Below are positions 1 to 64,000 of a stretch of 64,000 bases of DNA, piece after piece. Made by a program: the position numbers and the translations under genes. Below the pieces are notes generated by a model that was not told where the DNA came from, ran no database searches, and saw only the letters and a list, made by a program, of their open reading frames with translations. Positions within the stretch are counted from its first letter, which is position 1. The number at the start of each line of letters is the position of its first letter. Source of the DNA: Minisyncoccota bacterium (GTDB lineage: Bacteria; Patescibacteriota; Minisyncoccia; Phycocordibacterales; UBA9973); the NCBI GenBank assembly GCA_041659845.1, contig JBAZXM010000001.1:124-64123 (forward strand), in the 5' to 3' direction.

Positions 1-574
1 AAATCTCGCAATTAATAAAGAAGTTTTTACCGACGATGTCCTTTCAGAGCTCGGTATTGAAAGGGAAAAGCTCGTAGAGCGCAAATCTATTGAAGTCGGT
101 AATATTTTCGAATTGAAAACTAAGTACTCAGCGCCGTTTGATTTCGTTTTTAAAGATGAAAACGGCAAAGAGCACACTGTGCTTATGGGTTGTTATGGCA
201 TTGGCATTTCCCGATTACTCGGCACAGTGGTGGAAGTGCTAGGGGACGATAAAGGTATGATTTGGCCGGAAGAAATTGCTCCGTTTAAAGTGCACTTGCT
301 CTCGCTTGGCGCAGATGAGTCTGCGCGCGAGGAAGCGCAAAAGCTTCATGACGAGCTTGAAAAAGCGGGCGTCGAAGTTCTATTTGATGACCGCGATATT
401 TCTGCAGGGGAAAAATTTGCTGATTCGGATTTGATCGGGATTCCATACCGCGTGGTTATTTCTGAACGCAGTTTGAAAGATGGTGGAGTGGAAGTGAAGA
501 AGCGCACAGAAGAAAAGGGTAAGATAATCGGATTAAAGGAGGCTGTTAAAGAATTCAAAAAACATCATGCTTAA
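1..574 (+). CDS. proS: Prolyl-tRNA synthetase, C-terminal part (5' end lies upstream of the window; reading frame open from nt 2)
   Basis: Frame-2 translation from nt 2 gives VGNIFELKTKYS (class II motif-3 region) then MGCYGIGISRLLG...IWP..IAPF...L anticodon-binding domain, typical of bacterial ProRS; track start at 113 is an internal TTG. Confidence 0.8.
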   Translation, partial: NLAINKEVFTDDVLSELGIEREKLVERKSIEVGNIFELKTKYSAPFDFVFKDENGKEHTVLMGCYGIGISRLLGTVVEVLGDDKGMIWPEEIAPFKVHLLSLGADESAREEAQKLHDELEKAGVEVLFDDRDISAGEKFADSDLIGIPYRVVISERSLKDGGVEVKKRTEEKGKIIGLKEAVKEFKKHHA

Positions 575-1613
575 AAAGATTTATGAAATGTTTTCAAATG
601 ATATCGGTATAGACTTGGGTACTGCAAATACTCTGGTTTATTTGAAGGGGCATGGCATCGTTATTAACGAGCCGTCTGTGGTTGCAGTTAATCAGAAGAC
701 AGGTAGAATTGTCGCTGTGGGTGCAGAAGCTAAGCAGATGATAGGCAGGACGCCTGCTCACATCAAAGCGGTTCGCCCGCTCGTCGAAGGAGTGATTTCT
801 GACTTCGAAGTGACAGAAGAAATGCTTTCGTATCTTATAAATAAAGCTGAAAAAATTTCCAAAAAATTCATCCGTCCTCGTGTGGTCATCGGCGTGCCGT
901 CTGGTATTACGAATGTCGAGACTCGCGCAGTTTACGATGCTGCTCGCAGTGCCGGTGCGCGCGATATTCACATCATCGAAGAGCCGATGGCTGCAGCGAT
1001 AGGTATTCGACTTCCAATTAAAGATCCTGTCGGTTCCATGATTATAGACATCGGTGGTGGGACGACTGACATCGCAGTGATTTCTCTCGGCGGTATTGTG
1101 CGCTCAAAGAATTTGAAAATTGCAGGAGATCGTTTGAATAATGACATCATTTCTTACTTGCGCGATGAGTTTAAGCTGTTAATCGGAGAGAAAACCGCTG
1201 AGAATGTAAAAATGGCAATTGGCTCGGTTGTCCCAGGTAAATTTATGGAGGCTGAAGTGCGCGGGCGCGATATGGTTACCGGATTGCCACGCGAAGTCAT
1301 AATCACTGATTCGGATGTTCGTGAAGCAGTTTCTCAGTCAATTTCAAATTTTGTTGAGGGTGTGAAGGAGGTGCTCGAAACTACTCCGCCTGAAATTCTT
1401 TCGGATGTCATGCACCGAGGCATAATTCTTGTTGGCGGTGGGGCACTTATCCAAGGTCTCGATTCACTTTTACAGAATACACTGAAAATACCTATATATG
1501 TGGCAGATGATCCGCTTTCAGCGGTGGCACGCGGTACAGGCGTAGTCTTGGAAGATTTGGAATTTTTTAGAGAAGTATTAGTTCCGCTTCACGATGAATT
1601 ACCTCCTAGATAG
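567..1613 (+). CDS. mreB: Rod shape-determining protein MreB (actin-like ATPase)
   Basis: MLKK..MFSNDIGIDLGTANTLVY N-terminus nearly identical in pattern to E. coli MreB; phosphate-binding DIGGGTTD and VGGGALIQGLD motifs. Confidence 0.92.
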   Translation: MLKKIYEMFSNDIGIDLGTANTLVYLKGHGIVINEPSVVAVNQKTGRIVAVGAEAKQMIGRTPAHIKAVRPLVEGVISDFEVTEEMLSYLINKAEKISKKFIRPRVVIGVPSGITNVETRAVYDAARSAGARDIHIIEEPMAAAIGIRLPIKDPVGSMIIDIGGGTTDIAVISLGGIVRSKNLKIAGDRLNNDIISYLRDEFKLLIGEKTAENVKMAIGSVVPGKFMEAEVRGRDMVTGLPREVIITDSDVREAVSQSISNFVEGVKEVLETTPPEILSDVMHRGIILVGGGALIQGLDSLLQNTLKIPIYVADDPLSAVARGTGVVLEDLEFFREVLVPLHDELPPR

Positions 1614-2388
1614 AAAAATAAAAAGGCAGAAAGTTTGGATTGTCGCATTCGGCGTATTTATTATTGCACTGCTCATAATATTTAGGATGAATGTAATGCA
1701 CGCACTGAGTTATGGCGCATATGGAATTGCTCGTCCATTTATTATTGTTGGAGAAAAAGTGGGAAAGACTATTCGTTCACATACTTTTGTTTTTCAAACT
1801 AAAAACTCTCTAATGAAGGATAATCAAAATCTTACTGAGCAACTGAGAGAAAGTAATTTAAAACTCGCTGATCATCAAATGCTTGCCGATGAAAATACTG
1901 CACTCAAAGCTATTCTTGGCCGTAAGGATGATCGTGTGTTGGTACTCGCCGGTATTTTGGAAAAACCAAACAGATCTTTGTACGATACGTTGATTATTGA
2001 TATTGGTTCAGATAAAGACATTCTCGTTGGCAATAAAGTTTTCGCCTCTGGTGATATTTTGATCGGTGAAATTACAGATGTATATAATCGATCGGCGAAA
2101 GTTTCTCCCTATTCAACTCCTAGTGAAAAACACGATGCAGTTATTTCAGCACTTGGAATAACAGGCGAAGCAATAGGTCGTGGAAATGGTAATTTTGAAA
2201 TAACAGTACCTCACGATGTCATAATTGAGCCTGGTATGGCGGTCGTCATGCCAGGTGTTAATCAAGTTCTCTTGGGTACTGTTGATCAAATTCTTTCTGA
2301 TCCGCGAGATCCGTTTCAAAAGGTTTTGTTTCGTTCTCCAGTCAATATTCAAGAGCTCTCCTATATAGAGGTGGAAGTGTCTATATGA
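1594..2388 (+). CDS. mreC: Rod shape-determining protein MreC (N-terminal TM, coiled coil, beta-barrel domain)
   Basis: Immediately downstream of mreB with 20-nt overlap; N-terminal TM helix, coiled-coil (LTEQLRESNLKL), C-terminal MreC-like beta domain. Confidence 0.65.
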   Translation: MNYLLDRKIKRQKVWIVAFGVFIIALLIIFRMNVMHALSYGAYGIARPFIIVGEKVGKTIRSHTFVFQTKNSLMKDNQNLTEQLRESNLKLADHQMLADENTALKAILGRKDDRVLVLAGILEKPNRSLYDTLIIDIGSDKDILVGNKVFASGDILIGEITDVYNRSAKVSPYSTPSEKHDAVISALGITGEAIGRGNGNFEITVPHDVIIEPGMAVVMPGVNQVLLGTVDQILSDPRDPFQKVLFRSPVNIQELSYIEVEVSI

Positions 2389-3593
2389 TCGGATTTAAAT
2401 TTACTATTCATAAAAAACTGGACGGCACACTTGGAAGAGTAGGCTCTTATGAAACTCCGCACGGTGTCATCCAAACGCCGGCTTTTGTAACAGTAGGTAC
2501 TAAGGCAACAGTGAAATCTCTTAATCCTGATCAAGTAAAAGACGCAGGCGCTGATGTTGTACTTGCAAATACGTATCATTTATATTTACAGCCAGGGGAT
2601 GAAATTATCGCGGGAGCCGGAGGTCTTGGTAAATTTATGAACTGGTCTGGTCCCACAATGACAGACTCCGGCGGATTCCAAGTATTTTCTCTTGGTGCCG
2701 CTTATGGTAAAGAAATTTCAAAAGTTGTTAAAATTACCGATCCGTCGCTGTTAATTCCGGAAAGATTCGATGACAGTGATGCACCACGACTGGCAAAGAT
2801 TGGCCAAGATGGTGTATCTTTTAAATCGCATTTGGACGGATCCATCCACTACATCACACCCGAGAAATCAATTGAAATCCAGCATAATCTTGGTGCGGAT
2901 ATTATTTTTGCATTCGATGAATGTACATCACCAACGGAAGATCTACGTTACCAGGAAGAAGCGCTTGAGCGCACACATCGTTGGGCAGGGCGTTGCCTCG
3001 AATATCACAATTCAAAAGATAATTCAAAATACCAGGCATTATTCGGAATTGTTCAGGGTGGAAGAGATGAAAATTTGAGGAAAAAAAGCGCACAAGTTAT
3101 CAGTGATATGGGTTTCGATGGCTTCGGCATTGGTGGATCTTTCGCTAAAGAAGATATGTCGACGGCTGTGAAGTGGGTGAATGAAATTTTACCGGAAGAA
3201 AAGCCTAGGCACTTGCTCGGCATTGGTGAACCCGAAGATCTTTTTATGGGCATAGAAAACGGTGTTGATTTTTTTGATTGCGTCTTGCCGACTCGCTTGG
3301 GAAGAAATGGAACAATCTATACAAAAAATGGGAAAATCATAATCATGAATGCTAAATTTCGAAATGATTTTACTCCGATCGAAGACGATTGCGAATGTTA
3401 CACTTGCAAGGGCTTCATTAAAGCTTATGTCGCTCATCTTTTTCACAGCAAAGAAATGCTCGCCGGAACATTAGCTTCGATTCACAATCTTCATTTTATA
3501 GTGAACCTCGTTAAAAAAATCCGAGCATCGATTATCGACGGAACATTCTATGAATTTAAGGAAAGTTTTCTGAGGGGATACGGAAAAGAATAG
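2385..3593 (+). CDS. tgt: Queuine tRNA-ribosyltransferase
   Basis: LGRVGSYETPHGVIQTPAFVTVGT, DSGGFQ, and zinc site CECYTCKGF...H near C-terminus. Confidence 0.9.
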   Translation: MIGFKFTIHKKLDGTLGRVGSYETPHGVIQTPAFVTVGTKATVKSLNPDQVKDAGADVVLANTYHLYLQPGDEIIAGAGGLGKFMNWSGPTMTDSGGFQVFSLGAAYGKEISKVVKITDPSLLIPERFDDSDAPRLAKIGQDGVSFKSHLDGSIHYITPEKSIEIQHNLGADIIFAFDECTSPTEDLRYQEEALERTHRWAGRCLEYHNSKDNSKYQALFGIVQGGRDENLRKKSAQVISDMGFDGFGIGGSFAKEDMSTAVKWVNEILPEEKPRHLLGIGEPEDLFMGIENGVDFFDCVLPTRLGRNGTIYTKNGKIIIMNAKFRNDFTPIEDDCECYTCKGFIKAYVAHLFHSKEMLAGTLASIHNLHFIVNLVKKIRASIIDGTFYEFKESFLRGYGKE

Positions 3594-3608
3594 TAGAATA
3601 CAAAGTAT

Positions 3609-5714
3609 ATGATACAAAAGAATGTCTTTATAATAAAAAACCAATTCTCTCCGGCTGGTGACCAGCCTCAAGCGATTGAAAAGCTTGTGAAAGGTTTGCA
3701 AAAGGGCTTTAAAAAGCAGACCCTTTTAGGCGTGACTGGTTCCGGTAAGACATTTACCGGGGCAAATGTCATTGCTCAATTCAATAAACCGACCCTAGTC
3801 ATTGCTCACAATAAAACTCTTGCCGCTCAACTTGCGCAAGAATACAGGGAATTTTTCCCTGATCACGCAGTGCACTATTTCGTCTCTTATTATGATTACT
3901 ATCAGCCCGAAGCATATATGCCGACGACTGATACTTATATTGAAAAGGATGCCCAGATTAACAAAGAGATTGACCGTCTTCGTCACGCTTCCACACAGGC
4001 GTTACTTACACGAAAAGATGTGATTATTGTTGCATCTGTTTCTTGTATTTACGGCCTCGGTAGTCCTGAAGAATATCGCGAGGAACATATGCTGATTGAA
4101 AAAGGGCAAAAAATCTCCCGTAATGATTTTTTGAAAAAGCTTATTGATTTGCATTTTGTCCGTACGAATGCAGATTTATCTTCCGGTGAATTCCGATCGA
4201 TGGGGAGTACGATTGAAATAATGCCAGTGTCTGAAGTATTTACATATCGTATTTCAATCGAGAGTGGATTAATCCATGATATTTTAAAAGTTGATCCAGT
4301 ATCGTCTAAAATCCTGGAAACGCCGGAAAACTTTTTCCTTTTTCCTGCGAAGCACTTTCTCACACAGAAAAGTAAACGAGATAAAGCTATAAAGAATATA
4401 AAGTCAGAATTAACCTCGCAACTCAAAAAATTTGATAAAGAAGGCAAGCTTTTAGAAGCCGAACGCTTGAAGCGCCGTACGAATTACGATATCGCCATGA
4501 TTCGTGAAATGGGATATTGTTCGGGTATTGAAAATTATTCTCGTCATCTCTCCGGTAAAAAAGAGGGAGAAGCGCCGGAAACACTGCTCTCGTATTTTCC
4601 ACATAAACCTGACGGAACGGCTGATTTTTTGACTATTATCGACGAATCGCATGTCACAGTGCCGCAACTTCGGGGGATGTATGCGGGTGACCGATCACGC
4701 AAATCTACGCTTGTTGAGCACGGCTTTCGTTTGCCATCAGCAAAGGACAATCGCCCGCTTCGTTTTGAAGAGTTTGAAGCGCGTATCGGAGAAGTGATTT
4801 ATACATCTGCCACGCCGTCCGATTATGAGCGTGAAGAAAGTGATCAGGTTGTAGAGCAGATTATTCGTCCGACCGGGCTTATTGATCCGGAAATTATTAT
4901 TCGCCCAGTAGTATCGAAAGGAAAGTATGGCGGACAAGTTCAAGATTTTATCGCTGAAACTATTAAAGAGGTTAAGAAAGGTGGGCGAGTAATTGCAACA
5001 ACTCTCACAAAGAAAATGGCTGAGGACTTAAGCGCTTATCTCAAAGAGCAGAACATTAAAGCCGAATATCTGCATAGTGATATAAAGACTATCGACCGAA
5101 TTAAAATTTTGACGAGTTTTCGAAAGGGTGAGTTTAATTGCTTAGTGGGCGTTAATCTTCTTCGTGAAGGCTTGGATTTGCCGGAAGTTACTTTTATTGG
5201 AATTTTAGATGCAGATAAAGAAGGCTTTCTTCGAAGTGAAGTTTCTTTGATTCAGACAATAGGCCGTGCGGCGCGAAATGTCGAAGGTCGAGTTATTCTT
5301 TATGCCGACAATATGACAGGCTCGATAGATAGAGCGGTAGGAGAGACTAATCGCCGTCGCGAAATACAGGTCGCGTACAATAAAAAGCACGACATTACTC
5401 CAAAGACGATTATTAAAAAGATCAGTGACATCACACAAGTTATGGAATCGATGCATGAAAAGGCGGTAGCATATAATGTCGAAATTGATGTCGAGCTTTT
5501 CGGCAAAGGCCTAAGAGCACTGAATAAAAAAGAAGAAAAGAAATTGGAACGTCTTTCCGATGAAGAGAGGGAAAAAGCAGTCTATGAAAAAATTATTAAA
5601 CTCAAAGAGAAAGAAATGAATAAAGCTGTAAAAGAATTGGATTTTGAAACCGCAGCGATATTGCGCGATGAAATAAAAGTGCTCGAAAAAAGACTGGGAA
5701 ATGCGAAAGCATAG
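3609..5714 (+). CDS. uvrB: Excinuclease ABC subunit B
   Basis: GVTGSGKTFT Walker A, helicase motifs, C-terminal UVR domain (ETAAILRDEIKVLEKRL). Confidence 0.92.
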   Translation: MIQKNVFIIKNQFSPAGDQPQAIEKLVKGLQKGFKKQTLLGVTGSGKTFTGANVIAQFNKPTLVIAHNKTLAAQLAQEYREFFPDHAVHYFVSYYDYYQPEAYMPTTDTYIEKDAQINKEIDRLRHASTQALLTRKDVIIVASVSCIYGLGSPEEYREEHMLIEKGQKISRNDFLKKLIDLHFVRTNADLSSGEFRSMGSTIEIMPVSEVFTYRISIESGLIHDILKVDPVSSKILETPENFFLFPAKHFLTQKSKRDKAIKNIKSELTSQLKKFDKEGKLLEAERLKRRTNYDIAMIREMGYCSGIENYSRHLSGKKEGEAPETLLSYFPHKPDGTADFLTIIDESHVTVPQLRGMYAGDRSRKSTLVEHGFRLPSAKDNRPLRFEEFEARIGEVIYTSATPSDYEREESDQVVEQIIRPTGLIDPEIIIRPVVSKGKYGGQVQDFIAETIKEVKKGGRVIATTLTKKMAEDLSAYLKEQNIKAEYLHSDIKTIDRIKILTSFRKGEFNCLVGVNLLREGLDLPEVTFIGILDADKEGFLRSEVSLIQTIGRAARNVEGRVILYADNMTGSIDRAVGETNRRREIQVAYNKKHDITPKTIIKKISDITQVMESMHEKAVAYNVEIDVELFGKGLRALNKKEEKKLERLSDEEREKAVYEKIIKLKEKEMNKAVKELDFETAAILRDEIKVLEKRLGNAKA

Positions 5715-5727
5715 GAAAATAATAAAA

Positions 5728-5755
5728 AAAAGAGACACATTATCGTGTCTCTTTC
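5728..5755. terminator. Bidirectional hairpin terminator between uvrB (+) and 5740..6186 (-); stop codon of the minus gene lies in the loop
   Basis: agagacac attatc gtgtctct stem-loop, A-run upstream/T-run on minus strand. Confidence 0.55.
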
Positions 5756-6186
5756 TGATTATTTGGAAAAGATAATTCCTCTAGTGATGTACCTCTTCTT
5801 TCAAGAGTTAGGTCTTTACCCATTAGATCCGGAATGCATAAATAAAATGCTTTGGGTATGATTTTTTCCACTAGGTTTCCTTTAAAGATGAATTTATCAT
5901 ATTTTTCAACACCAGCTTTCTTTCTTTTACTAAAATCCGGCTTATTCTCTTTGTTGTAGCCTTTAATTAAATATTCATCCTGTGTTCCTTCGATTCTGCA
6001 TATCTCATGAATGTAATAAATCAGGCCACGTTTTATCTTCTTGTATCTGACTTTTTTCTTTTTCGGTTCCCTTGTAGAGGGTGTAAGAAAAAAATTACCT
6101 AAGCAAATAAAAACAAGTACTGCAATTATAATTATCGCAATCATGGTGCCGCCCACAGAAGGGTCTATTTTTAATAGTAGTTTCAT
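5740..6186 (-). CDS. Hypothetical single-pass membrane protein, lysine-rich juxtamembrane segment
   Basis: ORF with N-terminal TM helix (MIAIIIIAVLVFICLGNFFL), no recognisable catalytic motifs. Confidence 0.5.
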   Translation of the reverse strand: MKLLLKIDPSVGGTMIAIIIIAVLVFICLGNFFLTPSTREPKKKKVRYKKIKRGLIYYIHEICRIEGTQDEYLIKGYNKENKPDFSKRKKAGVEKYDKFIFKGNLVEKIIPKAFYLCIPDLMGKDLTLERRGTSLEELSFPNNQKETR

Positions 6187-6276
6187 AGTTTAAGTTTTAA
6201 ATGTACTGTCCTTTCAATATAACAGAATAGGGGATATTGTCAATAGTATCAATAAATGATATACTGTTCTCTTGAT

Positions 6277-8871
6277 ATGAAAGAAAAACCTGAGGACAAA
6301 ATTATCGTTCGCGGAGCTCGAACGCACAATCTGAAAAATATCACTGTTGAAATGCCACGCAATAAAATGGTGGTTATTACCGGTATGTCAGGCTCGGGTA
6401 AAAGCTCACTTGCTTTTGATACGATTTTTGCTGAAGGGCAGAGACGTTATGTGGAATCACTTTCTTCTTATGCGCGGCAATTTTTAAAGCAAATGGCAAA
6501 GCCCGATGTAGATGAAATTCGAGGTCTTTCTCCCGCAATATCTATTGATCAGAAATCCCGCTCCAACAACCCACGCTCAACTGTCGCCACAATTACTGAG
6601 ATTTACGACTACCTCCGTGTGCTTTATGCGCGCATCGGCCGTCCATATTGTCTCGTGTGCGGGGATGAGATTAAAAAATTATCCAACGAAGAAATCATTT
6701 CTTTTATCTTGGAAAAAATTAAAAATGCTGAAGATTCCGGCACAAAGAAAAAAGTTATGGGTGTCGCTTATAACGATGCGCTTATCCAAATCTTTTCTCC
6801 TGTCGTGCGTGGGCGGAAGGGCGAATACTATCAATTGCTTTACGACATGCTCGGCAAAGGATTCATGAAGGCGCGGGTGGATGGTCAATTGAAAAATCTT
6901 CGGGAAAAAATAATTCTGACTAAAACAAAAAAGCATAATATCGATTTCTTAGTCGATGAGCTTGCTGTGCATGAATTTAAAGATGATCCGAAAGCCTCTC
7001 GTCAACGATTGGCAGAGGCTGTAGAGGCGGCACTTTTGCATTCGGATGGATTGGTTAGTATTTGTTTTACGTCAGCTGAAGAATTTCTTATGTCTTCAAA
7101 ATTTTCTTGCCCAAATGACGGTTTTTCCTTTCCGGAAATTGAGCCGCGCCTCTTTTCTTTCAATTCTCCGGCAGGAGCTTGCCCGGAATGTAATGGTCTT
7201 GGTTCCAAGTATTTTTTAGGTGAAGAGCCATGTGATGTTTGCGAAGGAAAACGTTTGCGTCCGGAGGCCTTGAACGTGTTTTTAGGCAATGATAAAAAGA
7301 CGCGTAAAAATATCGTTGAAGTAACTGCGCTTTCTATTGAAAAGGCTATGGAATTTTTCATAGAATTAAAACTGACGCCAAAAGAAAAAGAAATTTCAAA
7401 AGTTATAATCAAAGAGATTGAAGACCGTCTCGAATTTATGATTAATGTTGGACTTGAATATCTCTCGCTTAATCGCCGCGCGAATACTCTATCAGGCGGT
7501 GAGGCTCAGCGTATTCGCCTTGCATCTCAGCTTGGCTCGCGCTTGGTGGGCGCTATGTATGTGCTCGATGAGCCAACGATAGGCCTCCATCAGCGTGATA
7601 ATGATCGTTTAATCAAGACACTCGAACATTTGCGTGACATCGGTAATACGATTATCGTCGTTGAACACGATGAGGATACTATCTACGCTTCTGATTACAT
7701 TATTGATATTGGTCCCAAAGCAGGCGTGCACGGCGGCAAGGTTATCGTTGCGGATTATTTAACCACTCTTCTTGATGCGAAGAAAAATGAATCCGGCTCG
7801 CGAACTATCGGGTACCTACGCGGTGATTTGAAAATTGAAATTCCGGAAAAGCGCCGTGAAGGGGATAAGGGCACGATTAAAATTGTCGGCGGGAAAATTT
7901 TCAATATCGATAACATAAATGCAGAAATACCTCTCGGCAAGCTCGTGTGTATCACAGGTGTTTCCGGCTCCGGTAAGTCATCATTCATGTATGAAATCCT
8001 GCATAAAAATTTACAAGCGCGCTTTGATCGTCGCTACCGAAGCGCCAAAGTTTATAATTGCGCCTCGGTTTCTGGTACAGAGTATCTCTCTCGCGCCGTG
8101 CTTATTGATCAATCTCCGATTGGCCGAACTCCGCGCTCTAATGTCGGCACTTACACAGGAGCATTTACGTTTATCCGCGAATTATTCGCTGAGACGGAAG
8201 AAGCCCGTATTCGAGGATGGAAGTCAAATCGTTTTTCTTTTAATGTAAAAGGAGGGCGATGCGAAGCCTGCGAAGGCAACGGTGAGATTGCCGTTGAAAT
8301 GCATTTCTTGCCGACAGTCTATGTGACTTGCGATATTTGCGGTGGAAAGCGCTTTGATAAAGAGACGCTTCAAATTAAATATAAAAAAAAGAACATCCAT
8401 GAAATACTGGGAATGACGGTGGAAGAGGGTATTAAATTTTTTGAAGATATTCCTGCGCTCTACGATCGATTGAAAACCCTCGATGATGTGGGTTTGGGTT
8501 ATGTTACGATTGGGCAGTCTGCGACGACTCTTTCCGGTGGCGAGGCTCAGCGTGTGAAAATAGCATCCGAACTCTTTCGTCCTTATGCTGAAAAAACAAT
8601 ATATTTGCTCGATGAGCCGACCGTCGGTCTTCACTATGATGATGTGCAAAATCTTTTACAAGTGCTTGATCGCTTGGTGAACAAAGGTCATAGTGTCGTA
8701 GTTATAGAACACAACATGGATATCATAAAAACCGCCGACCATATCATAGACTTCGGTCCGGATGGTGGTGGAGAAGGTGGAAAAATTGTTGCAAAAGGTA
8801 CTCCGGAAGAAGTCGCGAATAATTCGAAATCACACACTGGAAAGTATTTGAAAAAGGTTTTGAAAAAATAA
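6277..8871 (+). CDS. uvrA: Excinuclease ABC subunit A (compact form; probable start at MKEKPEDKIIVRGARTHNLKNI, ORF-track start 6256 is 7 codons upstream)
   Basis: Two ABC cassettes (GMSGSGKSSLAFDT; GVSGSGKSSF), LSGGEAQR signatures twice, zinc-finger cysteines CPECNG/ CEACEGNG. Confidence 0.9.
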   Translation: MKEKPEDKIIVRGARTHNLKNITVEMPRNKMVVITGMSGSGKSSLAFDTIFAEGQRRYVESLSSYARQFLKQMAKPDVDEIRGLSPAISIDQKSRSNNPRSTVATITEIYDYLRVLYARIGRPYCLVCGDEIKKLSNEEIISFILEKIKNAEDSGTKKKVMGVAYNDALIQIFSPVVRGRKGEYYQLLYDMLGKGFMKARVDGQLKNLREKIILTKTKKHNIDFLVDELAVHEFKDDPKASRQRLAEAVEAALLHSDGLVSICFTSAEEFLMSSKFSCPNDGFSFPEIEPRLFSFNSPAGACPECNGLGSKYFLGEEPCDVCEGKRLRPEALNVFLGNDKKTRKNIVEVTALSIEKAMEFFIELKLTPKEKEISKVIIKEIEDRLEFMINVGLEYLSLNRRANTLSGGEAQRIRLASQLGSRLVGAMYVLDEPTIGLHQRDNDRLIKTLEHLRDIGNTIIVVEHDEDTIYASDYIIDIGPKAGVHGGKVIVADYLTTLLDAKKNESGSRTIGYLRGDLKIEIPEKRREGDKGTIKIVGGKIFNIDNINAEIPLGKLVCITGVSGSGKSSFMYEILHKNLQARFDRRYRSAKVYNCASVSGTEYLSRAVLIDQSPIGRTPRSNVGTYTGAFTFIRELFAETEEARIRGWKSNRFSFNVKGGRCEACEGNGEIAVEMHFLPTVYVTCDICGGKRFDKETLQIKYKKKNIHEILGMTVEEGIKFFEDIPALYDRLKTLDDVGLGYVTIGQSATTLSGGEAQRVKIASELFRPYAEKTIYLLDEPTVGLHYDDVQNLLQVLDRLVNKGHSVVVIEHNMDIIKTADHIIDFGPDGGGEGGKIVAKGTPEEVANNSKSHTGKYLKKVLKK

Positions 8872-8880
8872 AAACTTAAA

Positions 8881-10077
8881 ATGAAATTTCAAGATTTACA
8901 AAAATTTAAATTACCGGATGCTCCTGGAGTGTATTTTTTTAAGCGTGGGAAGGATACTTTATATATAGGTAAAGCCACATCCCTGAAGGATAGAGTGAAG
9001 AGTTATTTTTCAAAGGATTTAATTGGAATGCGTGGGCCGCTGATTTTAGACATGGCTTTTAAGGCGGATAAGATTGAGTGGCAGGAGACTGATTCTGTCC
9101 TTGAAGCACTTATTCTCGAAGCAAATCTGATTAAAAAACATCAGCCGATTTATAATACAAAAGAAAAAAGTGATAAGAGTTTTAATTATGTTTGTATTAC
9201 GAAAGAGGAGTTTCCAAGGGTTATAATAAAAAGGGGGAAAGATATTCAATCTACGCCATGGCGTAGATGCAAAATTTACGGACCATTTCCTAATAGTTCG
9301 CAATTAAAAGAAGCATTAAAAATAATTCGCCGGATTTTTCCGTTCATGGATGACAAGAGTAAGAATAATTATGAATTTTATAAACAATTGAAACTTGTTC
9401 CAGAAAATGATTATTATAAAAAAAATATCAGGAATATAAAATTATTTTTTGAAGGCAAGAAAAAATCCATTTTAAAAAATCTGGAAAAAGAAATGAAAGC
9501 TTATGCGAAAAATCATGAATTTGAAAAAGCAGGGCAAATCAAGAAACAAATTTTCGCTCTAAAGCACATTAATGATGTCGCTCTTATAAAAGAGGATTCA
9601 TCAAGGTTGAACATTGATGAAGGTGCGTCTTTCCGCATAGAATCGTATGATATTGCTCATACGTCTGGAAAAGAAATGGTTGGAGTGATGACAGTAATAG
9701 AGGATAGTGAGGTGAATAAAAGCCAGTATCGTAAATTTAACATCAGGCAATTTGACTCTTCAAATGATACAGGGGCGCTCACTGAGCTTTTAACTCGCCG
9801 AATTGGGCATGTGGAATGGCCACTTCCGAATTTGATTGTAATTGACGGAGGTAAAGCTCAGTTGAATGCCGCTAATCGTGTGCTTAAAGAACGTGGGTTT
9901 AATATTGATACGGTTGCGGTTGTGAAAGATGAACACCACAAGCCGAAGGAAATAATTGGCGCCAAAGGTCTTATTTTTTCGCGAGAAAAAGAAATTCTTC
10001 TCGCCAATAGCGAATCTCATCGTTTCGCAATCGGTTTTCACCGCGAGAAGATGCGGAAGAGAATATTTAAAAAATAG
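8881..10077 (+). CDS. uvrC: Excinuclease ABC subunit C, short form (GIY-YIG + UVR + RNaseH-like endonuclease domain; no C-terminal HhH pair)
   Basis: GVYFFKRGKDTLYIGKATSLKDRVKSYF GIY-YIG motif; UVR-like EKAGQIKKQIFALKHI; C-terminal IESYDIAHTSG...LIVIDGGKAQL endonuclease domain. Confidence 0.8.
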   Translation: MKFQDLQKFKLPDAPGVYFFKRGKDTLYIGKATSLKDRVKSYFSKDLIGMRGPLILDMAFKADKIEWQETDSVLEALILEANLIKKHQPIYNTKEKSDKSFNYVCITKEEFPRVIIKRGKDIQSTPWRRCKIYGPFPNSSQLKEALKIIRRIFPFMDDKSKNNYEFYKQLKLVPENDYYKKNIRNIKLFFEGKKKSILKNLEKEMKAYAKNHEFEKAGQIKKQIFALKHINDVALIKEDSSRLNIDEGASFRIESYDIAHTSGKEMVGVMTVIEDSEVNKSQYRKFNIRQFDSSNDTGALTELLTRRIGHVEWPLPNLIVIDGGKAQLNAANRVLKERGFNIDTVAVVKDEHHKPKEIIGAKGLIFSREKEILLANSESHRFAIGFHREKMRKRIFKK

Positions 10078-10121
10078 CATCTACAAATTTCACCATGGTG
10101 AAATTTGTAGATGCTATTTTT
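10077..10121 (+). terminator. Rho-independent terminator of the uvrBAC run (38-nt perfect palindrome + T-tract)
   Basis: gcatctacaaatttcacc atgg tgaaatttgtagatgc followed by tattttt. Confidence 0.8.
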
Positions 10122-10151
10122 AATATATTTGCGCAATGATATAATTACTAT

Positions 10152-11120
10152 ATGGAAATATCTATGCCGAAAATTAGAGTTGGAGTTTTACGCGGAGGAA
10201 TTAGCCCTGAGTATGATGTTTCGCTTCAAACCGGCGGAACAATTTTAGAGCATTTAGTGGGTGAATTATCTGATAAATATAAGCCGGTTGATCTTTTGAT
10301 TACTAAGGACGGGCTCTGGCATATGAATGGCGCGCCTGTATCAATTGAAAAAATTCACCAAAATGTGGATGTTGTTTGGAACGCACTTCATGGAACTTAT
10401 GGTGAAGACGGTCGGGCGGTCGCGATATTGCGAAAGTTTGGCATTCCATACACCGGTTCTGACGGCATGCCGGCTGTATCAGCGCTCCACAAAGGATTGG
10501 CGAAAGAATTTTTTTTAATGCACGGAATAAAAACTCCTCTCCACGAGACGGCGATAGCGCCGATAGGAGAATTTTCAGATTGGGAAATTCATGATATTGC
10601 GCGTGCGAAAGCGCGAGAAATTTTTGCGAAAATTCCTCCGTCATGGGTTATCAAATCTCTTAAAGGTGGCTCTCCACTCGGAATTATCATTGCGAAAACT
10701 TTTACAGAATTAGAAGATACTCTTTTCACTCTTTTCAAAAATAAAAAAGATTTGATTGTGGAAGAATTTATCGAAGGTCGGCAGATAACTTCCGGCGTGA
10801 TCGAGCATTACCGCGGGCAGAGGCATTATGCGCTTTTGCCCCAAGATTTATCTGGTGAAGGTGTTATAAGTAAATTTTCTTCAGGTGAAAGAGAGGAGAT
10901 TGAAAATTTAGCACAAAAGATTCATCAGGCTTTCGGTCTTCGCCACTACTCCCGCTCTAAATTTATAATTCATCCGCGTAAGGGGATTTATACTATAGAA
11001 ACTAAAGCTCTCCCGGAAATTACTGGTAATACTGCGATTTCCCATTCGCTCGAATCTGTTGGGGCGACACTCCACCATTTCATTGATCATGTAATCAAGC
11101 TCGCACTTGATAAAAAATAA
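10152..11120 (+). CDS. ddl: D-alanine--D-alanine ligase (alternative start MPKIRVGVL at 10164)
   Basis: KIRVGVLRGGISPEYDVSLQTG N-terminus, ATP-grasp architecture. Confidence 0.85.
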   Translation: MEISMPKIRVGVLRGGISPEYDVSLQTGGTILEHLVGELSDKYKPVDLLITKDGLWHMNGAPVSIEKIHQNVDVVWNALHGTYGEDGRAVAILRKFGIPYTGSDGMPAVSALHKGLAKEFFLMHGIKTPLHETAIAPIGEFSDWEIHDIARAKAREIFAKIPPSWVIKSLKGGSPLGIIIAKTFTELEDTLFTLFKNKKDLIVEEFIEGRQITSGVIEHYRGQRHYALLPQDLSGEGVISKFSSGEREEIENLAQKIHQAFGLRHYSRSKFIIHPRKGIYTIETKALPEITGNTAISHSLESVGATLHHFIDHVIKLALDKK

Positions 11121-11122
11121 AA

Positions 11123-11150
11123 AAAGCTTGCCGTTTAAAGGCAAGCTTTC
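11123..11150. terminator. Bidirectional terminator between ddl (+) and 11154..11588 (-)
   Basis: aaagcttgcc gtttaaa ggcaagcttt hairpin flanked by A/T runs. Confidence 0.7.
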
Positions 11151-11153
11151 AAA

Positions 11154-11588
11154 TTAACAAGGAATTGAATCAATATATTCTTCATCTGCGTCTATAGAGA
11201 CCAATACCGCTCTGATTTTTACCTGAAATTTTTCTGAAAGTTTCAGGCAGAGTTCCGAAGAAATTAGCTGATATAATTCACCATACATTTCCATTTTCCA
11301 TGAATCTCCGGGATTATATTCTAAACATCCGATACAAAATGTTTTTGGCTTAGTCTCAAACCATTTTTTCCACCATGTGGCGGTTGGTTTTTTAGGAAGA
11401 GTATAAAGGATACCTAATTTACCTTGTTCTCCACTTATGTCGCTTTGATTGATTCTTATTTTGTAGCGACCGGTCGTAGAGAGAGCGAAGTTTGGAATAC
11501 TTGATATGAAACCGAACACTTTTAAAGTGAGAGTTTTATCAACAGTCACAAGTCCTGATTTTTCCATGATATTCTTTTTTATGTTCAA
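11154..11588 (-). CDS. Hypothetical protein (144 aa), no recognisable domain
   Basis: Clean ORF, own terminator; CxxC pair (CIGC) but no other motif. Confidence 0.5.
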   Translation of the reverse strand: MNIKKNIMEKSGLVTVDKTLTLKVFGFISSIPNFALSTTGRYKIRINQSDISGEQGKLGILYTLPKKPTATWWKKWFETKPKTFCIGCLEYNPGDSWKMEMYGELYQLISSELCLKLSEKFQVKIRAVLVSIDADEEYIDSIPC

Positions 11589-11746
11589 GAACTTTTCTCA
11601 GGATATATGGAAATCGTTGATGTGTCAAATTCAATCGGGTGGACTTCAAGTCTCAATTTTTGAAAACCCCTTCTCTGACAAAAGTCCAATTTTTAAAGGC
11701 TTTTTTAAGGGATTCTGTTAAGCTAGGGGAAATCCTGAATCCAGAA

Positions 11747-11762
11747 AAGTTTACGTTTCCGT
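11747..11762. promoter_or_regulatory. Palindromic candidate operator (tttacg-N4-cgtaaa) upstream of the HTH regulator gene
   Basis: tttacgtttccgtaaa at 11747..11762, about 50 nt upstream of the 11810 start. Confidence 0.3.
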
Positions 11763-11809
11763 AAAATCCGCACTCTGTTTAATTTTTACTAACCATATAA
11801 ACTCATTCC

Positions 11810-12313
11810 ATGATTATACAAAACACATTAGCATATTATCGAAAACGTAAGGGCTACTTACAAACAGACACAATTAAAGTTTTAGGATTTTGTAGTACAA
11901 ACAGAATTTCTCGCTGGGAGAAAGGTACAGCGGTTCCAAGTATTCATAATTTAGCAAAGCTTTGTGCACTTTATGATGTTTCGCCTAAAACCCTGTATCC
12001 AGTTTTATTCGATGATTCAGAGAAACAAATAAATAAAAAGAAGTCTGATCTAGGGATTGTTTACCCATTCAGACTTTTATTAAAAGTATCAATCGCTGAA
12101 GTGCTTAAAATCAAGGAAGTATATGATCATATTTTTAAATCTCTGACAAATATTAATGAGTTTGCGTGTTTTAAGGAGAGTTATTTTTGGGAGCTATTTA
12201 TGCGACTGATCGATATTTTAATACTGCGACAAGTAGTGGCAATCAACCAAATTTATTCTCTCAGTCAAGCAGTGGAGGAATGGCAGGTAATGTGGCTAAT
12301 TTTAATTGTATAA
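11810..12313 (+). CDS. XRE-family helix-turn-helix transcriptional regulator (HTH confined to first ~65 aa; 3' part of ORF overlaps the next CDS and may not be translated as drawn)
   Basis: LQTDTIKVLGFCSTNRISRWEKGTAVPSIHNLAKLCALYDVSPKTLY = Cro/C1-type HTH. Confidence 0.55.
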   Translation: MIIQNTLAYYRKRKGYLQTDTIKVLGFCSTNRISRWEKGTAVPSIHNLAKLCALYDVSPKTLYPVLFDDSEKQINKKKSDLGIVYPFRLLLKVSIAEVLKIKEVYDHIFKSLTNINEFACFKESYFWELFMRLIDILILRQVVAINQIYSLSQAVEEWQVMWLILIV

Positions 12314-13818
12314 TCGGAAACAATGGAACAGCAAATGCAGGAAGTTTTACAATTAATTATTATGTCTGTAGTTCTTCATCTTTCATAAGTCCAACTTGGA
12401 TTGGCTCAGATTATGTTTCAGGTTTAGTAGTTAGCTCAACATACAGTTCGCAAATAAGTATTGATTTATGTAATGCAGGCTTAGCAAATGGCACATATTA
12501 TCTTGGTTTTTATATTGACTATTCTAACCAAGTCGGTGAAAGTAATGAAAATGATAACAATACTTTTTACAACTCGAATCCCTATTCAATAAATTGTACG
12601 AGTGGAGGAAAGCCAAATTTATATGATATTTCAGGAAGTGCTGGGCTTACTGGTAATGTTGCTCTTTACAGTTATACTATTAGCAATAATGGTACTGGTA
12701 ATGCAGGAGGTTTTTATGTAAATTGTTATGCGTGCACTTCACCCTCTTTTACAAGTCCAATTTTGGTTGGTTCAGATTATGTTTCAGGTTTAGCTGTCGG
12801 CACCTCTTATACTTCGGAAATTAGTGTTGATCTTTGTAATTCTGGGTTGGCAACAGGTTCATATTATCTTGGTTTTTATATTGATTATTCCAACCAAATT
12901 GCTGAGAGTAATGAAAATGATAATAATACTTTTTATAGTTTCAGCGCAACGACAATAAATTGCTCTGGTAGTGGTGGTGGTTGCACTTATTCTATTTCAC
13001 CTCCAACTGGTCATGCTACTTTTCTTTTTGGTGGCGGCTCAGACTGGACTTATGTTACAACTAACAATAGCACATGTGCATGGACAGCTAGTACTCCAAA
13101 TAATTGGATAACTGTTTTAAACATTAGTGGAATTGGGAATAGCTATATTAATTATCAAGTTTCTACAAACACATCTCCTTATCCAAGAACAGGAACTATT
13201 GATGTAATGGGATTGATTTGTACAATATATCAAGATGGTCAAAATTGCCCGGTAACTGTTAATCCAATAACTGATAATATTTCAAACTCAAGTGGTAATT
13301 ATTCTTTTCATATGACTACTGGTCTTGGTTGTGGTCATTCAGTATTAACCAGCGATCCATCTTGGCTTACAATATTAAGCGTAGTTGGAGATACACTCGT
13401 TAGTGATCCCTCATGGCTTACAATAATAAATGTAGTTAGTAATACAGTTGTGAACTATCATGTTAATTCTAACCTTAGTTCACCTCGAATTGGTATAATA
13501 ACTGTTGATACTGTTTTACACTATGTTAATCAAAGCGGTATAACTAGATTAAACGAAATTAGTGCTAGTAAAGAATTTTTTATTTATCCAAACCCAACTG
13601 ATGGGGTTATTAATATTGTTGGTAAGAATTTTAAAAATGATGATTATAAAATAAAAATTGCAAATTTATTAGGAGAAATAATGAATGAAATAGATTTTCA
13701 TGTAAGCAATAATATCATTGTCAAACAAATTGATTTAAAACAACTACCAAGCGGCATTTATTTTCTAAATGTTTTTACGAAGGAAACTATGCAAATATTC
13801 AAAATAAATAAATTATAA
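12187..13818 (+). CDS. Repeat protein: 2x CARDB-like ~110-aa repeats + short SDPSWLT(I/L) duplicated segment + C-terminal T9SS-type (Por_Secre_tail-like) sorting domain; TTG start after AAGGAGAG RBS, no signal peptide
   Basis: Two near-identical repeats ending ...YYLGFYIDYSNQ(V/I)(G/A)ESNENDNNTFY (E.NE.NN CARDB signature); C-terminal FFIYPNPTDGVINIVGKNF...GIYFLNVFTKETMQIFKINKL. Confidence 0.65.
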   Translation: MGAIYATDRYFNTATSSGNQPNLFSQSSSGGMAGNVANFNCIIGNNGTANAGSFTINYYVCSSSSFISPTWIGSDYVSGLVVSSTYSSQISIDLCNAGLANGTYYLGFYIDYSNQVGESNENDNNTFYNSNPYSINCTSGGKPNLYDISGSAGLTGNVALYSYTISNNGTGNAGGFYVNCYACTSPSFTSPILVGSDYVSGLAVGTSYTSEISVDLCNSGLATGSYYLGFYIDYSNQIAESNENDNNTFYSFSATTINCSGSGGGCTYSISPPTGHATFLFGGGSDWTYVTTNNSTCAWTASTPNNWITVLNISGIGNSYINYQVSTNTSPYPRTGTIDVMGLICTIYQDGQNCPVTVNPITDNISNSSGNYSFHMTTGLGCGHSVLTSDPSWLTILSVVGDTLVSDPSWLTIINVVSNTVVNYHVNSNLSSPRIGIITVDTVLHYVNQSGITRLNEISASKEFFIYPNPTDGVINIVGKNFKNDDYKIKIANLLGEIMNEIDFHVSNNIIVKQIDLKQLPSGIYFLNVFTKETMQIFKINKL

Positions 13819-13944
13819 TAATCGTCTTTTGAATACCTAAGAGATAATCGATATATAATTAAAGGTAAAACATTCATTGGGATAAATAATTTTTGAAAGA
13901 GGGAATGTTTACAATATATATTTTGATATGCTATAATTATCCCT

Positions 13945-14379
13945 GTGAAAATGAAAAATATTATTCTTTCACTTTTTTTCTTTGCAACTGCAGTGCTTGT
14001 CGGGGAATATTACTTTCATTCCTCTATATTTGATAAAAACAGGAATATTCCTCCAGTGCAAAGAAAAAAAGTGCCTATTAGTTCAAATTCTTCCAATATA
14101 TCCGTGCTTAATAAAATTTACCGTCAATATAAAAATGGAATAATTTCTGAATGTCCAACACAAGGAGAAATGTTTTATACTGCTGGATTAAATGTATATG
14201 ATGGAACAACTGATATATTTGATTCAAATGGAATACGTATTGTCAGATTTGGGGGGCTTTTTCCTAACACAGAAGGAAATGCTAATATTGATTTAGAAAA
14301 TTGTAAAAATATTTATGTAGTGCAAAAAAATATCTGGGGACTTCCTCCAGTTGATAAATACTATTTACAAGATCAATAG
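13945..14379 (+). CDS. Hypothetical secreted protein (144 aa)
   Basis: N-terminal signal-like segment MKMKNIILSLFFFATAVLVG. Confidence 0.5.
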   Translation: MKMKNIILSLFFFATAVLVGEYYFHSSIFDKNRNIPPVQRKKVPISSNSSNISVLNKIYRQYKNGIISECPTQGEMFYTAGLNVYDGTTDIFDSNGIRIVRFGGLFPNTEGNANIDLENCKNIYVVQKNIWGLPPVDKYYLQDQ

Positions 14380-14443
14380 AAGAATAGAAATAAGATTAGA
14401 GTGATTATATATTATAAGCCCTTTATACTTCTTGTCGGGGGTA

Positions 14444-14504
14444 CGGGGGAAAGTCCCCCGCAAGATAGCGTGTACCCTGTGCTGTTTACAGGGTACACGC
14501 TATC
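14444..14504. repeat. Two adjacent strong hairpins: 6-bp GC stem (cggggg aaagt cccccg) and a perfect 17-bp-stem/7-nt-loop palindrome (gatagcgtgtaccctgt gctgttt acagggtacacgctatc), no T-tract
   Basis: Read directly from sequence. Confidence 0.7.
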
Positions 14505-14738
14505 AATAGACCAAACAAAAGAAGAAATCCTTGATCCTGAAGATAGTATAGAAATAATTGAGGAATTCCTAAAACATCCAGGAAAAATCTGGAAAGAAGC
14601 TTCTGCTGATCAAAAAATTAAGCTACAATGTTTCAGTTTTCCCCAAGGATTAGAGTTTGACGGAAAGGAGTTGTTGAACCACGAAATAGCTAGGTTTTTT
14701 AAGGTTAAAACTGTGATTTTGGAGAAAAAGTCTCCTAA

Positions 14739-14813
14739 GGTGGACCCAAGCGGATTCGAACCGCTGACCTTTGCTTTGCAAAAGCACTGCTCTACCAGCT
14801 GAGCTATGGGCCC
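14739..14813 (-). tRNA. tRNA-Ala (anticodon TGC), G3:U70 identity pair present, CC encoded, terminal A not
   Basis: GGGCCCATAGCTCAGCTGGTAGAGCAGTGCTTTTGCAAAGCAAAGGTCAGCGGTTCGAATCCGCTTGGGTCCACC on minus strand; cloverleaf folds with loop TTTGCAA. Confidence 0.9.
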
Positions 14814-14815
14814 AT

Positions 14816-14891
14816 ATTTAATTTAAAATCAAGACCAATCTAACCTTTATTGGGTTTTTGCTGTTATCTACCAAAACAGCTATGGGCCCAT
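14816..14891 (-). pseudogene. Decayed tandem copy of tRNA-Ala (pseudo-tRNA) immediately upstream of the intact gene
   Basis: Minus strand GGGCCCATAGCTgttttGGTAGAtaacagcaaaaacccaatAAAGGTtAG... keeps the first 12 nt, TGGTAGA and AAAGGT blocks of tRNA-Ala but cannot form acceptor/anticodon stems. Confidence 0.6.
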
Positions 14892-15046
14892 CAAAATAAC
14901 GAAAGCAGTATAACCCATTTTTCAAAAAAAGAAAAGCATTCAATTCCAATGCCGAATGCTTCTCAATTCTTCATAGAATTTCTATTGAAGTTTTAATCAC
15001 AAGAGCAGGTAAATCCTGCTCTTTTTATTTATGTTATACTCGCATC

Positions 15047-15817
15047 ATGAATAAGAATAACGAGAACGACGCTAATAATTCGGAGGATATAGTATATGGC
15101 AGGCATCCTGTAGAGGAGCTTTTGGTACATAGTCCGGAGCGGATTGAGAAAATATTTTTAAAAGATTCAATAGGAAGGAAGGGGATTGAAGATATTTTAA
15201 ATCAAGCTTCAAAGCGGAAAATTCCAGTCTCCTTCGTGCCGGATAGAAAAATCAGCGACCTTGCAGGCAAAGACAGTGTGTCACAGGGAATAGTAGCGCT
15301 AATTTCTCCGACGAAATATTTTACATTGAAAGAATGGCTGCCGAGTGTTGACATGGATTCGAACCCGATTGTAATCGTTCTAGATGAATTGGAAGACCCG
15401 CATAATGTCGGTGCTATCTTGCGTTCGGCTGCGGCAGCGGGTGCTTCGGGTGTTATTTTAGGCAAACACAACCAAGCGCAAGTGAATGCGACGGTTTATA
15501 AAACCTCCGCCGGTACTGCTGGTCGCGTGCCGATAGTGCGAGTGAGCAATATAAATGATGCATTGAAAAATTTGAAAGATGCAGGATTTTGGATTATCGG
15601 ACTTGATGGGAATTCAAAGAAAACACTTTGGCAAGAAGACTTCAATTCTTCCACCGCTCTTGTAGTAGGCAGTGAAGGATCTGGTATTCGCACAAAAACG
15701 CTTGAAGCCTGTGACTTCACTGTTTCAATTCCGATGCAAAACAATGTGGAGTCATTGAATGCATCTGTTTCCACGGCGCTTGTGCTTTACGAGTGGGCGC
15801 GCCGAAAAGCAAATTAA
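15047..15817 (+). CDS. rlmB: SpoU/TrmH-family RNA 2'-O-methyltransferase, RlmB-like (N-terminal L30e-like domain)
   Basis: GRHPVEELL substrate-binding domain; LDELEDPHNVGAILRSAAAAGASGVIL; SLNASVSTALVLYE SPOUT knot motifs. Confidence 0.7.
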   Translation: MNKNNENDANNSEDIVYGRHPVEELLVHSPERIEKIFLKDSIGRKGIEDILNQASKRKIPVSFVPDRKISDLAGKDSVSQGIVALISPTKYFTLKEWLPSVDMDSNPIVIVLDELEDPHNVGAILRSAAAAGASGVILGKHNQAQVNATVYKTSAGTAGRVPIVRVSNINDALKNLKDAGFWIIGLDGNSKKTLWQEDFNSSTALVVGSEGSGIRTKTLEACDFTVSIPMQNNVESLNASVSTALVLYEWARRKAN

Positions 15818-15853
15818 AAATCGGTAAGGAGCTAAACTCCTTACCGATTTTTA
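15816..15853. terminator. Bidirectional terminator between rlmB-like (+) and 15851..16225 (-)
   Basis: tcggtaaggag ctaaa ctccttaccga flanked by A5/T5. Confidence 0.75.
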
Positions 15854-16225
15854 ATTTGCTATATTTTTTTTTGATTGGCTTCGAATAACTTCAAATTCTT
15901 TTTGAAGCTGATCCAATTCAGTATCATTCATATCTTCCAAGTCGACGAGTTCATTGCGAGCTGATTTTATTGATCTGATAACTTCATCAAGTTTCAGATG
16001 GATAGCTTTAGTATCCCTGTTTTGTATATTTTGAATTAAAAAGACCATAAGGAATGTGAGTATTGTTGTCCCGGTATTTATGACCAACTGCCAACCGCTG
16101 GAGTAGCCAAAATATGGACCTGTTAGTACCCATCCTAAGACAAAAACAACAGCCCAAACAAAAGCCCACGGCGAACCCATGGCTTCTCCAGTACTGTGTG
16201 CGATTTTTCTAAAAATTTCTTTCAT
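15851..16225 (-). CDS. Low-affinity iron permease-family small membrane protein
   Basis: WQLVINTGTTILTFLMVFLIQNIQNRD core resembles the Iron_permease (Fet4-like small) family consensus WQLVINTGTTIxTFLMVFLIQNxQNRD. Confidence 0.5.
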   Translation of the reverse strand: MKEIFRKIAHSTGEAMGSPWAFVWAVVFVLGWVLTGPYFGYSSGWQLVINTGTTILTFLMVFLIQNIQNRDTKAIHLKLDEVIRSIKSARNELVDLEDMNDTELDQLQKEFEVIRSQSKKNIAN

Positions 16226-16261
16226 TGAATTATTGTATCACGTCTATGATACAATCAAAAT

Positions 16262-16879
16262 ATGACTGAAATCACTCTTCTACACACATTCGGATATATA
16301 GGGCTTGCTCTGATTATTTTTTCTGAATCAGGGCTTTTATTCGGGCTTCTTTTGCCGGGCGACAGTCTTTTATTTTCGGCTGGGTTTTTGGTTTCGGTCG
16401 GATATTTTCAGCTTGTACCGTTACTGATACTGACATTCATCGCTTCCGTTACTGGTTACACTCTCGCATACTACTTGGGTAAAAAATACGGAATTCGTAT
16501 TTTTAAAAAAGATGATTCATTTTTTTTCGACAAATCGTACATTGAGCGTTCTGAAAATTTCTTTGACAGTCATGGCGGGAAGACTATTTTACTCGCTCGT
16601 TTTGTGCCTGTCGTGCGAACAATAGCTCCAATTCTTGCCGGTGTTGGTGGGATGAGACGAGATTCGTTTTTGTTCTATAACCTTGTTGGCGGTTTGTTGT
16701 GGGCGGACGGACTCATAATACTCGGTTATTTTTTAGGTAAAAAGATTCCTGATATTGATACATACATTCTCCCTATCGTGCTTTCAGTTTTCGTAGTGTC
16801 ATCCATGGTTCCGAGCTTCTTCTATCTTTACAAGCGTCATGTCCGCCGCAGGCTTGCTCGGTTTCATATTAAATCTTAA
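16262..16879 (+). CDS. DedA/VTT-family membrane protein
   Basis: LLPGDSLLFSAGFL and LLARFVPVVRTIAPILAGVGGM DedA signatures, 4-5 TM helices. Confidence 0.75.
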   Translation: MTEITLLHTFGYIGLALIIFSESGLLFGLLLPGDSLLFSAGFLVSVGYFQLVPLLILTFIASVTGYTLAYYLGKKYGIRIFKKDDSFFFDKSYIERSENFFDSHGGKTILLARFVPVVRTIAPILAGVGGMRRDSFLFYNLVGGLLWADGLIILGYFLGKKIPDIDTYILPIVLSVFVVSSMVPSFFYLYKRHVRRRLARFHIKS

Positions 16880-16897
16880 TCCAAATAAAAACTGATT

Positions 16898-18379
16898 ATG
16901 GATATACATAAACTAGCTCAGAGAATAGAGAATCTTATAAATCAAAAAACTATTTTTAATTCAAAGAGAAATGGAAAAATCAAGTTATCTAATTTTTTAG
17001 GTGAAAAACAAATCATTGTCGATGGGATTGAGCAGTCGGGTCCTTATATGTCTGGGCTTATCAAAAAAGCTATTCATAAGGTTCCCAAAAAACATCCGGT
17101 TAAACATGTTTTAATGCTCGGGCTTGGTTTTGGTTGTGGTTTGAAGTATATAAATCGCAGATTTCCAAAAGCGCACGTTACAATTTTTGAGTGGGATGAG
17201 ACGATGGCTGAAATTGCAAAAAATCATGGGAATCTAAATAAAAAAAATCCACCTGAAATTATTTTGGGCGATGCAATTCAATCTTTAGAAAAAATCAATC
17301 AAAAATTCGACATTATTATCATAGATATTTTTAGCGGTGGAAATCCCGAACCAAGACTTGTCGAAGAACAAACTCTTCAAAATTTAAAAAGAATTTTAGA
17401 AAATGATGGCTACATCCTTTTTAATGCTTTTAAAGAAATACGAATGTTTGAGCCTTTTAAAAAAGAATTCTCACTATGGCAACAATTCAAATTTAGACTC
17501 AACAACATAGCTTTATTCAGAAATTTTGGCATGGGGCGAAAGGGTGATCTGCTTCCGGATAATTTTGTCCATCCTTCACAATCTAAAAAATATTTATTAG
17601 GAGGATCACCGTCAAAGAAATCAGAGATAATTGGAGTTAATGGATGTTTAGGTATTAGATGGAATATTGGACCCATATATATTGATTCTTATGTTTCTGA
17701 TATTGAACCGAAAATTGACGATTTTTCATCCTTCAGAATTATTGTCTGGAATAGAATTTCCAATATCTCAAAACCTAAACACTGGTTTAGTTTCCCGCTT
17801 GATTTGTCGCCGTCAGCTTTTTGTATTTCAGATTTGAAAAACATGAAAGATAAATATTTTATAAATTGGACAGATCGAGCAAAGAGATATCGTAAAAAAT
17901 GGCTTTCAAATACGGAATTTGAAATTGTCGAAACAGACTTCCAAACTTTTTCTGACGCTTACAAAAAATTTGGCAAAATACCCCGCCATATGATTTCGAT
18001 GTTTCTGACTGTCTTAAAAAAACAAATTGCAATTCAGCCAGAAAATAGTCATTTAATTATTGCTCGCAGTTTAAAAAGCAAACAAATTATTTCTGGTATG
18101 GCCTTCATTCATCTTCCAGATATTTCCGAATCGATGCACGTAATATCTTTTTATGATCACAGATTTGCAAAAACCGGAGTGGGGACGGGGATCATAGATT
18201 TTTGGTTTAAAAATTCCGCGGAAAATAATATTCGATTTTTGAATTGGGGAGCGGTTTTTATGCCCGGCAATCCTAATAAATGGAAAGGATTTACTGAGTT
18301 TAAATATTATTTTAATCCATTTATAATTAGAAATTCTGAGCCGTTATTTAAATTTGTTTTTGGAAAAAAGAAAAAGTAA
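16898..18379 (+). CDS. Fusion protein: N-terminal spermidine-synthase-like class I SAM methyltransferase fold + C-terminal FemAB/Acetyltransf_6-like domain
   Basis: VLMLGLGFGCG (motif I) ... FDIIIIDIFSG; C-terminal ...GTGIIDFWFKNSAENNIRFLNWGAVFMPGNPNKWKGFTEFKYYFNPF resembles FemX/FemAB C-lobe. Confidence 0.5.
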   Translation: MDIHKLAQRIENLINQKTIFNSKRNGKIKLSNFLGEKQIIVDGIEQSGPYMSGLIKKAIHKVPKKHPVKHVLMLGLGFGCGLKYINRRFPKAHVTIFEWDETMAEIAKNHGNLNKKNPPEIILGDAIQSLEKINQKFDIIIIDIFSGGNPEPRLVEEQTLQNLKRILENDGYILFNAFKEIRMFEPFKKEFSLWQQFKFRLNNIALFRNFGMGRKGDLLPDNFVHPSQSKKYLLGGSPSKKSEIIGVNGCLGIRWNIGPIYIDSYVSDIEPKIDDFSSFRIIVWNRISNISKPKHWFSFPLDLSPSAFCISDLKNMKDKYFINWTDRAKRYRKKWLSNTEFEIVETDFQTFSDAYKKFGKIPRHMISMFLTVLKKQIAIQPENSHLIIARSLKSKQIISGMAFIHLPDISESMHVISFYDHRFAKTGVGTGIIDFWFKNSAENNIRFLNWGAVFMPGNPNKWKGFTEFKYYFNPFIIRNSEPLFKFVFGKKKK

Positions 18380-18517
18380 AAATTAAACTAGTAAATCCTA
18401 TGAATTCTAAAAATATTCGGATATTTTTTCCTTTTATTTATCCCCAAAATCCTTGTTTGATACGTTAAAAACGGATATACTATACAGTGCGTAGTAAGTG
18501 CGAAATTTTTTTACTAT

Positions 18518-21500
18518 ATGTCAACTATTTTTAAACATACCAAACTCTTTTTCAAACGAAACTCCATTCTTATCGTTTCGCTTGCTTCATTTGCGATCTT
18601 CTCCTCAGGATTACAACTCCTAGCATCATTCTCTCCTGGTCAAACACTAGATCCGAACTGTACCCCGGGATCAGTAGACTGCACCGTAGATGTCAGTAAT
18701 ACTCTTTCTAAAGGAACTTCATGGACTTCACGCACCAGCGCAGCGGATAATGATTGGAATGGCGTCGCATATGGCAATGGCCTCTTCGTGGCTGTTGCTA
18801 ATTCCGGTATTGGTAATCGTGTCATGACTTCACCCGATGGCATCAATTGGACAATCCGCACAAGTGCTTCTAACAATGCTTGGCGTGACATTACTTACGG
18901 CAACGGACTATTTGTGGCGGTTTCTCAGGATGGTGTAGGCAACCGCGTCATGACTTCACCTGACGGTATCACATGGACTTCACGTACCAGTGCGGCGGAT
19001 AATCAATGGCTTGGCGTCACTTACGGCAATGGCCTGTTCGTAGCCGTGTCTTTTGATGGCACCGGCAATCGTGTCATGACATCACCTGACGGTATTACAT
19101 GGACATCAAGAACAAGCGCAGCGGATAATAACTGGAGTAATATCACCTACGGCAACGGACTATTTGTGGCGGTAGCGCAAACCGGTACCGGCGACCGCGT
19201 CATGACTTCACCTGACGGTATCACCTGGACATCCCGCACCAGTGCGGCAGATAATGATTGGCTTGGCGTCACCTACGGCAATGGTCTTTTTGTAGCGGTA
19301 GCGCAAACCGGCACCGGCAACCGCGTTATGACCTCTCCAGACGGTATCACATGGACTTCACGCACTAGTGCGGCGGATAATACTTGGCGTTCAGTAGTAT
19401 ATGGAAATGGGCTTTTTGTAGGAGTTAGCTCTACCGGCACCGGCAACCGCGTTATGACCTCGCCAGACGGCATTACGTGGACAATTCGTACTAGCGCCGC
19501 GGATAACGGCTGGGATACAATTACCTATGGCAATGGCATGTTTGTTGCCGTAGGCTTTTCCGGCACCTCCAACCGTGTCATGACCTCCGGTAAAACCGAC
19601 TACATTCCATTTTCTCCGAATAATATTTTCCAAGGGGGAATGAATATTAACGGACTTGTCGGTATTGGAGGATCACCATCAGAAAATCTTACTATTACTA
19701 CATCTGACCTGGCTACAAATTTAACTTTTGGTATCAGAGCATTAACAGCTGGAGGTGCTTCATCAAGATCTATTTTTACTCAAAATGCTACAACAGGAGC
19801 ATTAACTCTTGGTGTGGATGTGGGATTAAATGGAACAGCAAGAGAATTTATTATTAATACCGGTTCGACAGAAAGAATGCGAATTGAATCTACGGGATTT
19901 GTAGGTATTAATGTAAACGCAACGTCACAGCCAGCATATCCTAATGCTAAATATATATTAGATGTTGCCGGCCCGACTATATTGGTTAGAAATTCAGCAG
20001 GAGGTAGATTCCTTGCAGAAGATACTGATGTTGCAGATGCAAGCAGTCCTTTTGCTTATTTTCAAAGTGACGGGGGAGTTATTAAAATAGGGAATGCAAA
20101 TAGAAATGCGGGGACAGGACTAACTACTGGAAGTGTAGATAGAATGACAATATTGGCTAATGGCAACCTCGGCATCGGGACGACTTCCCCCACCCAAAAA
20201 CTAGATGTTACGGGTTCTGGTAGATTCATAGGAACAGGCACTTCTGTTTTGACAGGAAGTATAGATCCAACAGCTTCCACCTCTGTCGTCGGAGTAGGAA
20301 CATTATTTACTACAGAATTAGCTGTGGGGGATAGTATTACTGTTAACGCAGAAACAAGAAGGGTAACAGTTATAACTGACGCTCTTAATCTTACTGTAGA
20401 TACCGCTTTTACTGATACCGCCAACGACACTTCGCCAGATAAACTAGTTCCTGTTTTGGATATTCAAAGCAGTATGGCTCAAATTTCAACAACGTTAAAG
20501 GTTTCAAACACTAGTGCAAGTGGTGGAAACATTTTACAGATGGATAGAGTTAATAATTCAAGAGCAAATGCTATAAATTTCACTACATTAGGAGCTTCAG
20601 ACTGGTATATGGGAGTATTGCGAAACGCAGGCAATCCTACCCAAACATTCGGTTTGAGTTTTGGTGATGCCAATTTGACCACGAATGGTTTTGTGGTGAA
20701 TAGTACTGGTAAATTTGGAATTGGAACGACTACTCCAACTACTCTTCTCTATGTCGGCAATTCATCAGTTTCAGGTATTGTTGCGACTTTTGAAAATTCA
20801 ACAGGAGTTTGCACAATCAATCCGACCACTTCTTCTGTCGGCTGTTCGTCCGACCAAAGTTTGAAACATGATATTACTACGCTCTCAAATTCAATGGATA
20901 AAATCCGCGCTCTTCGTGGAGTTAATTTCAAATGGAACGTTGATCAAGATTCTGACCCAATGCGAATCGGCTTCATCGCTCAAGAAGTGCAGTCTATTGT
21001 GCCAGAGCTCGTTTCCGATATGCCCAATGGAAAACTCGGAGTCAATTATGCAGGATTCACTCCACTCCTCATTGAAGGTATGAAAGATCTTGACCTCCGC
21101 TTGAAATCTCTGGAAACCCTTGATGACGGAACAGGTTCTTCACCTCTGAAGAAACTCATTATGGATTATCTTTTGAATACAGAGGAGAAGATTATGAATG
21201 GCATTGTCCGCGTGCAGGAACTCATCACTAACAAACTCACTGTTGGAAGTTCTTCACAGCCTGCAGGGGTGACATTGTTTGATCAAGTCACATCGAGTCC
21301 ATACTGTATCTCGGTTGCAAATGGAACACTCACGACGCTTTCAGGTGTGTGTGGTACTGCGGCAACACCATCCTCTCCTTCGATAGGCTCAGGATCTCCG
21401 ACAACCCCACCACCGAGCGATCCACTACCATCCGACCCTGATCCGTCGCCAGGAGGCGAGGAAGTACCTCCAACACCTTCTGATGAGAGCGTTACTCCAC

Positions 21501-21538
21501 CGGCTGATATTCCACCATCCGAACCTGTGGTTGAATAA
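18518..21538 (+). CDS. Large surface fibre-like protein: signal/TM anchor, 8x 40-aa BNR(Asp-box)-type repeats, beta-rich central region, C-terminal Peptidase-S74 intramolecular chaperone (auto-proteolytic) domain, Pro/Ser/Thr-rich tail
   Basis: Repeats RVMTSPDGITWTSRTSAADNxWxxVTYGNGLFVAV (S-x-D-G-x-T-W Asp-box); C-terminus SSDQSLKHDITTL...NFKWNVD....IGFIAQEVQSIVPELV...L.V.Y..LIEGMKDL matches endosialidase/tail-spike chaperone domain. Confidence 0.7.
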   Translation: MSTIFKHTKLFFKRNSILIVSLASFAIFSSGLQLLASFSPGQTLDPNCTPGSVDCTVDVSNTLSKGTSWTSRTSAADNDWNGVAYGNGLFVAVANSGIGNRVMTSPDGINWTIRTSASNNAWRDITYGNGLFVAVSQDGVGNRVMTSPDGITWTSRTSAADNQWLGVTYGNGLFVAVSFDGTGNRVMTSPDGITWTSRTSAADNNWSNITYGNGLFVAVAQTGTGDRVMTSPDGITWTSRTSAADNDWLGVTYGNGLFVAVAQTGTGNRVMTSPDGITWTSRTSAADNTWRSVVYGNGLFVGVSSTGTGNRVMTSPDGITWTIRTSAADNGWDTITYGNGMFVAVGFSGTSNRVMTSGKTDYIPFSPNNIFQGGMNINGLVGIGGSPSENLTITTSDLATNLTFGIRALTAGGASSRSIFTQNATTGALTLGVDVGLNGTAREFIINTGSTERMRIESTGFVGINVNATSQPAYPNAKYILDVAGPTILVRNSAGGRFLAEDTDVADASSPFAYFQSDGGVIKIGNANRNAGTGLTTGSVDRMTILANGNLGIGTTSPTQKLDVTGSGRFIGTGTSVLTGSIDPTASTSVVGVGTLFTTELAVGDSITVNAETRRVTVITDALNLTVDTAFTDTANDTSPDKLVPVLDIQSSMAQISTTLKVSNTSASGGNILQMDRVNNSRANAINFTTLGASDWYMGVLRNAGNPTQTFGLSFGDANLTTNGFVVNSTGKFGIGTTTPTTLLYVGNSSVSGIVATFENSTGVCTINPTTSSVGCSSDQSLKHDITTLSNSMDKIRALRGVNFKWNVDQDSDPMRIGFIAQEVQSIVPELVSDMPNGKLGVNYAGFTPLLIEGMKDLDLRLKSLETLDDGTGSSPLKKLIMDYLLNTEEKIMNGIVRVQELITNKLTVGSSSQPAGVTLFDQVTSSPYCISVANGTLTTLSGVCGTAATPSSPSIGSGSPTTPPPSDPLPSDPDPSPGGEEVPPTPSDESVTPPADIPPSEPVVE
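18720..19600 (+). repeat. Coding tandem repeat, 120-bp period x ~8 (near-identical at DNA level)
   Basis: ggtatcacatggacttcacg... blocks recur every 120 nt; explains spurious antisense ORFs 19273..19633. Confidence 0.8.
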
Positions 21539-21556
21539 TGGTGTATACTAAAAGAA

Positions 21557-23452
21557 GTGATAGACCATAATGAAAAAATTACATATTTCGCCGAGACTGA
21601 TTTTAGGAATAAACAAGCACGCTTTGGTATAAAGGCAAAAGACCGCACTCGCCACATGTATGTCATCGGTAAGACAGGCATGGGTAAATCAACCATACTT
21701 GAAAATATGGCGATTCAAGATATTCAGAACGGCGAAGGTCTTGCATTCATCGATCCCCACGGCGGAACTGCTGAAAAATTACTTGATTATGTTCCCGAAC
21801 ACCGTATTAAGGATGTCGTCTATTTTGCGCCGTTTGATGCTGAATATCCGATGTCATTCAATGTTCTTGAGGATATCGGCGCAGACAAACGCCACCTGGT
21901 TGTTTCCGGCTTAATGAGTGTCTTTAAGAAAATCTGGCAGGATGCATGGAGCGCTCGCATGGAGTACATTCTAAACAACACATTACTCGCATTACTCGAA
22001 TATCCGGGCTCAACTTTGATGGGAGTGAACAAAATGCTTTCGGATAAAGATTTCCGAAAAAAGATTGTCGATAACGTACAAGACCCGGCAGTGAAATCAT
22101 TCTGGGTTGATGAATATGCAAAGTATACGGAAAAGTTCGCTGCTGAGGCGACGCCGGCTATTCAGAACAAAGTCGGTCAGTACACATTAAACCCACTCAT
22201 TCGAAACATCATCGGTCAGCCGAAATCATCATTTGATATTCGCGAGTTGATGGATACGAAGAAAATTTTCATTATCAATCTCTCTAAGGGTCGTATCGGC
22301 GAGCAGAATATGAATTTGCTCGGCGGCATGTTCGTTACGAAAATCTACCTAGCCGCGATGTCGCGTGCCGACCTTTCCGAAGCGGAAATCGCCAAGCTTC
22401 CACCATTTTATCTTTATGTAGACGAGTTCCAAAATTTCGCCAACGAATCTTTTTCTCAAATTCTTTCCGAAGCTCGAAAGTACAAATTCGCTCTTACAGT
22501 CGCCAACCAATATGTCACTCAAATGGTCGAGGAAGTCCGCGATGCTATTTTCGGCAACGTCGGATCGATAATTTGCTATCGCGTCGGTCCCGCCGATGCT
22601 GACCTTTTTGAAAAAGAATTTGCTCCGCAGTTCACAGCTGAGGATATAGTAAACCTAGGCCAGTTCCAAATGTATTTACGCTTGATGATTGACGGTGTCG
22701 GCTCGAAGCCATTTTCTGCTCGTGGTATGGCGCCTATTCCGCGGCCGGAAATTTTCTATCGAGAGCAAATAATCGAGAGTTCTCGAAAAGTTTTCGCCCA
22801 CACTCGTGCTGAAGTCGAAGAGGGAATAAAAGCCTGGCACGATACAATTTCTCAAAAGCCGGAAAGGCCGAAACGTGAAGAAATGCCTGCTGGCGGAAAT
22901 GAGTACCAGAGGCCTAGAGAATTTTCCGACCGGCAATTCGAAAGGCCGAGGCAGAATTTCCCGCCGAGAAATGATGCTCCGCGCAGGTTTGAAGGCGAAA
23001 ATAACAGGAGAAGTTTTCCACCTACCCCACCTCGCCAGGAAGCGCCAATTCACAAGCCTTTTGTTAAAGTTTTTGAAAAACCTCAAAAATTCGAACAGCC
23101 TCGCGCTTCTTCTCCGAAATTAAAATCACTTTTGAATGAGCTCGAAAAAAGCGAACCTTCTACGAAGTCTACTATGCCCGCATCTATGCCAGTACTTCGT
23201 CCAGAACCTGAGAAAAAAACTCTTTCCCTTCATAATCTAAATAAAGCTTCAACAGGGAAATCACTCAACCTTTCCGGGCTCAAGGATGTACTTGCAAGCG
23301 CATTGAAGGATATGCCGGAAAAGCCACGCCCAGCACCAGCGCCAGCACCTAAAAAAGAAAGCGAGCCGGAGGAAAAAATCACAACAAACGAAACACAAAA
23401 AAAACAAACAAAAGAAGTCCCTGAAGATGTTCTTAGAAAAATTTTGGAATGA
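21557..23452 (+). CDS. TraD/VirD4/TrwB-like type-IV coupling-protein ATPase without N-terminal TM segment, with ~200-aa Arg/Pro/Glu-rich low-complexity C-terminal tail
   Basis: RHMYVIGKTGMGKSTILENM...LAFIDPHGG (H..V.G.TG.GKS / DPkGe pattern), later LYVDEFQNFA and KYKFALTVANQYVTQM (QS..QL-like) ; tail ERPKREEMPAGGNEYQRPREFSDRQFERPRQNFPPRNDAPRRFE... Confidence 0.6.
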   Translation: MIDHNEKITYFAETDFRNKQARFGIKAKDRTRHMYVIGKTGMGKSTILENMAIQDIQNGEGLAFIDPHGGTAEKLLDYVPEHRIKDVVYFAPFDAEYPMSFNVLEDIGADKRHLVVSGLMSVFKKIWQDAWSARMEYILNNTLLALLEYPGSTLMGVNKMLSDKDFRKKIVDNVQDPAVKSFWVDEYAKYTEKFAAEATPAIQNKVGQYTLNPLIRNIIGQPKSSFDIRELMDTKKIFIINLSKGRIGEQNMNLLGGMFVTKIYLAAMSRADLSEAEIAKLPPFYLYVDEFQNFANESFSQILSEARKYKFALTVANQYVTQMVEEVRDAIFGNVGSIICYRVGPADADLFEKEFAPQFTAEDIVNLGQFQMYLRLMIDGVGSKPFSARGMAPIPRPEIFYREQIIESSRKVFAHTRAEVEEGIKAWHDTISQKPERPKREEMPAGGNEYQRPREFSDRQFERPRQNFPPRNDAPRRFEGENNRRSFPPTPPRQEAPIHKPFVKVFEKPQKFEQPRASSPKLKSLLNELEKSEPSTKSTMPASMPVLRPEPEKKTLSLHNLNKASTGKSLNLSGLKDVLASALKDMPEKPRPAPAPAPKKESEPEEKITTNETQKKQTKEVPEDVLRKILE

Positions 23453-23504
23453 TTAACAATTTATTTTTAAGATATTAGTGCCCAGCATAATTTTGCTAAA
23501 CCAT

Positions 23505-24971
23505 ATGAAAAAATATTTTCTGTTTGCTGTGATTCTGTTCTCTTGTTCCGCTTTTCAAGTACATGCGCAATTTGTATTTACTGAAATAATGTACGATTTG
23601 CCCGGGACTGACACTGACCATGAATGGGTTGAAATACAGAATACAGGAGCCACTGATGCGGATGTAACTGATTGGAAATTTAATGATGGCTCTAATCATA
23701 ATTTAAATACTCCGCCGACAAACGGGTCTCAAGGTTCTTTTACAATTCCTGTCGGTGAGTATGCTATTTTAACTGCTGACGCGGTGAAATTTTTGTCTGA
23801 TTATTCCGGCTACGCTGGTACTGTTATCGATACAGTAATGAGTTTGAACAATACAACAGATACTCTTAAATTGATTGATAAAAACGGGATAGAAATCGAT
23901 TCCGTAACATACGATTCATCAATCGGTGCATCGGGTGATGGAAATACGATTCAAAAATCCAGCTCTTCTTGGATAGCGAGCTCTCCTACTGTGGGAATTT
24001 CTTATTCGGTATCTTCGCAAGGCGGAGGAACTGGCACTCAAGGGGTGACTAGCGGAACCACATCTGTAACTTCCCCCTCTATCCCAATGACCGCGAAAGA
24101 CGACGGCACTCCTAAAATAACTGCGGATATTATTTTGAAAAACACTCCGATTACGGGAGTAGATGCTATTTTTGATGCGGCTGTGATCGGCTACAGTAAA
24201 GAAAAGATTACTCGCGGGAAGTTCGTTTGGAATTTTGGCGACGGAGTGACGGAAGAAACTTCCGAAATAAAAAAGATGGAGCATATTTACGATTATCCGG
24301 GAGATTATGTCGTGATGCTTGAATATTACCCCAATTCTTATAGCACTGATCCTGATGCCACAGACCGACTTGTTATAAGTGTGCTTAAACAACAAGTTAT
24401 TATTTCATCTATAGGTTTCGATGCAAATCCGTATGTTGAAATTTCAAATACCGGAACTCACGAAATTGATCTCTCAAGATTCATTTTACGAGCATCTTCG
24501 GGTGCACAATTTGTGTTTCCCAAAAATACTATTGTACTAGGAAATAAAAAAATAATCCTTTCTCCCAAGATGACACATTTCACCGCAGATGATGTGAAAA
24601 CTGCAACACTTTTATATCCGAGCGGGGAAGTCGCATTTGCATATGAGTCTGCTTTAGAGAAAATAGAAAAGCAGCCAAGAGAACAAGTACAAGATGAGAA
24701 AATCATTCAGGTGGAAGATGCAACGAAATCAATTATCGCAACTAATAATGAGGAAGTTAAAAGTTCGTCTATCTTAAATTCAAGTATTTCTCCAGAAAAT
24801 CTTCAAGCGAATGCATTTAACGCACTACCCGAATCAACTTCAAGTTCTTTTGGATTGTGGGCTTTCGGACTTATCGTTTTGATGGCACTTGCCGGGGGAG
24901 CTGTTGTATTTTTGAGATTTAATTACAGTAAAGTCCAGTCAAAGGCAGATGATTTCGAAATTCTTGAATAA
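23505..24971 (+). CDS. Extracellular membrane-anchored protein: signal peptide, Lamin-tail domain (LTD), PKD-like domain, second LTD, C-terminal TM anchor (ORF-track start 23478; ATG at 23505 precedes signal peptide)
   Basis: FVFTEIMYDLPGTDTDHEWVEIQNTGATDADVTDWKF (LTD), GKFVWNFGDGVTEETSE...YPGDYVVML (PKD), NPYVEISNTGTHEIDLSRFIL (LTD), LWAFGLIVLMALAGGAVVFL anchor. Confidence 0.65.
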   Translation: MKKYFLFAVILFSCSAFQVHAQFVFTEIMYDLPGTDTDHEWVEIQNTGATDADVTDWKFNDGSNHNLNTPPTNGSQGSFTIPVGEYAILTADAVKFLSDYSGYAGTVIDTVMSLNNTTDTLKLIDKNGIEIDSVTYDSSIGASGDGNTIQKSSSSWIASSPTVGISYSVSSQGGGTGTQGVTSGTTSVTSPSIPMTAKDDGTPKITADIILKNTPITGVDAIFDAAVIGYSKEKITRGKFVWNFGDGVTEETSEIKKMEHIYDYPGDYVVMLEYYPNSYSTDPDATDRLVISVLKQQVIISSIGFDANPYVEISNTGTHEIDLSRFILRASSGAQFVFPKNTIVLGNKKIILSPKMTHFTADDVKTATLLYPSGEVAFAYESALEKIEKQPREQVQDEKIIQVEDATKSIIATNNEEVKSSSILNSSISPENLQANAFNALPESTSSSFGLWAFGLIVLMALAGGAVVFLRFNYSKVQSKADDFEILE

Positions 24972-24996
24972 TAATAATAATACACTTATTCCCATA

Positions 24997-26232
24997 ATGA
25001 CAACAATTACAGAAAATAAAAAAATCTTGATTGCCGGTGGCGGATTTGCCGGTATTCGCTCTGCGCTTGATCTTATAAAAAAGCATCCTTCTGCTTCAAT
25101 CACTCTCATCAACAACAAGCCGAATTTCGAATACTATCCCGGACTCTACCGCGTGGTCATGGATCATTCACCGATCAATGTCTGTATTCCTTATGAGCTT
25201 ATCTTTAAAGATCTACCAATAAAAGTGGTAGTCGATACGATTACTGGTGTTGATCTGATGGGGAAAAAAGTGGCAGGAGAGAAAGGTGCGTACTCCTACG
25301 ACACACTCGTGCTTGGCCTCGGCAGTGAGACGACTTACTTTAATCTGCCAGGGCTCGATACTCTTTCGTTCGGTTTCAAATCAGTCAAAGAAGCAATTAC
25401 GCTTAAAAACCATCTTCATGATTTATTTTTGGAACACACTCACCCTTCAAAAGAAGAAATGGTTTCTCATTTTCATGTGGTGCTTGTGGGAGGAGGAGCT
25501 TCGGGTGTTGAGCTTGCAGGCGATCTGATGCATCATTTGGAAACTATTGCCGAAATGCACAAAATTGATCCTTCACTCATAACCATCGATATAATCGAAG
25601 CGTCTTCCAGACTTGTGATGGCATTGCCAGAATCTGCATCGCAGAAAATTTTAAACCGCCTGCATAAACTCGGAGTCAATGTATTTTTGAATCGCGCTAT
25701 AGTCAAAGAAGAAATCGAGCAAGTGTATTTGAAAGACATGTCGATGAAATCAAAGACAGTCATCTGGACTGCAGGTACGAAAACGAATCATATCTATGGA
25801 GAAATATCTGGCCTTGAGCTTGATAAAAAGGGAAAAGTTGTAGTTGATGAATATTTACAAGCGAAGGGATTCGAAAATGTTTTTATTGTTGGTGATGCCG
25901 CCGCCACGTCATATGCCGGGTTAGCGCAAACGGCTCTTTATGATGGAAAATATGTTGCACGAACTATTGCTCACAAACTTTCAAATAAAAAACTAACACC
26001 ATATGTACCAAAGAAAAATGCTTATGTTATCCCTGTGGGCTATGGCTGGGGGATTGCCATAATAGGCAAATTCCAAATTACCGGATGGATTGCATGGATG
26101 CTTCGCCGATTTATCGATTTTAAATTCTTCTCAAGCATCTTGCCACTTAGTCACATCATTAAGATGTTCAAGGACGAAAAGCCTGATACTGTCTATTGCA
26201 ATGTTTGCGCAGGGTGTGAGGATGAGAAATAA
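24997..26232 (+). CDS. ndh: Type II NADH dehydrogenase-like FAD/NAD(P)-binding oxidoreductase (start at MTTITENKKILIAGGG)
   Basis: KKILIAGGGFAGI and VVLVGGGASGVELAGDL dinucleotide-binding motifs, GDAAAT. Confidence 0.7.
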   Translation: MTTITENKKILIAGGGFAGIRSALDLIKKHPSASITLINNKPNFEYYPGLYRVVMDHSPINVCIPYELIFKDLPIKVVVDTITGVDLMGKKVAGEKGAYSYDTLVLGLGSETTYFNLPGLDTLSFGFKSVKEAITLKNHLHDLFLEHTHPSKEEMVSHFHVVLVGGGASGVELAGDLMHHLETIAEMHKIDPSLITIDIIEASSRLVMALPESASQKILNRLHKLGVNVFLNRAIVKEEIEQVYLKDMSMKSKTVIWTAGTKTNHIYGEISGLELDKKGKVVVDEYLQAKGFENVFIVGDAAATSYAGLAQTALYDGKYVARTIAHKLSNKKLTPYVPKKNAYVIPVGYGWGIAIIGKFQITGWIAWMLRRFIDFKFFSSILPLSHIIKMFKDEKPDTVYCNVCAGCEDEK

Positions 26233-26235
26233 AAA

Positions 26236-26859
26236 TTATTTTTCCTTACTAATCTTTTTTAAAATCAGAGGAATCTTTTTGAAATCTGCGATAAGAACTT
26301 TCCGCATACTTCCGTTATAAAGAGCGGCCGCAGGGTGATATAGTGGGAAGAAATGTTTAGTAGAAATGTTCGGAAATTTTTTAATCAAAAGTTTGCCATG
26401 AATGTTCGAAATTTTTTCTGTCGGGAAAAAGTCATTCATAGAATGGCGTCCAAGGAAGATGATTAGTTTTGGCTTAATGATATTTAATTCTTCCACGAGC
26501 CAATCGTGGCACTCCGCTTTTTCTTTGGGTTCCGGATCACGATTATTCGGTGGGCGGTATTTCACAATATTGGTAATGTAAATATCTGATTTAGCGAAAT
26601 CATGCCGCGCACCGTCCGTTGAAGCGTGGCGGCTCATTTTTATCGTTTCAAGCATTTCCGATAAAAATTTCCCCGCCGTTCCAACGAACGGTTTTCCGAT
26701 TTCATCTTCTTTTTTTCCTGGCGCTTCACCGATGAAAACGATTTTAGCATTTGGATTACCGTCGCCAAATACAGGCTGTGTCGCCGTCTTTTTCAAACCA
26801 CACTTGCATTCATCTCTCCATCTTTCATTTAGTGCATCGAGGGCTACTTTCTTTGTCAT
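26236..26859 (-). CDS. Uracil-DNA glycosylase, family 4 (Fe-S type)
   Basis: PVFGDGNPNAKIVFIGEAPGKKEDEIGKPFVGTAGKFL; N-terminal CKCGL cysteines. Confidence 0.8.
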   Translation of the reverse strand: MTKKVALDALNERWRDECKCGLKKTATQPVFGDGNPNAKIVFIGEAPGKKEDEIGKPFVGTAGKFLSEMLETIKMSRHASTDGARHDFAKSDIYITNIVKYRPPNNRDPEPKEKAECHDWLVEELNIIKPKLIIFLGRHSMNDFFPTEKISNIHGKLLIKKFPNISTKHFFPLYHPAAALYNGSMRKVLIADFKKIPLILKKISKEK

Positions 26860-26907
26860 GCTTTTGATTATATAATAGAAATGTTACAAAGCTAATTTTT
26901 ATTTTTT

Positions 26908-27129
26908 ATGGAACATTATGTATGTACTGGAGGTTGTGGGGGAGTAAGTAATGAGGCGGGTGTATGCCAGACGGAAGGCTGTGTTCGTTTTGGTCAACCG
27001 CTTCATGAGTGTGGATGTGAGGATAATATGCACGAAGGTTTAACTAATGCCTGCAAAGATTGCGGAGAACTCTGCAAACAAAAAGGCGGATGCCAAGTAG
27101 AAGAATTTAAAACGGAAATTGAAGCGTAA
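26908..27129 (+). CDS. Small cysteine-rich protein (12 Cys in 73 aa), putative metal-binding
   Basis: MEHYVCTGGCGGVSNEAGVCQTEGCVRFGQPLHECGCEDNMHEGLTNACKDCGELCKQKGGCQ. Confidence 0.45.
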   Translation: MEHYVCTGGCGGVSNEAGVCQTEGCVRFGQPLHECGCEDNMHEGLTNACKDCGELCKQKGGCQVEEFKTEIEA

Positions 27130-27155
27130 GATAATATCTGTTATAGTCTCTCTAT

Positions 27156-27380
27156 ATGATAAAAGAATTTTTAATGAAACAAATGATGAAGCGCCAATTG
27201 AAGGGTATGCCTCAATCACAGCAGGATTTGATCATGAAAGTGGTAATGGAAAATCCCGAACTCTTCAAGAAAATCGGCGAAGAGATTAAAGCAAAGACCA
27301 AGGCCGGAATGGACGAAACAGCAGCGAGTATGACAGTCATGCGCAAATACCAAGGCGAGCTTGCTAAGGTAATGAAATAG
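27156..27380 (+). CDS. Small methionine-rich protein (11 Met in 74 aa)
   Basis: MIKEFLMKQMMKRQLKGMPQSQQDLIMKVVMENPELFKK...; followed by hairpin terminator. Confidence 0.45.
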   Translation: MIKEFLMKQMMKRQLKGMPQSQQDLIMKVVMENPELFKKIGEEIKAKTKAGMDETAASMTVMRKYQGELAKVMK

Positions 27381-27398
27381 GTTTTATTAATAAAATAA

Positions 27399-27431
27399 AA
27401 AGCCTGCAAGTTTTTACTTACAGGCTTTTTT
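27399..27431 (+). terminator. Rho-independent terminator
   Basis: agcctgcaagt tttt acttacaggct + T5. Confidence 0.7.
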
Positions 27432-27502
27432 AGCACCTAAATTATTGACTTATCGATAAATATATGATATATTTTCAGTAAATTATTTTAAAACTTTAAA
27501 CT

Positions 27503-27970
27503 ATGAAAAAAGATTTTCCCCGAAGCAGTTATTCTGTAACCTTAAGGAAATTATCCAGAAAGTCTAAAATTGGCTTTGGAAAGTATAAAGACAGTACTGT
27601 GGGCAGTTTGATTGACAACAAGTACTACGGAGAACTTCTGTCATATTATTACAGATTCGACAAGATTGATTTTCATGATGAAATCAAAAACGAGCTTATG
27701 ATCACCAAAGAACGGAGGATAGAAAAGCCTGGCAAAGAGAGAGATATTAAGCAAGTCAAAAAATTCATGATTCTCTGCTTGCGTGACATTTATGAAAAGA
27801 ATGGCAAGTTGGAAGACGGAAAAGATTTAGACCAAACACCAACCCCATTTTTCCCTAATAGTATGGTTGTAAAACTTCCTAAAAAAGACAAAAAGAAAAA
27901 AGTGCACGGGCTGGATGAATTTTTTCATTCTAAATCTAGAAACCAAGCTAAGAACCACGGACGTCGTTGA
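27503..27970 (+). CDS. Hypothetical lysine-rich protein (155 aa)
   Basis: Isolated ORF with own terminator; no motif recognised. Confidence 0.45.
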   Translation: MKKDFPRSSYSVTLRKLSRKSKIGFGKYKDSTVGSLIDNKYYGELLSYYYRFDKIDFHDEIKNELMITKERRIEKPGKERDIKQVKKFMILCLRDIYEKNGKLEDGKDLDQTPTPFFPNSMVVKLPKKDKKKKVHGLDEFFHSKSRNQAKNHGRR

Positions 27971-28000
27971 AAATTTTTGACGAGGCAAGTTAGGGCTACT

Positions 28001-28027
28001 AAAGGCGATCGAACTGATCGCCTTTTT
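28001..28027 (+). terminator. Rho-independent terminator
   Basis: aaaggcgatc gaact gatcgccttt + T-run. Confidence 0.7.
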
Positions 28028-28058
28028 ATATTCCTTAAAAATCTGCTATAGTCTTTAA

Positions 28059-29168
28059 ATGTCACTATCTATCGGAATTGTAGGTCTTCCAAACGTCGGT
28101 AAGTCGACACTCTTTAATGCTCTGACGAAAAAATGCGTTCCAGCGGAAAATTATCCTTTTTGCACTATCGACCCGTCTGTGGGTATTGTTGCTGTTCCTG
28201 ATGAACGCCTCTATAAGCTTGCCGAATTTTCTAAAACAAATAGGACTATTCCTGCTGTTGTAGAATTTGTGGATATTGCAGGGCTCGTCGCTGGAGCAAG
28301 TAAGGGTGAAGGTTTGGGAAATAAATTTCTCGCGAATATTCGTGAGACAGACGCCATTTTACACATGGTCCGTCTTTTCCCTTTGTCTGGTGGCGATAAT
28401 GAAATCGCTCATGTGTACGGCAACGTGGACCCACTTCGAGATATCGGAGTTATTAACCTAGAGCTTATACTCGCAGACTTTGAAACAGTAACCAAGAGAC
28501 TTTCTAATTTACAAAAAGACACAAAGAAGGGTGACAAAGAGGCTCTTTTTGAAGAAGCTGTTTTGCGAAGAGTTGAAAAAGTTTTAGAAGACGGTCTTCT
28601 TGCTAATAGTTTGGAATTTACCGAAGAAGAAAGTAAAAAAGTAAAACAATTAAATTTACTCACGTGGAAGCCAATGATTTACGGATTAAACAAAAAGGCC
28701 GGAGTCAAAAACTTGGATGAAGAAAACCCACAGTATTTTAAAGAGCTTACAGAAGAAATAATAAAAAATAAATCAAACTTTATTTTGATCGACGCGAAGA
28801 TTGAAGATGAGTTAAAAGACTTCGAGGGTGAAGAAAAAGATATGTTCAGAAAAGAACTGGGTGGAGAATATGATGGCATTAGCGATTTGATTGCTGGCTG
28901 TTATAAACTACTCGGACTTGAAACATATTTCACAACAGGAGTAGAAGAAACTCGCGCGTGGACAATACAAAAAGGAAGTACTGCTCCTGTTGCCGGTATG
29001 GCTATCCACACCGACTTTAAAGAAAAATTCATCCGCGCGGAAGTCGTATTTTGGAAAGATTTAATCGATTCCGGATCGTACGCCGAAGCTCGTTCAAAAG
29101 GAAAAGTCCGAACAGAGGGGAAGGAATATGTTGTGAAGGATGGGGATGTGATTGAATTTAAAATTTAA
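28059..29168 (+). CDS. ychF: Ribosome-binding ATPase YchF (Obg-family GTPase fold with TGS domain)
   Basis: IGIVGLPNVGKSTLFNALT, DIAGLV, C-terminal TGS-like (RAWTIQKGSTAPVAGMAIHTDFKEKFIRAEV). Confidence 0.88.
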   Translation: MSLSIGIVGLPNVGKSTLFNALTKKCVPAENYPFCTIDPSVGIVAVPDERLYKLAEFSKTNRTIPAVVEFVDIAGLVAGASKGEGLGNKFLANIRETDAILHMVRLFPLSGGDNEIAHVYGNVDPLRDIGVINLELILADFETVTKRLSNLQKDTKKGDKEALFEEAVLRRVEKVLEDGLLANSLEFTEEESKKVKQLNLLTWKPMIYGLNKKAGVKNLDEENPQYFKELTEEIIKNKSNFILIDAKIEDELKDFEGEEKDMFRKELGGEYDGISDLIAGCYKLLGLETYFTTGVEETRAWTIQKGSTAPVAGMAIHTDFKEKFIRAEVVFWKDLIDSGSYAEARSKGKVRTEGKEYVVKDGDVIEFKI

Positions 29169-29263
29169 AGACGTAAGGCTTTAAATTTTAAATTCAATCA
29201 TCCAGCGACAGCCCTATCAAGGCTGGAGTCGGATATAAATTGAATTTAAAATCTAATATCTAT

Positions 29264-29291
29264 TTGACTTTTACATTTTTTGATTTATAAT
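29264..29291 (+). promoter_or_regulatory. Near-consensus sigma70-type promoter (TTGACT-N16-TATAAT) for the HD-domain gene
   Basis: ttgact at 29264..29269, tataat at 29286..29291, ~28 nt upstream of ATG 29320. Confidence 0.45.
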
Positions 29292-29319
29292 GAAATAAAA
29301 CACATTAAAAATTAAAAAA

Positions 29320-30246
29320 ATGATAGAAACTGCTATTACTACCGAAACTCGCGCAAGCTTCCTTGCTCGACTTGAAAACCGATTTTCAAAAGTCGATATT
29401 CAGAGAATTATGTTTGCTTATGATATAGCTAAGGAAGCTCATCGTCCCGCCAAGCGCGATAGTGGTGAGCGATATTTTGATCACCCCAGAGCCCTTGCGA
29501 TTATTGCTATGGACGAATTGGGATGGTATGACGCAAATATGCTTTGCGGACTTTTACTCCATGATACAGGTGAAGATACTCCTATCTGGGGAAATATCAC
29601 TAAATCTTATGACGCATGGCTTGAGTCTGCAACATACCGCTTACAAAAATCATTCAGCCCGACTGTTGCAAATTACGTAATACGCCTGACAAAGCCATTT
29701 CCTGATGGTATACGTTTCAAAAATAAAGATGAAGCTTTTGATTTTTACATCAAATATAATCTTTTCGGAAACGGCTCCCATATCTCATCTGTTCTTTTTA
29801 ATGCCTCAGTTATTTTCTTAAAGATGATTGACCGCTTGCACAACCTCAGATCCTTACAAGCAGGGATGGAGCCAAAAATAAGGAAAACCATCAAAGAAAC
29901 TGAAGAGGTGTACATGAAAGATTTTGAGATTACTGCGAAATGCGAATTACTGAGTGATGTCCAGAAAGCAGATGCGCAAAAACTTCTCACATTGATCAAG
30001 CAGGAACTAAAGAATTTGAAGGATACATATCTTGAAGATGCTATCGCATGGAAAATTGATTGGGAATTAAGTGAGGCTGATTGGTCTTACAGAAAGACTT
30101 GCTACTATACCGATCTTGGTATAGCAGAGTGGCATCTCGGAGCATTTAAATCAATGAAGCCTCTTACTAAGCCTCAAGAAGTTCCAGTCAGTACTGTCTT
30201 TTTTAGACGGGTTTACATACAGCCGCACTGCTATCTTTGGATGTAG
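29320..30246 (+). CDS. HD-domain protein of the RelA/SpoT (p)ppGpp-hydrolase type with C-terminal extension
   Basis: RDSGERYFDHPRALAIIAMDELGWYDANMLCGLLLHDTGEDT matches SpoT HD-domain consensus (R.SGEPY..HP..VA...LHD..EDT). Confidence 0.65.
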   Translation: MIETAITTETRASFLARLENRFSKVDIQRIMFAYDIAKEAHRPAKRDSGERYFDHPRALAIIAMDELGWYDANMLCGLLLHDTGEDTPIWGNITKSYDAWLESATYRLQKSFSPTVANYVIRLTKPFPDGIRFKNKDEAFDFYIKYNLFGNGSHISSVLFNASVIFLKMIDRLHNLRSLQAGMEPKIRKTIKETEEVYMKDFEITAKCELLSDVQKADAQKLLTLIKQELKNLKDTYLEDAIAWKIDWELSEADWSYRKTCYYTDLGIAEWHLGAFKSMKPLTKPQEVPVSTVFFRRVYIQPHCYLWM

Positions 30247-30367
30247 TTTGCTATCTTGCTTTTAAAGCCGAATTGTAATGGTTCGGCTTTTTTAATTGCT
30301 AAAAAATTCTTGCTATAGTACAGTTATCTCAATAAATTCTTTTTAAAAACTTCAAAAACTTAAGGAC

Positions 30368-30865
30368 ATGACGAAACTTATACGATACCCTTATTTGCCA
30401 TTTGATAGAAAAATAAAGTATGTTTCTCAGAACGATTATTATATGCAACAAGCTAAAAATGTTGCTAATGCTCAATCTCTCGATAGAGATATGCCCACTG
30501 GCTGTGTTATTGTAAGTGATACTCGAATTATTGGCGTCGGCGCCAATGGCAGTGAATATCATGAAAAGCATGGTTGCGAAAGAAAACAGCTTGGCATCCC
30601 TACTGGTCAAGGTTATGGAATATGCGAAGGCTGTCATCCTAAAAATCATGCCGAGCAAAAGGCGATTGCGGATGCCTTTCGTAATTACAAGAAAAAGGTC
30701 CATGATGCCGATCTTTATTTGTGGGGGCATTGGTGGTGTTGTGAATCATGCTGGCATGCAATGATTAAAGCGGGCATTAAAAATGTATACCTAATGCATA
30801 ATAGCGAAGTGCTTTTCAATATCACAAATCCAGAAAATATAATCGGAAAAGAATTCAGTCGTTAA
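30368..30865 (+). CDS. CMP/dCMP deaminase-family zinc enzyme
   Basis: HAEQKAI (H-A-E zinc ligand) and CCESCWHAMIKAGIKNVYL (PC..C). Confidence 0.75.
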   Translation: MTKLIRYPYLPFDRKIKYVSQNDYYMQQAKNVANAQSLDRDMPTGCVIVSDTRIIGVGANGSEYHEKHGCERKQLGIPTGQGYGICEGCHPKNHAEQKAIADAFRNYKKKVHDADLYLWGHWWCCESCWHAMIKAGIKNVYLMHNSEVLFNITNPENIIGKEFSR

Positions 30866-30874
30866 TATCAAAAT

Positions 30875-30902
30875 AGCTCACTTGTCAGTGAGCTATTTTT
30901 TA
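30875..30902. terminator. Bidirectional terminator (dCMP deaminase + / 30900..31298 -)
   Basis: agctcac ttgtca gtgagct + T6. Confidence 0.7.
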
Positions 30903-31298
30903 TTTCTTTGCGATTTCTTCCTCGATTTCATCCACATCCTCTTGAATCTCATCAACATCTTTCTGAATTTCATCGATGTCCTCGGAAATCTCATCAACAT
31001 CTTTCTGAATCTCATCCACATCTTCCTGAATTTCGCCGATGTCTTCCGTCACTTCTGCAAGGTCCTCAGTATTCCTGTTCACAGTCATTTGAATAAGGAT
31101 AGAAAGGTAAATAGCTTCGAGCGAAACTATTGTTGTTAAAACGAGTAGCACTTTTTCAAAAGCTATTCCAAAGAAAGGAAGCGTGAAGGCTACTGCAAAA
31201 AGTATCGTATGTACGATAAGTGATTGTGTCGAGCCGACCCATTTTGTGATATTGACTGGCAGTTGTTCTATTCTTTCTTTGTGTGTGCGCTTTGTCAT
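30900..31298 (-). CDS. DUF1003-like membrane protein with C-terminal acidic heptad tandem repeats (EDVDEIQ/KDVDEIS x ~6)
   Basis: Two TM helices then MTVNRNTEDL...; repeat block read directly. Confidence 0.55.
   Translation of the reverse strand: MTKRTHKERIEQLPVNITKWVGSTQSLIVHTILFAVAFTLPFFGIAFEKVLLVLTTIVSLEAIYLSILIQMTVNRNTEDLAEVTEDIGEIQEDVDEIQKDVDEISEDIDEIQKDVDEIQEDVDEIEEEIAKK
30925..31050 (-). repeat. 21-bp (7-codon) coding tandem repeat, ~6 units, 42-bp super-period
   Basis: atctcatcaacatctttctgaat recurs at 30946 and 30988. Confidence 0.7.
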
Positions 31299-31321
31299 AA
31301 AAGTATTTCTATTGTATCATA

Positions 31322-31891
31322 ATGAGTATGAATACACATAACAAATTTTTCAAATGGGCGCTTATTATCGGCATCATGATTGTGCTTAATCTGTTTTTCA
31401 ATTACACACTTTCTCTAGTCTACTCGGAGCCGGATTACAATGCGTACTTCCCACGCGAGCAAGTTGTTAATCCTCCAACAAATCAGCAAGATTGTATAGC
31501 TCAAGGTGGTGGGTGGACAGTAAATACATATCCTGTGTATACTGACGCTCCACAAATGAAAGCTATTCCTACTCAGCCGGCACCGGAAGGCTGGTGTGAT
31601 ACGAATTTTACTAATCAGAAGAATTTTGAAGCCGCACAAAAAATCTACGACCGCAACGTATTCATCTCGCTTGTTGTCCTTGGTGTACTCACTATTGTTG
31701 CCGGGGCATTCCTCGGAGCATATGAAATTATCGCAACATCATTTTCTTGGGGTGGAGTACTTTCATTTCTTATCGCTTCAATCCGCTATTGGTCTTCAGC
31801 TGACAAGCTGGTGAAAGTCCTCATCCTCGCAGCCGCCCTCGGCGCTCTCATTTGGATCGGTATCAAAAAGTTTGGGAAGAACCTCCAGTAA
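31322..31891 (+). CDS. Hypothetical membrane protein (1 N-terminal + 2 C-terminal TM helices)
   Basis: Hydrophobic segments LIIGIMIVLNLFF, LVVLGVLTIVAGAFLGA, ILAAALGALIWIGI. Confidence 0.5.
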   Translation: MSMNTHNKFFKWALIIGIMIVLNLFFNYTLSLVYSEPDYNAYFPREQVVNPPTNQQDCIAQGGGWTVNTYPVYTDAPQMKAIPTQPAPEGWCDTNFTNQKNFEAAQKIYDRNVFISLVVLGVLTIVAGAFLGAYEIIATSFSWGGVLSFLIASIRYWSSADKLVKVLILAAALGALIWIGIKKFGKNLQ

Positions 31892-31920
31892 TTACAAATT
31901 ACAAATTACGGATTACGAAT

Positions 31921-31953
31921 AAAAAAGCTTCTGGAAACAGAAGCTTTTTTTTG
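31921..31953 (+). terminator. Rho-independent terminator
   Basis: aaaaaagcttctg gaaa cagaagcttttttt. Confidence 0.75.
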
Positions 31954-31992
31954 TTATACTCTTGGGGGTACGAATCCCGTTAGAGATCTTTT

Positions 31993-32247
31993 ATGTTTTA
32001 TTACACATATATATTAAAAAGTAAAAAAGACGGAAAAAAGTACACAGGTTTTACAAAAGACCTACGGAAGCGCCTTGAGCAACACAACGCGGGTAAATCT
32101 ACTTACACGAAAGGACGAGGCCCATTCCAACTTATTTATTACGAAGCATGTTTAATGGAAAAAGAAGCAAGGTCGAGAGAATTATATTTAAAATCGGGAA
32201 TGGGCAAGCGCTATCTGAAAAATAGATTAGGCGCTTCCTATCTCTAA
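31993..32247 (+). CDS. Minimal GIY-YIG nuclease-family protein (84 aa)
   Basis: YYTYILKSKKDGKKYTGFTKDLRKRLEQHN (GIY-(10)-YIG, R, E core). Confidence 0.65.
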   Translation: MFYYTYILKSKKDGKKYTGFTKDLRKRLEQHNAGKSTYTKGRGPFQLIYYEACLMEKEARSRELYLKSGMGKRYLKNRLGASYL

Positions 32248-32251
32248 CGGG

Positions 32252-35200
32252 ATGAAGCAATACGATCACCTAAAAATCGAAAAGAAATGGCAGAAGGAAT
32301 GGGAGGCGAAGAAGGTTTACAAGACTGCTAATCCCGGCAAAATGAAAAAGCATTATGTGCTTGATATGTTTCCATACCCGTCCGGTGCGGGCCTTCATGT
32401 CGGCCATCCACGCGGATATATTGCAAGTGATGTATATGCGCGCATGAAGCGCATGCAAGGCTTCAATGTTCTTCACCCTATGGGCTTTGACTCATTCGGA
32501 TTGCCGGCAGAGCAATATGCAATACAAACAAAGAAGCACCCAGGGCCTTTCACTGAAAAGCTTGTGGAGCTCTACAAGAAGCAGCTTGAGATTATAGGCT
32601 TCTCATATGATTGGAGCAGGGAAGTCGCGACGCACAGGCCTGAATATTACAAATGGACGCAGTGGATATTTTTAAAACTCTATGATGCCTGGTATGACCA
32701 AACAAAAGATAAAGCGCGCGATATCAGTGAGCTGGTAAAAATTTTTAATAAAAATGGCAATGAAAATGTGAATGCTGTGTGTGATCAAAACACACCAACT
32801 TTTTCCGCGAAAGAATGGAAGCAGATGAGCGAGATGGAAAAGCAGAATATGCTCATGAAATATCGCTTGGCATACGAAGGCTATAGCGAAGTGAATTGGT
32901 GCTCGAAGTTAGGAACGGTGCTTGCGAATGATGAAATTGTAGATGGGCCTGACGGCAAGCCAGTCTCCGAGCGCGGCGGATTCGGAGTAGAAAAGAAATC
33001 CATGCGACAGTGGTTTATGAGAATAACTGCATATGCAGATAGATTACTTTCAGGCCTCGAAGGTCTTGATTGGTCATCACATATAAAAGAAATACAGAAG
33101 AATTGGATAGGGAAGAGTGAGGGGTCGGAGATCAGTTTTAAAATTGTTTCTGGAGATAAAAAAGATCTAGATAATCCCTTAGGTAGGAGAACCGACCTAG
33201 GATCTATTACAGTTTTCACTACAAGGGCTGATACGCTTTTCGGCGTCACCTATGTTGTTCTTGCGCCGGGGCATTTATTTCTTGAAAATATTAAAACTAG
33301 AATTTCAAATTGGAAAGAAGTTGAAAAATATCTTGATGTAATAAAAAACAAATCTGAAGAAGACAGAATAAAGGAAGGTGAAAAAACAGGTATTGAATTA
33401 AAGGGTATCATGGCAATCAATCCTGCAAATGGAGAAGTGGTACCTGTCTGGATAGCTGATTATGTCTTGGCAAATTACGGTACTGGTGCAGTAATGGCTG
33501 TGCCTGCACACGATGAGCGTGATTTCGAATTTGCGAAGAAATATAAATTACCGATTCGTGATGTTGTAGCAAAAATGATTGGCGAACATCATCATGAAAA
33601 TAATATTCGTGACGTTGCAGAGGGTGTCATTATTAAAGACGACCAGGTTCTTGTAATGGAATATAAAAATCAATATGGTTTGCCGGGTGGAGGAATTGAA
33701 GAAGGTGAAACTCCTGAGCAAGCATTATTAAGAGAAATCAGAGAAGAAATCGGGTATACAGATGTTGAAATTGTCGAATATCTAGGACAAGCAAATCGTT
33801 ATTATTTCTCGGATCGAGATCAAAAGAAAAAAGTAAGACATGCATATGGATATGTAGTAAAAATACTAAGTAACAAAAAAAACCCTACTGCTCCTCATGA
33901 AATTGATAAGCCTGTATGGCTCCCTATATCGGAAGCAATTCAAAAAGTTCAACAGAGTCCAATCTATTACCAAAGTAATTTTATTGACCGGGCGTTTAGT
34001 GGTATGGGGCAATGTTTTGTTGATAATGGCGTTTTGATTCAATCAGGGCAATTTGACAGCTTAACTTCTGAAGAAGCTCGTAAGAAAATTACCGAATTTG
34101 TCGGAGGTAAATTGATCACTAAATACAAAATGCGCGACGCGATTTTTGCTCGGCAGAGATATTGGGGCGAGCCGATTCCGCTTTCGACTGACAAGGATGG
34201 GATTATTCATGAAGTCAAAAAACTTCCACTTAAACTCCCAAATGTGAAATCATACGAGCCGGCAGGCACGGGTGAGAGTCCGCTTGCGGGAGTGAAGGAT
34301 TGGGTCAAGCATGGCTACGAGACAAATACCATGCCTGGTTGGGCGGGAAGCTCATGGTATTTCTTGCGTTACATGGACCCAAAAAATAAAAGTGCAATAG
34401 CAAGCAAACAAGCGATCAAATACTGGAAAGATGTGGACATGTATGTCGGCGGTGCAGAGCACGCAACAGGGCACTTGTTGTACTCGCGTTTCTGGCACAA
34501 ATTCTTGAAAGATATCGGCATTGCACAGACAGAAGAACCATTTAAAGCGCTTCGCAACCAAGGCTTGATAGGCGGTGCTGATGGGCGCAAGATGAGTAAG
34601 CGCTGGGGGAATGTCATAAACCCTGATGAGATTGTAAAAACTTATGGCGCTGATACACTCCGTGTCTACGAAGCATTCATGGGACCTTTTGATCAATCAC
34701 TTCCGTGGTCCACAGAGAGCATTATCGGCTCACGCAGATTTATTGAAAAAGTTTGGAGGATGGGGGAGAAAACAATTCTCGCTTCGCATAATTCTTTTCA
34801 AAAAGGTCCTCGGGTCGCCCGTGCAGGTTTATCAGGGAAGAGCGGGCTCGACCAGACCGTTTTTGAAAAGAACTCTGCTGCGCTTAAGAAAGTGCTTCAC
34901 AAAACTATTAAAAAAGTTACGGAAGACATTGCGAATTTTAATTTCAATACCGCAGTCTCAGCGATGATGATTTGCGCGAATGAAATGGAAAAAGCTGAAT
35001 ATGTTTCCGTGGAAGATTTCAAAAAATTCTTACAAATTTTAGCACCATTTGCCCCACATGCGTCTGAAGATCTTTGGCGTGAGCTCGGTGAGAAAAAATC
35101 AATCCATCTTTCAGAATGGCCTCTGTATGATAAGAAAAAGATTATTGATGACACTATCACTATTGCCATTCAGGTTAATAGCAAAGTCCGCGCAGAAATT

Positions 35201-35341
35201 TCTATTCCTATTGATATGAGCGAAAATGATCTAAAAAAACTTGTTTTGGAAAATCCTGCGACCAAGCAATGGACAGAAGGCAAGGAAATAAAGCGAATTA
35301 TCCATGTCAAAGGCAAGCTCGTCAATATAGTTATTGCTTGA
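32252..35341 (+). CDS. leuS: Leucyl-tRNA synthetase carrying an in-frame ~140-aa Nudix-hydrolase domain insertion (nt ~33565..34015) between the editing domain and the leucyl-specific/KMSKS region
   Basis: HVGHPRGY (HIGH), KMSKRWGN (KMSKS), GTGAVMAVPAHDERDFEFA editing-domain end; insertion contains perfect Nudix box GGGIEEGETPEQALLREIREEIGY. Confidence 0.9.
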   Translation: MKQYDHLKIEKKWQKEWEAKKVYKTANPGKMKKHYVLDMFPYPSGAGLHVGHPRGYIASDVYARMKRMQGFNVLHPMGFDSFGLPAEQYAIQTKKHPGPFTEKLVELYKKQLEIIGFSYDWSREVATHRPEYYKWTQWIFLKLYDAWYDQTKDKARDISELVKIFNKNGNENVNAVCDQNTPTFSAKEWKQMSEMEKQNMLMKYRLAYEGYSEVNWCSKLGTVLANDEIVDGPDGKPVSERGGFGVEKKSMRQWFMRITAYADRLLSGLEGLDWSSHIKEIQKNWIGKSEGSEISFKIVSGDKKDLDNPLGRRTDLGSITVFTTRADTLFGVTYVVLAPGHLFLENIKTRISNWKEVEKYLDVIKNKSEEDRIKEGEKTGIELKGIMAINPANGEVVPVWIADYVLANYGTGAVMAVPAHDERDFEFAKKYKLPIRDVVAKMIGEHHHENNIRDVAEGVIIKDDQVLVMEYKNQYGLPGGGIEEGETPEQALLREIREEIGYTDVEIVEYLGQANRYYFSDRDQKKKVRHAYGYVVKILSNKKNPTAPHEIDKPVWLPISEAIQKVQQSPIYYQSNFIDRAFSGMGQCFVDNGVLIQSGQFDSLTSEEARKKITEFVGGKLITKYKMRDAIFARQRYWGEPIPLSTDKDGIIHEVKKLPLKLPNVKSYEPAGTGESPLAGVKDWVKHGYETNTMPGWAGSSWYFLRYMDPKNKSAIASKQAIKYWKDVDMYVGGAEHATGHLLYSRFWHKFLKDIGIAQTEEPFKALRNQGLIGGADGRKMSKRWGNVINPDEIVKTYGADTLRVYEAFMGPFDQSLPWSTESIIGSRRFIEKVWRMGEKTILASHNSFQKGPRVARAGLSGKSGLDQTVFEKNSAALKKVLHKTIKKVTEDIANFNFNTAVSAMMICANEMEKAEYVSVEDFKKFLQILAPFAPHASEDLWRELGEKKSIHLSEWPLYDKKKIIDDTITIAIQVNSKVRAEISIPIDMSENDLKKLVLENPATKQWTEGKEIKRIIHVKGKLVNIVIA

Positions 35342-35405
35342 TTACGAGCATTCCTTTGCTATAATTAAGCTATTATTATTTATACAACTAAGTATTATCA
35401 GCGCT

Positions 35406-37790
35406 ATGAATGAATCAAAAAATGTTGCATTTTTGAGTAAGGCCTCGTTTTACACCTTACTCGCCACAATACTGCTCATACCGGTATTTTTCCTACCATT
35501 TATTAATGTGTCATTTGATACCAGTAAAGGTGCTCTGCTTTTTGTCGGCACGCTCGTATCTCTTTCATTTTGGATAATTGCCCGCCTAATTGATGGAAAG
35601 TTTGAAATTCCGAAAGACAATATCTTACTCGCAGCTCTTTCTATCCCTGTAGTTTTTTTGCTTTCATCAATTTTTTCACCGGCACCGATGGCTTCTCTCT
35701 TCGGACATGGCTTTGAAATGGGAACATTCATATCAATGCTCATTCTCTTCGTGCTGATGTTTTTATCTTCAATGTTTTTCCGGAGCAAGGAAAGAGTTTC
35801 TTATTTGTATTTTGGTATTTTGCTTGGTGCATTTTTGATAGCTGTATTTCAAATGATACGATTATTTGTTGATCCTAGTACTCTCTCTCTCGGGTTTTTC
35901 TCCAATACCATTTCAAATACGATTGGCTCATGGAATGACCTTGCGATTTTCTTCGGTCTTTCCGGAATTCTTGCACTGGTTACTCTCGAATTCCTGACGC
36001 TTAAAAAAAATCTTAAGATTTTCCTTTATGTCATTTTGGGGTTCTCTCTATTCTTCCTTGCGCTTATTAACTTGATGACAGCGTGGATTATTCTCGGTTC
36101 ACTTTCATTAATCCTATTTATCTACGGTCTCTCAGTGATCCGTGGTGCTGTGGTCGCAAATATGCGTGATGAAAATGGCATAACACGCCCGCAAGGAGAA
36201 CGCCCATTTCCTCTTGCCGCTTTTATTGTCACTTTCATCTGCCTACTCTTCATATTCGGCAATAATTTTGTCGGTGACGCACTCTCCTCGTACTTTAAAG
36301 TTTCAACCACCGATGTCCGCCCATCGCTAACAGCGACAATACAAGTTGCCGGGAACACTCTTTCACATAATCCGGTCTTTGGCGCGGGGCCGGGCAGGTT
36401 TGTAAATGAATGGCTTGCTAATAAACCAGATGCAGTCAACAATACTATATTCTGGGACACGAATTTTATTGCTGGTTTTGGTCTGATTCCATCATTCTTA
36501 GTTACAACTGGTATTTTAGGCATACTCGCATTCTTGATTTTACTCGGAATCTTTTTTTATCGAGGATTCAAGGCGATTTTCGTATCCGGCATAGATCAAT
36601 TTTCTCTCTACTTGATTATTAGTTCGTTTATTTGCTCACTATATCTTTGGATTTTCTCTTTTGTTTATATTCCATCAAGCACATTATTTATTCTGGCATT
36701 TGCTATGACTGGAGTCTTTATTGGAGTGCTTGTTCATAAGCAAATTATTCCACTCTACGATTTTTCTTTCCTTTCCGATCCGCGCAACAGCTTTTTTTCA
36801 ATTTTAGCCTTAGTACTCCTAATGATTGTTTCTATTGCTGGATTATATAAGACAGCAGAGCGTTTCGCGGGAGAAGTTTACTTCGGTCAAGGTATTATTA
36901 ATCTCAATATACATCGTGATTTAGACAAGACAGAATCGAATATTCTTCATGCAATCCAGCTTAATGATATAGATACATATTATCGAGGTCTTTCAGAGCT
37001 TTATTTGACTCGTCTGGCGGTTGTGATAAGTGACAACAATAAAGATTTCAAAGATGATACTGTTAGGGCAAATGTCCAGCAAATTCTTGGTAAGGCTGAA
37101 GCGAGTGCACAGCTTGCAACTACCACGGACAAGACAAATTATTTGAACTGGGTATCGCTCGGAAAAGTGTATGAATCAGTTGTACCGCTTAAAGTAAGTG
37201 GAGCGTATGAAAATGCTAAGGCATCATACGAGAAAGCTATTACTTTTAATACGAAAAGCCCCGCACTGCTTTTGATGCTCGCGAATTTGGAAATCGAGAA
37301 CAAGAATAATTCCGAAGCGCGCAAATATATAGACCAAGCGCTTCAAATGAAGCAAAATTATACTGAAGCGATTTTCCTTTTGTCACAAATTGAAGCGAGC
37401 GAAGGTAACCTCGATGCAGCAATCATTCGTGCAGCACAAGCACTCTTTATCTCACCGAATGATGTAGGTATTGCGCTCCAGCTCGGCCTCTTGAAATATA
37501 ATAACAAAGATTATACAGGCGCTGCATCAGCACTTGAACGTGCGGTAGCCCTGTATCCCGATTATTTGAACGCTCGATATTTCCTCGGACTTTCGTATGA
37601 CAAGCTCGGTCGAACAGGCGACGCTCTTTATCAGTTTAATTACATCAATATAAAGAGCCCAGATAATCAGAGTATAAAAGATATTATTGCCAACTTACAG
37701 GTAGGCAATAGTGCATTTAACAGTCTTCCAGCTCCGGAAACTAAGCCTGAAAAAGGCAAGACACTCCCTGTGAAAGAAAAGACAAACTAA
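35406..37790 (+). CDS. Polytopic membrane protein (O-antigen-ligase/Wzy-like multi-TM N-terminal region) with C-terminal TPR repeats (start at MNESKNVAFL; track start 35334 is TTG overlapping leuS stop)
   Basis: ~12 predicted TM helices; C-terminal TPR motifs (ARKYIDQALQMKQNYTEAIFLLSQI..., YTGAASALERAVALYPDYLNARYFLGLSY). Confidence 0.6.
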   Translation: MNESKNVAFLSKASFYTLLATILLIPVFFLPFINVSFDTSKGALLFVGTLVSLSFWIIARLIDGKFEIPKDNILLAALSIPVVFLLSSIFSPAPMASLFGHGFEMGTFISMLILFVLMFLSSMFFRSKERVSYLYFGILLGAFLIAVFQMIRLFVDPSTLSLGFFSNTISNTIGSWNDLAIFFGLSGILALVTLEFLTLKKNLKIFLYVILGFSLFFLALINLMTAWIILGSLSLILFIYGLSVIRGAVVANMRDENGITRPQGERPFPLAAFIVTFICLLFIFGNNFVGDALSSYFKVSTTDVRPSLTATIQVAGNTLSHNPVFGAGPGRFVNEWLANKPDAVNNTIFWDTNFIAGFGLIPSFLVTTGILGILAFLILLGIFFYRGFKAIFVSGIDQFSLYLIISSFICSLYLWIFSFVYIPSSTLFILAFAMTGVFIGVLVHKQIIPLYDFSFLSDPRNSFFSILALVLLMIVSIAGLYKTAERFAGEVYFGQGIINLNIHRDLDKTESNILHAIQLNDIDTYYRGLSELYLTRLAVVISDNNKDFKDDTVRANVQQILGKAEASAQLATTTDKTNYLNWVSLGKVYESVVPLKVSGAYENAKASYEKAITFNTKSPALLLMLANLEIENKNNSEARKYIDQALQMKQNYTEAIFLLSQIEASEGNLDAAIIRAAQALFISPNDVGIALQLGLLKYNNKDYTGAASALERAVALYPDYLNARYFLGLSYDKLGRTGDALYQFNYINIKSPDNQSIKDIIANLQVGNSAFNSLPAPETKPEKGKTLPVKEKTN

Positions 37791-37810
37791 TAAAAAGTAG
37801 TTTCTGATTT

Positions 37811-37848
37811 TAAAAAATACAGTGCTAGGCACTGTATTTTTTTTGTTT
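37811..37848 (+). terminator. Rho-independent terminator
   Basis: aaaaaatacagtgc tag gcactgtatttttttt. Confidence 0.75.
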
Positions 37849-37881
37849 TTATAATTCAATAATTTCTGCTACTATGATTGG

Positions 37882-39573
37882 ATGAAAAGATTTTTCTCCA
37901 TTATTCACAAGGAATTTAACGGTATCAATGAAGCGGCATTTTTATTGGCTTTGTTTGCTTTTTTTTCGCAAATCTTGGCTCTGGTGCGCGATAAATCATT
38001 GGCGCATTTCATCGGACCATCCCCAACGCTCGATGTATACTATGCGGCTTTTCGAGTACCCGATTTTATCTATACAGGAATTGTTTCCTTGATCTCAATC
38101 ACCGTACTTATTCCGTTTCTCTTGGAAAAGACAAAAGGAGAAGATGGTAATCATGAAAAGTTGTATCGTTTTCTTAATGAATTTTTGACGGTTTTTTCAG
38201 TTGCGATTATTGTGATTGACTCTGCTGTTTTTTTTGCCATACCGAAACTTTCATCACTCATCGCTCCAGGATTCTCTGGTGCGGAACGTTTGCAACTGAT
38301 TAATGTGAGCCGAATCATGTTGCTATCTCCGATATTGCTCGGTATCTCCAATCTTTTCGGGATTTTGACGCAGATCTTCAGGAAATTTTTCATTTTTGCT
38401 CTTTCTCCTGTCTTTTACAATATCGGTATCATTTTTGGCATCTATGTTCTTTGGCCATCCCTTGGTATTTACGGGCTTGCTTGGGGTGTAGTGATCGGCG
38501 CATTTTTACACATGCTTGTTCAAGTGCCTGTATTGGTTAAAAACCGCTTTACCCCAAGGCTTGTTCGTAAGCTTGATTTTCGATACATTAAGCAGGTCAT
38601 AATATTTTCATTACCGCGAGCGCTTGCTATGGGAGCGAACAGTCTTTCAGTTATAGTCTTAACCGCGCTTGCGACGAATATAGCCGTTGGATCCGTTTCA
38701 ATTTTTAATTTTTCGTTCAGCCTGCAAACTATTCCACTAGGCATTATCGGTATGAGCTATGCAGTCGCGGCGTTTCCGATTCTCACACAGCTACATACTC
38801 TCGGAAACCTTGAAGACTTTAAAATTAAATTCGTCTCTGCCGCGCGACAGATAATTTTTTGGGCGTTCCCGCTGACATTTCTTTTTATTGTTTTGCGTGC
38901 TCATATAGTGCGTGTCATCCTTGGTTCCGGTTCATTTTCATGGTCACATACTCGATTGACTGCCGCAGCCTTTGCTATATTTGCAATCTCCATCATCGCA
39001 CAGTCACTCTTGCTTTTGCTGGCCAGGGGATATTATGCGGCGAAAAATACTTCTCGTCCGCTCGTTGTAAATGTATTCTTCTCGTTCTTGATTATAGTCT
39101 TGGCATATTTCTTCTCGTGGATTTTTGATTCATATGCCGGCGTTCGCTATTTTTTAGAATCACTATTCCGAGTAGATTCGATTGCTGGTACGAAGATTTT
39201 AGCTATTGCTTTTGCATATTCGGTCGGAACGATTTTAAATTGCTTGGCGCTCTGGTATTTATTTGAAAAAGATTTTTTGAAAGGCTACATTGCTCCGTTT
39301 CGAAAGACATTTTTCCAGAGCTTTGTCGCTTCATTTTTCATTGGATTTTTTGCTTATGGAGCACTCAGTTTCTTTGGGAATTTCTTCAGCCTCGATACTT
39401 TCTGGGGGGTATTTTTACAGGCATTTTTTGCAGGTATTTTTGGGATTACTATTGGTGTATGGTTGCTTCATGTAATGAAAAGCGAAGAGCTCTCGCAAGT
39501 CTCTTCAACACTTAAACATAAATTCTGGAAGACCCAAGTCGTAGCTGAACAACAGCAAGAATTGTTAAAATAA
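37882..39573 (+). CDS. murJ: Lipid II flippase MurJ (MviN family)
   Basis: 14-TM architecture, N-terminal LALVRDKSLAHFIGPSPTLDVYYAAFRVPDFI pattern typical of MurJ. Confidence 0.75.
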   Translation: MKRFFSIIHKEFNGINEAAFLLALFAFFSQILALVRDKSLAHFIGPSPTLDVYYAAFRVPDFIYTGIVSLISITVLIPFLLEKTKGEDGNHEKLYRFLNEFLTVFSVAIIVIDSAVFFAIPKLSSLIAPGFSGAERLQLINVSRIMLLSPILLGISNLFGILTQIFRKFFIFALSPVFYNIGIIFGIYVLWPSLGIYGLAWGVVIGAFLHMLVQVPVLVKNRFTPRLVRKLDFRYIKQVIIFSLPRALAMGANSLSVIVLTALATNIAVGSVSIFNFSFSLQTIPLGIIGMSYAVAAFPILTQLHTLGNLEDFKIKFVSAARQIIFWAFPLTFLFIVLRAHIVRVILGSGSFSWSHTRLTAAAFAIFAISIIAQSLLLLLARGYYAAKNTSRPLVVNVFFSFLIIVLAYFFSWIFDSYAGVRYFLESLFRVDSIAGTKILAIAFAYSVGTILNCLALWYLFEKDFLKGYIAPFRKTFFQSFVASFFIGFFAYGALSFFGNFFSLDTFWGVFLQAFFAGIFGITIGVWLLHVMKSEELSQVSSTLKHKFWKTQVVAEQQQELLK

Positions 39574-39599
39574 GCCTTTTCGGCTAATATACACTTTAT

Positions 39600-41402
39600 A
39601 TGGATTTAAAACACATCCGCAATTTTTCGATTATAGCTCATATTGACCACGGGAAGTCCACATTGGCTGACCGTATGCTTGAGATTACTCACACTATTGA
39701 GGCTCGCAAGATGAAGGACCAAGTACTTGATAGTATGGAGCTTGAGCGCGAAAGAGGGATTACAATTAAAATGCAGCCAGTTCGTATGGAATACGCCTAC
39801 GAAGGGCAAAATTACATTTTAAACCTCATTGACACCCCTGGGCATATAGATTTCTCTTATGAAGTTTCGCGAGCTCTAAAGGCCGTAGAAGGCTCTATTT
39901 TGCTTGTTGATTCGACTCAAGGTGTGCAGGCGCAGACTCTCACTACCCTTAATATGGCACGTGAATCAGGGCTAAAGATTATTCCAGTGCTTTCAAAAAT
40001 AGATTCGCCTTTGGCGAGAGTATCTGAAGTGAAAGAAGAATTGGCAATTTTACTCGGTTGCGAGCTTGGTGAGATTTTAGAAGTTTCAGGTAGGACGGGA
40101 GAGGGTGTGGAAGAGCTCTTGCAAACAGTTATTAAACGCATACCGCCACCCGAAGAGGAGTATCACGGGCCGAATGATTTGCGCGCACTCGTTTTTGATT
40201 TTAAATATTCTAATCACAAAGGTGTGATTGTTTTCGTGCGATTACTGGATGGAAAAGTCTCGCGCAACGACAATCTTCTTTTTGGAGTTTCAAAAGAAAA
40301 ATTTATTGCGCTTGAAGTCGGTTTTTTCTCTCCCGAAGAAAGAGCTGTTGATACTCTGGTAGCGGGTGAGATTGGATATATTGTCACAGGGATTAAAAAG
40401 CCCGGTATAGCATCCGTGGGTGACACGATTACATTTCTGAAATATCCTTTACCCCCACTTCCGGGTTATATGAAGCCTCGCCCTGTTGTATGGGCATCAA
40501 TCTATCCCGAAGGGCAAGACGATTTCAACGAACTCAAAGCTTCACTTGGAAAATTGCGTTTGTCAGATTCTTCTTTTACTTATGAAGAAGAAACTTCTGG
40601 ATCTTTAGGGCGCGGATTCCGTTGCGGATTTCTGGGTATGCTTCACTTGGAAATTATATCCGAGCGATTGCGCAGGGAATTCAATCTCGAGCTTGTGGTG
40701 ACAATGCCATCTATTACTTACAAAGTCCTTCTAAGAAACGGTAAGGAAGAGATTATTTATTCCCCACATCTTTTTCCTGATGACGGCTCTATAATTAAAG
40801 TTTTTGAGCCGATGGTTTCTGTTAAAATTATCACCCCAATGGAATATCTCAGTCCTCTCATGCAGCTGCTCTATGAACATGAGGGTGAAGTAGGGAATAT
40901 TGAGAATTTCGGTGATAATCGCCAAGCAGTGAATGTACTGATGCCACTTCGTGAATTAATGCGGAACTTTTTTGATGATCTGAAAAGCGCATCATCCGGC
41001 TTTGCTTCGATTTCATATGAGATTGGCGAATTCCGAGAAGCGGATGTAGTGCGATTGGATATTCTGATTGCCGATGAGGTTGTTCCGGCTTTTACCCGTG
41101 TGGTCTCTCGCCGGCGAGCAGAGGAAGAGGCTGAAAATGCAGTTGAAAAATTGCACACCATTTTACCTCGGCAGATGTTTGAAATGAAAATTCAAGGCCG
41201 AGCGCTCGGAAGAATTATATCTTCGGCTACCATTAAAGCTTTTCGCAAAGATGTTACCCAGCACATGTACGGTGGAGATATTACTCGAAAAATGAAGCTT
41301 CGCGAGAAGCAGAAAAAAGGCAAGAAGAAAATGGCTGACCGCGGGAAAGTAAACATTCCGCATGATGTTTTCCTAAAAATGATGCGGAGCGAAAATAAGT
41401 AA
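39600..41402 (+). CDS. lepA: Translation elongation factor 4 (LepA)
   Basis: IRNFSIIAHIDHGKSTLADR, DTPGHIDF, LepA-specific C-terminal domain. Confidence 0.92.
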   Translation: MDLKHIRNFSIIAHIDHGKSTLADRMLEITHTIEARKMKDQVLDSMELERERGITIKMQPVRMEYAYEGQNYILNLIDTPGHIDFSYEVSRALKAVEGSILLVDSTQGVQAQTLTTLNMARESGLKIIPVLSKIDSPLARVSEVKEELAILLGCELGEILEVSGRTGEGVEELLQTVIKRIPPPEEEYHGPNDLRALVFDFKYSNHKGVIVFVRLLDGKVSRNDNLLFGVSKEKFIALEVGFFSPEERAVDTLVAGEIGYIVTGIKKPGIASVGDTITFLKYPLPPLPGYMKPRPVVWASIYPEGQDDFNELKASLGKLRLSDSSFTYEEETSGSLGRGFRCGFLGMLHLEIISERLRREFNLELVVTMPSITYKVLLRNGKEEIIYSPHLFPDDGSIIKVFEPMVSVKIITPMEYLSPLMQLLYEHEGEVGNIENFGDNRQAVNVLMPLRELMRNFFDDLKSASSGFASISYEIGEFREADVVRLDILIADEVVPAFTRVVSRRRAEEEAENAVEKLHTILPRQMFEMKIQGRALGRIISSATIKAFRKDVTQHMYGGDITRKMKLREKQKKGKKKMADRGKVNIPHDVFLKMMRSENK

Positions 41403-41558
41403 TTATCCTAAAAGAGATGGGATGTAAAGCAATATCATGCTTACAATCACGAGTACGCAGACCACTGTCCAGATAGTTTGTACTTTCTTTTTATTTTTTG
41501 GGTGTAATAACATAAGAGCTATATTACTATACTCTTATCGGAAGCGCAATAATGTGTT

Positions 41559-41957
41559 ATGCTCTCGATAATGCAGAGCGATATACATAAAAAACAAGCG
41601 ATTCGAAGATTTCTTTATTCACCATTAGTGCTAGTTCTTTTTGCTTTCCTCACACTATTCTTTCTTTACGGCATTATCGGCTTAATCGCAAAAAATAATG
41701 ATACGGCAAAAAACAAAAATCTTGCTGTTAAACAACGAGCTGAATTGGAGGCCAAGCAAGTTCTCCTGGAAGCTGAAATTAAAAAACTCTCAAGCAACCA
41801 AGGTATTGAAGCTACAATCCGTGATAAATTCCCGGTTGTCAAAGAAGGCGAGGGGGTTGTAATGATTGTAGATGATGTAAATAACTCAGATGGCACTAAT
41901 ACAGATAGTGAATCAAAAAAATCATTTTGGCAGATAATAAAGGGGTGGTTTAAATAA
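41559..41957 (+). CDS. ftsB: FtsB/DivIC-like septum formation initiator (TM + coiled coil)
   Basis: TM helix LVLVLFAFLTLFFLYGIIGL followed by coiled coil KNKNLAVKQRAELEAKQVLLEAEIKKLSS and ...DKFPVVKEGE. Confidence 0.55.
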   Translation: MLSIMQSDIHKKQAIRRFLYSPLVLVLFAFLTLFFLYGIIGLIAKNNDTAKNKNLAVKQRAELEAKQVLLEAEIKKLSSNQGIEATIRDKFPVVKEGEGVVMIVDDVNNSDGTNTDSESKKSFWQIIKGWFK

Positions 41958-41959
41958 TT

Positions 41960-41965
41960 ATAATA
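41960..41965 (+). promoter_or_regulatory. TATAAT -10 element 7 nt upstream of tRNA-Gly
   Basis: tataat at 41960..41965. Confidence 0.3.
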
Positions 41966-41972
41966 AAATATT

Positions 41973-42043
41973 GCGGAATTAGTTTAGTGGTAAAATGATT
42001 GCTTCCCAAGCAATAGACAAGAGTTCGATTCTCTTATTCCGCA
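41973..42043 (+). tRNA. tRNA-Gly (anticodon CCC), CCA not encoded
   Basis: GCGGAATTAGTTTAGTGGTAAAATGATTGCTTCCCAAGCAATAGACAAGAGTTCGATTCTCTTATTCCGCA; acceptor GCGGAAT/ATTCCGC, loop TTCCCAA. Confidence 0.88.
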
Positions 42044-42141
42044 CACTTTGCTCCTGTGCATATCTTTCTTGCACATCTACATTAGAGGCGTACACTTATA
42101 TAAATAACTGATTTCTAACATTTCTTTAAAAAACAAAAAAG

Positions 42142-42480
42142 ATGAAAAAGATAGCCGTATGCATAGTGATGGTCGCTATTTGTGTGTTCTCGGAAGTGCA
42201 TTCCGCAAGTGCTCAAGGAGGAGAAAATTCAAATCAAACAGCTTGGACTGACAAGCGAGATTCGATTGTTTATGATTTATTAATACAAACAGATATTTTC
42301 GTGAGTGCAGTACAAGACACTCAAGCCAGATATCTGGTTGAATTTTTATACAATGCCGTAGTGATTAGTCCGAGTGTTGAGTCTGCCATTACACCTCTTC
42401 CATTATTTGACCCGGTACACCCGTCGTATACGATAATTTTTCTTTTACCGAAAGACACGCTTCATGGGAAGGGTAAATAA
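42142..42480 (+). CDS. Hypothetical secreted protein (112 aa)
   Basis: Signal peptide MKKIAVCIVMVAICVFSEVHSASAQ. Confidence 0.5.
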   Translation: MKKIAVCIVMVAICVFSEVHSASAQGGENSNQTAWTDKRDSIVYDLLIQTDIFVSAVQDTQARYLVEFLYNAVVISPSVESAITPLPLFDPVHPSYTIIFLLPKDTLHGKGK

Positions 42481-42495
42481 TTGAACGGATATGCG

Positions 42496-42993
42496 ATGGA
42501 TCCTATTTATTTTTATCCGAAAGCCGGAGCGATTGTGATTAAAGCGTATGGAGAAAAAAATAAAATATGGAGATCACTTTTATTTTTACGAGCTGGATAC
42601 AGTGCCTTTGTAAATCGTTACGGATACACTGCATGGACCGATCCTGATACATTTATTCGCCACCAATTGGAGTCGAATATCTTTCAATTTCGTTTGGAAA
42701 GCAAGATGGGCGGCCAGCTATACAGTAATATTGTTTCAAATAGTGTCAGGAGGCTTTTTTCCACCACTTCATTTGAGGGTGATTTTAAAAGTTTCTCATC
42801 TTTGGTAGAGAGTGTGCCGAAAGACTCTCTTGATTATATGTTTGGGGAAATTACTTGCCAATATACTCGTAATCGGATATTGAGTAACATGCACATAAAT
42901 GCAGTATTTTTGTTTTTTGATAACTTTTTTAATAAAGAGGAGGCAAAAAAACAAAAGATTGATTTTCTGATTACCCTTTATTTTAAGGAGTAG
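42496..42993 (+). CDS. Hypothetical protein (ATG at MDPIYF; track start 42481 is TTG abutting previous stop)
   Basis: ORF followed by terminator; no motif recognised. Confidence 0.45.
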   Translation: MDPIYFYPKAGAIVIKAYGEKNKIWRSLLFLRAGYSAFVNRYGYTAWTDPDTFIRHQLESNIFQFRLESKMGGQLYSNIVSNSVRRLFSTTSFEGDFKSFSSLVESVPKDSLDYMFGEITCQYTRNRILSNMHINAVFLFFDNFFNKEEAKKQKIDFLITLYFKE

Positions 42994-43005
42994 TTTTTAA
43001 TAAAT

Positions 43006-43031
43006 AAAAACCCGTTCTAGTAGCGGGTTTT
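43006..43031 (+). terminator. Rho-independent terminator
   Basis: aaaacccg ttctagtag cgggtttt. Confidence 0.7.
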
Positions 43032-43099
43032 ACTTTGCATTTCCACCGACTATCTTTTTTGTGCTATAATTTCAATATCTTATAAATTATTTTTTTATT

Positions 43100-43333
43100 A
43101 TGAAACAAGTTACAATCTACAGCACCCCGACCTGCCACTTTTGCCACATGGCGAAAGATTTTTTTAAGGAGAATAATATCCAGTATACGGAATATAATGT
43201 CGCATCCGACATGGAGAAGCGTACGGAAATGATAGAGAAAAGCGGTCAAATGGGGGTACCGGTGATCATTATAGACGGCGAGATTACAGTTGGCTTCAAC
43301 GAAGGTCAAATTCGCCAAACGCTTGGCATATAG
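43100..43333 (+). CDS. Glutaredoxin-like (NrdH/YruB-type) small thioredoxin-fold protein
   Basis: TIYSTPTCHFCHMAKDFF (CxxC), GVPVIIIDGE..VGF. Confidence 0.8.
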   Translation: MKQVTIYSTPTCHFCHMAKDFFKENNIQYTEYNVASDMEKRTEMIEKSGQMGVPVIIIDGEITVGFNEGQIRQTLGI

Positions 43334-43350
43334 CTTCTAAGTGATATGAT

Positions 43351-43380
43351 AACAAAAGCGCCATTAACGGCGCTTTTGTT
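43351..43380 (+). terminator. 12-bp-stem hairpin terminator abutting tRNA-Arg 5' end
   Basis: aacaaaagcgcc attaac ggcgcttttgtt. Confidence 0.65.
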
Positions 43381-43381
43381 T

Positions 43382-43453
43382 GCCCTCATAGTTCAATGGA
43401 TAGAACAGTTCCGTCCTAAGGAATAGATGTAGGTCCGATTCCTGCTGAGGGCA
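43382..43453 (+). tRNA. tRNA-Arg (anticodon CCT); atypical G32 and TCCGATT T-loop
   Basis: GCCCTCATAGTTCAATGGATAGAACAGTTCCGTCCTAAGGAATAGATGTAGGTCCGATTCCTGCTGAGGGCA; acceptor GCCCTCA/TGAGGGC perfect. Confidence 0.7.
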
Positions 43454-43493
43454 CTCTTTTGTTTCTGTGTTTTTTATGCTAGATTATTGATGT

Positions 43494-43742
43494 ATGGATC
43501 CTGAATTAAAATCAATGATTAAAGAGAATCTTGAGCTTACTCAAGAGAATAATAAAATTCTCAAAAAGGTGCGTAAAGCTCAAGTTTGGGCTCAAATTTC
43601 CCGCGTGCTTTATTGGCTCGTGATTATAGGTGCCAGTGTGGGTGCGTATTATTATATTCAGCCATATCTTTCAAAATTGATAGGGATTTATACAAATGGA
43701 GCTGATAGCTTCGACAGTCTTTTTCTTCAACTAAAAAAATAA
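43494..43742 (+). CDS. Hypothetical small membrane protein (82 aa)
   Basis: One TM helix VLYWLVIIGASVGAYYYI. Confidence 0.45.
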   Translation: MDPELKSMIKENLELTQENNKILKKVRKAQVWAQISRVLYWLVIIGASVGAYYYIQPYLSKLIGIYTNGADSFDSLFLQLKK

Positions 43743-43751
43743 AAGATTTTT

Positions 43752-43824
43752 GCTTGGGTAGCTCAGTTGGTAGAGCGCTCCCCTGAAGAGGGAGATGTCA
43801 CCAGTTCAAATCTGGTCCCAAGCA
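43752..43824 (+). tRNA. tRNA-Phe (anticodon GAA), CCA not encoded
   Basis: GCTTGGGTAGCTCAGTTGGTAGAGCGCTCCCCTGAAGAGGGAGATGTCACCAGTTCAAATCTGGTCCCAAGCA. Confidence 0.9.
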
Positions 43825-43868
43825 CAAAAGAAAAATCCCCGTTTGGGGATTTTTCTTTTGTGCTTGGG
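43817..43868. repeat. Perfect 24-bp-arm inverted repeat (4-nt loop gttt) whose left arm is the 3' acceptor end of tRNA-Phe; doubles as terminator hairpin
   Basis: cccaagcacaaaagaaaaatcccc gttt ggggatttttcttttgtgcttggg. Confidence 0.8.
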
Positions 43869-44029
43869 AAGCATGCCATCAATATGGCTTGCGTCCAGAT
43901 TTGAACGCCGGAGCGTTATTTGCTTAGAAGAGCAAATCGCGAGGCGTGATTGAGTACAATCACCTACTGGGGTGCCCAGACAAACTTTTTTGACGAAAAA
44001 AGTTTAGTCGCGGGCAAATCTGCTTTTAC

Positions 44030-44539
44030 TTATATCGACTTCACTTTCAAATTTGATTGTCTGCTCTTATCAATCTTTGGGATTCTAATAATTAGTAAAC
44101 CATGTTTTTCTACAGCCTCAGCCTGATCAGGCTCAACTTCCTGTGGAAGCATGATAGTTCGAGAAAATGCACCCCAATAGAGTTCCTTGCTGAAATAATT
44201 CTCATCGGTAATAGTACGGTTTGCCTCGCGCTTTCCACGGATGGTCACTATGTCACGCGTAATTTGTATTTGAATATCTTCCGGGCGGACACCGGCGACC
44301 ATGGACTGAACAACTATCTCCGTTGGCGTCTGGTATATATCAACTGTAAGCTGGGCTTCTTCCGGTTCTTCTATCCATGTATTCTGCGCGTTTATGCTTC
44401 TTGCCTGAGGATTTTGTGAAGGAACAGTTGCTCCATTTATAGACGATTTTTGAGATGTATTGATTTCAATACTATCTTCATCATCCATACTCATACTGCC
44501 GGTTAACCGTTCGAAAAAAGATCTTTTATTATTACTCAT
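44030..44539 (-). CDS. Hsp20/alpha-crystallin small heat-shock protein
   Basis: alpha-crystallin domain ...VDIYQTPTEIVVQSMVAGVRPEDIQIQITRDIVTIRG...GLLIIRIPK. Confidence 0.8.
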   Translation of the reverse strand: MSNNKRSFFERLTGSMSMDDEDSIEINTSQKSSINGATVPSQNPQARSINAQNTWIEEPEEAQLTVDIYQTPTEIVVQSMVAGVRPEDIQIQITRDIVTIRGKREANRTITDENYFSKELYWGAFSRTIMLPQEVEPDQAEAVEKHGLLIIRIPKIDKSRQSNLKVKSI

Positions 44540-44578
44540 ATATTTATTCTAGATTAAAATTTTTAATAAAAAACATTA

Positions 44579-45295
44579 TTATTGTCGACTCATTCGTTTT
44601 AGTTTTTCAAACAAGAGCATAATCATAATTGTTACCACCCATAGGAATCCAAAGACGTTCAGGAAATTTTCTCCATTATCTTTCATTATAAAAAAGTTAA
44701 ATACACTATGCAAGGTGATTGCTGCCGCAAGTCCGAAGACAAGATGGATTTTCTTGGAAAACCAACCGTTAAAGTAAGAAAGCCCTAGGGAAATACCGAC
44801 CAATGCGCTCGATGTGGCATGCAGGAGTGTTGCGCCCAGAAAGCGCAAATTACCCGTAATCAAACTCGTAGTGGTATCTGCGGCGGCTAGTGGATGCATC
44901 AGGAATAGAGTATTCTCCAGAGCGGCAAAACCAAGCGCAGTTGCGATAAAGTAGATAGGGTAGTCGATAGGCTCATTGAGTTCTTTACTGCGCAATGCGA
45001 TCAGGCCAACAGCTAGATATTTTGCCACTTCTTCAATGGATGCCCAGATTACAATTAGCATATTTTTGTCGTCGAGCAAACTATTCGCAAATTTTTCAAG
45101 TGGGAGGACGAGCATCACTGAAAGCGCTCCTAATATAAAGGTGATTACGATAAGCCCGAGAGGCTCCGGATGTTCACGATCTTCTCGCAGCCAAAACCAT
45201 AACCAGAGCAGCGCCGGAACGAGGCCAAGTAAAAAAGCAGTAGCGAGGTTTTTCAAAAAAACAGGATCCGAAAATTGGTTTATTGCGTCGGCCAT
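44579..45295 (-). CDS. prsW: PrsW-family intramembrane metalloprotease
   Basis: IEEVAKY (EExxK), FAALENTLF, HATSSALVG, HSVFN motifs in multi-TM protein. Confidence 0.65.
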   Translation of the reverse strand: MADAINQFSDPVFLKNLATAFLLGLVPALLWLWFWLREDREHPEPLGLIVITFILGALSVMLVLPLEKFANSLLDDKNMLIVIWASIEEVAKYLAVGLIALRSKELNEPIDYPIYFIATALGFAALENTLFLMHPLAAADTTTSLITGNLRFLGATLLHATSSALVGISLGLSYFNGWFSKKIHLVFGLAAAITLHSVFNFFIMKDNGENFLNVFGFLWVVTIMIMLLFEKLKRMSRQ

Positions 45296-47517
45296 TTGGT
45301 TGCGATCAATAGGTTATCATTTTCATTTTTAATCATCGACCATATTTCTTCGGTAACGAATGGCATAAAAGGGTGGAGCATGATGATATTCGTTTTTAAA
45401 ATTTTTTTAAGCGTCCATGCTCGGGAAGTTTTTTCTTCTTCGGTGCCTGTTTTGAAAACTTCTTTGCTTTCCTCTAAAATAATATCGGCGAATTCACTCC
45501 AGCTATAATGATAGAGTTTTTCTCCTGCGAGATGGAATCGGAATTCTTCTATGTCTCCCGTAATTTCTTTGGTGAGCTCTTCTAATCTGTCTATAAGTTT
45601 TTGATCTTTATCGGTGATTTTTGGTTTTTGTGACCCGTCTGCGCTGGCAGGAATTTCAATTCCATCAATACTTGAAAGTACGAAGCGCGTGATATTCCAA
45701 AGTTTGTTTGCAAAATGTTTGTAGCCTTTGATTTTATCTTCCGAAATTCGCATATCAGTGCCTGGAGTATTTCCGATAATCAACGCAATACGACCGGCAT
45801 CTGCACCGTATTTTTGCGCTATTTCTACAGGGTCAAGAGCATTACCGAGAGACTTTGACATTTTTTGTCCCTTCGCATCTCGGACAAGTCCACTTAAATA
45901 AACAGTATGAAATGGAACAGTCCCAAGTGCGTAGCCAGTCATGAGTACCATGCGCGCAACCCAAAAGAATAAAATATCGTAGCCGGTTTGGAGTACGTTT
46001 GTCGGGTGATAGATTTCCAAATCCTTAGTCTTTTCGGGCCAGCCGAGGGTTGAGAAAGTCCAAAGCCCAGAGGAAAACCAAGTATCAAGAGTATCTTCAT
46101 CTTGGATCCAACCTTCACCTTCCGGTGTCTCAACTCCGACATGAATTTCCTTATCTTTATACCAAACGGGAATACGATGGCCATACCAAATCTGGCGCGA
46201 AATGCACCAATCTCGCAGATTTTCAATCCAGTGAAAATATGTTTTATTGAAATGCTCTGGGATAATTGCTGTCTGTCCATTCTCTACAACTTTTTTCATA
46301 ATCTCTTTGAGAGTCGTCTGTGATCCGCTTTCAATACCTTTGATTTCAGAATGTGGAAGTGTGAAAGATTTATTCACATCGATGAACCACTGCAGTTTAG
46401 GCAAAGGTTCGATAATTCCGCCAGTGCGCTCGGCAGTAGAAATATTTTGATTAGCTTCTTCCTCTTTTTCAAGCAAACCTTCGCTACGGAGCCATTCAAC
46501 GATTATTTCTCGAGCATCAGTTGTTTTTTTACCCAAGATTCGTTCATCACCAATCATCATTTTTGCGTATTCATTTATGACTTGCGGGCGAGGCAGATCA
46601 TGACGGTCGGCAATTTCCCAGTCGATCATTGAGTGTGAGGGTGTGACACCGAGTGCTCCAGTGCCGAAATCTTTTTCCACAGATTCATCGGCAATAATCT
46701 TAATTTCAAGCGGAACTCCACAGAAATCCCTTACCCCATAGGTCTTGCCTATGTATTCTTTATAGCGCGGATCATCAGGATGCACTGCCACAGCCGTATC
46801 GCCGATTTTAGTTTCGGGGCGAGTGGTGGAAATAGAGATAGGGAAGTCGTGTGAATATTTGAAAGTATAAAGTTTCGATTTGCGTTCCTCATAGACAATT
46901 TCATCATCAGCGATTGTCGTTTGACCTTTCGGGTCCCAATTTACAATGCGATGCCCGCGGTAGATAAGCCCATCTTCGTGCATTTTTTTAAACATCGTAT
47001 ATACGGCTTTTGTGCGAGTTTCGTCAAGTGTGAATGCTTCTCGAGACCAGTCACAAGAAGAGCCTATGGCGCGAACCTGCGACGTGATGGTGTCGTGCGA
47101 TTCTTGGGCAAATTCTCTAACTCTTCTGAGTAATTCTTCACGGCCTAGATCATGACGTGATTTTCCTTCTTTCTTTTGAATTTCTTTTTCAACTTTCGAC
47201 TGCGTAGCGATTGCCGCATGGTCGGTTCCAGGGATCCAAAGTGTGCGGTCGCCCTTCATGCGGTGGTAGCGGATCATAATGTCCTCAAGTGTGAGCATGA
47301 GAGCGTGCCCCATATGAAGAACTCCTGTGACATTAGGTGGAGGCATGATTATCGTGAAAGGCTTTGCATCCTCTTTCGTCACGCCCTTTTCAATACATAT
47401 ATCAGGATTGAAAAATCCAATTTCCTCCCATATCGCATAAATTCGCCCTTCCGTTTCGGCGGGATTGTAGGGTTTCAATAATCTTTCATCAATTTGGGGA
47501 AATTCCTTCTCATTCAT
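45280..47517 (-). CDS. valS: Valyl-tRNA synthetase, compact (745 aa; no C-terminal coiled-coil)
   Basis: PPPNVTGVLHMGHA (HIGH), KMSKSLGN, editing domain present. Confidence 0.9.
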   Translation of the reverse strand: MNEKEFPQIDERLLKPYNPAETEGRIYAIWEEIGFFNPDICIEKGVTKEDAKPFTIIMPPPNVTGVLHMGHALMLTLEDIMIRYHRMKGDRTLWIPGTDHAAIATQSKVEKEIQKKEGKSRHDLGREELLRRVREFAQESHDTITSQVRAIGSSCDWSREAFTLDETRTKAVYTMFKKMHEDGLIYRGHRIVNWDPKGQTTIADDEIVYEERKSKLYTFKYSHDFPISISTTRPETKIGDTAVAVHPDDPRYKEYIGKTYGVRDFCGVPLEIKIIADESVEKDFGTGALGVTPSHSMIDWEIADRHDLPRPQVINEYAKMMIGDERILGKKTTDAREIIVEWLRSEGLLEKEEEANQNISTAERTGGIIEPLPKLQWFIDVNKSFTLPHSEIKGIESGSQTTLKEIMKKVVENGQTAIIPEHFNKTYFHWIENLRDWCISRQIWYGHRIPVWYKDKEIHVGVETPEGEGWIQDEDTLDTWFSSGLWTFSTLGWPEKTKDLEIYHPTNVLQTGYDILFFWVARMVLMTGYALGTVPFHTVYLSGLVRDAKGQKMSKSLGNALDPVEIAQKYGADAGRIALIIGNTPGTDMRISEDKIKGYKHFANKLWNITRFVLSSIDGIEIPASADGSQKPKITDKDQKLIDRLEELTKEITGDIEEFRFHLAGEKLYHYSWSEFADIILEESKEVFKTGTEEEKTSRAWTLKKILKTNIIMLHPFMPFVTEEIWSMIKNENDNLLIATKWPTQ

Positions 47518-47548
47518 GCTTTAAAATATAGCATTATTTCAAAGCTTT

Positions 47549-48814
47549 TTAAAGTGATAAATTTCCCTTAGCTTTGATTCCAGAAATTGAATGTTTTTTC
47601 TTTTTTAGATAGGTGAAATATCCTGCCATGGCTATCATAAGAGAATTGTCGGTGGAAAGGCCTTTATCAGGGAAGTAAATCTTCAACTTGGGAGCTGAGC
47701 TCCCGAGTGATTTTGCGAGAGATTCTCGGATGTGGGTGTTGGCAGAGACGCCTCCACCGACGATGAGCATTTTCGCCCCATATTTTTCAATCGCGAGCAT
47801 TGTCTTTTTCATTAACACTTCTGTCACAGAATCTTCGAATTCGCGTGCTATTTCTTTTTTTATTTCTTCCGTTAATCCCTTTGGTGTCTCGTTGATTTTT
47901 TGTATCAAATAAAGAACCGCAGTTTTTAATCCGGAAAATGAAAAATCAAAATCTTTCGTATGGATCATCGGTCGGGGGAGGATATTAGGAAAGAGTAGGT
48001 TCTGAGGGTACGCAATTTTCTTGCTAGAAAATTGCTCAGTCCTCGCGTCAGTCGCGCTGTGGGGTCCCTCAGAACCCACTCTTTCCTTTCTAGATTCCGC
48101 GGCAAGGCGGGAAATTTGCGGTCCGCCGGGGTATGGGAGCCCAAGCATGCGTGCGACTTTATCAAACGCTTCACCGACAGCATCATCACGCGTCTCGCCG
48201 ATTTTTTTATATTTCATCCAGTCTTTTATCAGAATAAGCTCAGTGTGCCCGCCTGAAATAAGTAGTGCGATTGCGGGTAGGGGGAAATCTTTCGTATTTA
48301 CATTTTTGCCATCAGTCGGTAGAACAGAAAGAATGTGACCCTCCATATGATTAACCGGAATAACAGGAATATCCCATGCAGAGGATAGCGATTTGGCGAA
48401 ATTAACCCCGACCCACAGTGCTGGTTCGAGTCCAGGGCCATATGTGACTGCAATGGCATCAATCTTTGGTTTTTTGATTAAAGGAATATATTCCAGTAAA
48501 TCTTTCAATAATTCGGGCTCACGGTCTAAAATTTTCGATAATTTTCTCTCTTGTTTTTTATCTGATACTTTTTTCTTGAGAGGTTTTTCCATCTTTGCTT
48601 CTGTAAGAACTCTTTTCAAGATTGGAATGCAAGCCTTCGTGTGCTCGCGCTTAGCGACAGCAGGGAAGACGCCTCCGTATTGCGCATGGAGGCTAGCCTG
48701 TGAAGCGATTTCATTCGCCAATACTTTGAATTTGGGTGTTTTGACGGTACCACTCGCTTCTATGATTGAAAGCGCGGTTTCGTCGCAACTAGTTTCAATA
48801 GAGAGAATTTTCAT
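47549..48814 (-). CDS. tsaD: tRNA N6-adenosine threonylcarbamoyltransferase TsaD (Kae1/YgjD), with ~50-80 aa lysine-rich insertion
   Basis: MKILSIETSCDETALSIIE, metal-binding HMEGH, GGGVSAN. Confidence 0.82.
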   Translation of the reverse strand: MKILSIETSCDETALSIIEASGTVKTPKFKVLANEIASQASLHAQYGGVFPAVAKREHTKACIPILKRVLTEAKMEKPLKKKVSDKKQERKLSKILDREPELLKDLLEYIPLIKKPKIDAIAVTYGPGLEPALWVGVNFAKSLSSAWDIPVIPVNHMEGHILSVLPTDGKNVNTKDFPLPAIALLISGGHTELILIKDWMKYKKIGETRDDAVGEAFDKVARMLGLPYPGGPQISRLAAESRKERVGSEGPHSATDARTEQFSSKKIAYPQNLLFPNILPRPMIHTKDFDFSFSGLKTAVLYLIQKINETPKGLTEEIKKEIAREFEDSVTEVLMKKTMLAIEKYGAKMLIVGGGVSANTHIRESLAKSLGSSAPKLKIYFPDKGLSTDNSLMIAMAGYFTYLKKKKHSISGIKAKGNLSL

Positions 48815-48886
48815 GGCTCTGATTGTAGCAGAAAATTTAAGTTTTTGCTTGTTTTGACTTTCTTCTTTATCGTGTTAGTATGAAAT

Positions 48887-49504
48887 ATGGAGCTTAAAAA
48901 ATTTAAAATAATGAAAAATGAAAAACTCATAATTTTTGCCGGGCCATCTGGCGTTGGTAAATCAACTATTAGTAAGCATATTCTAGAAAAGAGAAATAAT
49001 GAATGTGCCTTCTCAATATCAGCGACAACTAGAAAGCCTCGCCCTGGGGAGATTAATGGACAACACTACCACTTTCTTTCTGTTGAGGAATTCAAGCAAA
49101 AGATAAAAGAGAATGCCTTTGCTGAATATGAGGAGGTTTATGAGGGAATTTTCTATGGTACTTTCGTTTCAGAAATTGAAAGTATTTTTGCGATTGGAAA
49201 GGCTGTCATCTTTGATATCGATGTCTATGGAGCTCTTAATCTCAAAAATAATTATGGAGATAATGCATTAACAATAATTGTTACTCCTCCTACACTGGAT
49301 GACCTCAAGAAACGCCTAACTGCTCGTGATTCAGAAACTGAAGAAAGCCTTAAAAAGCGTCTTGATAAAGCAGAAGAAGAGCTTTCTCATCATGGTGAAT
49401 TTGATCAAGTAATTGTCAATGCCGACGGTTCTGTTGAGCTTGAGAAAACTCTTGCAAAATCATTGAAAATCGTCGACGAATTTCTTGCCTTAAAATTGGC
49501 ATAA
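48887..49504 (+). CDS. gmk: Guanylate kinase
   Basis: IIFAGPSGVGKSTI P-loop, SATTRKPRPGEINGQHYHF. Confidence 0.88.
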   Translation: MELKKFKIMKNEKLIIFAGPSGVGKSTISKHILEKRNNECAFSISATTRKPRPGEINGQHYHFLSVEEFKQKIKENAFAEYEEVYEGIFYGTFVSEIESIFAIGKAVIFDIDVYGALNLKNNYGDNALTIIVTPPTLDDLKKRLTARDSETEESLKKRLDKAEEELSHHGEFDQVIVNADGSVELEKTLAKSLKIVDEFLALKLA

Positions 49505-49508
49505 ATCA

Positions 49509-49545
49509 AAAAGCCAGAACGCGTACGCGTTCTGGCTTTTATTTT
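49509..49545. terminator. Bidirectional terminator shared by gmk (+) and tRNA-Val (-)
   Basis: aagccagaacgcg ta cgcgttctggctt flanked by A/T runs. Confidence 0.75.
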
Positions 49546-49622
49546 TGGTGCGCGGTGAGGAATTCGAATCCCCGGCCTACCCCACGTCAAGGGGTCGCTC
49601 TAACCAGCTGAGCTAACCGCGC
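49546..49622 (-). tRNA. tRNA-Val (anticodon GAC), CCA encoded
   Basis: GCGCGGTTAGCTCAGCTGGTTAGAGCGACCCCTTGACGTGGGGTAGGCCGGGGATTCGAATTCCTCACCGCGCACCA on minus strand. Confidence 0.9.
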
Positions 49623-49733
49623 ATATATACTCAAAAATCTTACACAAAAATTGTCTTTTTCGCAATGTTTTGACTTATTTTAGATAAAGGAACATACTTT
49701 TTGCAGACACATTTAAAAGAAAGGAGGTGTTCA

Positions 49734-50156
49734 ATGAAACATGTATATATAACAACCTATGATGATGAAGAATTTGAGAAAACAGCGCATTTAGCTAGCT
49801 TCAGGCCACTACTACACATTGCTTTCTTGTCTTCGACCATTGAAAAAGTTTGGGATATTAAAAAGCTCTACTGTCTTCCGATGAGGGAAAAAATATTTAA
49901 GGAAGATCTTAAAAATCCGATGTTTGAACAAGCCTTGAGAATAATTTGTAAAGAAATTATCGCTGAGATTTCAGATGATTCTTATATTATTTTCATAGTG
50001 CCGAACATTTTAAAAGAAATCATTATTGATTTATTCACGAAAGAGAATATTGAGACACATGATGAATCTTTTAATAAGGAATATCATGATCTAATGAAAG
50101 GATTTAAGGCATGGAGATGGCCTGTCGAAAATCCTAACGGATATCTAAACAATTAA
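49734..50156 (+). CDS. Small hypothetical protein, member 1 of a tandem array of 4 (starts MKHVYITTYDDEEF; AAGGAGG RBS 49721..49727)
   Basis: ORF + RBS + own terminator (50154..50180 aaaaaagccc ttttg gggcttttt). Confidence 0.55.
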   Translation: MKHVYITTYDDEEFEKTAHLASFRPLLHIAFLSSTIEKVWDIKKLYCLPMREKIFKEDLKNPMFEQALRIICKEIIAEISDDSYIIFIVPNILKEIIIDLFTKENIETHDESFNKEYHDLMKGFKAWRWPVENPNGYLNN

Positions 50157-50240
50157 AAAAGCCCTTTTGGGGCTTTTTATTATTTTGACTTTTTATATTG
50201 GAAGTGCATAATGTGTTTAACTGTTCTAAAAAAATAAATC

Positions 50241-50765
50241 ATGAAAAGAGATATCATCATTGTAACATATGGCGATAAATTTTTCGCCAATGTTTATACC
50301 AAGAATGCCAATATTCAGCCAGCTCTCGTATTAATTAGTAAGGAAGCTTTCAGTTATATGGAAAAATTTCATAATAGAGATGAAGCAATAGGTTTGATAA
50401 CTGATCAGCAGATAGAATACGAAAAAGCAGCTGGTGATGAAGATACGCAGGATATTGATGTGATCAATAATTTGATACAGCAAGCCTTTGACGACCTAGG
50501 TCGTTCATGCGTAATACTTGCGGTAGATGCTGATGTTGCTGAGGATTTTTTGAAAGTATTTGATCCTGAGATATTTGGAGCAACCCTTTATAAGGAATTT
50601 ATTATTTTTAAAAAACGCAAAGCAAAATCAGGAGAAATTTTCGTTCTCACTTCCAATGAAGGTTCAGCCAGTAATGGTTCTGAATTTTATTATGATCTTG
50701 TTCCTATGAAGGATTATATTAACGAAGACCCTACTGGTGAACAAAATAATCCTTCTCAGAATTAA
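50241..50765 (+). CDS. Small hypothetical protein, array member 2 (MKRDIIIVTYGDKFF...)
   Basis: ORF with own terminator (50764..50789 aaaagccgca tatt tgcggctttt). Confidence 0.5.
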   Translation: MKRDIIIVTYGDKFFANVYTKNANIQPALVLISKEAFSYMEKFHNRDEAIGLITDQQIEYEKAAGDEDTQDIDVINNLIQQAFDDLGRSCVILAVDADVAEDFLKVFDPEIFGATLYKEFIIFKKRKAKSGEIFVLTSNEGSASNGSEFYYDLVPMKDYINEDPTGEQNNPSQN

Positions 50766-50860
50766 AAGCCGCATATTTGCGGCTTTTTAGTTCCCAATAT
50801 TGCTTTTTTCCTGGCAGGTGTATACTTGACGTAAGTATCGTTTATTTACATTTTAAAAAT

Positions 50861-51325
50861 ATGGTCATGGAAAGTTTGATTTTAGTTGTTGTAACCTATG
50901 CTAATAAAGAGGTTGTGAAGAGATATAAGATGGATTTAGTTTATTTTAGCAAAGAAGTCCGGAGTCTGCTGAGGGGAAAACATTCATGGTTTTTTGCCTC
51001 TGAGAATTTATGGATACAATCTAAAACTGGCAATACGGATCAAGAAGTTGCGGAAAAAGTTGTGATGGGAATAAAATCATCAAGAATAGCATGTCTTATT
51101 TGTCCGCATCATCGCAAGGAAGAGCTTGTTGCTAAAATCCAAGAGCTTGCATCAATTGAGATTTATGATAGCGAGTTTCCTTTGAATGAATCTGTTTCCG
51201 AAAATGAATTATATATAGTCAAATTTTTTTACAACAAAGGAAAGTTAAAAAAATCAATCGCTTTCCGACTATTATCATTTCGCCTCGGCTTGCCGCTTCT
51301 CGGAGCTGATCCAGGAGAAAATTAA
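50861..51325 (+). CDS. Small hypothetical protein, array member 3 (probable start MVMESLILVVVTYANKE; track start 50777 lies inside previous terminator)
   Basis: ORF with own terminator (51325..51350 aaccctgc tttttg gcagggtttttt). Confidence 0.45.
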   Translation: MVMESLILVVVTYANKEVVKRYKMDLVYFSKEVRSLLRGKHSWFFASENLWIQSKTGNTDQEVAEKVVMGIKSSRIACLICPHHRKEELVAKIQELASIEIYDSEFPLNESVSENELYIVKFFYNKGKLKKSIAFRLLSFRLGLPLLGADPGEN

Positions 51326-51480
51326 CCCTGCTTTTTGGCAGGGTTTTTTATGTTACCTTTTTTTATCTGGGTATATACTATATTGATCCGAAAACCAATT
51401 AAAAACCCTCAATTTTTTTTGGTTTGTTTTTTCCTGAAATGAGTGCATACTAGGCAAAATGTTTCTTAAAACAAATTCTG

Positions 51481-51963
51481 ATGAAAAAGAAAACCATCTA
51501 TATAATCCCTTTCGGAGACCCTGAGCTTCCAGTGCTTTCAGGCTGTCAGACAAAGAAGCCGATGGCATATCTTAGGATTGGTGTTGGGATAGTACTTATG
51601 AGCGCTATCGACAGTTTTCATGCAGGCAATGAAGAGCAATATGATTTTTTATTTATTCCGGACGAACATTGGGGAAATAAAAATCATTTTGAGGTATGTA
51701 AATATTACAAATATCTAATTGCTGAAAAATTTGGAGATAGGGTTGATTGTTTATTTCTTTTTGTAAATCATGCACATCTTCTTGAACTAAACGTGTTTAT
51801 TGAAGAATTGAACTGCACATTACATCAGTCAATTTTCGACAAAACAAAAAAGTTGAATAATGGAAAGTTCTATATTGTGGACATTCGCCATAATTTACAA
51901 ACAGGAAAGATATCATCTAAATTACACGAATACATACCCAAGCGCAAAAAACCGGCACCATAG
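51481..51963 (+). CDS. Small hypothetical protein, array member 4 (MKKKTIYIIPFGDPEL...)
   Basis: ORF; stop codon inside hairpin terminator 51945..51976 (accggcac cata gtgccggt + T5) shared with tRNA-Ser on the other strand. Confidence 0.5.
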   Translation: MKKKTIYIIPFGDPELPVLSGCQTKKPMAYLRIGVGIVLMSAIDSFHAGNEEQYDFLFIPDEHWGNKNHFEVCKYYKYLIAEKFGDRVDCLFLFVNHAHLLELNVFIEELNCTLHQSIFDKTKKLNNGKFYIVDIRHNLQTGKISSKLHEYIPKRKKPAP

Positions 51964-51980
51964 TGCCGGTTTTTATATTG

Positions 51981-52067
51981 CGGAGGCGGTGAGATTTGAA
52001 CTCACGATACGGTTTCCCGTATGCTGGTTTTCGAAACCAGTGCCTTCAACCACTCAGCCACACCTCC
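51981..52067 (-). tRNA. tRNA-Ser (anticodon CGA), long variable arm, CCA not encoded
   Basis: GGAGGTGTGGCTGAGTGGTTGAAGGCACTGGTTTCGAAAACCAGCATACGGGAAACCGTATCGTGAGTTCAAATCTCACCGCCTCCG on minus strand. Confidence 0.88.
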
Positions 52068-52140
52068 TTATATTTACTCGGACACTCTATCATTTTTTTG
52101 CATTTTTTACAAAAAATGTTATATTTGATTCGTGTTTTAT

Positions 52141-52212
52141 GGCCCTATCGTCTAACGGTTAGGACATTGCCTTTTCAAGGCAGTAATCAGAGTTCGATTC
52201 TCTGTAGGGTCA
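52141..52212 (+). tRNA. tRNA-Glu (anticodon TTC), CCA not encoded
   Basis: GGCCCTATCGTCTAACGGTTAGGACATTGCCTTTTCAAGGCAGTAATCAGAGTTCGATTCTCTGTAGGGTCA. Confidence 0.88.
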
Positions 52213-52216
52213 CAAA

Positions 52217-52996
52217 GTGATACTTGGTGTTCAGAACATACTAAATTTATATAAAAAAGTAGGGGAGACACCACTTGAGTGTTTAGATAGATTTCGGCAT
52301 GAATATCCGGAATACGAGGGGATTCCTATGACATATGCCGGTAGGCTCGACCCAATGGCAGAAGGGGTGCTGATTGCTCTTGTGGGAGAAGAAGCGAAAA
52401 ATCGTGACCAATATACGAATCTTGATAAGGAATATGAATTTGAAGTTCTTTTTGGGTTCGAGACTGATACGTATGACATTTTAGGCTTGGTTAAAAATGT
52501 TCTGAATGACGAACCCACCCATCCTACACCAAGGCTTCGGAGGGCAAGCAAAGATAAAATAATTTCTTTGCTTGCGAAATTCAAGGGGACTATTTCTCAA
52601 CCATATCCGCCATATTCTTCAAAAACAGTTTCTGGAATTCCGCTTTTCGAGTGGGCGCGAAAAGGGAAGCTTGATGAGATTGAAATTCCAAAACGAGATG
52701 TGGAAGTTTATAATCTTGAACTGACAGATTCGAAAACTATTTCAAAAGATGAATTAGAGAAGAATATAATTGAACGAATTGGTTTAGTCAAAGGTGATTT
52801 CAGGCAAGTAGAAATTTTGGCGAAATGGGAAGAAGCTTTAAAAGATGCGCCAGATAACTTTGAAATTTTTAAATTTAAAATCTCATGCGGGAGCGGCACT
52901 TATGTGCGCGTGATTGCTCATGAATTGGGTAATGTGGTTGGGTGTGGCGCAATCGCATGGTCAATCAAAAGGACGAAGGTGGGGGATTTCAGCTAG
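52217..52996 (+). CDS. truB: tRNA pseudouridine(55) synthase TruB
   Basis: YAGRLDPMAEGVLIALVGEEAK (catalytic Asp in RLD), PUA-less short form. Confidence 0.85.
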   Translation: MILGVQNILNLYKKVGETPLECLDRFRHEYPEYEGIPMTYAGRLDPMAEGVLIALVGEEAKNRDQYTNLDKEYEFEVLFGFETDTYDILGLVKNVLNDEPTHPTPRLRRASKDKIISLLAKFKGTISQPYPPYSSKTVSGIPLFEWARKGKLDEIEIPKRDVEVYNLELTDSKTISKDELEKNIIERIGLVKGDFRQVEILAKWEEALKDAPDNFEIFKFKISCGSGTYVRVIAHELGNVVGCGAIAWSIKRTKVGDFS

Positions 52997-53089
52997 GTCT
53001 TGCCTAGCTAGGGATACTTGTTGGATGAGAGCTAATTTGATACTGTTACTCTTAGTTAAATATTGTTTTTTAACGTAAAATATAAATAT

Positions 53090-53962
53090 ATGAGTATGAA
53101 AATCGTTATTTCTGGAGCAACAGGAGAGCTAGGAGGTAGTATTGTCCTTGATCTATGCAAGCGCTTTCCGCAAGCATATATTCTTGCATTTGGGCGAGAC
53201 GAGGAGAAGCTCGCTCTGCTTAGAGAAAAAATTAAAAAATCTTTTCCGGATAGGCAATGGCCGGTATTTGTCACACAGGGACAAAAAATATCTAAAAATG
53301 ATACAGATCCCAATGGTGATATAAGCACAGAACAAGATCGTAATAAAATTTTTAATGCGATTGAAAAGCGTCTCGGCGGAGTTGATATGTATATCAATAC
53401 TATTGGATTATATAAATCTGACTCTAAACTTGATGTAAAAAGCGCTCAAGAATTACGCGAAACAAACTTCACTTCCAATGCTTCATTTACCGAAGAATTG
53501 ATCTCCAGATTTTCGGATGGCAAAACTCCGCTTGTGATTGCCGATATAGGCACGATCGGTGCTGTTGCCGAGCTTGTAAAAAAGCCGCTAGAAGGTACTA
53601 CCATCTATGGAGAATCCAAGGCGCGTCTTGTAGAGCACACAATGAATCTTGCGAAAAATCATGAGAATGTCTTTGCGCGAATCGTGCACCCTGGGCCATT
53701 CGGCGCATCTGCACAGAAAATCGCTGATGAATTCGGTGATTGCTGGGCGATGAAAACTGAAGATGTTGCAAACTTTTCTCTCGATTTATTTTTTGCTCCG
53801 AGCAAAGAAAAAATTGTGCAAGGTATAATCTGTGCCGAGCCGCACTTCTTCTGGGGTCACATCGGAGATATTGATATGCTTGGTATCGAAGGATTAACTA
53901 TGACTCATTCATTTAAAGTCCGGAAGAAGAAAAGCATGTTTCTCGTTCGAAAAGATAAGTAG
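53090..53962 (+). CDS. SDR-family (short-chain dehydrogenase/reductase-like) NAD(P)-binding protein (ATG 53090 or 53096; track start 53063)
   Basis: KIVISGATGELGGSIVLDL Rossmann motif, YGESKARL (YxxxK). Confidence 0.7.
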   Translation: MSMKIVISGATGELGGSIVLDLCKRFPQAYILAFGRDEEKLALLREKIKKSFPDRQWPVFVTQGQKISKNDTDPNGDISTEQDRNKIFNAIEKRLGGVDMYINTIGLYKSDSKLDVKSAQELRETNFTSNASFTEELISRFSDGKTPLVIADIGTIGAVAELVKKPLEGTTIYGESKARLVEHTMNLAKNHENVFARIVHPGPFGASAQKIADEFGDCWAMKTEDVANFSLDLFFAPSKEKIVQGIICAEPHFFWGHIGDIDMLGIEGLTMTHSFKVRKKKSMFLVRKDK

Positions 53963-53971
53963 ATTATTTGT

Positions 53972-54002
53972 AAAACTGCCTGAAATTTTCAGGCAGTTTT
54001 TT
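53972..54002 (+). terminator. Rho-independent terminator
   Basis: aaaactgcctgaaa ttttcaggcagtttttt. Confidence 0.75.
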
Positions 54003-54078
54003 ATTTGCATAAGTTGTAAATATGTGTTATTGTAAACTGGAATTTAAATAAATCACTTCATTTAAAACAAAATAAGTC

Positions 54079-54966
54079 ATGCTTAAAAAAGACAAAACCA
54101 AGAGTGTTTTGTCCAAACGGCAAAACATCACAGAAAAATTACCAAATATTTGGGAACTTGAATTTAAAAAACCATTCGAAATAGTTAATGGAAAACGCAG
54201 ATGGAATTTTCCCCCTAGGGAATATAATACATCTGGTATCTACATACTCAAAGAAAGATCAAAAATAATTGATCTTCGTATGGCCTTATCCCTGTATAAT
54301 ATGGTGTTAAAATTGAATAAAGTTAAGGGGTATAATACTGAAATTTACACAGTCGCACTTTGTTGTGTACCTAAGGAATCCTTAAAAAAATCTCTTGTAC
54401 ATTTTACTAAGCAGATAGCTAAATATCCTCTTGGTTGTACCATTAATCAACTTTATGATTTTTGGGAAAAAGATAGCATGAGAGATCCGAGTATGTTTTT
54501 GCAATTTCAAACTCCATATGAAATGAAAGAAAATATAAAGCGAGCTTGCACCTATCGGAGATTTGATTATCGATATCGTTCTGGTGTGTATCTTATCCGA
54601 GAGAATGGGGTTGTTGTGTATGTGGGTATGAGTACTAGTAACTTGTACCAAGTTCTCTATAATCATTTTACCCCATATCCATCTGATCGTGCTGGATTGC
54701 ATTATCGTGTAGAATACTCGCAAACATTAAATATTCATTCTTATGATGTTGCGATTATTGATATCCCCGGAATTAATAAAAGTGATGGAAAAATTACAGA
54801 GCTTAGCACTGGAGAAATTCGTGCAAAAGTATCTGACCTAGAAAAGAGGTTAATCGCCATCTATAAACCGAGAGATAATCGCAGAGATGTTCCATTAGAT
54901 GTTTCCGTTGAGTCGAACAAGGAAGATAAATCATGGCTGCAAGGAGAAGAAGAGGCTCCATTTTAA
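54079..54966 (+). CDS. Hypothetical protein with GIY-YIG-like nuclease motifs (295 aa)
   Basis: SGIYILKERSKIIDL... and YRSGVYLIRENGVVVYVGMSTSNLYQVLYNHF. Confidence 0.5.
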   Translation: MLKKDKTKSVLSKRQNITEKLPNIWELEFKKPFEIVNGKRRWNFPPREYNTSGIYILKERSKIIDLRMALSLYNMVLKLNKVKGYNTEIYTVALCCVPKESLKKSLVHFTKQIAKYPLGCTINQLYDFWEKDSMRDPSMFLQFQTPYEMKENIKRACTYRRFDYRYRSGVYLIRENGVVVYVGMSTSNLYQVLYNHFTPYPSDRAGLHYRVEYSQTLNIHSYDVAIIDIPGINKSDGKITELSTGEIRAKVSDLEKRLIAIYKPRDNRRDVPLDVSVESNKEDKSWLQGEEEAPF

Positions 54967-55075
54967 AATCCCCAAGCTTTAAAAGCAGGGGATTTTTGTT
55001 TGACTTTTTGTGAAAAATATATTATTGTTTGAACAAGTTATATATGTAAATTCAAAAACTAAAAATAATAAAACA

Positions 55076-55693
55076 ATGAAAAAATTAGCAATATTTGATT
55101 TCGATGGAGTGTTTGTTCATACACTAGATATGTGTTACGCGATTAACTCAAAGGTTAACCCACATCTTTCTTTTGAGGAGTATAAAAAAATGTCTTATGG
55201 TAACTTTTTCCAATCATTTCAAGGAGATGCTCCTTCAGTTGTATTCACCCCGAGTCCGACATTTTATGAAGAATACGCAGATCAACTTTTAAACAATTTC
55301 AGCGTTTCAAAAGAACTCAATAAAATGTTTTTTAGGTTAAAAAGAGAATACACTCTTTGTATTGTAACATCTGCATTAGAAGAAATTATAAAGCCCTTTT
55401 TAAAAAAAGAAGGGTTGCTGGAATTATTTTCTGATGTGCTTGGAAAGGAAGTCCACAAAAGTAAAGTGGTTAAGCTGAAACATTTACTTGAAAAATATGC
55501 AGTTGCATCTGAAAATGCACTGTATGTGACAGATACACTCGGTGATATCAGAGAGGCTCGCGAAGCTGGTATTGGAAGCATTGGTGTGACCTGGGGACTT
55601 CATGAATACGAAGTACTCATAATAGGGAATCCATTGTCGATTTCAGAGAGCGTCAAAGACCTGGAGCAAAAAATTAATTTTTTTCTATGTTAA
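55076..55693 (+). CDS. HAD-superfamily hydrolase (start MKKLAIFDFDGV; track start 55010)
   Basis: DFDGV motif I, C-terminal GD..D motif (TDTLGDIREAREAG). Confidence 0.8.
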   Translation: MKKLAIFDFDGVFVHTLDMCYAINSKVNPHLSFEEYKKMSYGNFFQSFQGDAPSVVFTPSPTFYEEYADQLLNNFSVSKELNKMFFRLKREYTLCIVTSALEEIIKPFLKKEGLLELFSDVLGKEVHKSKVVKLKHLLEKYAVASENALYVTDTLGDIREAREAGIGSIGVTWGLHEYEVLIIGNPLSISESVKDLEQKINFFLC

Positions 55694-55717
55694 AAACCCC
55701 GAATCTCGGGGTTTTTA
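55692..55717 (+). terminator. Rho-independent terminator
   Basis: aaaaaccccga atc tcggggttttt. Confidence 0.75.
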
Positions 55718-55792
55718 TTTCGACAAGCGAGTAGCACGTGAATGAGTATTCTCATACACGATGTACGAGTCGAAGTCGAATTAAAGTACTCT

Positions 55793-56716
55793 TTATTTTG
55801 TATGCAGATGCATGTAGATGTTTTCGAGGGCTTTGACGGCGTCGCCGGCGGCTATGTTGTTCTGGTGGTAGAGGCCGTCGGTGCAGTCGCCAGCGGCCCA
55901 TATGCCTTCTATTGATGTCATCTGGGTGCGAGGGTCGACTTTGATTTTTTTGTTTTCATCAAGCATGACGAGTGAGGAAGCGAAGCCGGTATTCGGGATT
56001 TGCCCAATTTCCACGAAGATTCCAGTGACAGGCAGGGTATGTATTTCGTTTGTGATTTTATCTTTATAAACGATTCCGTTTACGAATTTATCACCTGTGA
56101 TTTCCAGAATTTCCAAATTCTTTATCGCTTTCATTTTCGGATTTTTCAATACAGCGTTCACCGTAATTTCATCAGCGCGAAATTCAGCGCTGCGGTGGAG
56201 GAGTGTTACGCTTTTACAGTATGCCAGCAACTGTGCTGCGGATTCGAATCCGGCATTCCCACCGCCGATGACTACAACATCCTGCCCAGAAAAAAGTGGA
56301 CCATCGCAAGTAGCGCAATAAGTGAGGCCTTTATTTTCATAAATATCCGCATTCTTGGCTTCAATTTTTCTTCGGCTTGAACCTGTGACAATAAGTGCAG
56401 TTTTCGCTTCATATGAGCCTTTGTCAGTTGATACGGAAAAATGATCATTAAGTTTAGTTATACCATTAGCTATTTCGCTTTCTTTAATAGTCAAAAACTC
56501 GCCTTCATAGGCTTTTATATGCTTTTTTAAATTACCTGCAAGGTCACTGCCGGAAATTGTTTCCGTGCCTATCCAATTATATATTTCAGTGGATACGCTT
56601 GATTGCCCGCCGAATTCGGCAGTTACGAGTAATGTCCTTAATTGTTTACGTGCCGCATACACTGCACCAGCAGCACCGGCAGGTCCGCCACCTAAAATTA
56701 TAAGATCGTAAATCAT
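55793..56716 (-). CDS. trxB: Thioredoxin reductase
   Basis: IILGGGPAGAAGAVYAAR, redox-active CATCDG. Confidence 0.88.
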   Translation of the reverse strand: MIYDLIILGGGPAGAAGAVYAARKQLRTLLVTAEFGGQSSVSTEIYNWIGTETISGSDLAGNLKKHIKAYEGEFLTIKESEIANGITKLNDHFSVSTDKGSYEAKTALIVTGSSRRKIEAKNADIYENKGLTYCATCDGPLFSGQDVVVIGGGNAGFESAAQLLAYCKSVTLLHRSAEFRADEITVNAVLKNPKMKAIKNLEILEITGDKFVNGIVYKDKITNEIHTLPVTGIFVEIGQIPNTGFASSLVMLDENKKIKVDPRTQMTSIEGIWAAGDCTDGLYHQNNIAAGDAVKALENIYMHLHTK

Positions 56717-56752
56717 TTATTTTAAAAATTATTTATAGTGAGAAATCTCGAA

Positions 56753-57919
56753 CTATTTCTTGCCACGGCGTAAAAATGCCGGGACCGCGCTCCAATCTTC
56801 CATTTCTTCATCGTCGATAATTATTTCTTCAACTTGTTTCTTCTCAGTTTTTTGCACAGGAATTTCAGATTGAATAGGTAGAGAATTGTTAATTTCTCTC
56901 CTCTCTTCTTTTTCAGTCTTTTGTGATGATACGAATGGAGAGAACAAAGTCTTTCTTGGAGCATCAGTAGGAAAACCAGTTGCAATTACTGTGACTCTTA
57001 TTTCACCCTTCTTTAAGCGTTCGTCTTTGATTGTGCCGAATATCACTTTAGCTTCCTTATCAATTGATTCAGTGATAACCTTCGCTGCTTCTTGGATTTC
57101 GAGGATCCCAAGATCATCTCCGCCTGAAATAGCGAATAGCACACCCTTTGCACCATTAATTGATACATCAAGAAGAGGTGAATTAATAGCATCTGTAGCG
57201 GCCTTTGTAGCTCTGCCTTCACCTGAAGCGGAGCCGATGCCCATGAGTGCTGTACCGGCATCGGACATGATCGCTTTAATATCGGCAAAGTCGACATTAA
57301 TGATACCAGGAGTAGTGATGAGGTCGGAAATGCCTTCTACGGCTTGGCGAAGGATTTCATCACACATTGCGAATGCTTGTTTGAATCCAGTATCCTTGCC
57401 AGCGATTGAAAGGAGGCGATCATTCGGGATTATTAGAATCGCATCGACTTCTTTTTCAAGTTCTTCGAGTCCGCGATCGGCAAGCTTGCCGCGCTGATTG
57501 CCTTCAAATGAAAAAGGTTTCGTAACGACAGCGACAGTAAGTATACCTTGCTCTTTTGCTGCCTGTGCAACTATAGGCGCGGCTCCCGTGCCTGTACCGC
57601 CTCCCATTCCAGATGCGATGAAAATCATATCTGCGCCCTTGATGACATCTTGGATTTCCGCCTTGGTTTCTTCCGCTGCACGCTTGCCGATTTCCGGGTT
57701 CATGCCGGCGCCTAAGCCTTTGGTTAGATTTTTACCCAAGTGGATTTTTCTGTCTGCAAGAGAATTATGCAGATCTTGAGTATCGGTATTCATAACGATG
57801 AATTCAACACCGCGGACTTTTGAACTGATCATGTGGTTGAGAGCGTTCTTCCCGGAGCCACCGACACCGATAACTTTAATTCGAGCAAATGTTTCTATTT
57901 CAGGATTGATTTTTGGCAT
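56753..57919 (-). CDS. ftsZ: Cell division GTPase FtsZ
   Basis: IKVIGVGGSGKNALNHM, GGGTGTGAAP tubulin signature. Confidence 0.93.
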   Translation of the reverse strand: MPKINPEIETFARIKVIGVGGSGKNALNHMISSKVRGVEFIVMNTDTQDLHNSLADRKIHLGKNLTKGLGAGMNPEIGKRAAEETKAEIQDVIKGADMIFIASGMGGGTGTGAAPIVAQAAKEQGILTVAVVTKPFSFEGNQRGKLADRGLEELEKEVDAILIIPNDRLLSIAGKDTGFKQAFAMCDEILRQAVEGISDLITTPGIINVDFADIKAIMSDAGTALMGIGSASGEGRATKAATDAINSPLLDVSINGAKGVLFAISGGDDLGILEIQEAAKVITESIDKEAKVIFGTIKDERLKKGEIRVTVIATGFPTDAPRKTLFSPFVSSQKTEKEERREINNSLPIQSEIPVQKTEKKQVEEIIIDDEEMEDWSAVPAFLRRGKK

Positions 57920-58022
57920 ACAGATTTAATAAAATAATAAAAGTATATCACCCATAATAGCAACAAAGGGAGTATGGTGCAAATATGGAAGTTTTGAAGA
58001 TTTCTATATTAAATATTAGTTT

Positions 58023-59189
58023 TTATGGTAGAAGTTGTTTTACAACATTACCAATAAAACGTTTAAAAGACTTGAATGATTCATTTATTGAGCCGGGCTC
58101 TGAACCGTTTTGAGGGTCTATACCTGAAATACAGAGGCCGAGAGCTACGAACCAAGATGAGTCGCGAGGCTTGATCTTTGATTGGGCGAAATATTCCGCT
58201 GTGCCGATTTTCGCTGGTAGTTTGAGAGAGTGTTTCGCGAGGTCTTCAATGAGTGGGAGATTTGACCCACCACCTGTAATTATTATACCGGCAGGCAAGA
58301 GCGCACTTCTGCCGATTTTCTTCAAATGCTTTTCAATGAGTTCAAAGATATCGCTGAGCCGAGCTTCTATGATTTCATCAAGTTTCTTTTTCGGATAATT
58401 CGAAATCATACTGCCGATTTTAATACCCTCTGCTTCCTCAAGTGGAATTTTCAGGCCGAGTGCTATGTCTTTAGTGATTTCCGTTCCGCCGATTGAGAAT
58501 ACTTGAAGTGAAATGATATTTCCGTTTTCGAAAGTTGCAATTGAAACGGTTTCCGCACCGATATTAGCAAGTATGCATCCGGCAATTTTTTGTTTATCAG
58601 TGAGAGTTACTAGGCTTGCGGCCATAGGGGATGCGATTACATTAATGACATCAACTCCAGCCTCGCTGACAGCAACTATCAAATCTTCTAAATGTTGAGC
58701 TAAGCAAGTGACGAAAAGAGTCTTTACCTCAAGCTTAGTACCCTGCATGCCATCCGGCCGGCCATGGATGTCTTTACCATCGAGACGATAGGAGATCGGG
58801 ACGGTTTGGATTATTTTTTTATTTGAAAGCTCTAAAGTCTCTTCAGCACCATCTATGGCTTTTGATATATCAAGCTTTGTGACTTCGTGATCTCCGCGGG
58901 AGACGATAGCGACGCCAGCGGCTGTTTCTGAACTCAAAGAAATTCCTCCGATAGATACGAATGCTCTCTTTATTTTAATCTGTGAATTTTTTTCGGCTTC
59001 TGCTACTGCCTTTTGAATACTTTTAACAGCTTCAGACATATTAGTAATATAGCCGTGTCGGAGCCCTCGAGATTCAGCAGAGCCTATACCTATGATGCGG
59101 GGGAATTGTTCGTCCTTCACGCGTTCAGCCACGACGACACGAACAGTCGAGGTACCTACATCTATGCCGATGGTGATGTTGCGGATCAT
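58023..59189 (-). CDS. ftsA: Cell division protein FtsA
   Basis: IGIDVGTSTVRVVVAE actin-fold N-terminus, GGGS phosphate 2 motif, position upstream of ftsZ. Confidence 0.9.
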   Translation of the reverse strand: MIRNITIGIDVGTSTVRVVVAERVKDEQFPRIIGIGSAESRGLRHGYITNMSEAVKSIQKAVAEAEKNSQIKIKRAFVSIGGISLSSETAAGVAIVSRGDHEVTKLDISKAIDGAEETLELSNKKIIQTVPISYRLDGKDIHGRPDGMQGTKLEVKTLFVTCLAQHLEDLIVAVSEAGVDVINVIASPMAASLVTLTDKQKIAGCILANIGAETVSIATFENGNIISLQVFSIGGTEITKDIALGLKIPLEEAEGIKIGSMISNYPKKKLDEIIEARLSDIFELIEKHLKKIGRSALLPAGIIITGGGSNLPLIEDLAKHSLKLPAKIGTAEYFAQSKIKPRDSSWFVALGLCISGIDPQNGSEPGSINESFKSFKRFIGNVVKQLLP

Positions 59190-59249
59190 TGAAAGTAATT
59201 ACGAATTACAAATTATTAATTAAGAACGAAAACCCAACTTTTACATATT

Positions 59250-59642
59250 TTAAAAGTTGAACTTTTTCGAGAGTCGCACTTCTTGCTTTTCCATTATACT
59301 CCCATGAGCCATTCCTTTCAAATGAAGCAATCCGTGGATAAAGATAAAGCCTAAAAACTTCTCATAAGATTTTCCAAATTGAGGCGCCTCGCGCTTTACT
59401 GTTTCTAGATTAATCACCATTTCACCGGAAGTTTTAGAAAGCGGAAAGCTGAGCACGTTTGGCACATAATCTTTGCCACGGTAACGAATATTGAGTTCCT
59501 GTGCCAGCTTTTTTGAAGCGAAGACAATAGAGAGTTCATATTTTTTCCCAAGCACTTTTTCTTTGATGTCCAAAAAAGGCAAGCGTGGGAGCTTGCCTTT
59601 TTTCGGTTTCCGGATTGTTATTGTTTCCGAAACATTTTTCAT
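59250..59642 (-). CDS. ybeY: Endoribonuclease YbeY (rRNA maturation factor)
   Basis: IFIHGLLHLKGMAHG (H..LHL.G.DH zinc motif). Confidence 0.8.
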   Translation of the reverse strand: MKNVSETITIRKPKKGKLPRLPFLDIKEKVLGKKYELSIVFASKKLAQELNIRYRGKDYVPNVLSFPLSKTSGEMVINLETVKREAPQFGKSYEKFLGFIFIHGLLHLKGMAHGSIMEKQEVRLSKKFNF

Positions 59643-59645
59643 TTT

Positions 59646-59870
59646 TTACATTTTGCCGAGCTTTTTCAATTTCTCAACTTCTTTTCGGCGAGCCATTTTT
59701 TTAAGAGCTACTGTTTTCAGTGAAAGTTTTGACTTCGGGCGCTGGTTGTAACGGTTGGCCTTTACATGCCTGACAGTGCCGGACTCTATCATCTTTCGCG
59801 AAAATCTGCGGAGCAGACTTGCGTTGTTTTCATTTGCGTTTTTCTTGACTTCGATAATCGTTGTTGACAT
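59646..59870 (-). CDS. rpsU: 30S ribosomal protein S21
   Basis: ...ASLLRRFSRKMIESGTVRHVKANRYNQRPKSKLSLKTVALKKMARR pattern (ALRRFkR...G.....r...yekPs.krk.k). Confidence 0.65.
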   Translation of the reverse strand: MSTTIIEVKKNANENNASLLRRFSRKMIESGTVRHVKANRYNQRPKSKLSLKTVALKKMARRKEVEKLKKLGKM

Positions 59871-60003
59871 GGCGTGATAATAGCATAGGAAAATAAAACC
59901 CGCAACTGGAATGTGAGCCGGATACTCGGGATTGTTTAAGGGAGAGGAGAAATAAAAAAAGTATCACGGTTTAAGTGATACTTTCTGTAAAAAATTCATT
60001 TTA

Positions 60004-60237
60004 CTACTCCCTAGGAAATTCAACTTTTATTCCTTTTGGTAAACGAAATTCTACTTTGGTTGTAATACTAATTGGATCATCTTCTTGGATTGTGTTGTCA
60101 ACAATGCCACCATTAGCACGTATGAGCGTAAAAACCTTAGTTCTGAGAATTCGGTGGGGTCTTATTTCACGACCATCTGTACAGATAAATTTAATGTGTT
60201 TTACGTATTCAACACCAGGCACTTCATAGGTTTTCAT
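60004..60237 (-). CDS. Hypothetical small protein (77 aa)
   Basis: ORF in operon-like run with rpsU/ybeY; no motif recognised. Confidence 0.4.
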   Translation of the reverse strand: MKTYEVPGVEYVKHIKFICTDGREIRPHRILRTKVFTLIRANGGIVDNTIQEDDPISITTKVEFRLPKGIKVEFPRE

Positions 60238-60352
60238 TTCATTTTATTTTTAAGGTTTGTTTGCCCACACGATAGCATGGAGTATTTGACTTGTCAATGG
60301 TATATGCTATACTCCTCAATATTGTTTAACTAGTTATTTAAAAATAGTAAAT

Positions 60353-60709
60353 ATGATATCGAAAAGCTCAAAAAGCCTACTAGGCTATTACTTTGATTTT
60401 TGTGAAAAATCTTTGTTTTTAAAAGATTTTTTTGAAAAAATTTATGATAAGAAAAAACTCTCAGACGATGATTTATGCATGCTTTTAGGAATAATTGAGA
60501 AAGGAGAAAAAGATCTGGAAAGTGTTTGTTTTTGGCGAGAACAAATACTAGAAGATTTTAAAAAAGAAAAAGTGGAATTGAAAAGAAAACAAATACTCAT
60601 TTTCATTCAAAGAAATAATGCAATGAAAAAAGAAATTCAAGTTTGTAGGCAGATTCTAAAAAAGCTTAATGAAAAATGGAATTCTATTGAAGGATTCGCT
60701 AACGAATAA
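60353..60709 (+). CDS. Hypothetical protein (118 aa)
   Basis: ORF followed by bidirectional terminator. Confidence 0.4.
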   Translation: MISKSSKSLLGYYFDFCEKSLFLKDFFEKIYDKKKLSDDDLCMLLGIIEKGEKDLESVCFWREQILEDFKKEKVELKRKQILIFIQRNNAMKKEIQVCRQILKKLNEKWNSIEGFANE

Positions 60710-60721
60710 AATATTTCTTTA

Positions 60722-60755
60722 TTCGCAATCTTAAACCCATCTTTTTAAAGAAGAT
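60722..60755. terminator. Bidirectional terminator (60353..60709 + / priA-like -)
   Basis: aacccatctt tttaaag aagatgggtt + T4. Confidence 0.7.
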
Positions 60756-60785
60756 GGGTTTTTTAATATTCTGTTAGTTAAATTA

Positions 60786-62741
60786 CTAAAACAAATTCTC
60801 CGGGTTTACTTCGATTTGAAACGATGGAGGGAGGGAAGTGAGAAGGTCGGAAAGAGTGGTATCGAATGTGCCTGTACCTGCGAGGATAGGCTTTTGCCAT
60901 GTTTCAGGCTTGATTTTGAGAATCATGAGTGTGGTGTCGAAACCTTTTATTTTTGGAATGCCAGCGGGGATGATGTCAGGTGCGTAATTGGCAAAAATCT
61001 TTGCAAGGTTATCCTTCACCGCAATTGTGTCGAATGGTTTTGTCTTTACTGTAACTTTTATAAGTGTCGAGAATGGCGGATAGTTGAGCATTTTGCGATC
61101 GTGTAGTTCTCCACGATAAAAATCAGTGAGATTACCGGAATGCAGATATCCAAGAATTTGCTCTTCAGGGTTTTTCGTCTGGATTAGGAGCGGCATATCT
61201 GAGAGCGCCTGTAAGATGGCGACCAGCTGGACTATTTTTTCTCCTATGCGGAATGACGGCAAGGAAAAGAGCGAGTCAAAAGAAATAATCGCAACAGCCC
61301 CAACCTTCTCATTAAGGTGCGAGAGCGCAAGCTCTGTGCCGACTAATATTGCGCCTTTGGTTTTGTAAAATTGCTCGGCAATTTTTTTGCCTTGGGCCCT
61401 CGTCTTTACCTTTTCCGCATCGATGATAAAGATTGAAATATCTGGGAAAAGCTTTTTCACCGCTTCCGCTGTATTTTCGGTACCGATGCCGAGTGTGGTC
61501 AAGTTCCAGCTTCCGCAGTTTTTACAGCGAGTTTTCGGATTATATATTTTTTTGCACATCGGACATCTATAAGTAGATCCATTATCTTTTTTAAAAAGTA
61601 TAAGTGGTGCTGTGCAAGTATCACAAAGGACAGTAGTTGAACAGTCATTACAAACAGTTGAAGGCGCGAGACCTTTGCGAAGTGTGAAGAGAAAAATATT
61701 TTGTCCATTTTTTACAACGTCTTCAACTAATCTTTTCGATTCGTCGCTTATTATTCTGAATTCTTTTTTCTCGCCGTCTGTTTTAATATTTGTAGGTACT
61801 ATTATCGGTCTCGCACCATGCAGGCGGAATGATGGCAACGCAAGCTCGGAGAGTTCATGTTCATTGTAGCGTTCGATAGTCTCAGCTCTGACGAGCGTGT
61901 CAGCGAGAATAAGCCGACTTTCGATTTCACTCGCGAAAAGTTCGGCAAATAAACGGAGATCTATGAATGGCCGAGAGATTGTCTTATAAGAGCTTGAGCT
62001 CTCACGTTCTACAATGATGGTGCCCAGGTCTCCACGCGGTATTGAAAGAAAGGGCGCGGTCCCGACGATAATGACAGGATGCAGATTTTTCATGATTGCT
62101 TCATATGATTCAAGTAATTTCTTTTTTGAAAATTCACCGTGGACCAAATATGCATTATCTTCGACCCCTTTCTTTAGGATTTCATGGAAGCGCGTCGCTT
62201 CATGGATGGTCGGCAGGACGAAGAAAATAGATTTCTTACGGGCGAATGATTGGCGTATTTCCATTCGATATGATTCCAATCGCTCTTCATATGCCGCTTG
62301 AAAGATGAGCTTTTCTTTTGAAATGTTTTTCTTCTCATTTTCAAGAAGCATAGATGCGGATAATTTTTCACATGCTTCAAGAAAGATTGTCGGGATTAAT
62401 GCGGTTAAAGCAGATGAAAGAGATGCAGCGTGGATCTTTGCGATACTTTTCACTGCGCAGATAAATGTGGGGGAGAATGGCGGATGTTCGAGTATTTTCT
62501 CTATTTTCTTTAAATGGAATGCGGATGATTTTATTCGTGATTTAGCATCAGCAAGTGGCTCGGAACCTGTGGAAAGGCCTATGATTTTTTTTGTGCGGAC
62601 GCTTGTTATCACAAGCCTGCCAGGCTCTATAGGCTCTGACGAAAAATAAGTAAGCTCTTCTTTAAAGATACCTCGTGCTATCGGGATGATGGTTACTATA
62701 TGCATTACATAAAGGGTAGCATATCGACACTTTGTGTTCAC
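60786..62741 (-). CDS. priA: PriA-like primosomal protein N' with intact Cys4-Cys4 zinc-binding region but no Walker A (GxGKT) and DExH replaced by ERES: predicted ATPase-dead
   Basis: [13 protein letters not shown]...[21 protein letters not shown] zinc-binding motif diagnostic of PriA; segments aligning to helicase motifs Ia-III present ([46 protein letters not shown]) but no GKT/GKS anywhere in 651 aa. Confidence 0.65.
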   Translation of the reverse strand: [651 protein letters not shown]

Positions 62742-62795
62742 CTTTACTTTTCTTTTACTTAGTTCATACTTTAACTAAATCAAAAATGTTCCCTA

Positions 62796-63209
62796 ATGAA
62801 AAAAGTCAAAAAGTGGCTGATTTTGGGAATATTCCTAAAACTCATCCAGGTGATAGGCATATCATTTGTTTATCATCCACTGTTTGTTTTCCTTGAGAAT
62901 TTTAATTTCGGAGGAATATGGCAGCGCTTAGCTCTTCTTGTTGTCATTAATGTAATCTTTATATTTCTCTGGTATCCGCGAGATTCGAAATTAAATGTTT
63001 TACAAATGTTCGCGCTTTCGCTTGCAATTGCATGTGTGCCTACAATTTCGATTGTATTTTCTTTTTCACTGGGATCGGAATTTACTATTGTGATGAAATT
63101 ATGCGGATGGCTGATTGCAATTTTCGTAATAGTGTTCGGTATGGTTCTCCCATTTAAATGGTATAGAAAAGGGGATGGCGAAGATGAGTCCGATAGTTCT
63201 AAAACATAA
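62796..63209 (+). CDS. Hypothetical membrane protein (4 TM helices)
   Basis: Hydrophobic segments; no motif. Confidence 0.45.
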   Translation: MKKVKKWLILGIFLKLIQVIGISFVYHPLFVFLENFNFGGIWQRLALLVVINVIFIFLWYPRDSKLNVLQMFALSLAIACVPTISIVFSFSLGSEFTIVMKLCGWLIAIFVIVFGMVLPFKWYRKGDGEDESDSSKT

Positions 63210-63244
63210 AACCCTCATCACTATTCACGTGCATGAGGGTTTTT
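63208..63244 (+). terminator. Rho-independent terminator
   Basis: aaaaccctcat (14-nt loop) atgagggttttt. Confidence 0.65.
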
Positions 63245-63321
63245 AAATTGCATTTTTATTTCATTTACAAAAAACTTCTATTATTGTAGTATAGAACAAA
63301 AGATTTTTAAAAATATAAAAT

Positions 63322-64000
63322 ATGACACTACAGAAATTACGATTTGTCCCATCTCTCGAACAGATAGAGAGGGATGCGATTGAGCTTTCCACGAAAGCTA
63401 TTAAAGACAAACTTTTCCCGGGATGCGTGATTGGAATTATGACACCTGATGGGAAATTTATTTCTTCTGCTGGATCTCATACTTATGACGCTAACGCAGT
63501 TAATGTTACCGAAGATTCGATGTTTGATATTTCTTCACTCACGAAGGCGGTTGTTTCATCTACTTGCTTGCACTTAATAGACCGAGGAATGCTTTCGCTT
63601 GAAACAAAAGTACAAGATATCCTCCCGGAGTTTGAAGGACAATATGCAGATGAAGTGGATATCAAGCATTTATTGACGTTTACCGTTGAGCTCGCAATTG
63701 ACGAGCCATTATGGCATCTTCAAAGCGGGGAAGCTATACTTGATAGAATCATGACTGCAGGGCTCAAACATCCGCCGGGCCAAGGCCACTTCTATCACAA
63801 TTCCACGAGTATTATTCTTGGAAAAATTTTGGAAGAAGTTACAGGTTTCAGGCTTGATTTCTTGCTTAAGAAGTTTATTTTTTCTAGGCTCGGGATGCAC
63901 GATACGACATTTTGTCCTCGTAAAAATTATTCGATGGACAAGATTGTTCCCACAGAAAATGATACAACTTGGAGAATGAGGCTTTTGCACGGAGAAGTTC
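63322..64000 (+). CDS. Beta-lactamase/serine-hydrolase family protein (PBP4*/AmpC-like fold), 5' part; continues beyond window end. Not in supplied ORF track (no stop)
   Basis: Hand-translated from ATG 63322: MTLQKLRFVPSLEQIERDAIELSTKAIKDKLFPGCVIGIMTPDGKFISSAGSHTYDA...FDISSLTKAVVSSTCLHLIDRG (S-x-x-K active site) ...; antisense track ORFs 63483..63665 and 63709..63990 are artefacts. Confidence 0.7.
   Translation, partial: MTLQKLRFVPSLEQIERDAIELSTKAIKDKLFPGCVIGIMTPDGKFISSAGSHTYDANAVNVTEDSMFDISSLTKAVVSSTCLHLIDRGMLSLETKVQDILPEFEGQYADEVDIKHLLTFTVELAIDEPLWHLQSGEAILDRIMTAGLKHPPGQGHFYHNSTSIILGKILEEVTGFRLDFLLKKFIFSRLGMHDTTFCPRKNYSMDKIVPTENDTTWRMRLLHGEV

What the first reader, a model, noticed from the sequence alone, without database searches (positions are those of the whole stretch)
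18518..24971. Candidate surface/DNA-translocation module: BNR-propeller fibre with S74 auto-chaperone + TM-less VirD4/TraD-like ATPase + LTD-PKD-LTD anchored protein
Three consecutive same-strand genes with 19-52 nt gaps. (1) A 1006-aa anchored protein has eight BNR-type propeller repeats, a beta-rich stalk and a C-terminal intramolecular-chaperone domain of the phage tail-spike/endosialidase (Peptidase S74) kind, a domain otherwise typical of trimeric phage fibres. (2) A 631-aa ATPase matches the type-IV coupling protein core motifs (RHMYVIGKTGMGKS...IDPHGG...YVDEFQNF...ANQYVTQM). It lacks the N-terminal membrane anchor and ends in a ~200-aa Arg/Pro-rich disordered tail. (3) A secreted, C-terminally anchored protein has two lamin-tail domains flanking a PKD domain; LTDs occur in bacterial extracellular nucleases and DNA-binding competence proteins. 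No integrase, capsid or terminase gene is nearby, so this is not an obvious prophage. In a CPR-type episymbiont, such a module could mediate host-cell attachment coupled to DNA or protein translocation. I do not recognise this three-gene combination as a described system.
Basis: partly seen in the sequence, partly recalled or inferred. Interest (0 to 1): 0.72.

Follow-up and report, generated by a model that had tools for sequence, protein, structure and literature searches.

The report
Surface fibre beside split coupling ATPase
The three genes exist as described but are not one machine: a strain-specific, phage-like surface fibre sits next to a conserved gene pair (a widespread Patescibacteria motor ATPase and a surface protein that relatives swap for a DNA-binding ComEA-type protein), which hints at DNA handling at the cell envelope.

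Summary
All three ORFs and their domains are real: an S74 chaperone fibre, a TM-less VirB4/VirD4-type ATPase with a 200-aa disordered tail, and an LTD-PKD-LTD anchored protein.

The triad is not a conserved module. The fibre is absent from 80 genome loci holding the ATPase, from 80 metagenome loci holding the LTD protein, and from the three closest relatives. It is a mosaic fibre, closest in kind to Bdellovibrio MAT and phage tail fibres. It has seven 42-aa propeller repeats, not eight, and no Pfam BNR match.

The ATPase is the already reported "orphan T4CP" of Patescibacteria, found in about 96% of genomes and far from virB4.

Two observations were not in the papers I read. First, it is the motor half of a split protein. 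A membrane partner (PF26449: TM helices plus a VirB4-N-terminal-like fold) lies directly upstream in 47 of 71 relatives. It is fused to the ATPase in a paralogue, in Bacillus phages G and SPO1, and in an actinomycete conjugation cluster. It is missing from this window. Second, in Paceibacteria the LTD protein is the ATPase's recurrent downstream neighbour, and in five relatives its first LTD is replaced by a ComEA-type HhH domain.

Best guess, inferred only: a surface DNA receptor paired with a translocase.

The parts
18518..21538 (+). Gene 1: a 1006-aa mosaic surface fibre, lineage-specific and not part of the conserved unit
   Evidence: ORF. NCBI names the identical protein 'tail fiber domain-containing protein'. 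PHROGs tail-fibre families match aa 678-866 with up to 89 bits. There is no tblastn hit in 160 related loci.
18566..18622 (+). N-terminal hydrophobic segment of the fibre (aa 17-35), a signal peptide or signal anchor
   Evidence: Kyte-Doolittle 19-mer mean of 2.04.
18710..19591 (+). Seven tandem 42-aa repeats (aa 65-358), read as a seven-bladed beta-propeller
   Evidence: TRF finds a period of 126 nt. The repeats align in exact register. They are 72-75% identical in any register to repeats of P0136. GC3 is 0.49, against 0.24 in the stalk. The propeller fold itself is inferred and was not modelled.
19592..20848 (+). Beta-rich stalk and tip region (aa 359-777) carrying repeated 'GN(L/V)GIGTTxPtxKLxV' motifs
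   Evidence: phmmer matches aa 534-610 to the Bdellovibrio MAT fibre Bd2133, PDB 8ond, with E 1.2e-4. PHROGs tail-fibre families also match.
20849..21535 (+). S74 intramolecular chaperone and self-cleaving protease domain (Pfam core aa 778-832; catalytic S778...K783), followed by a helical region and a Pro-rich tail
   Evidence: Pfam PF13884 scores 56 bits and covers profile positions 1-57 of 58. The SDQSLK motif is present. The SDxxxK motif and its function are described in PMC10769870.
21557..22846 (+). Gene 2, core (aa 1-430): a VirB4/VirD4-superfamily P-loop motor domain with a helical insertion
21668..21691 (+). Walker A motif, GKTGMGKS (aa 38-45)
   Evidence: Read from the sequence. These columns are invariant in alignment A1.
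22409..22426 (+). Walker B motif, YLYVDE (aa 285-290)
   Evidence: Read from the sequence. Y285, V288, D289 and E290 are invariant.
22847..23452 (+). Gene 2, disordered basic tail (aa 431-631) ending in the conserved motif EVPEDVLRKILE
   Evidence: Composition and pI 9.8. AF2 pLDDT is below 50 from aa 435. The end motif is shared by the relatives that lack an upstream M1 gene. Relatives with M1 end in LKPGQxIKFD-type motifs instead.
23478..24971 (+). Gene 3: a secreted surface protein anchored at its C-terminus, built as LTD-PKD-LTD-TM. The probable start is the ATG at 23505. It is the ATPase's recurrent downstream partner in Paceibacteria.
   Evidence: Pfam LTD scores 88 bits over two stretches, and PKD_4 scores 28 bits. 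It is the +1 gene in 14 of 80 genome loci. It also follows the ATPase in L081 and L083, and lies two genes downstream in L082. In the reverse test, 22 of 40 relatives have the ATPase directly upstream.
23571..23987 (+). LTD1 (aa 32-170 of the ORF), the domain replaced by a ComEA-type HhH domain in five relatives
   Evidence: Alignment A4. Pfam HHH_3 scores 59-81 bits in the +1 genes of L007, L011, L012, L013 and L018. Caveat: the domain is very acidic, with net charge -15.
24123..24662 (+). PKD domain (aa 216-300) and LTD2 (aa 301-395), the part shared with the HhH-bearing relatives
   Evidence: tblastn matches query aa 210-487 at 24-30% identity, with E from 4e-9 to 2e-17. The columns W242, G245, D246, G247, G266 and Y268 are invariant.
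24843..24968 (+). C-terminal TM helix (aa 456-478) and a 19-aa cytoplasmic tail ending in DDFEILE
   Evidence: Hydropathy. An 'EFEI(L)E'-type tail end recurs in L081, L082, L083, L013 and L016.

Best explanation
The region holds two things that are only neighbours in this lineage.

**(A) Gene 1 is a mosaic cell-surface fibre.** It has an N-terminal signal or anchor segment, a seven-bladed propeller, a phage/MAT-type trimeric beta-stalk and a C-terminal S74 intramolecular chaperone. The chaperone would drive trimerisation and then cut itself off at S778. The fibre occupies a variable slot upstream of the ATPase. It most likely serves host or surface recognition by an episymbiont, as the Bdellovibrio MAT fibres do. 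This function is inferred.

**(B) Genes 2 and 3 are a conserved pair.**
- Gene 2 is the soluble motor half of a split T4CP-like ATPase of the VirB4/VirD4 superfamily. This ATPase is nearly universal and chromosomal in Patescibacteria, and it is encoded away from the T4SS genes.
- In most other Patescibacteria the missing half is a separate protein, here called M1 (PF26449). M1 has N-terminal TM helices plus a VirB4-N-terminal-like domain, and its gene lies directly upstream of the ATPase gene.
- The two halves are one polypeptide in a patescibacterial paralogue, in Bacillus phage G gp156 and SPO1 gp27.4, and in an actinomycete conjugation-cluster 'T4CP'. In this window, and in its whole subclade, M1 is not adjacent.
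- Gene 3 is a type-I anchored surface protein. In relatives its first LTD is exchanged for a ComEA-type HhH DNA-binding domain.

**Most likely mechanism (inferred, not shown).** The surface protein captures extracellular DNA. The hexameric ATPase is held at the membrane by M1 or by another partner, possibly through the conserved motifs at the end of its tail or through the cytoplasmic tail of gene 3. It then powers movement of DNA through the single membrane, for uptake or for export.
For: **The fibre is not linked to the other two genes.**
- 0 of 80 genome loci and 0 of 80 metagenome loci hold it.
- The closest relatives have other genes upstream of the ATPase.
- Fibre homologues share mainly the propeller.
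- One S74 relative sits beside a transposase and RecG.

**What the fibre is.** S74 scores 56 bits and the SDQSLK motif is present. The stalk matches Bd2133. PHROGs tail-fibre families match. The properties of MAT fibres come from PMC10769870.

**The ATPase.**
- More than 8000 homologues were found, and at least 599 genome places. The core is 70-88% identical among homologues.
- It has a T4CP/VirB4 fold.
- T4CP homologues occur in 2,918 of 3,035 Patescibacteria genomes, and only 148 lie near virB4 (PMC12102498).

**The split.**
- M1 lies upstream in 47 of 71 loci, with a median gap of about 9 nt.
- A fused paralogue exists at L064:11200-13563.
- The M1 model matches the VirB4/TrwK N-terminal domain: the top 12 hits have E down to 5e-6.
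- The M1 HMM hits phage G gp156 (E 2.9e-23) and SPO1 gp27.4 (E 2.7e-10).
- An Embleya plasmid protein of 812 aa annotated as T4CP lies beside PrgI, an ATPase, a replication-relaxation protein and NlpC/P60. It aligns with the fused paralogue over 732 aa (E 3e-67).

**The pair.**
- The LTD protein is the +1 gene in 14 loci whose other flanking genes differ.
- L027 and L090 carry M1, the ATPase and the LTD protein together.
- In the reverse test, 22 of 40 LTD-protein relatives have the ATPase directly upstream.
- HhH replaces LTD1 in 5 loci.
- LTD and duplicate HhH are alternative accessory domains of secreted DNases (PMC4486849).
- The ComEA annotation is found in only 31% of CPR genomes (PMC6744442).
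Against: - No DNA-uptake gene (ComEC, DprA, ComF, pilins) lies in the window or next to the pair in any locus examined.
- The LTD ectodomain is strongly acidic (net -27, and LTD1 -15), which is not what a simple DNA-binding surface looks like.
- The pairing is not universal. It is absent from about 10 of the closer loci and from nearly all of the M1-type loci, L027 excepted, where the +1 gene is PGK or some other housekeeping gene. In the reverse test, 18 of 40 LTD relatives lack the ATPase.
- The t4cp homologue of S. epibionticum was dispensable in Tn-seq (PMC12102498). I could not show that it is the orthologue of this ATPase.
- Structure comparison cannot separate T4CP from the VirB4 C-terminal domain. 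NCBIfam scores are far below the curated cut-offs: 50 against 250.
- Whether this genome has M1 elsewhere is unknown.
Confidence: 0.45

Rival explanations
1. The ATPase is simply the coupling protein of the patescibacterial T4SS, the VirB3-TrsD-VirB4-VirB6-VirB2 cluster encoded elsewhere, often near oriC. It would feed protein or DNA substrates to that machine for delivery into the host. On this reading the LTD protein is an unrelated adhesin that happens to be syntenic.
For: - T4CP profiles are the best sequence matches.
- TrwB, DotL and Cag-beta are top structural matches.
- A full-length homologue sits in a conjugation-type cluster next to a relaxase-like gene.
- T4CP genes are often encoded far from virB4 (PMC12102498).
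- The long tail with conserved end motifs resembles the docking tails of T4CPs. This last point rests on established knowledge of TraD-TraM and was not tested here.
Against: - Only 148 of 5,713 homologues lie near virB4. The homologue was dispensable in S. epibionticum although the T4SS is essential, and the authors themselves suggest exaptation.
- Almost no relaxases occur in the phylum.
- The conserved neighbours are M1, an HTH protein and, in Paceibacteria, a ComEA-like surface protein, not T4SS parts.
Confidence: 0.25
2. One reading: the fibre, the ATPase and the LTD protein form one module that couples host-cell attachment to DNA or protein translocation.
For: The genes are on the same strand with 18-nt and 25-52-nt gaps and no terminator-like site between them. 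So they may be co-transcribed in this organism. All three products are plausibly associated with the envelope.
Against: - The fibre is absent from all 160 related loci and from the three closest relatives.
- The slot upstream of the ATPase is variable: PAS protein, Kelch propeller, RsmI, DUF4015, or M1.
- Fibre relatives occur without the ATPase.
Confidence: 0.07
3. The ATPase is a housekeeping DNA translocase in the manner of FtsK (chromosome segregation at division) or HerA (repair). Its extreme conservation would reflect that core role.
For: - The core is 55-88% identical across the phylum and the genomic context is housekeeping.
- The neighbours in other classes include SecDF, a RecJ-like protein and RNase H.
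Against: - There is no HAS barrel and no FtsK gamma domain.
- The partner M1 is VirB4-N-terminal-like.
- Homologues occur on plasmids and phages, including a conjugation cluster.
Confidence: 0.1
4. The region is a remnant of a prophage, an integrative element or a defence island.
For: - The fibre matches phage tail-fibre families.
- The ATPase matches phrog_5156 with 185 bits, and PADLOC mad8 (57 bits), HerA and DndH.
- GC is somewhat raised across 18.7-23 kb.
- Serine recombinases lie a few kb from the ATPase in L081 and L083.
Against: - No integrase, capsid, terminase, relaxase or other MADS or Dnd gene occurs among the ORFs scanned in the 64 kb.
- The ATPase is a vertically conserved core gene with conserved chromosomal synteny: PyrRedox, UDG, YchF and LeuRS follow it in L083 as well.
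- The GC3 of the ATPase and LTD genes is not a clear outlier.
Confidence: 0.03

Closest known systems
Chromosomal 'T4CP homologues' of Patescibacteria (Quinonero-Coronel et al. 2025, PMC12102498)
   Same: This is the same protein class: VirD4-profile ATPases present in 2,918 of 3,035 genomes and almost never near virB4. NCBI already names the identical protein a 'type IV secretory system conjugative DNA transfer family protein'.
   Different: The passages and Table S3 entries of that paper that I read mention no partner. Here the ATPase is shown to be the motor half of a split protein whose other half is the PF26449 partner. In Paceibacteria it is also paired with an LTD or ComEA-like surface protein.
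Type IV coupling proteins TrwB, VirD4, TraD and DotL
   Different: There is no N-terminal TM domain in this polypeptide. Identity is about 13-14%. NCBIfam scores are far below the cut-offs. No relaxase or T4SS genes are nearby. The N-terminal partner in relatives is a large VirB4-like domain rather than a simple TM hairpin.
VirB4 (TrwK of R388; T. pseudethanolicus VirB4 C-terminal domain) and the split TrsD-VirB4 of Patescibacteria
   Different: Sequence profiles favour T4CP over VirB4 for both the ATPase and its fused paralogue. The gene is encoded apart from the VirB3/VirB6/VirB2 cluster.
Bacillus phage G gp156, SPO1 gp27.4 (phrog_5156) and the Embleya plasmid 812-aa 'T4CP'
   Same: The same two-domain unit, an M1-like domain plus this ATPase, occurs in one polypeptide.
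   Different: Identity is 23-29%. No function is annotated for the phage proteins in the records seen. The actinomycete protein lies in a conjugation-type cluster, whereas the window gene lies among housekeeping genes.
Bdellovibrio MAT (mosaic adhesive trimer) fibres and phage S74 tail fibres or endosialidase spikes
   Same: About 1000 aa, surface-exposed and mosaic. The beta-stalk motif is shared with Bd2133. The C-terminus is an S74 chaperone with the SDxxxK motif.
   Different: The window fibre has a seven-blade propeller where MAT proteins have their conserved N-terminal domain of about 130 aa. It comes from a monoderm episymbiont. Trimerisation and cleavage have not been tested.
ComEA (membrane-anchored or periplasmic DNA receptor of natural transformation)
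   Same: Five relatives carry a bona fide ComEA-type HHH_3 domain in the same gene position and the same PKD-LTD-TM scaffold. The protein is secreted and membrane-anchored.
   Different: The window protein has an acidic LTD instead of HhH. DNA binding is untested. It is not next to comEC.
DNA import through T4SS-related machines (archaeal Ced/Ted; H. pylori ComB)
   Same: They set a precedent for VirB4-family ATPases driving DNA import. Both are cited in PMC12102498. NCBIfam CedD gives a weak hit of 32 bits on the P-loop region.
   Different: No homologous membrane channel or pilus genes lie nearby. The resemblance is conceptual only.

Membership tests
Type IV coupling protein (VirD4/TraD/TrwB) | P-loop NBD with Walker A and B motifs, of the FtsK/HerA/VirB4/VirD4 superfamily | tested here: met
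   GKTGMGKS and YVDE are invariant. Pfam T4SS-DNA_transf scores 28.5 against a cut-off of 20.1.
Type IV coupling protein (VirD4/TraD/TrwB) | All-alpha domain inserted in the NBD | tested here: inconclusive
Type IV coupling protein (VirD4/TraD/TrwB) | N-terminal transmembrane anchor | tested here: not met
   There is no hydrophobic segment. The ORF begins right after the fibre's stop codon. In 47 of 71 relatives the anchor is supplied in trans by the upstream M1 protein, but M1 is not in this window.
Type IV coupling protein (VirD4/TraD/TrwB) | Genomic association with a relaxase and/or T4SS channel genes | tested here: not met
   None was found among the ORFs scanned in the 64 kb. In the literature, only 148 of 5,713 homologues lie near virB4. 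The rest of the genome could not be searched.
Type IV coupling protein (VirD4/TraD/TrwB) | Reaches the curated family thresholds (NCBIfam) | tested here: not met
   conju_CD1115 scores 50 against 250, and SXT_TraD scores 48 against 366.
VirB4 | Two-domain architecture: an N-terminal domain (often bound to VirB3) plus a C-terminal ATPase | tested here: inconclusive
HerA / FtsK housekeeping translocases | HAS barrel (HerA), or alpha/beta/gamma motor with a 4-TM N-terminus (FtsK) | tested here: not met
Peptidase S74 intramolecular-chaperone fibres (phage tail spikes; Bdellovibrio MAT-S74) | C-terminal S74 domain with the catalytic Ser-Lys motif (SDxxxK) | tested here: met
   PF13884 scores 56 bits against a cut-off of 22 and covers the full profile. 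S778-DQSL-K783 is present. The motif definition is from PMC10769870.
Peptidase S74 intramolecular-chaperone fibres (phage tail spikes; Bdellovibrio MAT-S74) | Trimeric intertwined beta-helix stalk, and self-cleavage | not testable with these tools
   Only sequence similarity of the stalk motifs to Bd2133 (E 1.2e-4) and to PHROGs tail fibres is available. No multimer modelling or biochemistry could be done.
Bdellovibrio MAT superfamily | Conserved beta-rich domain of about 130 aa directly after the signal peptide | not tested
   The window protein has propeller repeats from aa 65, so the MAT N-domain is probably absent. No MAT N-domain profile was available.
BNR/Asp-box (sialidase-type) propeller | SxDxGxTW Asp-box repeats recognised by the BNR profile | tested here: not met
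   There is no BNR hit at E<=0.01. The motif is SPDGITW, one residue shorter. There are seven repeats of 42 aa. The weak Pfam hits are EPTP and DUF6242.
Lamin-tail-domain / PKD surface proteins | LTD and PKD profile matches | tested here: met
   LTD scores 88.4 against 34.3 over two stretches. PKD_4 scores 28.4 against 27.
ComEA | Extracytoplasmic HhH (HHH_3) DNA-binding domain | tested here: not met
   It is absent from the window protein and from the whole window. It is present at the orthologous position in L007, L011, L012, L013 and L018, with 59-81 bits.
Prophage / integrative conjugative element | Integrase, capsid and terminase, or relaxase, nearby | tested here: not met
   Every scanned window ORF with a family match has housekeeping or other unrelated domains, and several matched no family. 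About ten ORFs of 130-190 aa were not scanned.

The most novel reading that the evidence does not exclude
In Paceibacteria, a split T4CP-like motor and a ComEA-analogous surface receptor form a DNA-uptake or DNA-release route across the single membrane. The receptor has an LTD or HhH head on a PKD-LTD-TM scaffold. This route would work independently of the T4SS. It would fill the gap left by the scarcity of ComEA annotations in CPR genomes. It would also explain why an 'orphan' coupling protein is kept under very strong purifying selection in nearly every genome of a phylum that almost lacks relaxases.
Probability: 0.2. Interest if true: 0.75.

Novelty: new variant of a known kind. Interest (0 to 1): 0.45.

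Why it matters
Patescibacteria cannot make nucleotides and live on other cells, so how they move DNA and other macromolecules across their envelope is an open question.

The phylum-wide "orphan T4CP" has no assigned role. Two results here give concrete, testable handles on it:
- It is half of a split protein with a defined membrane partner.
- In one large class it travels with a ComEA-like surface protein.

The LTD-for-HhH swap also offers a candidate for the "alternative DNA-binding mechanism" proposed for CPR genomes that lack ComEA.

The fibre adds a further example of phage-type S74 fibres used by a cell that lives on other cells, alongside Bdellovibrio. Taken alone it is an ordinary member of that kind.

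Tried and rejected
**Interpretations tested and dropped**
- Triad conservation was tested from both directions and rejected. Starting from the ATPase gave 80 genome loci, and starting from the LTD protein gave 80 metagenome loci.
- Prophage or ICE: no hallmark genes.
- Defence island: PADLOC gives only ATPase-level hits (mad8 57 bits, HerA, DndH) with no partner genes.
- BNR family for the propeller: no profile hit.
- Recent transfer of the propeller from Bacteroidota: the 72-81% identity holds in every repeat register, so it reflects an idealised repeat. GC3 is raised (0.49), but the ATPase core is similar (0.465), so this is left open.
- A hidden upstream anchor for the ATPase is impossible, because the frame is continuous with the fibre's stop codon.
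- The M1 HMM and a ComEA-HhH HMM find nothing in the window.

**Searches that gave nothing usable**
- The look-up of encoding contigs found no record for P0168 or P0225, the closest full-length fibre relatives.
- The 16-sequence LTD alignment was too divergent for a metagenome scan, so a 4-sequence alignment was used instead.
- The M1 profile gave no hit against PDB sequences. The local Pfam copy lacks PF26449.
- The promoter and terminator scans were uninformative.

**Not possible with these tools**
- Searching the rest of this genome, or complete Paceibacteria genomes, for M1, ComEC or VirB4.
- Checking whether the dispensable S. epibionticum t4cp is the orthologue of this ATPase.

Full report
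**Observation**

The window region holds three consecutive + strand ORFs:
- 18518-21538 (1006 aa)
- 21557-23452 (631 aa)
- 23478-24971 (497 aa; the probable true start is the ATG at 23505)

They are separated by 18 nt and by 25-52 nt. No terminator-like site lies between them.
- Peptidase_S74 at aa 778-832 of gene 1 (56 bits, cut-off 22).
- T4SS-DNA_transf, TrwB_AAD_bind, DUF87 and TraG-D_C on gene 2, all only a few bits above their cut-offs.
- LTD twice (88 bits) plus a marginal PKD on gene 3.

Two details need correcting.
- The propeller has seven exact 42-aa repeats (aa 65-358), not eight.
- The repeats are not recognised by the BNR profile. The motif is SPDGITW, one residue shorter than the Asp-box.

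The ATPase has no hydrophobic segment. It cannot have a hidden upstream anchor, because its frame runs straight on from the fibre's TAA stop. Its last 200 residues are Pro/Glu/Lys/Arg-rich and basic, and AF2 predicts them to be disordered.

The ORFs scanned in the rest of the 64-kb window are mostly housekeeping genes. They include MreB, MreC, TGT, UvrABC, Ddl, LeuRS, MurJ, LepA, another class-I aminoacyl-tRNA synthetase, TsaD, Gmk, TruB, FtsZ, FtsA and YbeY. None of them is an integrase, capsid, terminase, relaxase, VirB4, pilin or ComEC gene. The identical proteins are on record from a Candidatus Paceibacterota MAG. NCBI annotates them as a 'tail fiber domain-containing protein' and a 'type IV secretory system conjugative DNA transfer family protein'.

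**Is the triad a module? No.**

The ATPase has more than 8000 homologues, which saturated the search. It has at least 599 matches in species-representative genomes, all titled as Patescibacteria apart from some evidently mislabelled third-party assemblies.

I fetched 80 of these loci with 8 kb on each side, called ORFs, and clustered all neighbouring proteins.
- The fibre has no tblastn hit in any of the 80 loci.
- The three closest relatives of the ATPase (59-68% identity over the full length) have other genes upstream. L081 has a PAS protein. In L082 only a 64-aa ORF lies between the contig end and the ATPase. L083 has a Kelch propeller two genes away.
- In the reverse direction, 80 metagenome loci that encode relatives of gene 3 also lack the fibre.
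- Fibre homologues share mainly the propeller repeats, which cover about 29% of the query, and only one is near full length.
- The one S74 relative whose context I could read lies in tandem with a second S74 fibre, beside a Y1 transposase and RecG.

So the fibre occupies a variable slot.

**What the fibre is**

- PHROGs tail-fibre families match aa 678-866 with up to 89 bits.
- phmmer against PDB sequences matches the stalk (aa 534-610, 'VDRMTILANGNLGIGTTSPTQKLDV') to Bd2133 (8ond), with E 1.2e-4. Bd2133 is a Bdellovibrio mosaic adhesive trimer (MAT) fibre.
- The MAT paper describes proteins of about 1000 aa that are displayed on the predator's surface. They are built on intertwined trimeric beta-prisms. 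Thirteen of the 21 end in an S74 chaperone/protease with an SDxxxK motif that cuts itself off after trimerisation (PMC10769870).
- The window protein has S778-DQSL-K783 at the start of its S74 domain.
- It is compositionally mosaic. GC3 is 0.49 in the propeller, 0.24 in the stalk and 0.38 in the S74 part.

I therefore read it as a new member of the cellular S74 fibre kind. Its likely job is surface or host recognition by an episymbiont. Trimerisation, cleavage and the ligand are all inferred.

**What the ATPase is**

The core is 70-88% identical among 40 homologues, with intact Walker A and B motifs.

An AF2 model (pLDDT 88, pTM 0.88) was compared with solved structures.
- Foldseek: best match to the coupling protein TrwB (E 2.5e-12, TM about 0.6), then DotL and Cag-beta, with HerA lower.

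So the protein belongs with VirB4 and VirD4 and not with FtsK. Structure alone cannot separate T4CP from VirB4. Sequence profiles favour T4CP, but NCBIfam scores are far below the curated cut-offs.

The class is already described. Quinonero-Coronel et al. found 5,713 VirD4-type homologues in 2,918 of 3,035 Patescibacteria genomes, and only 148 of them lie near virB4. They noted that the homologue is dispensable in S. epibionticum and may have been exapted (PMC12102498).

**The missing anchor**

In 47 of the 71 loci with enough upstream sequence, the gene directly upstream encodes a protein of about 400-450 aa that I call M1. The median gap is about 9 nt. M1 is recorded as PF26449 in precomputed Pfam annotations.

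The 24 loci without M1 are exactly the subclade closest to the window.

Two lines of evidence tie M1 to the ATPase.
- **Fold.** AF2 (pLDDT 84) gives N-terminal helices followed by an alpha/beta domain. Its 12 best PDB matches are all the N-terminal domain of VirB4/TrwK, with E down to 5e-6 but a modest TM of 0.35-0.41.
- **Fusions.** One patescibacterial paralogue, L064:11200-13563, carries the M1 domain and the ATPase in a single polypeptide. phrog_5156 matches the ATPase with 185 bits in its C-terminal half. The M1 HMM matches the N-terminal halves of Bacillus phage G gp156 (E 2.9e-23) and SPO1 gp27.4 (E 2.7e-10).

An 812-aa 'T4CP' on an Embleya plasmid aligns with the fused paralogue over 732 residues (E 3e-67). 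It lies between a PrgI/VirB3-like gene, a second ATPase, a replication-relaxation gene and an NlpC/P60 hydrolase.

The window ATPase is therefore the motor half of a split T4CP-like protein. A second conserved upstream gene in the M1-type loci encodes a Sigma70_r4+HARE-HTH protein, found in 37 loci.

The tail-end motif also differs between the two groups. Relatives without M1 end in 'EVPEDVLRKIL'-type motifs. Relatives with M1 end in 'LKPGQxIKFD'-type motifs.

Whether the window's genome encodes M1 elsewhere could not be tested.

**The conserved pair**

- Gene 3 relatives are the gene immediately downstream of the ATPase, on the same strand, in 14 of the 80 genome loci. They also follow it directly in L081 and L083, and lie two genes away in L082.
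- In these loci the other flanking genes vary. L027 and L090 have M1, the ATPase and the LTD protein all in a row.
- In the reverse test, 40 metagenomic relatives had the full architecture and at least 2.2 kb of upstream sequence. Of these, 22 have the ATPase orthologue directly upstream.
- In five loci (L007, L011, L012, L013, L018) the +1 gene begins with a signal peptide and a ComEA-type HHH_3 domain (59-81 bits). In L011, L013 and L018 this is followed by the same PKD, second LTD and C-terminal TM helix as in the window protein. So the first LTD has been exchanged for a known DNA-binding module.
- Secreted bacterial DNases show the same choice between an LTD and a duplicate HhH accessory domain, and the authors of that study suggest the two are functionally analogous (PMC4486849).
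- The ComEA annotation is found in only 31% of CPR genomes, which prompted the suggestion of an alternative DNA-binding mechanism (PMC6744442).

**Mechanism and its limits**

My best reading is a surface DNA receptor (gene 3) working with a membrane-associated hexameric translocase (gene 2, with M1 or another anchor). Together they would move DNA across the single membrane.

This is inference from gene neighbourhood and domain exchange. Several observations count against it.
- The LTD ectodomain is very acidic (net -27).
- No com gene is adjacent in any locus.
- The pairing is limited to part of one class. In the other loci the +1 gene is PGK, a glycosyltransferase or similar.
- A T4CP homologue was dispensable in the one organism tested.

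The main rival is that the ATPase is simply the coupling protein of the T4SS encoded elsewhere. A housekeeping FtsK- or HerA-like role, and a mobile-element or defence remnant, are less likely.

**Verdict**

- The proposed three-gene system is not supported.
- The fibre is an ordinary new member of a known kind, and the ATPase class is already known.
- The split architecture with PF26449 and the ComEA-like partner were not mentioned in the papers I read. They make the orphan patescibacterial T4CP experimentally approachable.

Noticed in passing
window 32252-35341 (+): The leucyl-tRNA synthetase carries a NUDIX hydrolase domain (aa 456-564, 71 bits), which begins where the Pfam editing-domain match (aa 283-472) ends. 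This is an unusual fusion.
   Followed up: no
window 12187-13818 (+): A 543-aa CARDB x2 + BACON protein ends in a Por_Secre_tail domain (47.8 bits). To my knowledge this is the C-terminal sorting signal of the Bacteroidota type IX secretion system, yet here it sits in a Patescibacteria contig. Its GC3 of 0.175 is the lowest of all genes measured, against 0.27-0.41 for the others. That suggests foreign origin.
   Followed up: partly
window 18710-19591 (fibre propeller): The 42-aa repeats are 72-75% identical, in every register, to repeats of P0136 (1603 aa, on a 4.0-Mb contig, Por_Secre_tail). They are up to 81% identical to repeats of other large surface proteins from Bacteroidota-like sources. 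This is an idealised repeat family shared across phyla. GC in this stretch is 0.50-0.54, against 0.31-0.35 in the 1.2 kb upstream.
   Followed up: partly
L064:11200-13563; L165:2861-5338 (phage G gp156); L166:2747-5467 (SPO1 gp27.4): Fusion proteins join the M1 (PF26449-like) domain to the ATPase. Large Bacillus phages carry such proteins (phrog_5156), and no function is annotated for them in the records seen. In phage G the upstream gene, gp155, is annotated as VirB-like.
   Followed up: partly
L001-L080, last 40 aa of the ATPase: The disordered tail ends in clade-specific short motifs. It is 'EVPE(E/D)VLRK(I/L)L' where M1 is not adjacent, and 'LKPGQxIKFD' or '(V/I)(D/N)LSELKxxL' where M1 is adjacent. 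This pattern suggests different docking partners.
   Followed up: partly
L027-L080, gene two positions upstream of the ATPase (-2): A protein of about 350 aa with Sigma70_r4 and HARE-HTH domains precedes M1 and the ATPase in 37 loci, often downstream of SecD/SecF. It may be a cytoplasmic DNA-binding partner.
   Followed up: no
L103:3581-4762 and L144:72-1301: A much more divergent ATPase-like gene, about 24% identical, lies directly upstream of LTD-protein relatives.
   Followed up: no
window 24949-26232 (+): A Pyr_redox_2 oxidoreductase gene overlaps the end of gene 3 by 23 nt. It also follows the LTD gene in L083, L085 and L127, and lies 1.8-2.7 kb downstream of it in L081, L091 and L123. 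It may belong to the same transcript.
   Followed up: no
window 21557-23452: The best PADLOC hit of the ATPase is mad8 of the MADS defence system (57 bits, E 4e-16). That is stronger than any Pfam T4CP hit, but no other MADS gene is present.
   Followed up: no
L081:1-359 and L083:405-1946: Serine recombinase genes (Resolvase + Recombinase domains) lie a few kb upstream of the ATPase in two close relatives. This fits with the upstream slot being a variable region.
   Followed up: no

Follow-up and report, generated by a model that had tools for sequence, protein, structure and literature searches.

What does a coupling-protein (T4CP) family ATPase do when it has no membrane anchor and is encoded on a chromosome amid housekeeping genes? 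The question is posed by a protein that matches, at 100% identity, an NCBI entry from a Paceibacterota MAG named 'type IV secretory system conjugative DNA transfer family protein', and whose gene lies among housekeeping genes and 7 scattered tRNAs on a 64-kb stretch of a chromosomal contig of a Paceibacterota MAG (hereafter the window). The ultra-small Patescibacteria (CPR) account for much of the diversity of bacteria, and few of their conserved genes have an assigned role. According to the available portion of PMC12102498 (Quinonero-Coronel et al. 2025), 5,713 T4CP homologues occur in 2,918 of 3,035 Patescibacteria genomes (96%), more than carry a T4SS, with VirB4 in 2,417 genomes (80%); only 148 of the homologues lie near virB4 and exaptation is suggested, the Patescibacteria T4SS is derived from MPF_FATA, relaxases are nearly absent, and in S. 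epibionticum the T4CP homologue is non-essential and the T4SS essential. The main text of Wang et al. 2023 makes no statement on the T4CP homologue, and its non-essentiality rests on PMC12102498. The family counted in that portion is almost certainly the one analysed here, and its annotation and abundance in the phylum are already known. Soluble, split and fused architectures, tail motifs and an LTD (lamin-tail-domain) partner are not described in the same portion; new here are the tail linker with its terminal peptide, the fused, split and anchor-less forms, the pairing with an LTD protein, and a conservation above that of YchF and UDG. Together they turn a vague 'orphan T4CP' label into testable hypotheses, and CPR strains are now genetically tractable.

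A T4CP-type ATPase domain without a transmembrane segment

N-terminal extension of the reading frame is impossible because an in-frame TAA, which is also the stop codon of the upstream gene, lies at 21536-21538; the next in-frame ATG is M34, immediately ahead of Walker A. Read from its GTG start (MIDHNEKITYFAETDFRNK...), the protein aligns with the N-termini of its 120 closest homologues, in which Walker A falls at residue 35-58 (median 37). Peak Kyte-Doolittle hydropathy over a 19-residue window is 0.93, and the ATPase therefore has no TM segment; neither has any of the 120 closest homologues (peak 1.52). The sequence-only reading had proposed a soluble protein that opens directly with its nucleotide-binding domain, and this proves correct on both counts, with just 37 residues before Walker A and a TM segment gained through an alternative upstream start ruled out by the TAA. 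The short lead-in is predicted by AlphaFold2 to comprise two strands (E8-16 and E19-26), and its D29, R30 and H33 are invariant; in fused relatives it starts right after an N-domain boundary, '...KKGxPPxNLP', which is visible in both long and split forms.

Table 1. Positions in the window of the ATPase gene, its parts and its flanking genes
Feature	Position	Strand	Remarks
Fibre-like gene, upstream	18518..21538	+	1006 aa; Peptidase_S74 and tail-fibre PHROG matches
TMD-less T4CP-family ATPase with disordered C-terminal tail	21557..23452	+	631 aa, GTG start (ORF list)
N-terminal lead-in ITYFAETDFRNKQARFGIK...DRTRH, predicted beta-hairpin before the P-loop	21578..21655	+	Kept in 120/120 homologues
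Walker A GKTGMGKS	21668..21691	+	Followed by IDPHG at 21749-21763
All-alpha insertion domain, ~residues 105-235	21869..22261	+	Eight helices; AlphaFold2 secondary structure, pLDDT >90
Walker B FYLYVDEFQ, SEARKYK (candidate arginine finger R307), ANQY (Q318)	22406..22513	+
Intrinsically disordered linker, residues 433-618	22853..23410	+	pLDDT 44-60; predicted helices 521-529 and 573-583
Proximal Arg/Pro/aromatic-rich zone of tail	22862-23104	+	Composition
Short tail helix KLKSLLNELEK	23117-23149	+
Conserved Leu-rich island (…SLNLSGLKDVLASALKD)	23219-23311	+	Conservation profile, 120 tails; followed by a Lys/Glu/Pro spacer
Conserved C-terminal peptide KEVPEDVLRKILE	23411..23449	+	Predicted amphipathic helix, probable docking motif
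LTD gene, downstream: signal peptide, LTD, PKD, second LTD, Ser-rich stalk, C-terminal TM	23478..24971	+

The globular part is modelled by AlphaFold2 with pLDDT above 90 over residues 1-432. Its Walker A and IDPHG region lines up with TrwB 'RHLLVNGATGTGKS...VDPNGD', with G38, G41, G43, K44, D66 and G69 invariant, and its Walker B region with TrwB 'WLFIDEL...GRKAGL...GLQS', with D289, E290, R307, Y309 and Q318 invariant across 111 sequences. Between strands 87-90 and 237-241 the model places an all-alpha insertion that is, at this structural level, equivalent to the T4CP all-alpha domain.

We placed the family by proxy, combining family-level Pfam scans, a PDB profile search and fold comparison. 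Three Pfam T4CP models pass their gathering cut-offs with low scores, namely T4SS-DNA_transf (PF02534, 28.5 bits, cut-off 20.1), TrwB_AAD_bind (PF10412, 26.2 against 20.5, covering residues 25-325) and TraG-D_C (PF12696, 24.6 against 22), and the NCBIfam T4CP equivalog models score far under theirs. PF10412 and PF12696 are matched by 55/55 family members, FtsK or VirB4 Pfam models by none of the 55. TrwB is the best match in the PDB profile search (3.7e-6, followed by DotL at 5e-4 and HerA at 0.09) and the best global fold match by Foldseek (TM 0.60-0.65 over ~415 columns, against 0.48 for HerA). These sequence profiles and predicted folds support placing the protein with VirD4, TraD and TrwB in the T4CP branch of the P-loop ATPases, as had been suggested from the letters of the locus. 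With TrwB, VirD4, TraD, DotL and Cag-beta the protein shares a P-loop nucleotide-binding domain, the RH..V.G.TG.GKS and DPxG signature, a Walker B DE and the all-alpha insertion; with F TraD it shares a C-terminal extension, TraG-D_C being the Pfam 'TraM recognition site'. In F TraD, TraM is bound by the very end of the C-terminus. Unlike TrwB/VirD4-type T4CPs, to which it is only 14-16% identical, the ATPase has no N-terminal TMD, carries other tail motifs and is encoded without linkage to VirB4 or a relaxase, as a chromosomal core gene conserved at housekeeping level.

The fold also bears on whether the protein might be a cytoplasmic DNA translocase or housekeeping motor outside secretion, handling the chromosome in the manner of FtsK or HerA, or taking up scavenged DNA, and recruited to the divisome or membrane through its C-terminus as FtsZ is. 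We judge this improbable. HerA does score strongly by Foldseek E-value, and DUF87 is matched by 49/55 members; the FtsK Pfam model PF01580, however, scores 12.4 bits where 24 are required and matches 0/55 members at E 1e-3, and the HerA TM-score falls below that of TrwB. FtsK/SpoIIIE was accordingly set aside as a family. HerA was likewise rejected: with just 37 residues ahead of Walker A there is no room for a HAS-barrel, TM-score and profile E-value are poor, no NurA-like neighbour is found among the annotated genes, and the DUF87 match (27 bits) is limited to the shared P-loop core.

The disordered tail and its terminal peptide

Residues 433-631 form a disordered tail, with AlphaFold2 pLDDT at ~45-55 for residues 440-620, in agreement with the long disordered C-terminus described earlier. 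The accompanying description of that tail as Arg/Pro-rich, and basic in a way that could bind nucleic acid, was right in part. Arg/Pro/aromatic-rich character is found only proximally, over ~residues 436-516, and not in the rest of the tail (residues 421-631: Pro 14%, Glu 13%, Lys 12%, Arg 8%; net charge +9). Positive charge is conserved, with a median of +7 and a positive value in 119/120 homologue tails of 121-333 aa, but a basic, nucleic-acid-binding segment is too simple a description of the tail, given its Leu-rich island and terminal peptide. The terminal motif, [KRN]-E-[VI]-P-E-[DE]-V-L-[RK]-K-[IL]-L, is present in 107/120 homologues at 1-6 residues before the C-terminus, and in the AlphaFold2 model pLDDT rises here to 76-78, with a helix at 623-630. 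A poorly conserved tail (31-40% identity, where the ATPase domain reaches 71-78%) that nevertheless keeps a 12-residue terminal peptide and a Leu-rich island bears the signature of a flexible linker with docking motifs. The tail is a variable, mildly basic linker whose motifs are predicted to dock. In one sub-lineage a zinc ribbon lies within the proximal Arg-rich zone.

This layout recalls FtsZ in architecture only, where a conserved globular NTPase is followed by a variable disordered linker and a short C-terminal peptide for docking on membrane anchors, and the shared design is among the points in favour of a DNA-handling motor recruited in FtsZ style, as are the conserved basic character of the tail and the zinc ribbon of that one sub-lineage. 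FtsZ of the same genome, whose fold is unrelated to that of the ATPase, finishes ...SAVPAFLRRGKK, and its end SAVPAFLRR loosely resembles KEVPEDVLRK. The resemblance is weak, however, and needs a one-residue indel that shifts the hydrophobic spacing; mimicry of the FtsZ tail was rejected on this ground and is retained only within that low-probability rival.

Chromosomal setting and the fused, split and anchor-less forms

Origin of the locus in a prophage or mobile element was rejected, the GC profile being flat and the surroundings consisting of housekeeping genes and scattered tRNAs; phage homologues of the ATPase are distant long forms. The ATPase domain is more conserved than the products of the syntenic YchF (63%), UDG (62-64%) and Pyr_redox_2 (46-56%) genes, and is under strong purifying selection; this gene is more constrained than universal housekeeping genes. 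Conservation at this level would also suit a housekeeping DNA translocase. Co-occurrence with VirB4, considered at local scope, was not borne out: no VirB4, relaxase or MPF gene is found among the annotated genes of the window or among those called in the individually inspected loci, neither VirB4 nor a relaxase within +-7 kb of ~90 homologous loci, and clustering of neighbour families at positions -3 to +3 of 82 loci returns neither another ATPase family nor a relaxase family that recurs. With neither VirB4 nor a relaxase nearby and a contig that is housekeeping chromosome, the protein is not a canonical T4CP.

The same setting weighs on a role in anti-phage defence, as a mad8/HerA-like ATPase. 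The PADLOC mad8 model gives 57 bits (E 4e-16), above every Pfam T4CP score, there are weak HerA and DndH matches, and structures of DndH-C and defence HerA are among the Foldseek matches. Yet the neighbours are not of defence type, both flanking genes are without a PADLOC match, the position amid housekeeping genes is stable across lineages, and near-universal presence in the phylum with strong conservation is the opposite of defence-island behaviour, all of which makes this reading highly improbable. Membership in a MADS system, in which a mad8-like ATPase belongs to an eight-gene mad operon, was rejected, that context being absent and the neighbourhood housekeeping.

Among relatives of the ATPase, a TM segment and a ~380-aa N-domain can be part of the same protein (fused form) or the product of a gene of their own (split form). 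The split form, in which the N-domain gene occupies position -1, is found in 32/82 loci; roughly a quarter have the LTD gene, and 25/82 have neither N-domain nor LTD partner nearby. None of ~40 class-A proteins (terminal peptide EVPEDVLRKILE) has an N-domain partner, and the terminal peptide of the window ATPase never occurs in relatives that have one. An LTD gene downstream and an N-domain gene upstream coincide only once (Fisher p 1e-4, uncorrected for, and confounded by, phylogeny). Searches of the window by tblastn with five N-domains and by HMM in six frames returned no N-domain; because just 64 kb are in view, an N-domain protein or a T4SS may lie elsewhere in the genome.

The earlier contrast with canonical, membrane-anchored T4CPs holds insofar as the ATPase is anchor-less, but TMD-less T4CPs were already a recognised class, for example TraJ/TraI of pIP501 (PMC7431656), and constitute class iii of Llosa & Alkorta as cited in the available text of that paper. 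TraJ/TraI likewise pairs a coupling ATPase lacking its own TMD with presumed recruitment by a separate membrane protein, and the 32 split CPR loci are directly analogous. It differs in lying inside a plasmid T4SS operon, whereas no T4SS operon is near the window ATPase, whose candidate partner, the LTD protein, is large, extracellular and anchored by one helix.

Long forms on mobile elements (a B. subtilis plasmid 'DUF87' protein; SPO1 gp27.4, phage G gp156, phrog_5156) fuse TM segment, N-domain and ATPase. They share the ATPase module (E 3e-57 and 9e-31, family HMM) and the N-domain seen in long and split forms from CPR (E 1.5e-27 for the B. subtilis plasmid homologue with the CPR N-domain HMM, and 5e-20); the window ATPase, 22-29% identical to them, differs in having no N-domain and in carrying a class-A terminal peptide. 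The plasmid gene is followed by those for a relaxase, TcpE and a VirB4-like ATPase, and an ancestral N-domain common to a plasmid conjugation protein argues against the DNA-translocase reading.

A conjugation-operon relative agrees, in turn, with the ATPase being an ordinary, remotely encoded coupling protein of a chromosomal T4SS, which would dock on VirB4/VirB6-type components and recruit substrates, its adjacency to LTD genes being conserved synteny only. Family and fold are those of T4CPs, T4CP genes are frequently distant from virB4 in the available portion of PMC12102498, and the CPR T4SS cluster has no coupling protein of its own, so that an orphan T4CP could serve it. We nonetheless regard this reading as conceivable and on the unlikely side. 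The excess of T4CP homologues over VirB4 in the same portion leaves many genomes that encode the ATPase but no T4SS, and the non-essential homologue of S. epibionticum beside its essential T4SS, with the near-absence of relaxases, also argues against it. So do homologues carried by the lytic phages SPO1 and G and by plasmids that lack a T4SS and are mostly non-mobilizable, and synteny alone leaves a partner-specific cytoplasmic motif of the LTD protein unexplained.

The LTD neighbour and a proposed docking motor

The sequence-only reading had placed the ATPase gene between fibre and LTD genes, which is the arrangement found, with a Peptidase_S74 protein 5' and an LTD and PKD protein 3'; across loci, only the LTD side of this context is kept. 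The LTD gene has a probable ATG start at 23505, Pfam matches to LTD (5e-25) and PKD, a TM helix at 24849-24914 and a predicted cytoplasmic tail, RFNYSKVQSKADDFEILE, at 24915-24968, which carries a DDFEILE-type motif. It is a conserved neighbour of the ATPase gene, standing directly 3' of it in 20/82 loci, with LTD found at no other flank position, and a reciprocal test of the pairing succeeded in 4/4 cases. Among LTD-protein homologues the C-terminal TM is found in 111/120, ~70% finish with [DE][DE]-phi-x-phi-phi-[DE], and this acidic motif is specific to the LTD-protein family. Kaiserbacteria-type LTD partners are without the acidic tail and their ATPases still have a class-A-like terminus; the terminal ATPase peptide cannot, then, depend solely on the LTD tail.

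On balance we consider it probable that the protein is an anchor-less, T4CP-derived motor with a docking tail, a core Patescibacteria gene product whose membrane partner is probably the LTD protein. It would be a TrwB/VirD4-type hexameric NTPase acting as substrate receptor or ATP-driven translocation motor, for DNA or protein, whose ancestor served as coupling protein in monoderm (MPF_FATA-type) conjugation and which is now encoded by a core chromosomal gene. The ancestral layout may have been a TM helix, the ~380-aa cytoplasmic N-domain, the ATPase and the tail; in many CPR lineages the N-domain appears to have split off into a separate upstream gene, and its local absence in the window lineage would leave the ATPase free in the cytoplasm. 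The 200-aa tail could then serve as a flexible, mildly basic tether, its amphipathic terminal peptide and internal Leu-rich island docking the motor on membrane partner proteins. Locally the most likely of these is the presumably co-transcribed LTD-PKD-LTD surface protein, whose C-terminal TM anchor would present the family-specific acidic-hydrophobic motif DDFEILE at its short cytoplasmic end, and together the two proteins would connect a motor in the cytoplasm with a binding module outside the cell. Fused, split and anchor-less versions have matching C-terminal peptides, and the LTD partner has a cytoplasmic motif of its own. Several points speak against this account: the LTD partner is present at just about a quarter of sampled loci and 25/82 have neither partner nearby, the Kaiserbacteria-type partners are without the acidic tail, and non-essentiality in S. 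epibionticum, as given in the available portion of PMC12102498, is hard to square with so strongly conserved a gene.

Taken further, the pair may represent a T4SS-independent, phylum-wide envelope module in which the motor has swapped its membrane domain for peptide docking through its conserved C-terminal helix and the DDFEILE-type end of the LTD protein, joining an extracellular binder, possibly of DNA, to an ATP-driven translocase. We find such a module doubtful; if real, it could for example scavenge and import nucleic acid for organisms unable to make nucleotides, and a motor independent of the T4SS would be a clear case of conjugation machinery exapted for a core cellular role.

On the other flank, the fibre-like gene precedes the ATPase in none of the other examined loci and is not a conserved part of the module. 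No intergenic terminator is predicted between the fibre, ATPase and LTD genes, the predicted sites being intragenic and about as numerous as in shuffled sequence, and with a gap of 18 nt the fibre and ATPase genes are probably co-transcribed here.

ATPase family and N-terminus

The sole member of this ATPase family in the 64-kb window had been read as a VirD4/TraD-like coupling protein, an identity that our searches bear out. Pfam models T4SS-DNA_transf, TrwB_AAD_bind, TraG-D_C and DUF87 all match it above their gathering scores, albeit weakly (25-29 bits), and its scores for the NCBIfam type IV coupling protein (T4CP) equivalogs lie far under the cut-offs. At the family level, TrwB_AAD_bind and TraG-D_C are matched by 55/55 ATPase domains and T4SS-DNA_transf by 48/55, with none of the 55 reaching E 1e-3 against FtsK or VirB4 models. 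TrwB is the top match both by family profile among solved structures (3.7e-6; DotL, 5e-4) and by Foldseek with an AlphaFold2 model from an alignment of 111 homologues (TM-score 0.60-0.65, RMSD ~5 Å, ~415 columns; DotL 0.55, Cag-beta ~0.52); HerA is less similar (profile E 0.09, TM-score 0.48). An eight-helix insertion in the model (residues ~105-235) lies at the site of the T4CP all-alpha domain, and the homologues show no variation at Walker A, IDPHG, Walker B D289/E290, R307 and Q318. From these Pfam, profile, fold, insertion and motif results, the window protein is a T4CP-family ATPase of a deep and distinctive branch, 14-16% identical to solved T4CPs.

The GTG start codon lies 18 nt past the TAA of the upstream gene, and since that TAA is in the ATPase frame, no N-terminal extension is possible and a hidden TM segment is therefore ruled out. 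The N-terminus (MIDHNEKITYFAETDFRNK) aligns with N-termini in 120/120 closest homologues, where Walker A starts at residue 35-58 (median 37) and TM-level hydropathy is absent (maximum 19-residue value <=1.52; 0.93 in the window protein). The proposal of a soluble ATPase opening directly with its nucleotide-binding domain thus stands, and neither of the outcomes that the note named as refuting, a TM segment from an upstream start or a place outside the T4CPs, turned up in the analyses used here. Such a protein is less surprising than it first seemed, because T4CPs lacking a transmembrane domain and paired with a separate membrane partner form an established class, exemplified by TraJ/TraI of pIP501 (PMC7431656), and the family itself was already known in Patescibacteria (CPR).

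Window features discussed in the text
Feature	Position	Strand	Observation
CARDB + BACON protein	12187-13818	+	Por_Secre_tail at the end (E 2e-12), a C-terminal sorting domain of T9SS
Fibre-like surface protein	18518-21538	+	1006 aa; N-terminal hydrophobic segment, Pro-rich C-terminus
Promoter-like matches in fibre-like gene	18722-19381		regularly spaced, 126-nt repeat period
T4CP-family ATPase ORF	21557-23452	+	ORF real (ORF list)
ATPase C-terminal end	23411-23449	+	...KEVPEDVLRKILE
Lamin-tail-domain (LTD) partner	23478..24971	+	next downstream of ATPase gene
Cys-rich ORF	26908-27129	+	73 aa, ~14 Cys, e.g. CTGGCGG...CQTEGC...CGCED...CKDCGELCKQKGGC
Leucyl-tRNA synthetase	32252-35341	+	1029 aa; NUDIX hydrolase domain at residues 456-564, Pfam E 1e-19
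FtsZ	56753-57919	-	ends ...WSAVPAFLRRGKK
Unannotated ORF	60786-62741	-	651 aa; no Pfam family at E <=1e-3; largest unannotated gene of the window

Chromosomal setting and family architectures

The window is ordinary chromosome, with housekeeping genes (MreB/MreC, Tgt, UvrABC, Ddl, LeuRS, a second class-I aaRS, MurJ, LepA, TsaD, TruB, FtsZ, FtsA, YchF, UDG), seven scattered tRNAs and a flat GC profile; VirB4, relaxase and other type IV secretion system (T4SS) genes were not found within its 64 kb. The main rival account, that the ATPase simply serves a T4SS encoded remotely, meets mixed evidence in the survey of Quinonero-Coronel et al. 2025 (PMC12102498), which reports VirB4 in 2,417 of 3,035 Patescibacteria genomes and 5,713 VirD4-type homologues in 2,918 of them, only 148 lying near virB4, with relaxases almost absent. 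There, exaptation of the homologue is held possible because it is non-essential in S. epibionticum, where the T4SS is essential; Wang et al. 2023 describe an essential T4SS cluster without recognisable coupling or relaxase proteins. We consider service to a remote T4SS unlikely.

The protein is 100% identical to one from a Candidatus Paceibacterota MAG, annotated by NCBI as 'type IV secretory system conjugative DNA transfer family protein'. A word-indexed search returned at least 8000 database matches; when representatives clustered at 50% identity were searched exhaustively, 21,631 clusters matched at E <=1e-3 and 5,850 at <=1e-30. Beyond CPR, distant relatives sharing 22-38% identity were found on 333 plasmids, 268 predicted non-mobilizable and 8 conjugative, and in 31 phage records, among them SPO1 gp27.4 and phage G gp156; PHROG 5156, which has no assigned function, matches the ATPase at E 5e-54. 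These two lytic Bacillus phages encode a long form of ~900 aa (SPO1 locus L091, 3747-6467) and lack a T4SS despite the coupling-protein-like gene.

In that fused form, found in relatives at ~45-53% identity, the same ATPase is preceded by a TM helix at the N-terminus and by a conserved ~380-aa domain (N-domain) without a Pfam match. Outside CPR, the N-domain HMM matches SPO1 gp27.4 (E 5e-20) and, at E 1.5e-27, a protein from a B. subtilis plasmid; downstream of that plasmid gene come a relaxase-family gene, a 'conjugal transfer protein' gene, TcpE and an ATPase resembling VirB4. The fused form is thus common to CPR and genuine monoderm conjugation operons, in agreement with the MPF_FATA ancestry reported for Patescibacteria T4SS in PMC12102498. 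In 32 of 82 loci, a non-redundant set drawn from the window, 80 species-representative genomes and earlier look-ups, the N-domain is instead a separate membrane-protein gene directly upstream of a soluble ATPase, split at the exact domain boundary between ...KKGxPPxNLP and (L)TxFAETNFR. In the lineage of the window, no N-domain gene lies near the ATPase.

Compared with three syntenic genomes, the ATPase domain is 71-78% identical, against 63% for YchF, 62-64% for UDG, 46-56% for Pyr_redox_2, 32-38% for the LTD partner and 31-40% for the ATPase tail, values that point to constraint of housekeeping grade on the domain, in contrast to plasmid T4CPs.

The disordered tail and its terminal peptide

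The low-complexity, basic character ascribed to the C-terminal part was confirmed: pLDDT falls from >90 at residues 1-432 to ~45-55 at 440-620, and the tail, rich in Pro/Glu/Lys/Arg, has a net charge of +9. Among 120 close homologues the tail spans 121-333 aa, with positive net charge in 119 (median +7); Arg, Pro and aromatic residues are enriched proximally, where one sub-lineage holds a zinc ribbon, CxxC...CxxC (Pfam zf_Tbcl_2). The tail also contains two conserved islands, one of them Leu-rich at residues 555-585 (...SLNLSGLKDVLASALKD), the other the extreme C-terminus [K/R/N]-E-[V/I]-P-E-[D/E]-V-L-[R/K]-K-[I/L]-L (class A), present in 107/120, ending 1-6 residues ahead of the stop and predicted as a helix with a pLDDT bump to 76-78. 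Other family branches end in '(L/I)KPG(E/Q)x(I/V)xF' or 'FEEPII', and peptide class goes with architecture: none of ~40 class-A (EVPEDVLRKILE) proteins has an upstream N-domain gene, and 32/32 split forms carry a class B or other terminus (Fisher 2.6e-14, kinship ignored). As the tail is variable yet holds conserved islands, and peptide class follows architecture, it is best read as a flexible tether with putative docking motifs. Its basic proximal zone may still bind nucleic acid, as the sequence-only reading proposed for the C-terminal third.

In the zinc-ribbon sub-lineage (loci L092 2158-4458, L093 2353-4497, L094 1617-4469) the ribbon, C.NCGK..VPFEPKEGRPIYCKDC, stands at the tail start, and tails can exceed 500 aa, that of L094 including a long Glu/Lys/Arg coiled-coil-like stretch. 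The end KE(V/I)PED(V/L)L..(V/I)LE is retained in L092 and L094, which also encode a CxxC-rich protein of ~560 aa upstream of the ATPase, and is degraded in L093 (VVPEEEFNKIFE). The window's FtsZ shares with the window's ATPase a design of globular NTPase, disordered linker and terminal peptide; the two ends have V-P..(phi)-L-R-(R/K) in common only if a one-residue indel is allowed.

The LTD partner and other neighbours

The gene does lie between a fibre and an LTD protein in the window, as first described; across the loci compared, the downstream LTD gene is kept beside the ATPase and the upstream fibre gene is not. An HMM built on five partner proteins matched 21 ORFs in flanks of +-7 kb, 21/21 directly downstream of the ATPase on the same strand and none elsewhere in those flanks, and in 20 loci a separate clustering of neighbours found the family as gene +1. 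LTD alone occurs in 19 loci, the N-domain alone in 30, neither in 25 and both, LTD downstream and N-domain upstream, in one (p 1.1e-4, kinship ignored). Reciprocally, the ATPase lies directly upstream of 4/4 LTD homologues picked solely for the amount of assembled sequence around them.

The partner comprises a signal peptide, LTD, PKD, second LTD, Ser-rich stalk, C-terminal TM helix (found in 111/120 homologues) and short cytoplasmic tail; bacterial LTDs are found repeatedly in nucleases that are secreted or associated with the membrane, with a proposed, unproven DNA-binding role. About 70% of homologues have an acidic-hydrophobic end, [DE][DE]-phi-x-phi-phi-[DE] (DDFEILE, NDFEILDE, DGYEIIE, EWDIVEE), which is essentially confined to this family among C-terminally anchored ORFs of these loci (8/16 vs 3/120 spurious). 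A cytoplasmic motif on an otherwise extracellular protein, encoded beside a cytoplasmic ATPase that lost its membrane domain, suggests that the partner may recruit the ATPase. Two observations count against this: Kaiserbacteria-like partners end in a basic stub only, though their ATPases retain a class-A-like terminus, and in many loci the place of LTD downstream is taken by glycosyltransferase, Wzy_C/TPR or PGK genes. We give modest preference to the general statement, that a TrwB-like hexameric motor would be brought to envelope partners through peptides; that the LTD protein is the local partner on which the ATPase specifically docks is a tentative proposal. The modular scheme appears new, with its anchor-less motor, tether and putative terminal docking peptide, a surface LTD partner that bears a cytoplasmic motif too, and housekeeping-grade conservation. 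We found no literature joining 'lamin tail domain' and Patescibacteria, and the consulted passages of the T4SS papers describe no tail motifs, three architectures or LTD pairing.

At the LTD position (gene +1 of the ATPase), L006 (9790-11961), L012 and L014 have a membrane protein in which Wzy_C, O-antigen-ligase-like, is joined to TPR repeats at the C-terminus. In many other genomes the ATPase is followed by a cluster with GT4 glycosyltransferase; DUF4015 is often found upstream, and a cell-envelope/glycan neighbourhood recurs around the ATPase.

The fibre-like protein contains about nine tandem ~42-aa repeats (NRVMTSPDGITWTSRTSAADNxW..VTYGNGLFVAV) and a Peptidase_S74 intramolecular-chaperone domain, with many phage tail-fibre PHROG matches; no other phage genes were found near it on this CPR chromosome. 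Por_Secre_tail, weakly matched also in L001 (2400-3926), is odd in a monoderm Patescibacterium, which is expected to lack a type IX system. The NUDIX insert of leucyl-tRNA synthetase directly follows the editing domain, an unusual aaRS fusion. The small Cys-rich ORF may encode a metal-binding peptide; in two other genomes an ORF of similar size (74-75 aa) occupies the syntenic position after UDG (L007 15084-15308, L008 13975-14202).

Follow-up and report, generated by a model that had tools for sequence, protein, structure and literature searches.

Four Small Genes Between tRNA Genes

The locus lies on a contig of a Candidatus Paceibacterota MAG, the source name given by NCBI, in agreement with the CPR origin assumed in an earlier note on this DNA, and was analyzed within a window covering 64 kb of the 72.5-kb contig, the window being the whole stretch of DNA under study. 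Four small open reading frames (O1 to O4) of 140, 174, 154 and 160 aa follow each other on the same strand between tRNA-Val on one side and tRNA-Ser and tRNA-Glu on the other (Table 1), as that note had described. The array spans 2.3 kb and the order of genes is tsaD, gmk, tRNA-Val, the O1-O4 array, tRNA-Ser, tRNA-Glu and truB, with gmk on the 3' side of tRNA-Val and O1 on its promoter side. A Pfam scan identified HSP20, PrsW, a class-I aaRS, TsaD, Gmk, TruB, SDR, HAD and TrxR as neighbors, and the setting of the array is the core chromosome among housekeeping genes. The listed frame of O1 starts at a TTG at position 49701 and the N-terminus quoted in the earlier note, MKHVYITTYDDEEF, is read from the ATG at 49734. 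An alternative ATG of O3 at 50867 leads to a 152-aa form starting with MESLIL, which is the NCBI call. O2 carries an acidic insert near residues 60-75 and O4 contains eight His and four Cys residues.

Table 1. Position of genes and putative signals at the array; coordinates refer to the 64-kb window.
Feature	Position	Strand	Description
tRNA-Val(gac)	49546-49622	-	ARAGORN; Rfam tRNA 64.2 bits; left boundary
Putative O1 promoter	49670-49698	+	TTGACT, 17-nt spacer, CATACT; predicted by consensus scan and regex
O1 Shine-Dalgarno	49720-49729	+	AAAGGAGGTG; GGAGG core 6 nt upstream of ATG; read directly
O1	49734-50156	+	140 aa, pI 5.4; NCBI MFA5933645 (WC795_00255)
O1 intrinsic terminator	50156-50183	+	AAAAAGCCC-TTT-GGGGCTTTTT and T-run; -12.4 kcal/mol
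Putative O2 promoter	50185-50212	+	TTGACT, 16-nt spacer, CATAAT; consensus scan and regex
O2	50241-50765	+	174 aa, pI 4.4; NCBI MFA5933646
O2 intrinsic terminator	50764-50788	+	AAAAGCCGC-ATATTT-GCGGCTTTTT; -18.8 kcal/mol
Putative O3 promoter	50826-50854	+	TTGACG, 17-nt spacer, CATTTT; predicted by regex
O3	50861-51325	+	154 aa, pI 8.8; NCBI MFA5933647
O3 intrinsic terminator	51324-51349	+	AACCCTGC-TTTTTG-GCAGGGTT and TTTT; -15.3 kcal/mol
Putative O4 promoter	51424-51451	+	TTGTTT, 16-nt spacer, CATACT; weak -35; predicted by regex
O4	51481-51963	+	160 aa, pI 8.8; NCBI MFA5933648
Bidirectional terminator of O4 (+) and tRNA-Ser (-)	51946-51974	.	AAAAAACCGGCAC-CATA-GTGCCGGTTTTT; -21.4 kcal/mol
tRNA-Ser(cga)	51980-52067	-	ARAGORN; Rfam; right boundary; O4 terminator adjoins 3' end
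tRNA-Glu(ttc)	52141-52213	+	ARAGORN; Rfam; directly 5' of truB

O1-O4 are genuine protein-coding genes. The codon-usage log-odds exceed zero in the annotated frame (0.11-0.32) and fall below it in each of the five remaining frames for all ORFs, which means that the codon bias is frame-specific in all four cases. The chance of a 140-codon open frame at 34% GC is about 2.5e-5 according to our own arithmetic, and the array contains four open frames of 140-174 codons on one strand of such DNA. Moreover, the terminators are placed exactly at the stop codons, a strong Shine-Dalgarno sequence precedes O1 (the other three ORFs have no clear motif of this kind), and a scan of the region with Rfam matched the tRNAs only and no other RNA. 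All of this speaks against spurious ORFs in a non-coding spacer or an RNA-encoding region, an explanation that could refer to the lack of homologues and known domains for O1-O4, but which we regard as extremely improbable.

Each Gene Appears to Form Its Own Transcription Unit

At the end of each of the four ORFs, overlapping it or immediately adjoining, there is a GC-rich hairpin with a T-run behind it, and the folding energies of these terminators have z values of -3.1 to -6.8 in comparison with shuffled sequences. The claim that each ORF possesses its own rho-independent hairpin is thus borne out in every case (-12.4 to -21.4 kcal/mol). A program-based terminator scan found two of the four, whereas our own scan recovered all of them among 21 terminator-like sites on the plus strand of the 64-kb window, four of which fall within 2.3 kb. 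The hairpin behind O2 could act in both directions, because it is flanked by an A-run as well as a T-run, and the terminator shared by O4 and tRNA-Ser was found on both strands in our own scan. Upstream of each ORF there is also a plausible sigma-70-type promoter. In the putative O2 promoter a TG is located directly upstream of the -10 element, and AGTGCATA[AC]T is common to the putative promoters of O2 and O4. The candidate promoter of O3 would set the transcript start at about 50861 and therefore O3 is possibly leaderless. The combination of a terminator and a promoter-like site for each gene supports four independent transcription units and is in line with the earlier proposal of monocistronic genes instead of an operon, as far as this can be judged from sequence signals.

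The Four Proteins Resemble Each Other Collectively

The relationship of the four proteins was analyzed by pairwise alignment z values over all six pairs, with quadruples drawn among real proteins of the contig as controls. For local alignments the mean z is 2.11, compared with 0.08±0.44 for the control quadruples, of which a fraction of 5e-5 reaches the observed value, and without the N-terminal motif it is still 1.76. The best local alignments are collinear in five of the six pairs; the exception is O1-O3, with a best match of residues 81-133 of O1 to residues 3-49 of O3. The end-to-end alignments gave z values of 5.0, 0.6, 1.4, 2.9, 4.3 and 4.2, and their mean of 3.06 was reached by none of 50,000 control quadruples (0.23±0.46, maximum 2.96), while alignments of O1-O4 against control proteins resulted in a z of 0.27. 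As the global z values of O1-O3 and O1-O4 are low (0.6 and 1.4), O1 is joined to the family mainly via O2. Individually, none of the pairs reaches significance, the best E being 0.003 in pairwise BLASTP and about 1 in a phmmer search of the 419-ORF database, and leave-one-out HMMs failed to recover the omitted member, which ranked 85th, 4th, 1070th and 794th of 12,028. The absence of a significant pair together with a collective similarity beyond all end-to-end controls agrees with the fast-diverging paralogous family suggested before.

The four N-termini quoted in the earlier note are exact and follow a common pattern (M, 1-6 residues, at least three hydrophobic residues, [TP][YF][GDA][DNK]), which was composed after the four sequences were known and is present in O1-O4 alone among the 419 six-frame ORFs of the window and in 3 of 11,609 background ORFs. 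At the DNA level, a 27-nt stretch in the N-termini of O1 and O3 is 78% identical, and apart from this match, the similar -35 boxes and the terminators, the DNA repeats are short and at chance level. Conservation across O1-O4 is restricted to hydrophobic core positions, the loop after strand 1 ([TP][YF][GDA][DN]), a single Ser at about residue 30 and the tail at the C-terminus ([EA][DN]P.G), and no conserved catalytic-looking polar residue was found. There is also no indication of an internally duplicated beta-alpha module, as the comparison of N-terminal and C-terminal halves resulted in a mean z of 0.48 with the N-half of O3 versus the C-half of O1 as sole outlier (z 5.8). We read these similarities as probable traces of an ancient tandem duplication, after which the copies diverged fast.

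Relatives Outside the Locus

Each of the four proteins is a singleton cluster and all come from one Candidatus Paceibacterota MAG. Word-based searches in 5.8 billion proteins retrieved only O1-O4 themselves, and an exhaustive phmmer (HMMER) search of 1.84 billion representatives, performed with O4 only, returned O4 alone. No significant match of O1-O4 was obtained in Pfam (none at E up to 10), NCBIfam, PHROGs (best E at least 0.046), PADLOC, PDB, IMG/VR and GenBank phages (none at E up to 1 by tblastn against 50,697 phage records), and the statement that the proteins match no known family holds for all databases of this kind that were searched. The only other copy of the locus is a 2,434-bp contig with 100% identity from one sequencing run, and neither a second strain nor a related genome with the locus turned up.

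None of 161 related loci contains a relative of O1-O4. A scan of genome contigs anchored at gmk yielded only Gmk loci from Bacteroidota/Chlorobiota and other non-CPR organisms with at most 58% identity, and is of no use for synteny. With truB as anchor we obtained 80 CPR metagenome loci with a TruB identity of at most 52%. None of them encodes a relative of O1-O4, and tsaD, gmk, SDR, HAD and trxR are absent within 10 kb of truB in these loci. Some CPR truB loci carry a tRNA-Ser(gga) upstream of truB. Since the TruB of the nearest sampled relative is only about 50% identical, thin sampling may account for part of the orphan status. CPR genomes abound in small orphan proteins, and of ten other small ORFs of the same contig scanned together six are without Pfam match. 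Our literature searches brought up no work devoted to arrays of this kind in CPR bacteria.

Candidate Identities and Predicted Fold

One resemblance to a known protein concerns O3 and Cgi121/TPRKB (PF08617). Cgi121 is a tRNA-binding subunit of KEOPS, and O3, and by extension the family, might be an extremely diverged Cgi121-like protein that works together with the nearby TsaD, a Kae1 homologue, in t6A modification. A phmmer search of PDB with O3 leads to Cgi121 of Methanocaldococcus jannaschii (E 0.21, 76 collinear residues, same protein length), the pairwise local z is 7.5, hhalign gives a probability of 38%, and with the M. jannaschii protein as query O3 comes out on top of a 12,028-ORF decoy set (E 0.009). 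Furthermore, tsaD is located at a distance of two genes, and the immediate neighbors of the array include truB and three tRNA genes. However, an E of 0.2 is the chance expectation for the top match among 177,635 sequences over five such searches, and the match is not significant database-wide. It also disappears at the level of the family: Pfam CGI-121 matches none of O1-O4, and against a three-member family profile O3 scores 5.4 bits, at rank 22 (hhalign 2%). As the family profile lowers the score, the likeness is to residues specific for M. jannaschii. O1, O2 and O4 have z values below 1 against Cgi121, Cgi121 is absent from the Foldseek top 50, and the predicted secondary structure differs at the C-terminus, where the O3 model (pLDDT 53) has a beta-hairpin and the published structure of Cgi121 is helical. 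We consequently reject this identity for O3 at the family-profile level and consider it very improbable.

A second possibility is that O1-O4 are degenerate duplicates of a neighboring Rossmann-like enzyme, the upstream Gmk or the downstream HAD, that have lost the catalytic motifs. Three-protein profiles from O1-O4 place Gmk ORFs at the top of the 12,028-ORF database (E 0.028-0.46), O1 and O4 come 4th and 5th of 419 with a profile of Gmk, and the HAD protein has a raised local z with O1 (3.0) and O2 (2.1). Every one of these E-values is non-significant, though, the Gmk HMM yields an E of at least 4, hhalign does not exceed 1.3% against an 80-member Gmk alignment, with inconsistent aligned regions, or 1.6% against the HAD of the contig, and Pfam shows neither a Guanylate_kin nor a HAD match. 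A pseudo-kinase derived from Gmk is contradicted by the absence of the P-loop (GxxGxGK[ST]), and a HAD-like pseudo-enzyme by the loop after strand 1, which reads TYGD, TYDD, TYAN or PFGD and not as the DxD nucleophile of motif I. The resemblance corresponds to a generic start of strand 1 plus loop common to many alpha/beta proteins, and a descent from Gmk or HAD is largely refuted and has, in our estimation, next to no chance of being correct. SixA/histidine-phosphatase, PPAT and TIR, which the N-terminal strand-loop pattern brings to mind, were discarded as well, as there is no sequence match in Pfam or PDB.

AlphaFold models of O4 alone (pLDDT 36, pTM 0.24) and of O3 with the four-sequence alignment (pLDDT 53, pTM 0.51), the latter being the best model, are of low confidence. 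Both suggest a similar order of elements with strand 1, a strand, a helix and a beta-hairpin, and the family may belong to an alpha/beta fold class. A Foldseek search against PDB and BFVD revealed nothing at E <= 0.001, the best values being E 0.28 for PDB and E 0.014 with a TM of 0.22 for BFVD. Phosphoglycerate-mutase-family entries appear at non-significant Foldseek ranks only.

Origin of the Array

The earlier note had implied that the position between tRNA genes marks an integration hotspot or cassettes. In an extended form of this idea the array would be a horizontally acquired islet of moron-like cassettes (promoter, ORF, terminator), left over from a phage or other mobile element whose entry point was a tRNA gene and whose integrase has since been lost, and kinship among the four genes would be optional. 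The location fits, as tRNA genes are present on both sides and the 3' end of tRNA-Ser adjoins the array; the promoter-like site and terminator per gene, the orphan status of O1-O4 and the best relatives of the adjacent gmk, found in Bacteroidota/Chlorobiota and not in CPR, fit as well. The base composition is also deviant: the GC content of O1-O4 is 31-36% and thus 5-9 points below the 40.7% of the long genes of the contig, which also fits a foreign origin, yet the codon usage of O1-O4 is host-like and lies inside the range of the contig's other small genes, several of which look native and have just as high an AT content. Against acquisition, no integrase, transposase or recombinase domain was detected when about 50 ORFs from the 64 kb were scanned with Pfam, which confirms the lack of an integrase already stated in the earlier note, and no stretch of at least 14 nt from the 3' halves of tRNA-Ser and tRNA-Val recurs exactly elsewhere in the window as a potential att site. 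A further repeat, D2, is a mere resemblance between two tRNA ends. In addition, there is no viral or plasmid signal at the array and no relative in IMG/VR, GenBank phages (tblastn) or PHROGs, the array is just 2.3 kb in size, and the collinear likeness of O1-O4 suits duplication better than independent capture. Because integrase, att repeat and viral or plasmid signals are missing and the neighbors are housekeeping genes, the hotspot interpretation is unsupported, and an islet of foreign origin seems unlikely to us.

Phage morons are units of promoter, ORF and terminator inserted between conserved genes, and the O1-O4 units are likewise bounded by a putative promoter and an intrinsic terminator, deviate in composition and are located between conserved genes; unlike morons, they are probably paralogous, have no prophage context and no match in PHROGs, IMG/VR or phages. 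Similar to tRNA-associated genomic islands, the array lies against a tRNA 3' end and between tRNA genes and has a lower GC content, but at 2.3 kb it contains neither an integrase nor other mobility genes or a direct repeat of a tRNA 3' end. It shares with integron cassettes the short same-strand ORFs and an inverted repeat after each of them, whereas its repeats are perfect GC stems of 13-18 nt with T-runs, unlike attC sites, which measure at least 57 nt; a promoter-like site precedes every ORF, and there is no IntI in the 64 kb. Orphan immunity arrays of polymorphic-toxin systems and acquired interbacterial defense clusters are composed of tandem same-strand genes for small, fast-diverging and often family-less cytoplasmic proteins. 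O1-O4 are also tandem, small, fast-diverging and devoid of conserved catalytic residues, but they differ by the lack of a toxin gene, a recombinase, a repeated intergenic element and any Pfam immunity or PADLOC match. Finally, the species-specific prokaryotic orphans of Vakirlis and Kupczok (2024; PMC11293555) are, like O1-O4, short, coding-like and without homologue beyond one species-level genome; in contrast to these, O1-O4 are adjacent, probably related to one another and equipped with a promoter-like site and a terminator each. The paper ties a lower GC content to the virus-like minority of orphans, from which O1-O4 differ in that they are low in GC but without viral similarity.

We consider it probable that O1-O4, as real genes, are separately transcribed and very diverged tandem copies of one orphan protein of this Paceibacterota lineage. 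This protein would be of the alpha/beta type, soluble and cytoplasmic, with a size of only 16-20 kDa. Each copy would be transcribed from its own sigma-70-type promoter (TTGnnn, 16-17 nt, CATnnT), have little or no leader ahead of its ORF and be closed by an intrinsic terminator at the stop codon. Duplication in place with rapid divergence would be the most likely origin of the array, rather than site-specific integration.

Possible Function and Implications

The products of O1-O4 may act as stand-alone non-catalytic binding proteins with diversified surfaces, a role we infer from the absence of a conserved catalytic-looking polar residue together with pI values ranging from 4.4 to 8.8. Our best guess is an immunity-like function or partner recognition. 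A more far-reaching scenario, which we put forward tentatively and which is possible rather than probable, is that the family, possibly with a new fold, was born and expanded in a single Paceibacterota lineage, originated natively through duplication and runaway divergence and not from a virus, and recognizes variable partners by its diversified surfaces and the shared C-terminal [EA][DN]P.G tail, for example in immunity or in the interaction of an episymbiont with its host.

As the array is present in one genome, its practical value is limited at present, but O1-O4 offer four natural variants for solving a small alpha/beta fold that is possibly undescribed. If our interpretation is true, the array is a compact case of orphan genes arising and multiplying in a reduced CPR genome, in which four paralogues at the edge of detectability, each with its own promoter and terminator, would reside in a core region without mobile machinery. 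The array bears on the debate about a native versus viral origin of prokaryotic orphans.

Organization and transcription signals of the array

The four small ORFs O1 to O4, together referred to as the array, are arranged in tandem without mutual overlap between tRNA genes (all within 49.5-52.2 kb of the window), and an Rfam search over this region returned nothing beyond the three tRNAs. The earlier note had placed the start of O1 at 49701, the position where the open frame has its first TTG, but the N-terminus it quoted, MKHVYITTY, begins at the ATG listed in the table. This ATG is preceded at a distance of 6 nt by the strong Shine-Dalgarno sequence AAAGGAGGTG, and O1 is the only one of the four ORFs with a clear motif of this type. 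The spacer between O3 and O4 is unusually long (155 nt), and a 34-nt stretch in the 3' part of O3 (51197-51230) is repeated in it with 76% identity (51387-51420). From the sequence, this repeat may be the relic of a lost gene copy or a chance match of AT-rich DNA.

Coordinates of the array, its boundaries and its transcription signals
Feature	Position	Strand	Remarks
tRNA-Val(gac)	49546-49622	-	left boundary of the array
O1	49734-50156	+	140 aa
O2	50241-50765	+	174 aa
O3	50861-51325	+	154 aa; 152 aa from the second ATG at 50867, the NCBI call
O4	51481-51963	+	160 aa
tRNA-Ser(cga)	51980-52067	-	right side of the array
tRNA-Glu(ttc)	52141-52213	+	right side of the array
Bidirectional terminator	49509-49540	both	perfect 32-nt palindrome; gmk (+) and convergent tRNA-Val (-)
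Bidirectional terminator	51946-51974	both	7-bp GC stem between A and T runs; O4 (+) and convergent tRNA-Ser (-)
Putative promoter of O1	-10 at 49693-49698	+	TTGACT, 17 nt, CATACT
Putative promoter of O2	-10 at 50207-50212	+	TTGACT, 16 nt, CATAAT
Putative promoter of O3	-10 at 50849-50854	+	TTGACG, 17 nt, CATTTT
Putative promoter of O4	-10 at 51446-51451	+	TTGTTT, 16 nt, CATACT

At, or directly after, the 3' end of every ORF we found a GC-rich hairpin followed by a T-run, with folding energies of -12.4, -18.8, -15.3 and -21.4 kcal/mol for O1 to O4 (z of -3.1 to -6.8 against dinucleotide shuffles), which confirms the rho-independent hairpins described before. A generic terminator scan reported two of these four hairpins; A/T pairs lengthen the stems of the other two into the T-run. 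A second scan with the stem anchored on G/C pairs recovered all four in addition to 17 other plus-strand sites in 64 kb; 4 of 21 plus-strand terminator sites are thus located within 3.6% of the sequence. Putative promoters were assigned as sigma-70-like hexamer pairs, that is, as consensus matches only. All four candidate -10 boxes start with CAT instead of TAT, and AGTGCATA[AC]T is common to the putative promoters of O2 and O4. Transcripts from these putative promoters would start at about 49705, 50219, 50861 and 51458. The -10 box of O3 would set the transcript start on the ATG, and therefore O3 may be leaderless. With a terminator and a promoter-like site of its own for each ORF, the proposed organization as four monocistronic units appears well supported at the sequence level, and the four candidate promoters would hence give rise to four separately regulated mRNAs.

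Coding potential

A codon log-odds score trained on 29 long ORFs of the window was positive in the annotated frame of each ORF (O1 0.16, O2 0.32, O3 0.14, O4 0.11), whereas each of the five alternative frames scored negative. The positive values fall inside the range of 0.07-0.35 obtained for the contig's other small genes. The GC content of O1 to O4 is 31-36% versus 40.7% in long genes, and several other small contig genes are as AT-rich. According to our own arithmetic, the chance of a 140-codon open frame at 34% GC is about 2.5e-5. Judged by these sequence properties, O1 to O4 are real genes, and four consecutive open frames on the same strand cannot be noise.

Mutual relatedness of the four proteins

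In pairwise comparisons, relatedness of the four proteins is not demonstrable (best BLASTP E 0.003; phmmer E of about 1 in a 419-ORF database), and leave-one-out HMMs built from three members ranked the omitted member 85th, 4th, 1070th and 794th of 12,028 ORFs. We scored pairs as z against composition-preserving shuffles, using as controls 50 real contig proteins (21 of small size, and 29 long ones cut to their first 155 residues). Local alignment of the six sibling pairs gave z values of 1.3, 3.4, 0.7, 2.1, 1.9 and 3.3 (mean 2.11), compared with means of 0.08 for control pairs and 0.14 for O1 to O4 against controls, and only 5e-5 of random control quadruples reached this mean. After removal of the N-terminal motif the mean was still 1.76, and the best local alignments are collinear in five of the six pairs. 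End-to-end alignment yielded 5.0, 0.6, 1.4, 2.9, 4.3 and 4.2 (mean 3.06), whereas control quadruples averaged 0.23±0.46 with a maximum of 2.96, so that 0 of 50,000 reached the sibling value. O1 is linked to the family chiefly via O2, and O3 via O4 and O2. Collectively, though not demonstrably pair by pair, the four sequences are related. The fast-diverging paralogous family suggested in the earlier note stands as far as this collective similarity is concerned, whereas no single pair is significant and the leave-one-out HMMs fail. With moderate confidence, we consider tandem duplication followed by extreme divergence the best reading.

The shared features are spread over the proteins. An N-terminal hydrophobic strand followed by [TP][YF][GDA][DN], a pattern defined post hoc, is present in all four members and in 3 of 11,609 background ORFs, and the N-termini of O1 and O3 share a 27-nt stretch of 78% identity. 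By eye, a conserved Ser near residue 30 closes a second hydrophobic stretch. An 'hhhhhV[DPN]' strand precedes a helix at about residues 85-110, and a 'G.hYIV' hairpin occurs in O2, O3 and O4. O1, O2 and O3 have the C-terminal tail [EA][DN]P.G..N in common (VENPNGYLNN in O1, 50127-50156; NEDPTGEQNNPSQN in O2, 50724-50765; GADPGEN in O3, 51305-51325), which could be a recognition or degradation tag, while O4 ends with KRKKPAP. O1 and O3 match best, in local alignment, at non-corresponding positions, with residues 81-133 of O1 (49974-50132) joined to residues 3-49 of O3 (50867-51007). The N-half of O3 against the C-half of O1 gave z 5.8, which suggests that O1 once underwent an internal duplication or a domain shuffle. 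The remaining comparisons of N-halves with C-halves among the four gave nothing.

AlphaFold models were of low confidence for O4 alone (pLDDT 36, pTM 0.24) and somewhat better for O3 with the other three proteins as alignment (pLDDT 53, pTM 0.51). At these values, both models contain the same order of elements, namely strand 1, a central strand, a helix and a C-terminal beta-hairpin.

Orphan status and rejected identities

The four proteins, MFA5933645-48, come from a contig of 72.5 kb and are annotated as 'MAG: hypothetical protein WC795_00255-00270 [Candidatus Paceibacterota bacterium]'; at 90% identity, each forms a singleton within a set of about 15 billion sequences. Their DNA was found in just one further place, a Logan contig of 2,434 bp (run SRR18595301), which is identical to 49573-52006 of the window with 0 mismatches and whose ends fall inside the two tRNA genes. 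Word-based protein searches with each of the four returned self-matches only, and when O4 was compared exhaustively by phmmer with 1.84 billion representatives, O4 itself was the single hit. As stated in the earlier note, no known family was matched: there was nothing below E 0.02 in Pfam, PHROGs, NCBIfam and PADLOC, nothing below E 0.15 in PDB sequence searches, and no match in IMG/VR scans or by tblastn against 50,697 phage records. The four proteins are new in that they lack any existing family; among 10 other small ORFs of the contig examined in one Pfam scan, 6 were likewise without match. The nearest organisms retrievable via TruB are at most 52% identical in this conserved protein, and the retrieved loci encode no relative of O1 to O4 and share no synteny. 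At such distances fast-evolving small proteins are expected to fall below detection, so the orphan status may in part reflect homology-detection failure in an under-sampled lineage, an argument set out in its general form in PMC7660931.

Some resemblances to known proteins were followed up. O3 might be read as a Cgi121-like protein, as it matches Cgi121 of M. jannaschii with E 0.21 over 76 collinear residues at equal protein length, and tsaD, the bacterial Kae1 homologue, is located two genes from the array. With a three-member Cgi121 profile, O3 drops from 15.3 to 5.4 bits and from 38% to 2% in hhalign, O1, O2 and O4 do not match Cgi121, Pfam CGI-121 gives no match, and the beta-hairpin predicted at the C-terminus of O3 (model pLDDT 53) also counts against this identity, which we regard as highly improbable. 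Gmk ORFs ranked first in two leave-one-out searches, yet hhalign gave at most 1.3%, and the HAD hydrolase of the contig scored slightly high with O1 and O2, yet hhalign gave at most 1.6%. We thus reject degenerate copies of either gene; what both resemblances reflect is the 'strand 1 plus loop' with which alpha/beta proteins generically begin.

Genomic setting

The array is embedded in core genes, with HSP20, PrsW, a class-I aaRS, TsaD and Gmk on one side and TruB, SDR, an unknown protein, HAD hydrolase and thioredoxin reductase on the other; MreBC, Tgt, UvrABC, Ddl, MurJ, LepA, FtsAZ and similar genes are found elsewhere in the window. No integrase, transposase or recombinase was found among the about 50 window ORFs scanned, in agreement with the first reading for integrases, and no duplicate of any part of the tRNA 3' halves was found. 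With these negative results and the ordinary core flanks we reject a mobile element; the proposed integration hotspot is therefore favored by nothing but its position and the lower GC content. Hairpins of this nature, together with the absence of IntI, also rule out integron cassettes.

Some other genes of the window have features of their own. The closest relatives of gmk (48887-49504, GC3 27%, next to the array) among the matches listed are from Bacteroidota/Chlorobiota MAGs with up to 58% identity, and of the 80 loci kept in a GTDB genome scan, which is pattern-based and hence biased, none bears a CPR name; gmk may have been acquired horizontally. A 543-aa protein (12187-13818) carries CARDB, BACON and Por_Secre_tail domains (the latter with E 1.9e-12), which is unexpected on a Paceibacterota contig. 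Por_Secre_tail is the C-terminal sorting domain of type IX secretion and typical of Bacteroidota. Together with the gmk result this may be a sign that genes were exchanged with Bacteroidota, or of problems in binning. In a leucyl-tRNA synthetase (32252-35341, 1,029 aa), residues 456-564 form an inserted NUDIX hydrolase domain adjoining the editing domain, and a second class-I aaRS is located at 45280-47517. The Pfam TsaD model matches two separated stretches of the 421-aa TsaD (47549-48814), which implies lineage-specific insertions. Several large genes clustered at 18518-24971 have putative roles at the surface or in secretion; their products are a protein of 1,006 aa carrying a Peptidase_S74 (endosialidase chaperone) domain, a T4SS coupling-protein/HerA-like ATPase and a protein that combines lamin-tail and PKD domains.

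Possible origin and role

We assume that the array would have arisen by in-place duplication and that its products would be small soluble alpha/beta proteins; neither a signal peptide nor a convincing membrane span was found in O1 to O4. The pI values are 5.4 and 4.4 for O1 and O2 and 8.8 for both O3 and O4, and surface charge is strongly diverged. Conservation across the four is confined to hydrophobic core positions, a single loop and the short tail, and includes no potentially catalytic polar residue. The lack of such a residue and the diverged surface charge therefore favor non-catalytic binding proteins, diversified for immunity-like or partner-recognition roles, a guess that is rather unlikely to be right as it stands. 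It is well known that small paralogues which are specific to one lineage and have diverged rapidly occur in clusters in poorly sampled CPR genomes. It is conceivable, if doubtful, that the array represents a natively born family, possibly of a new fold, with a diversifying recognition role.
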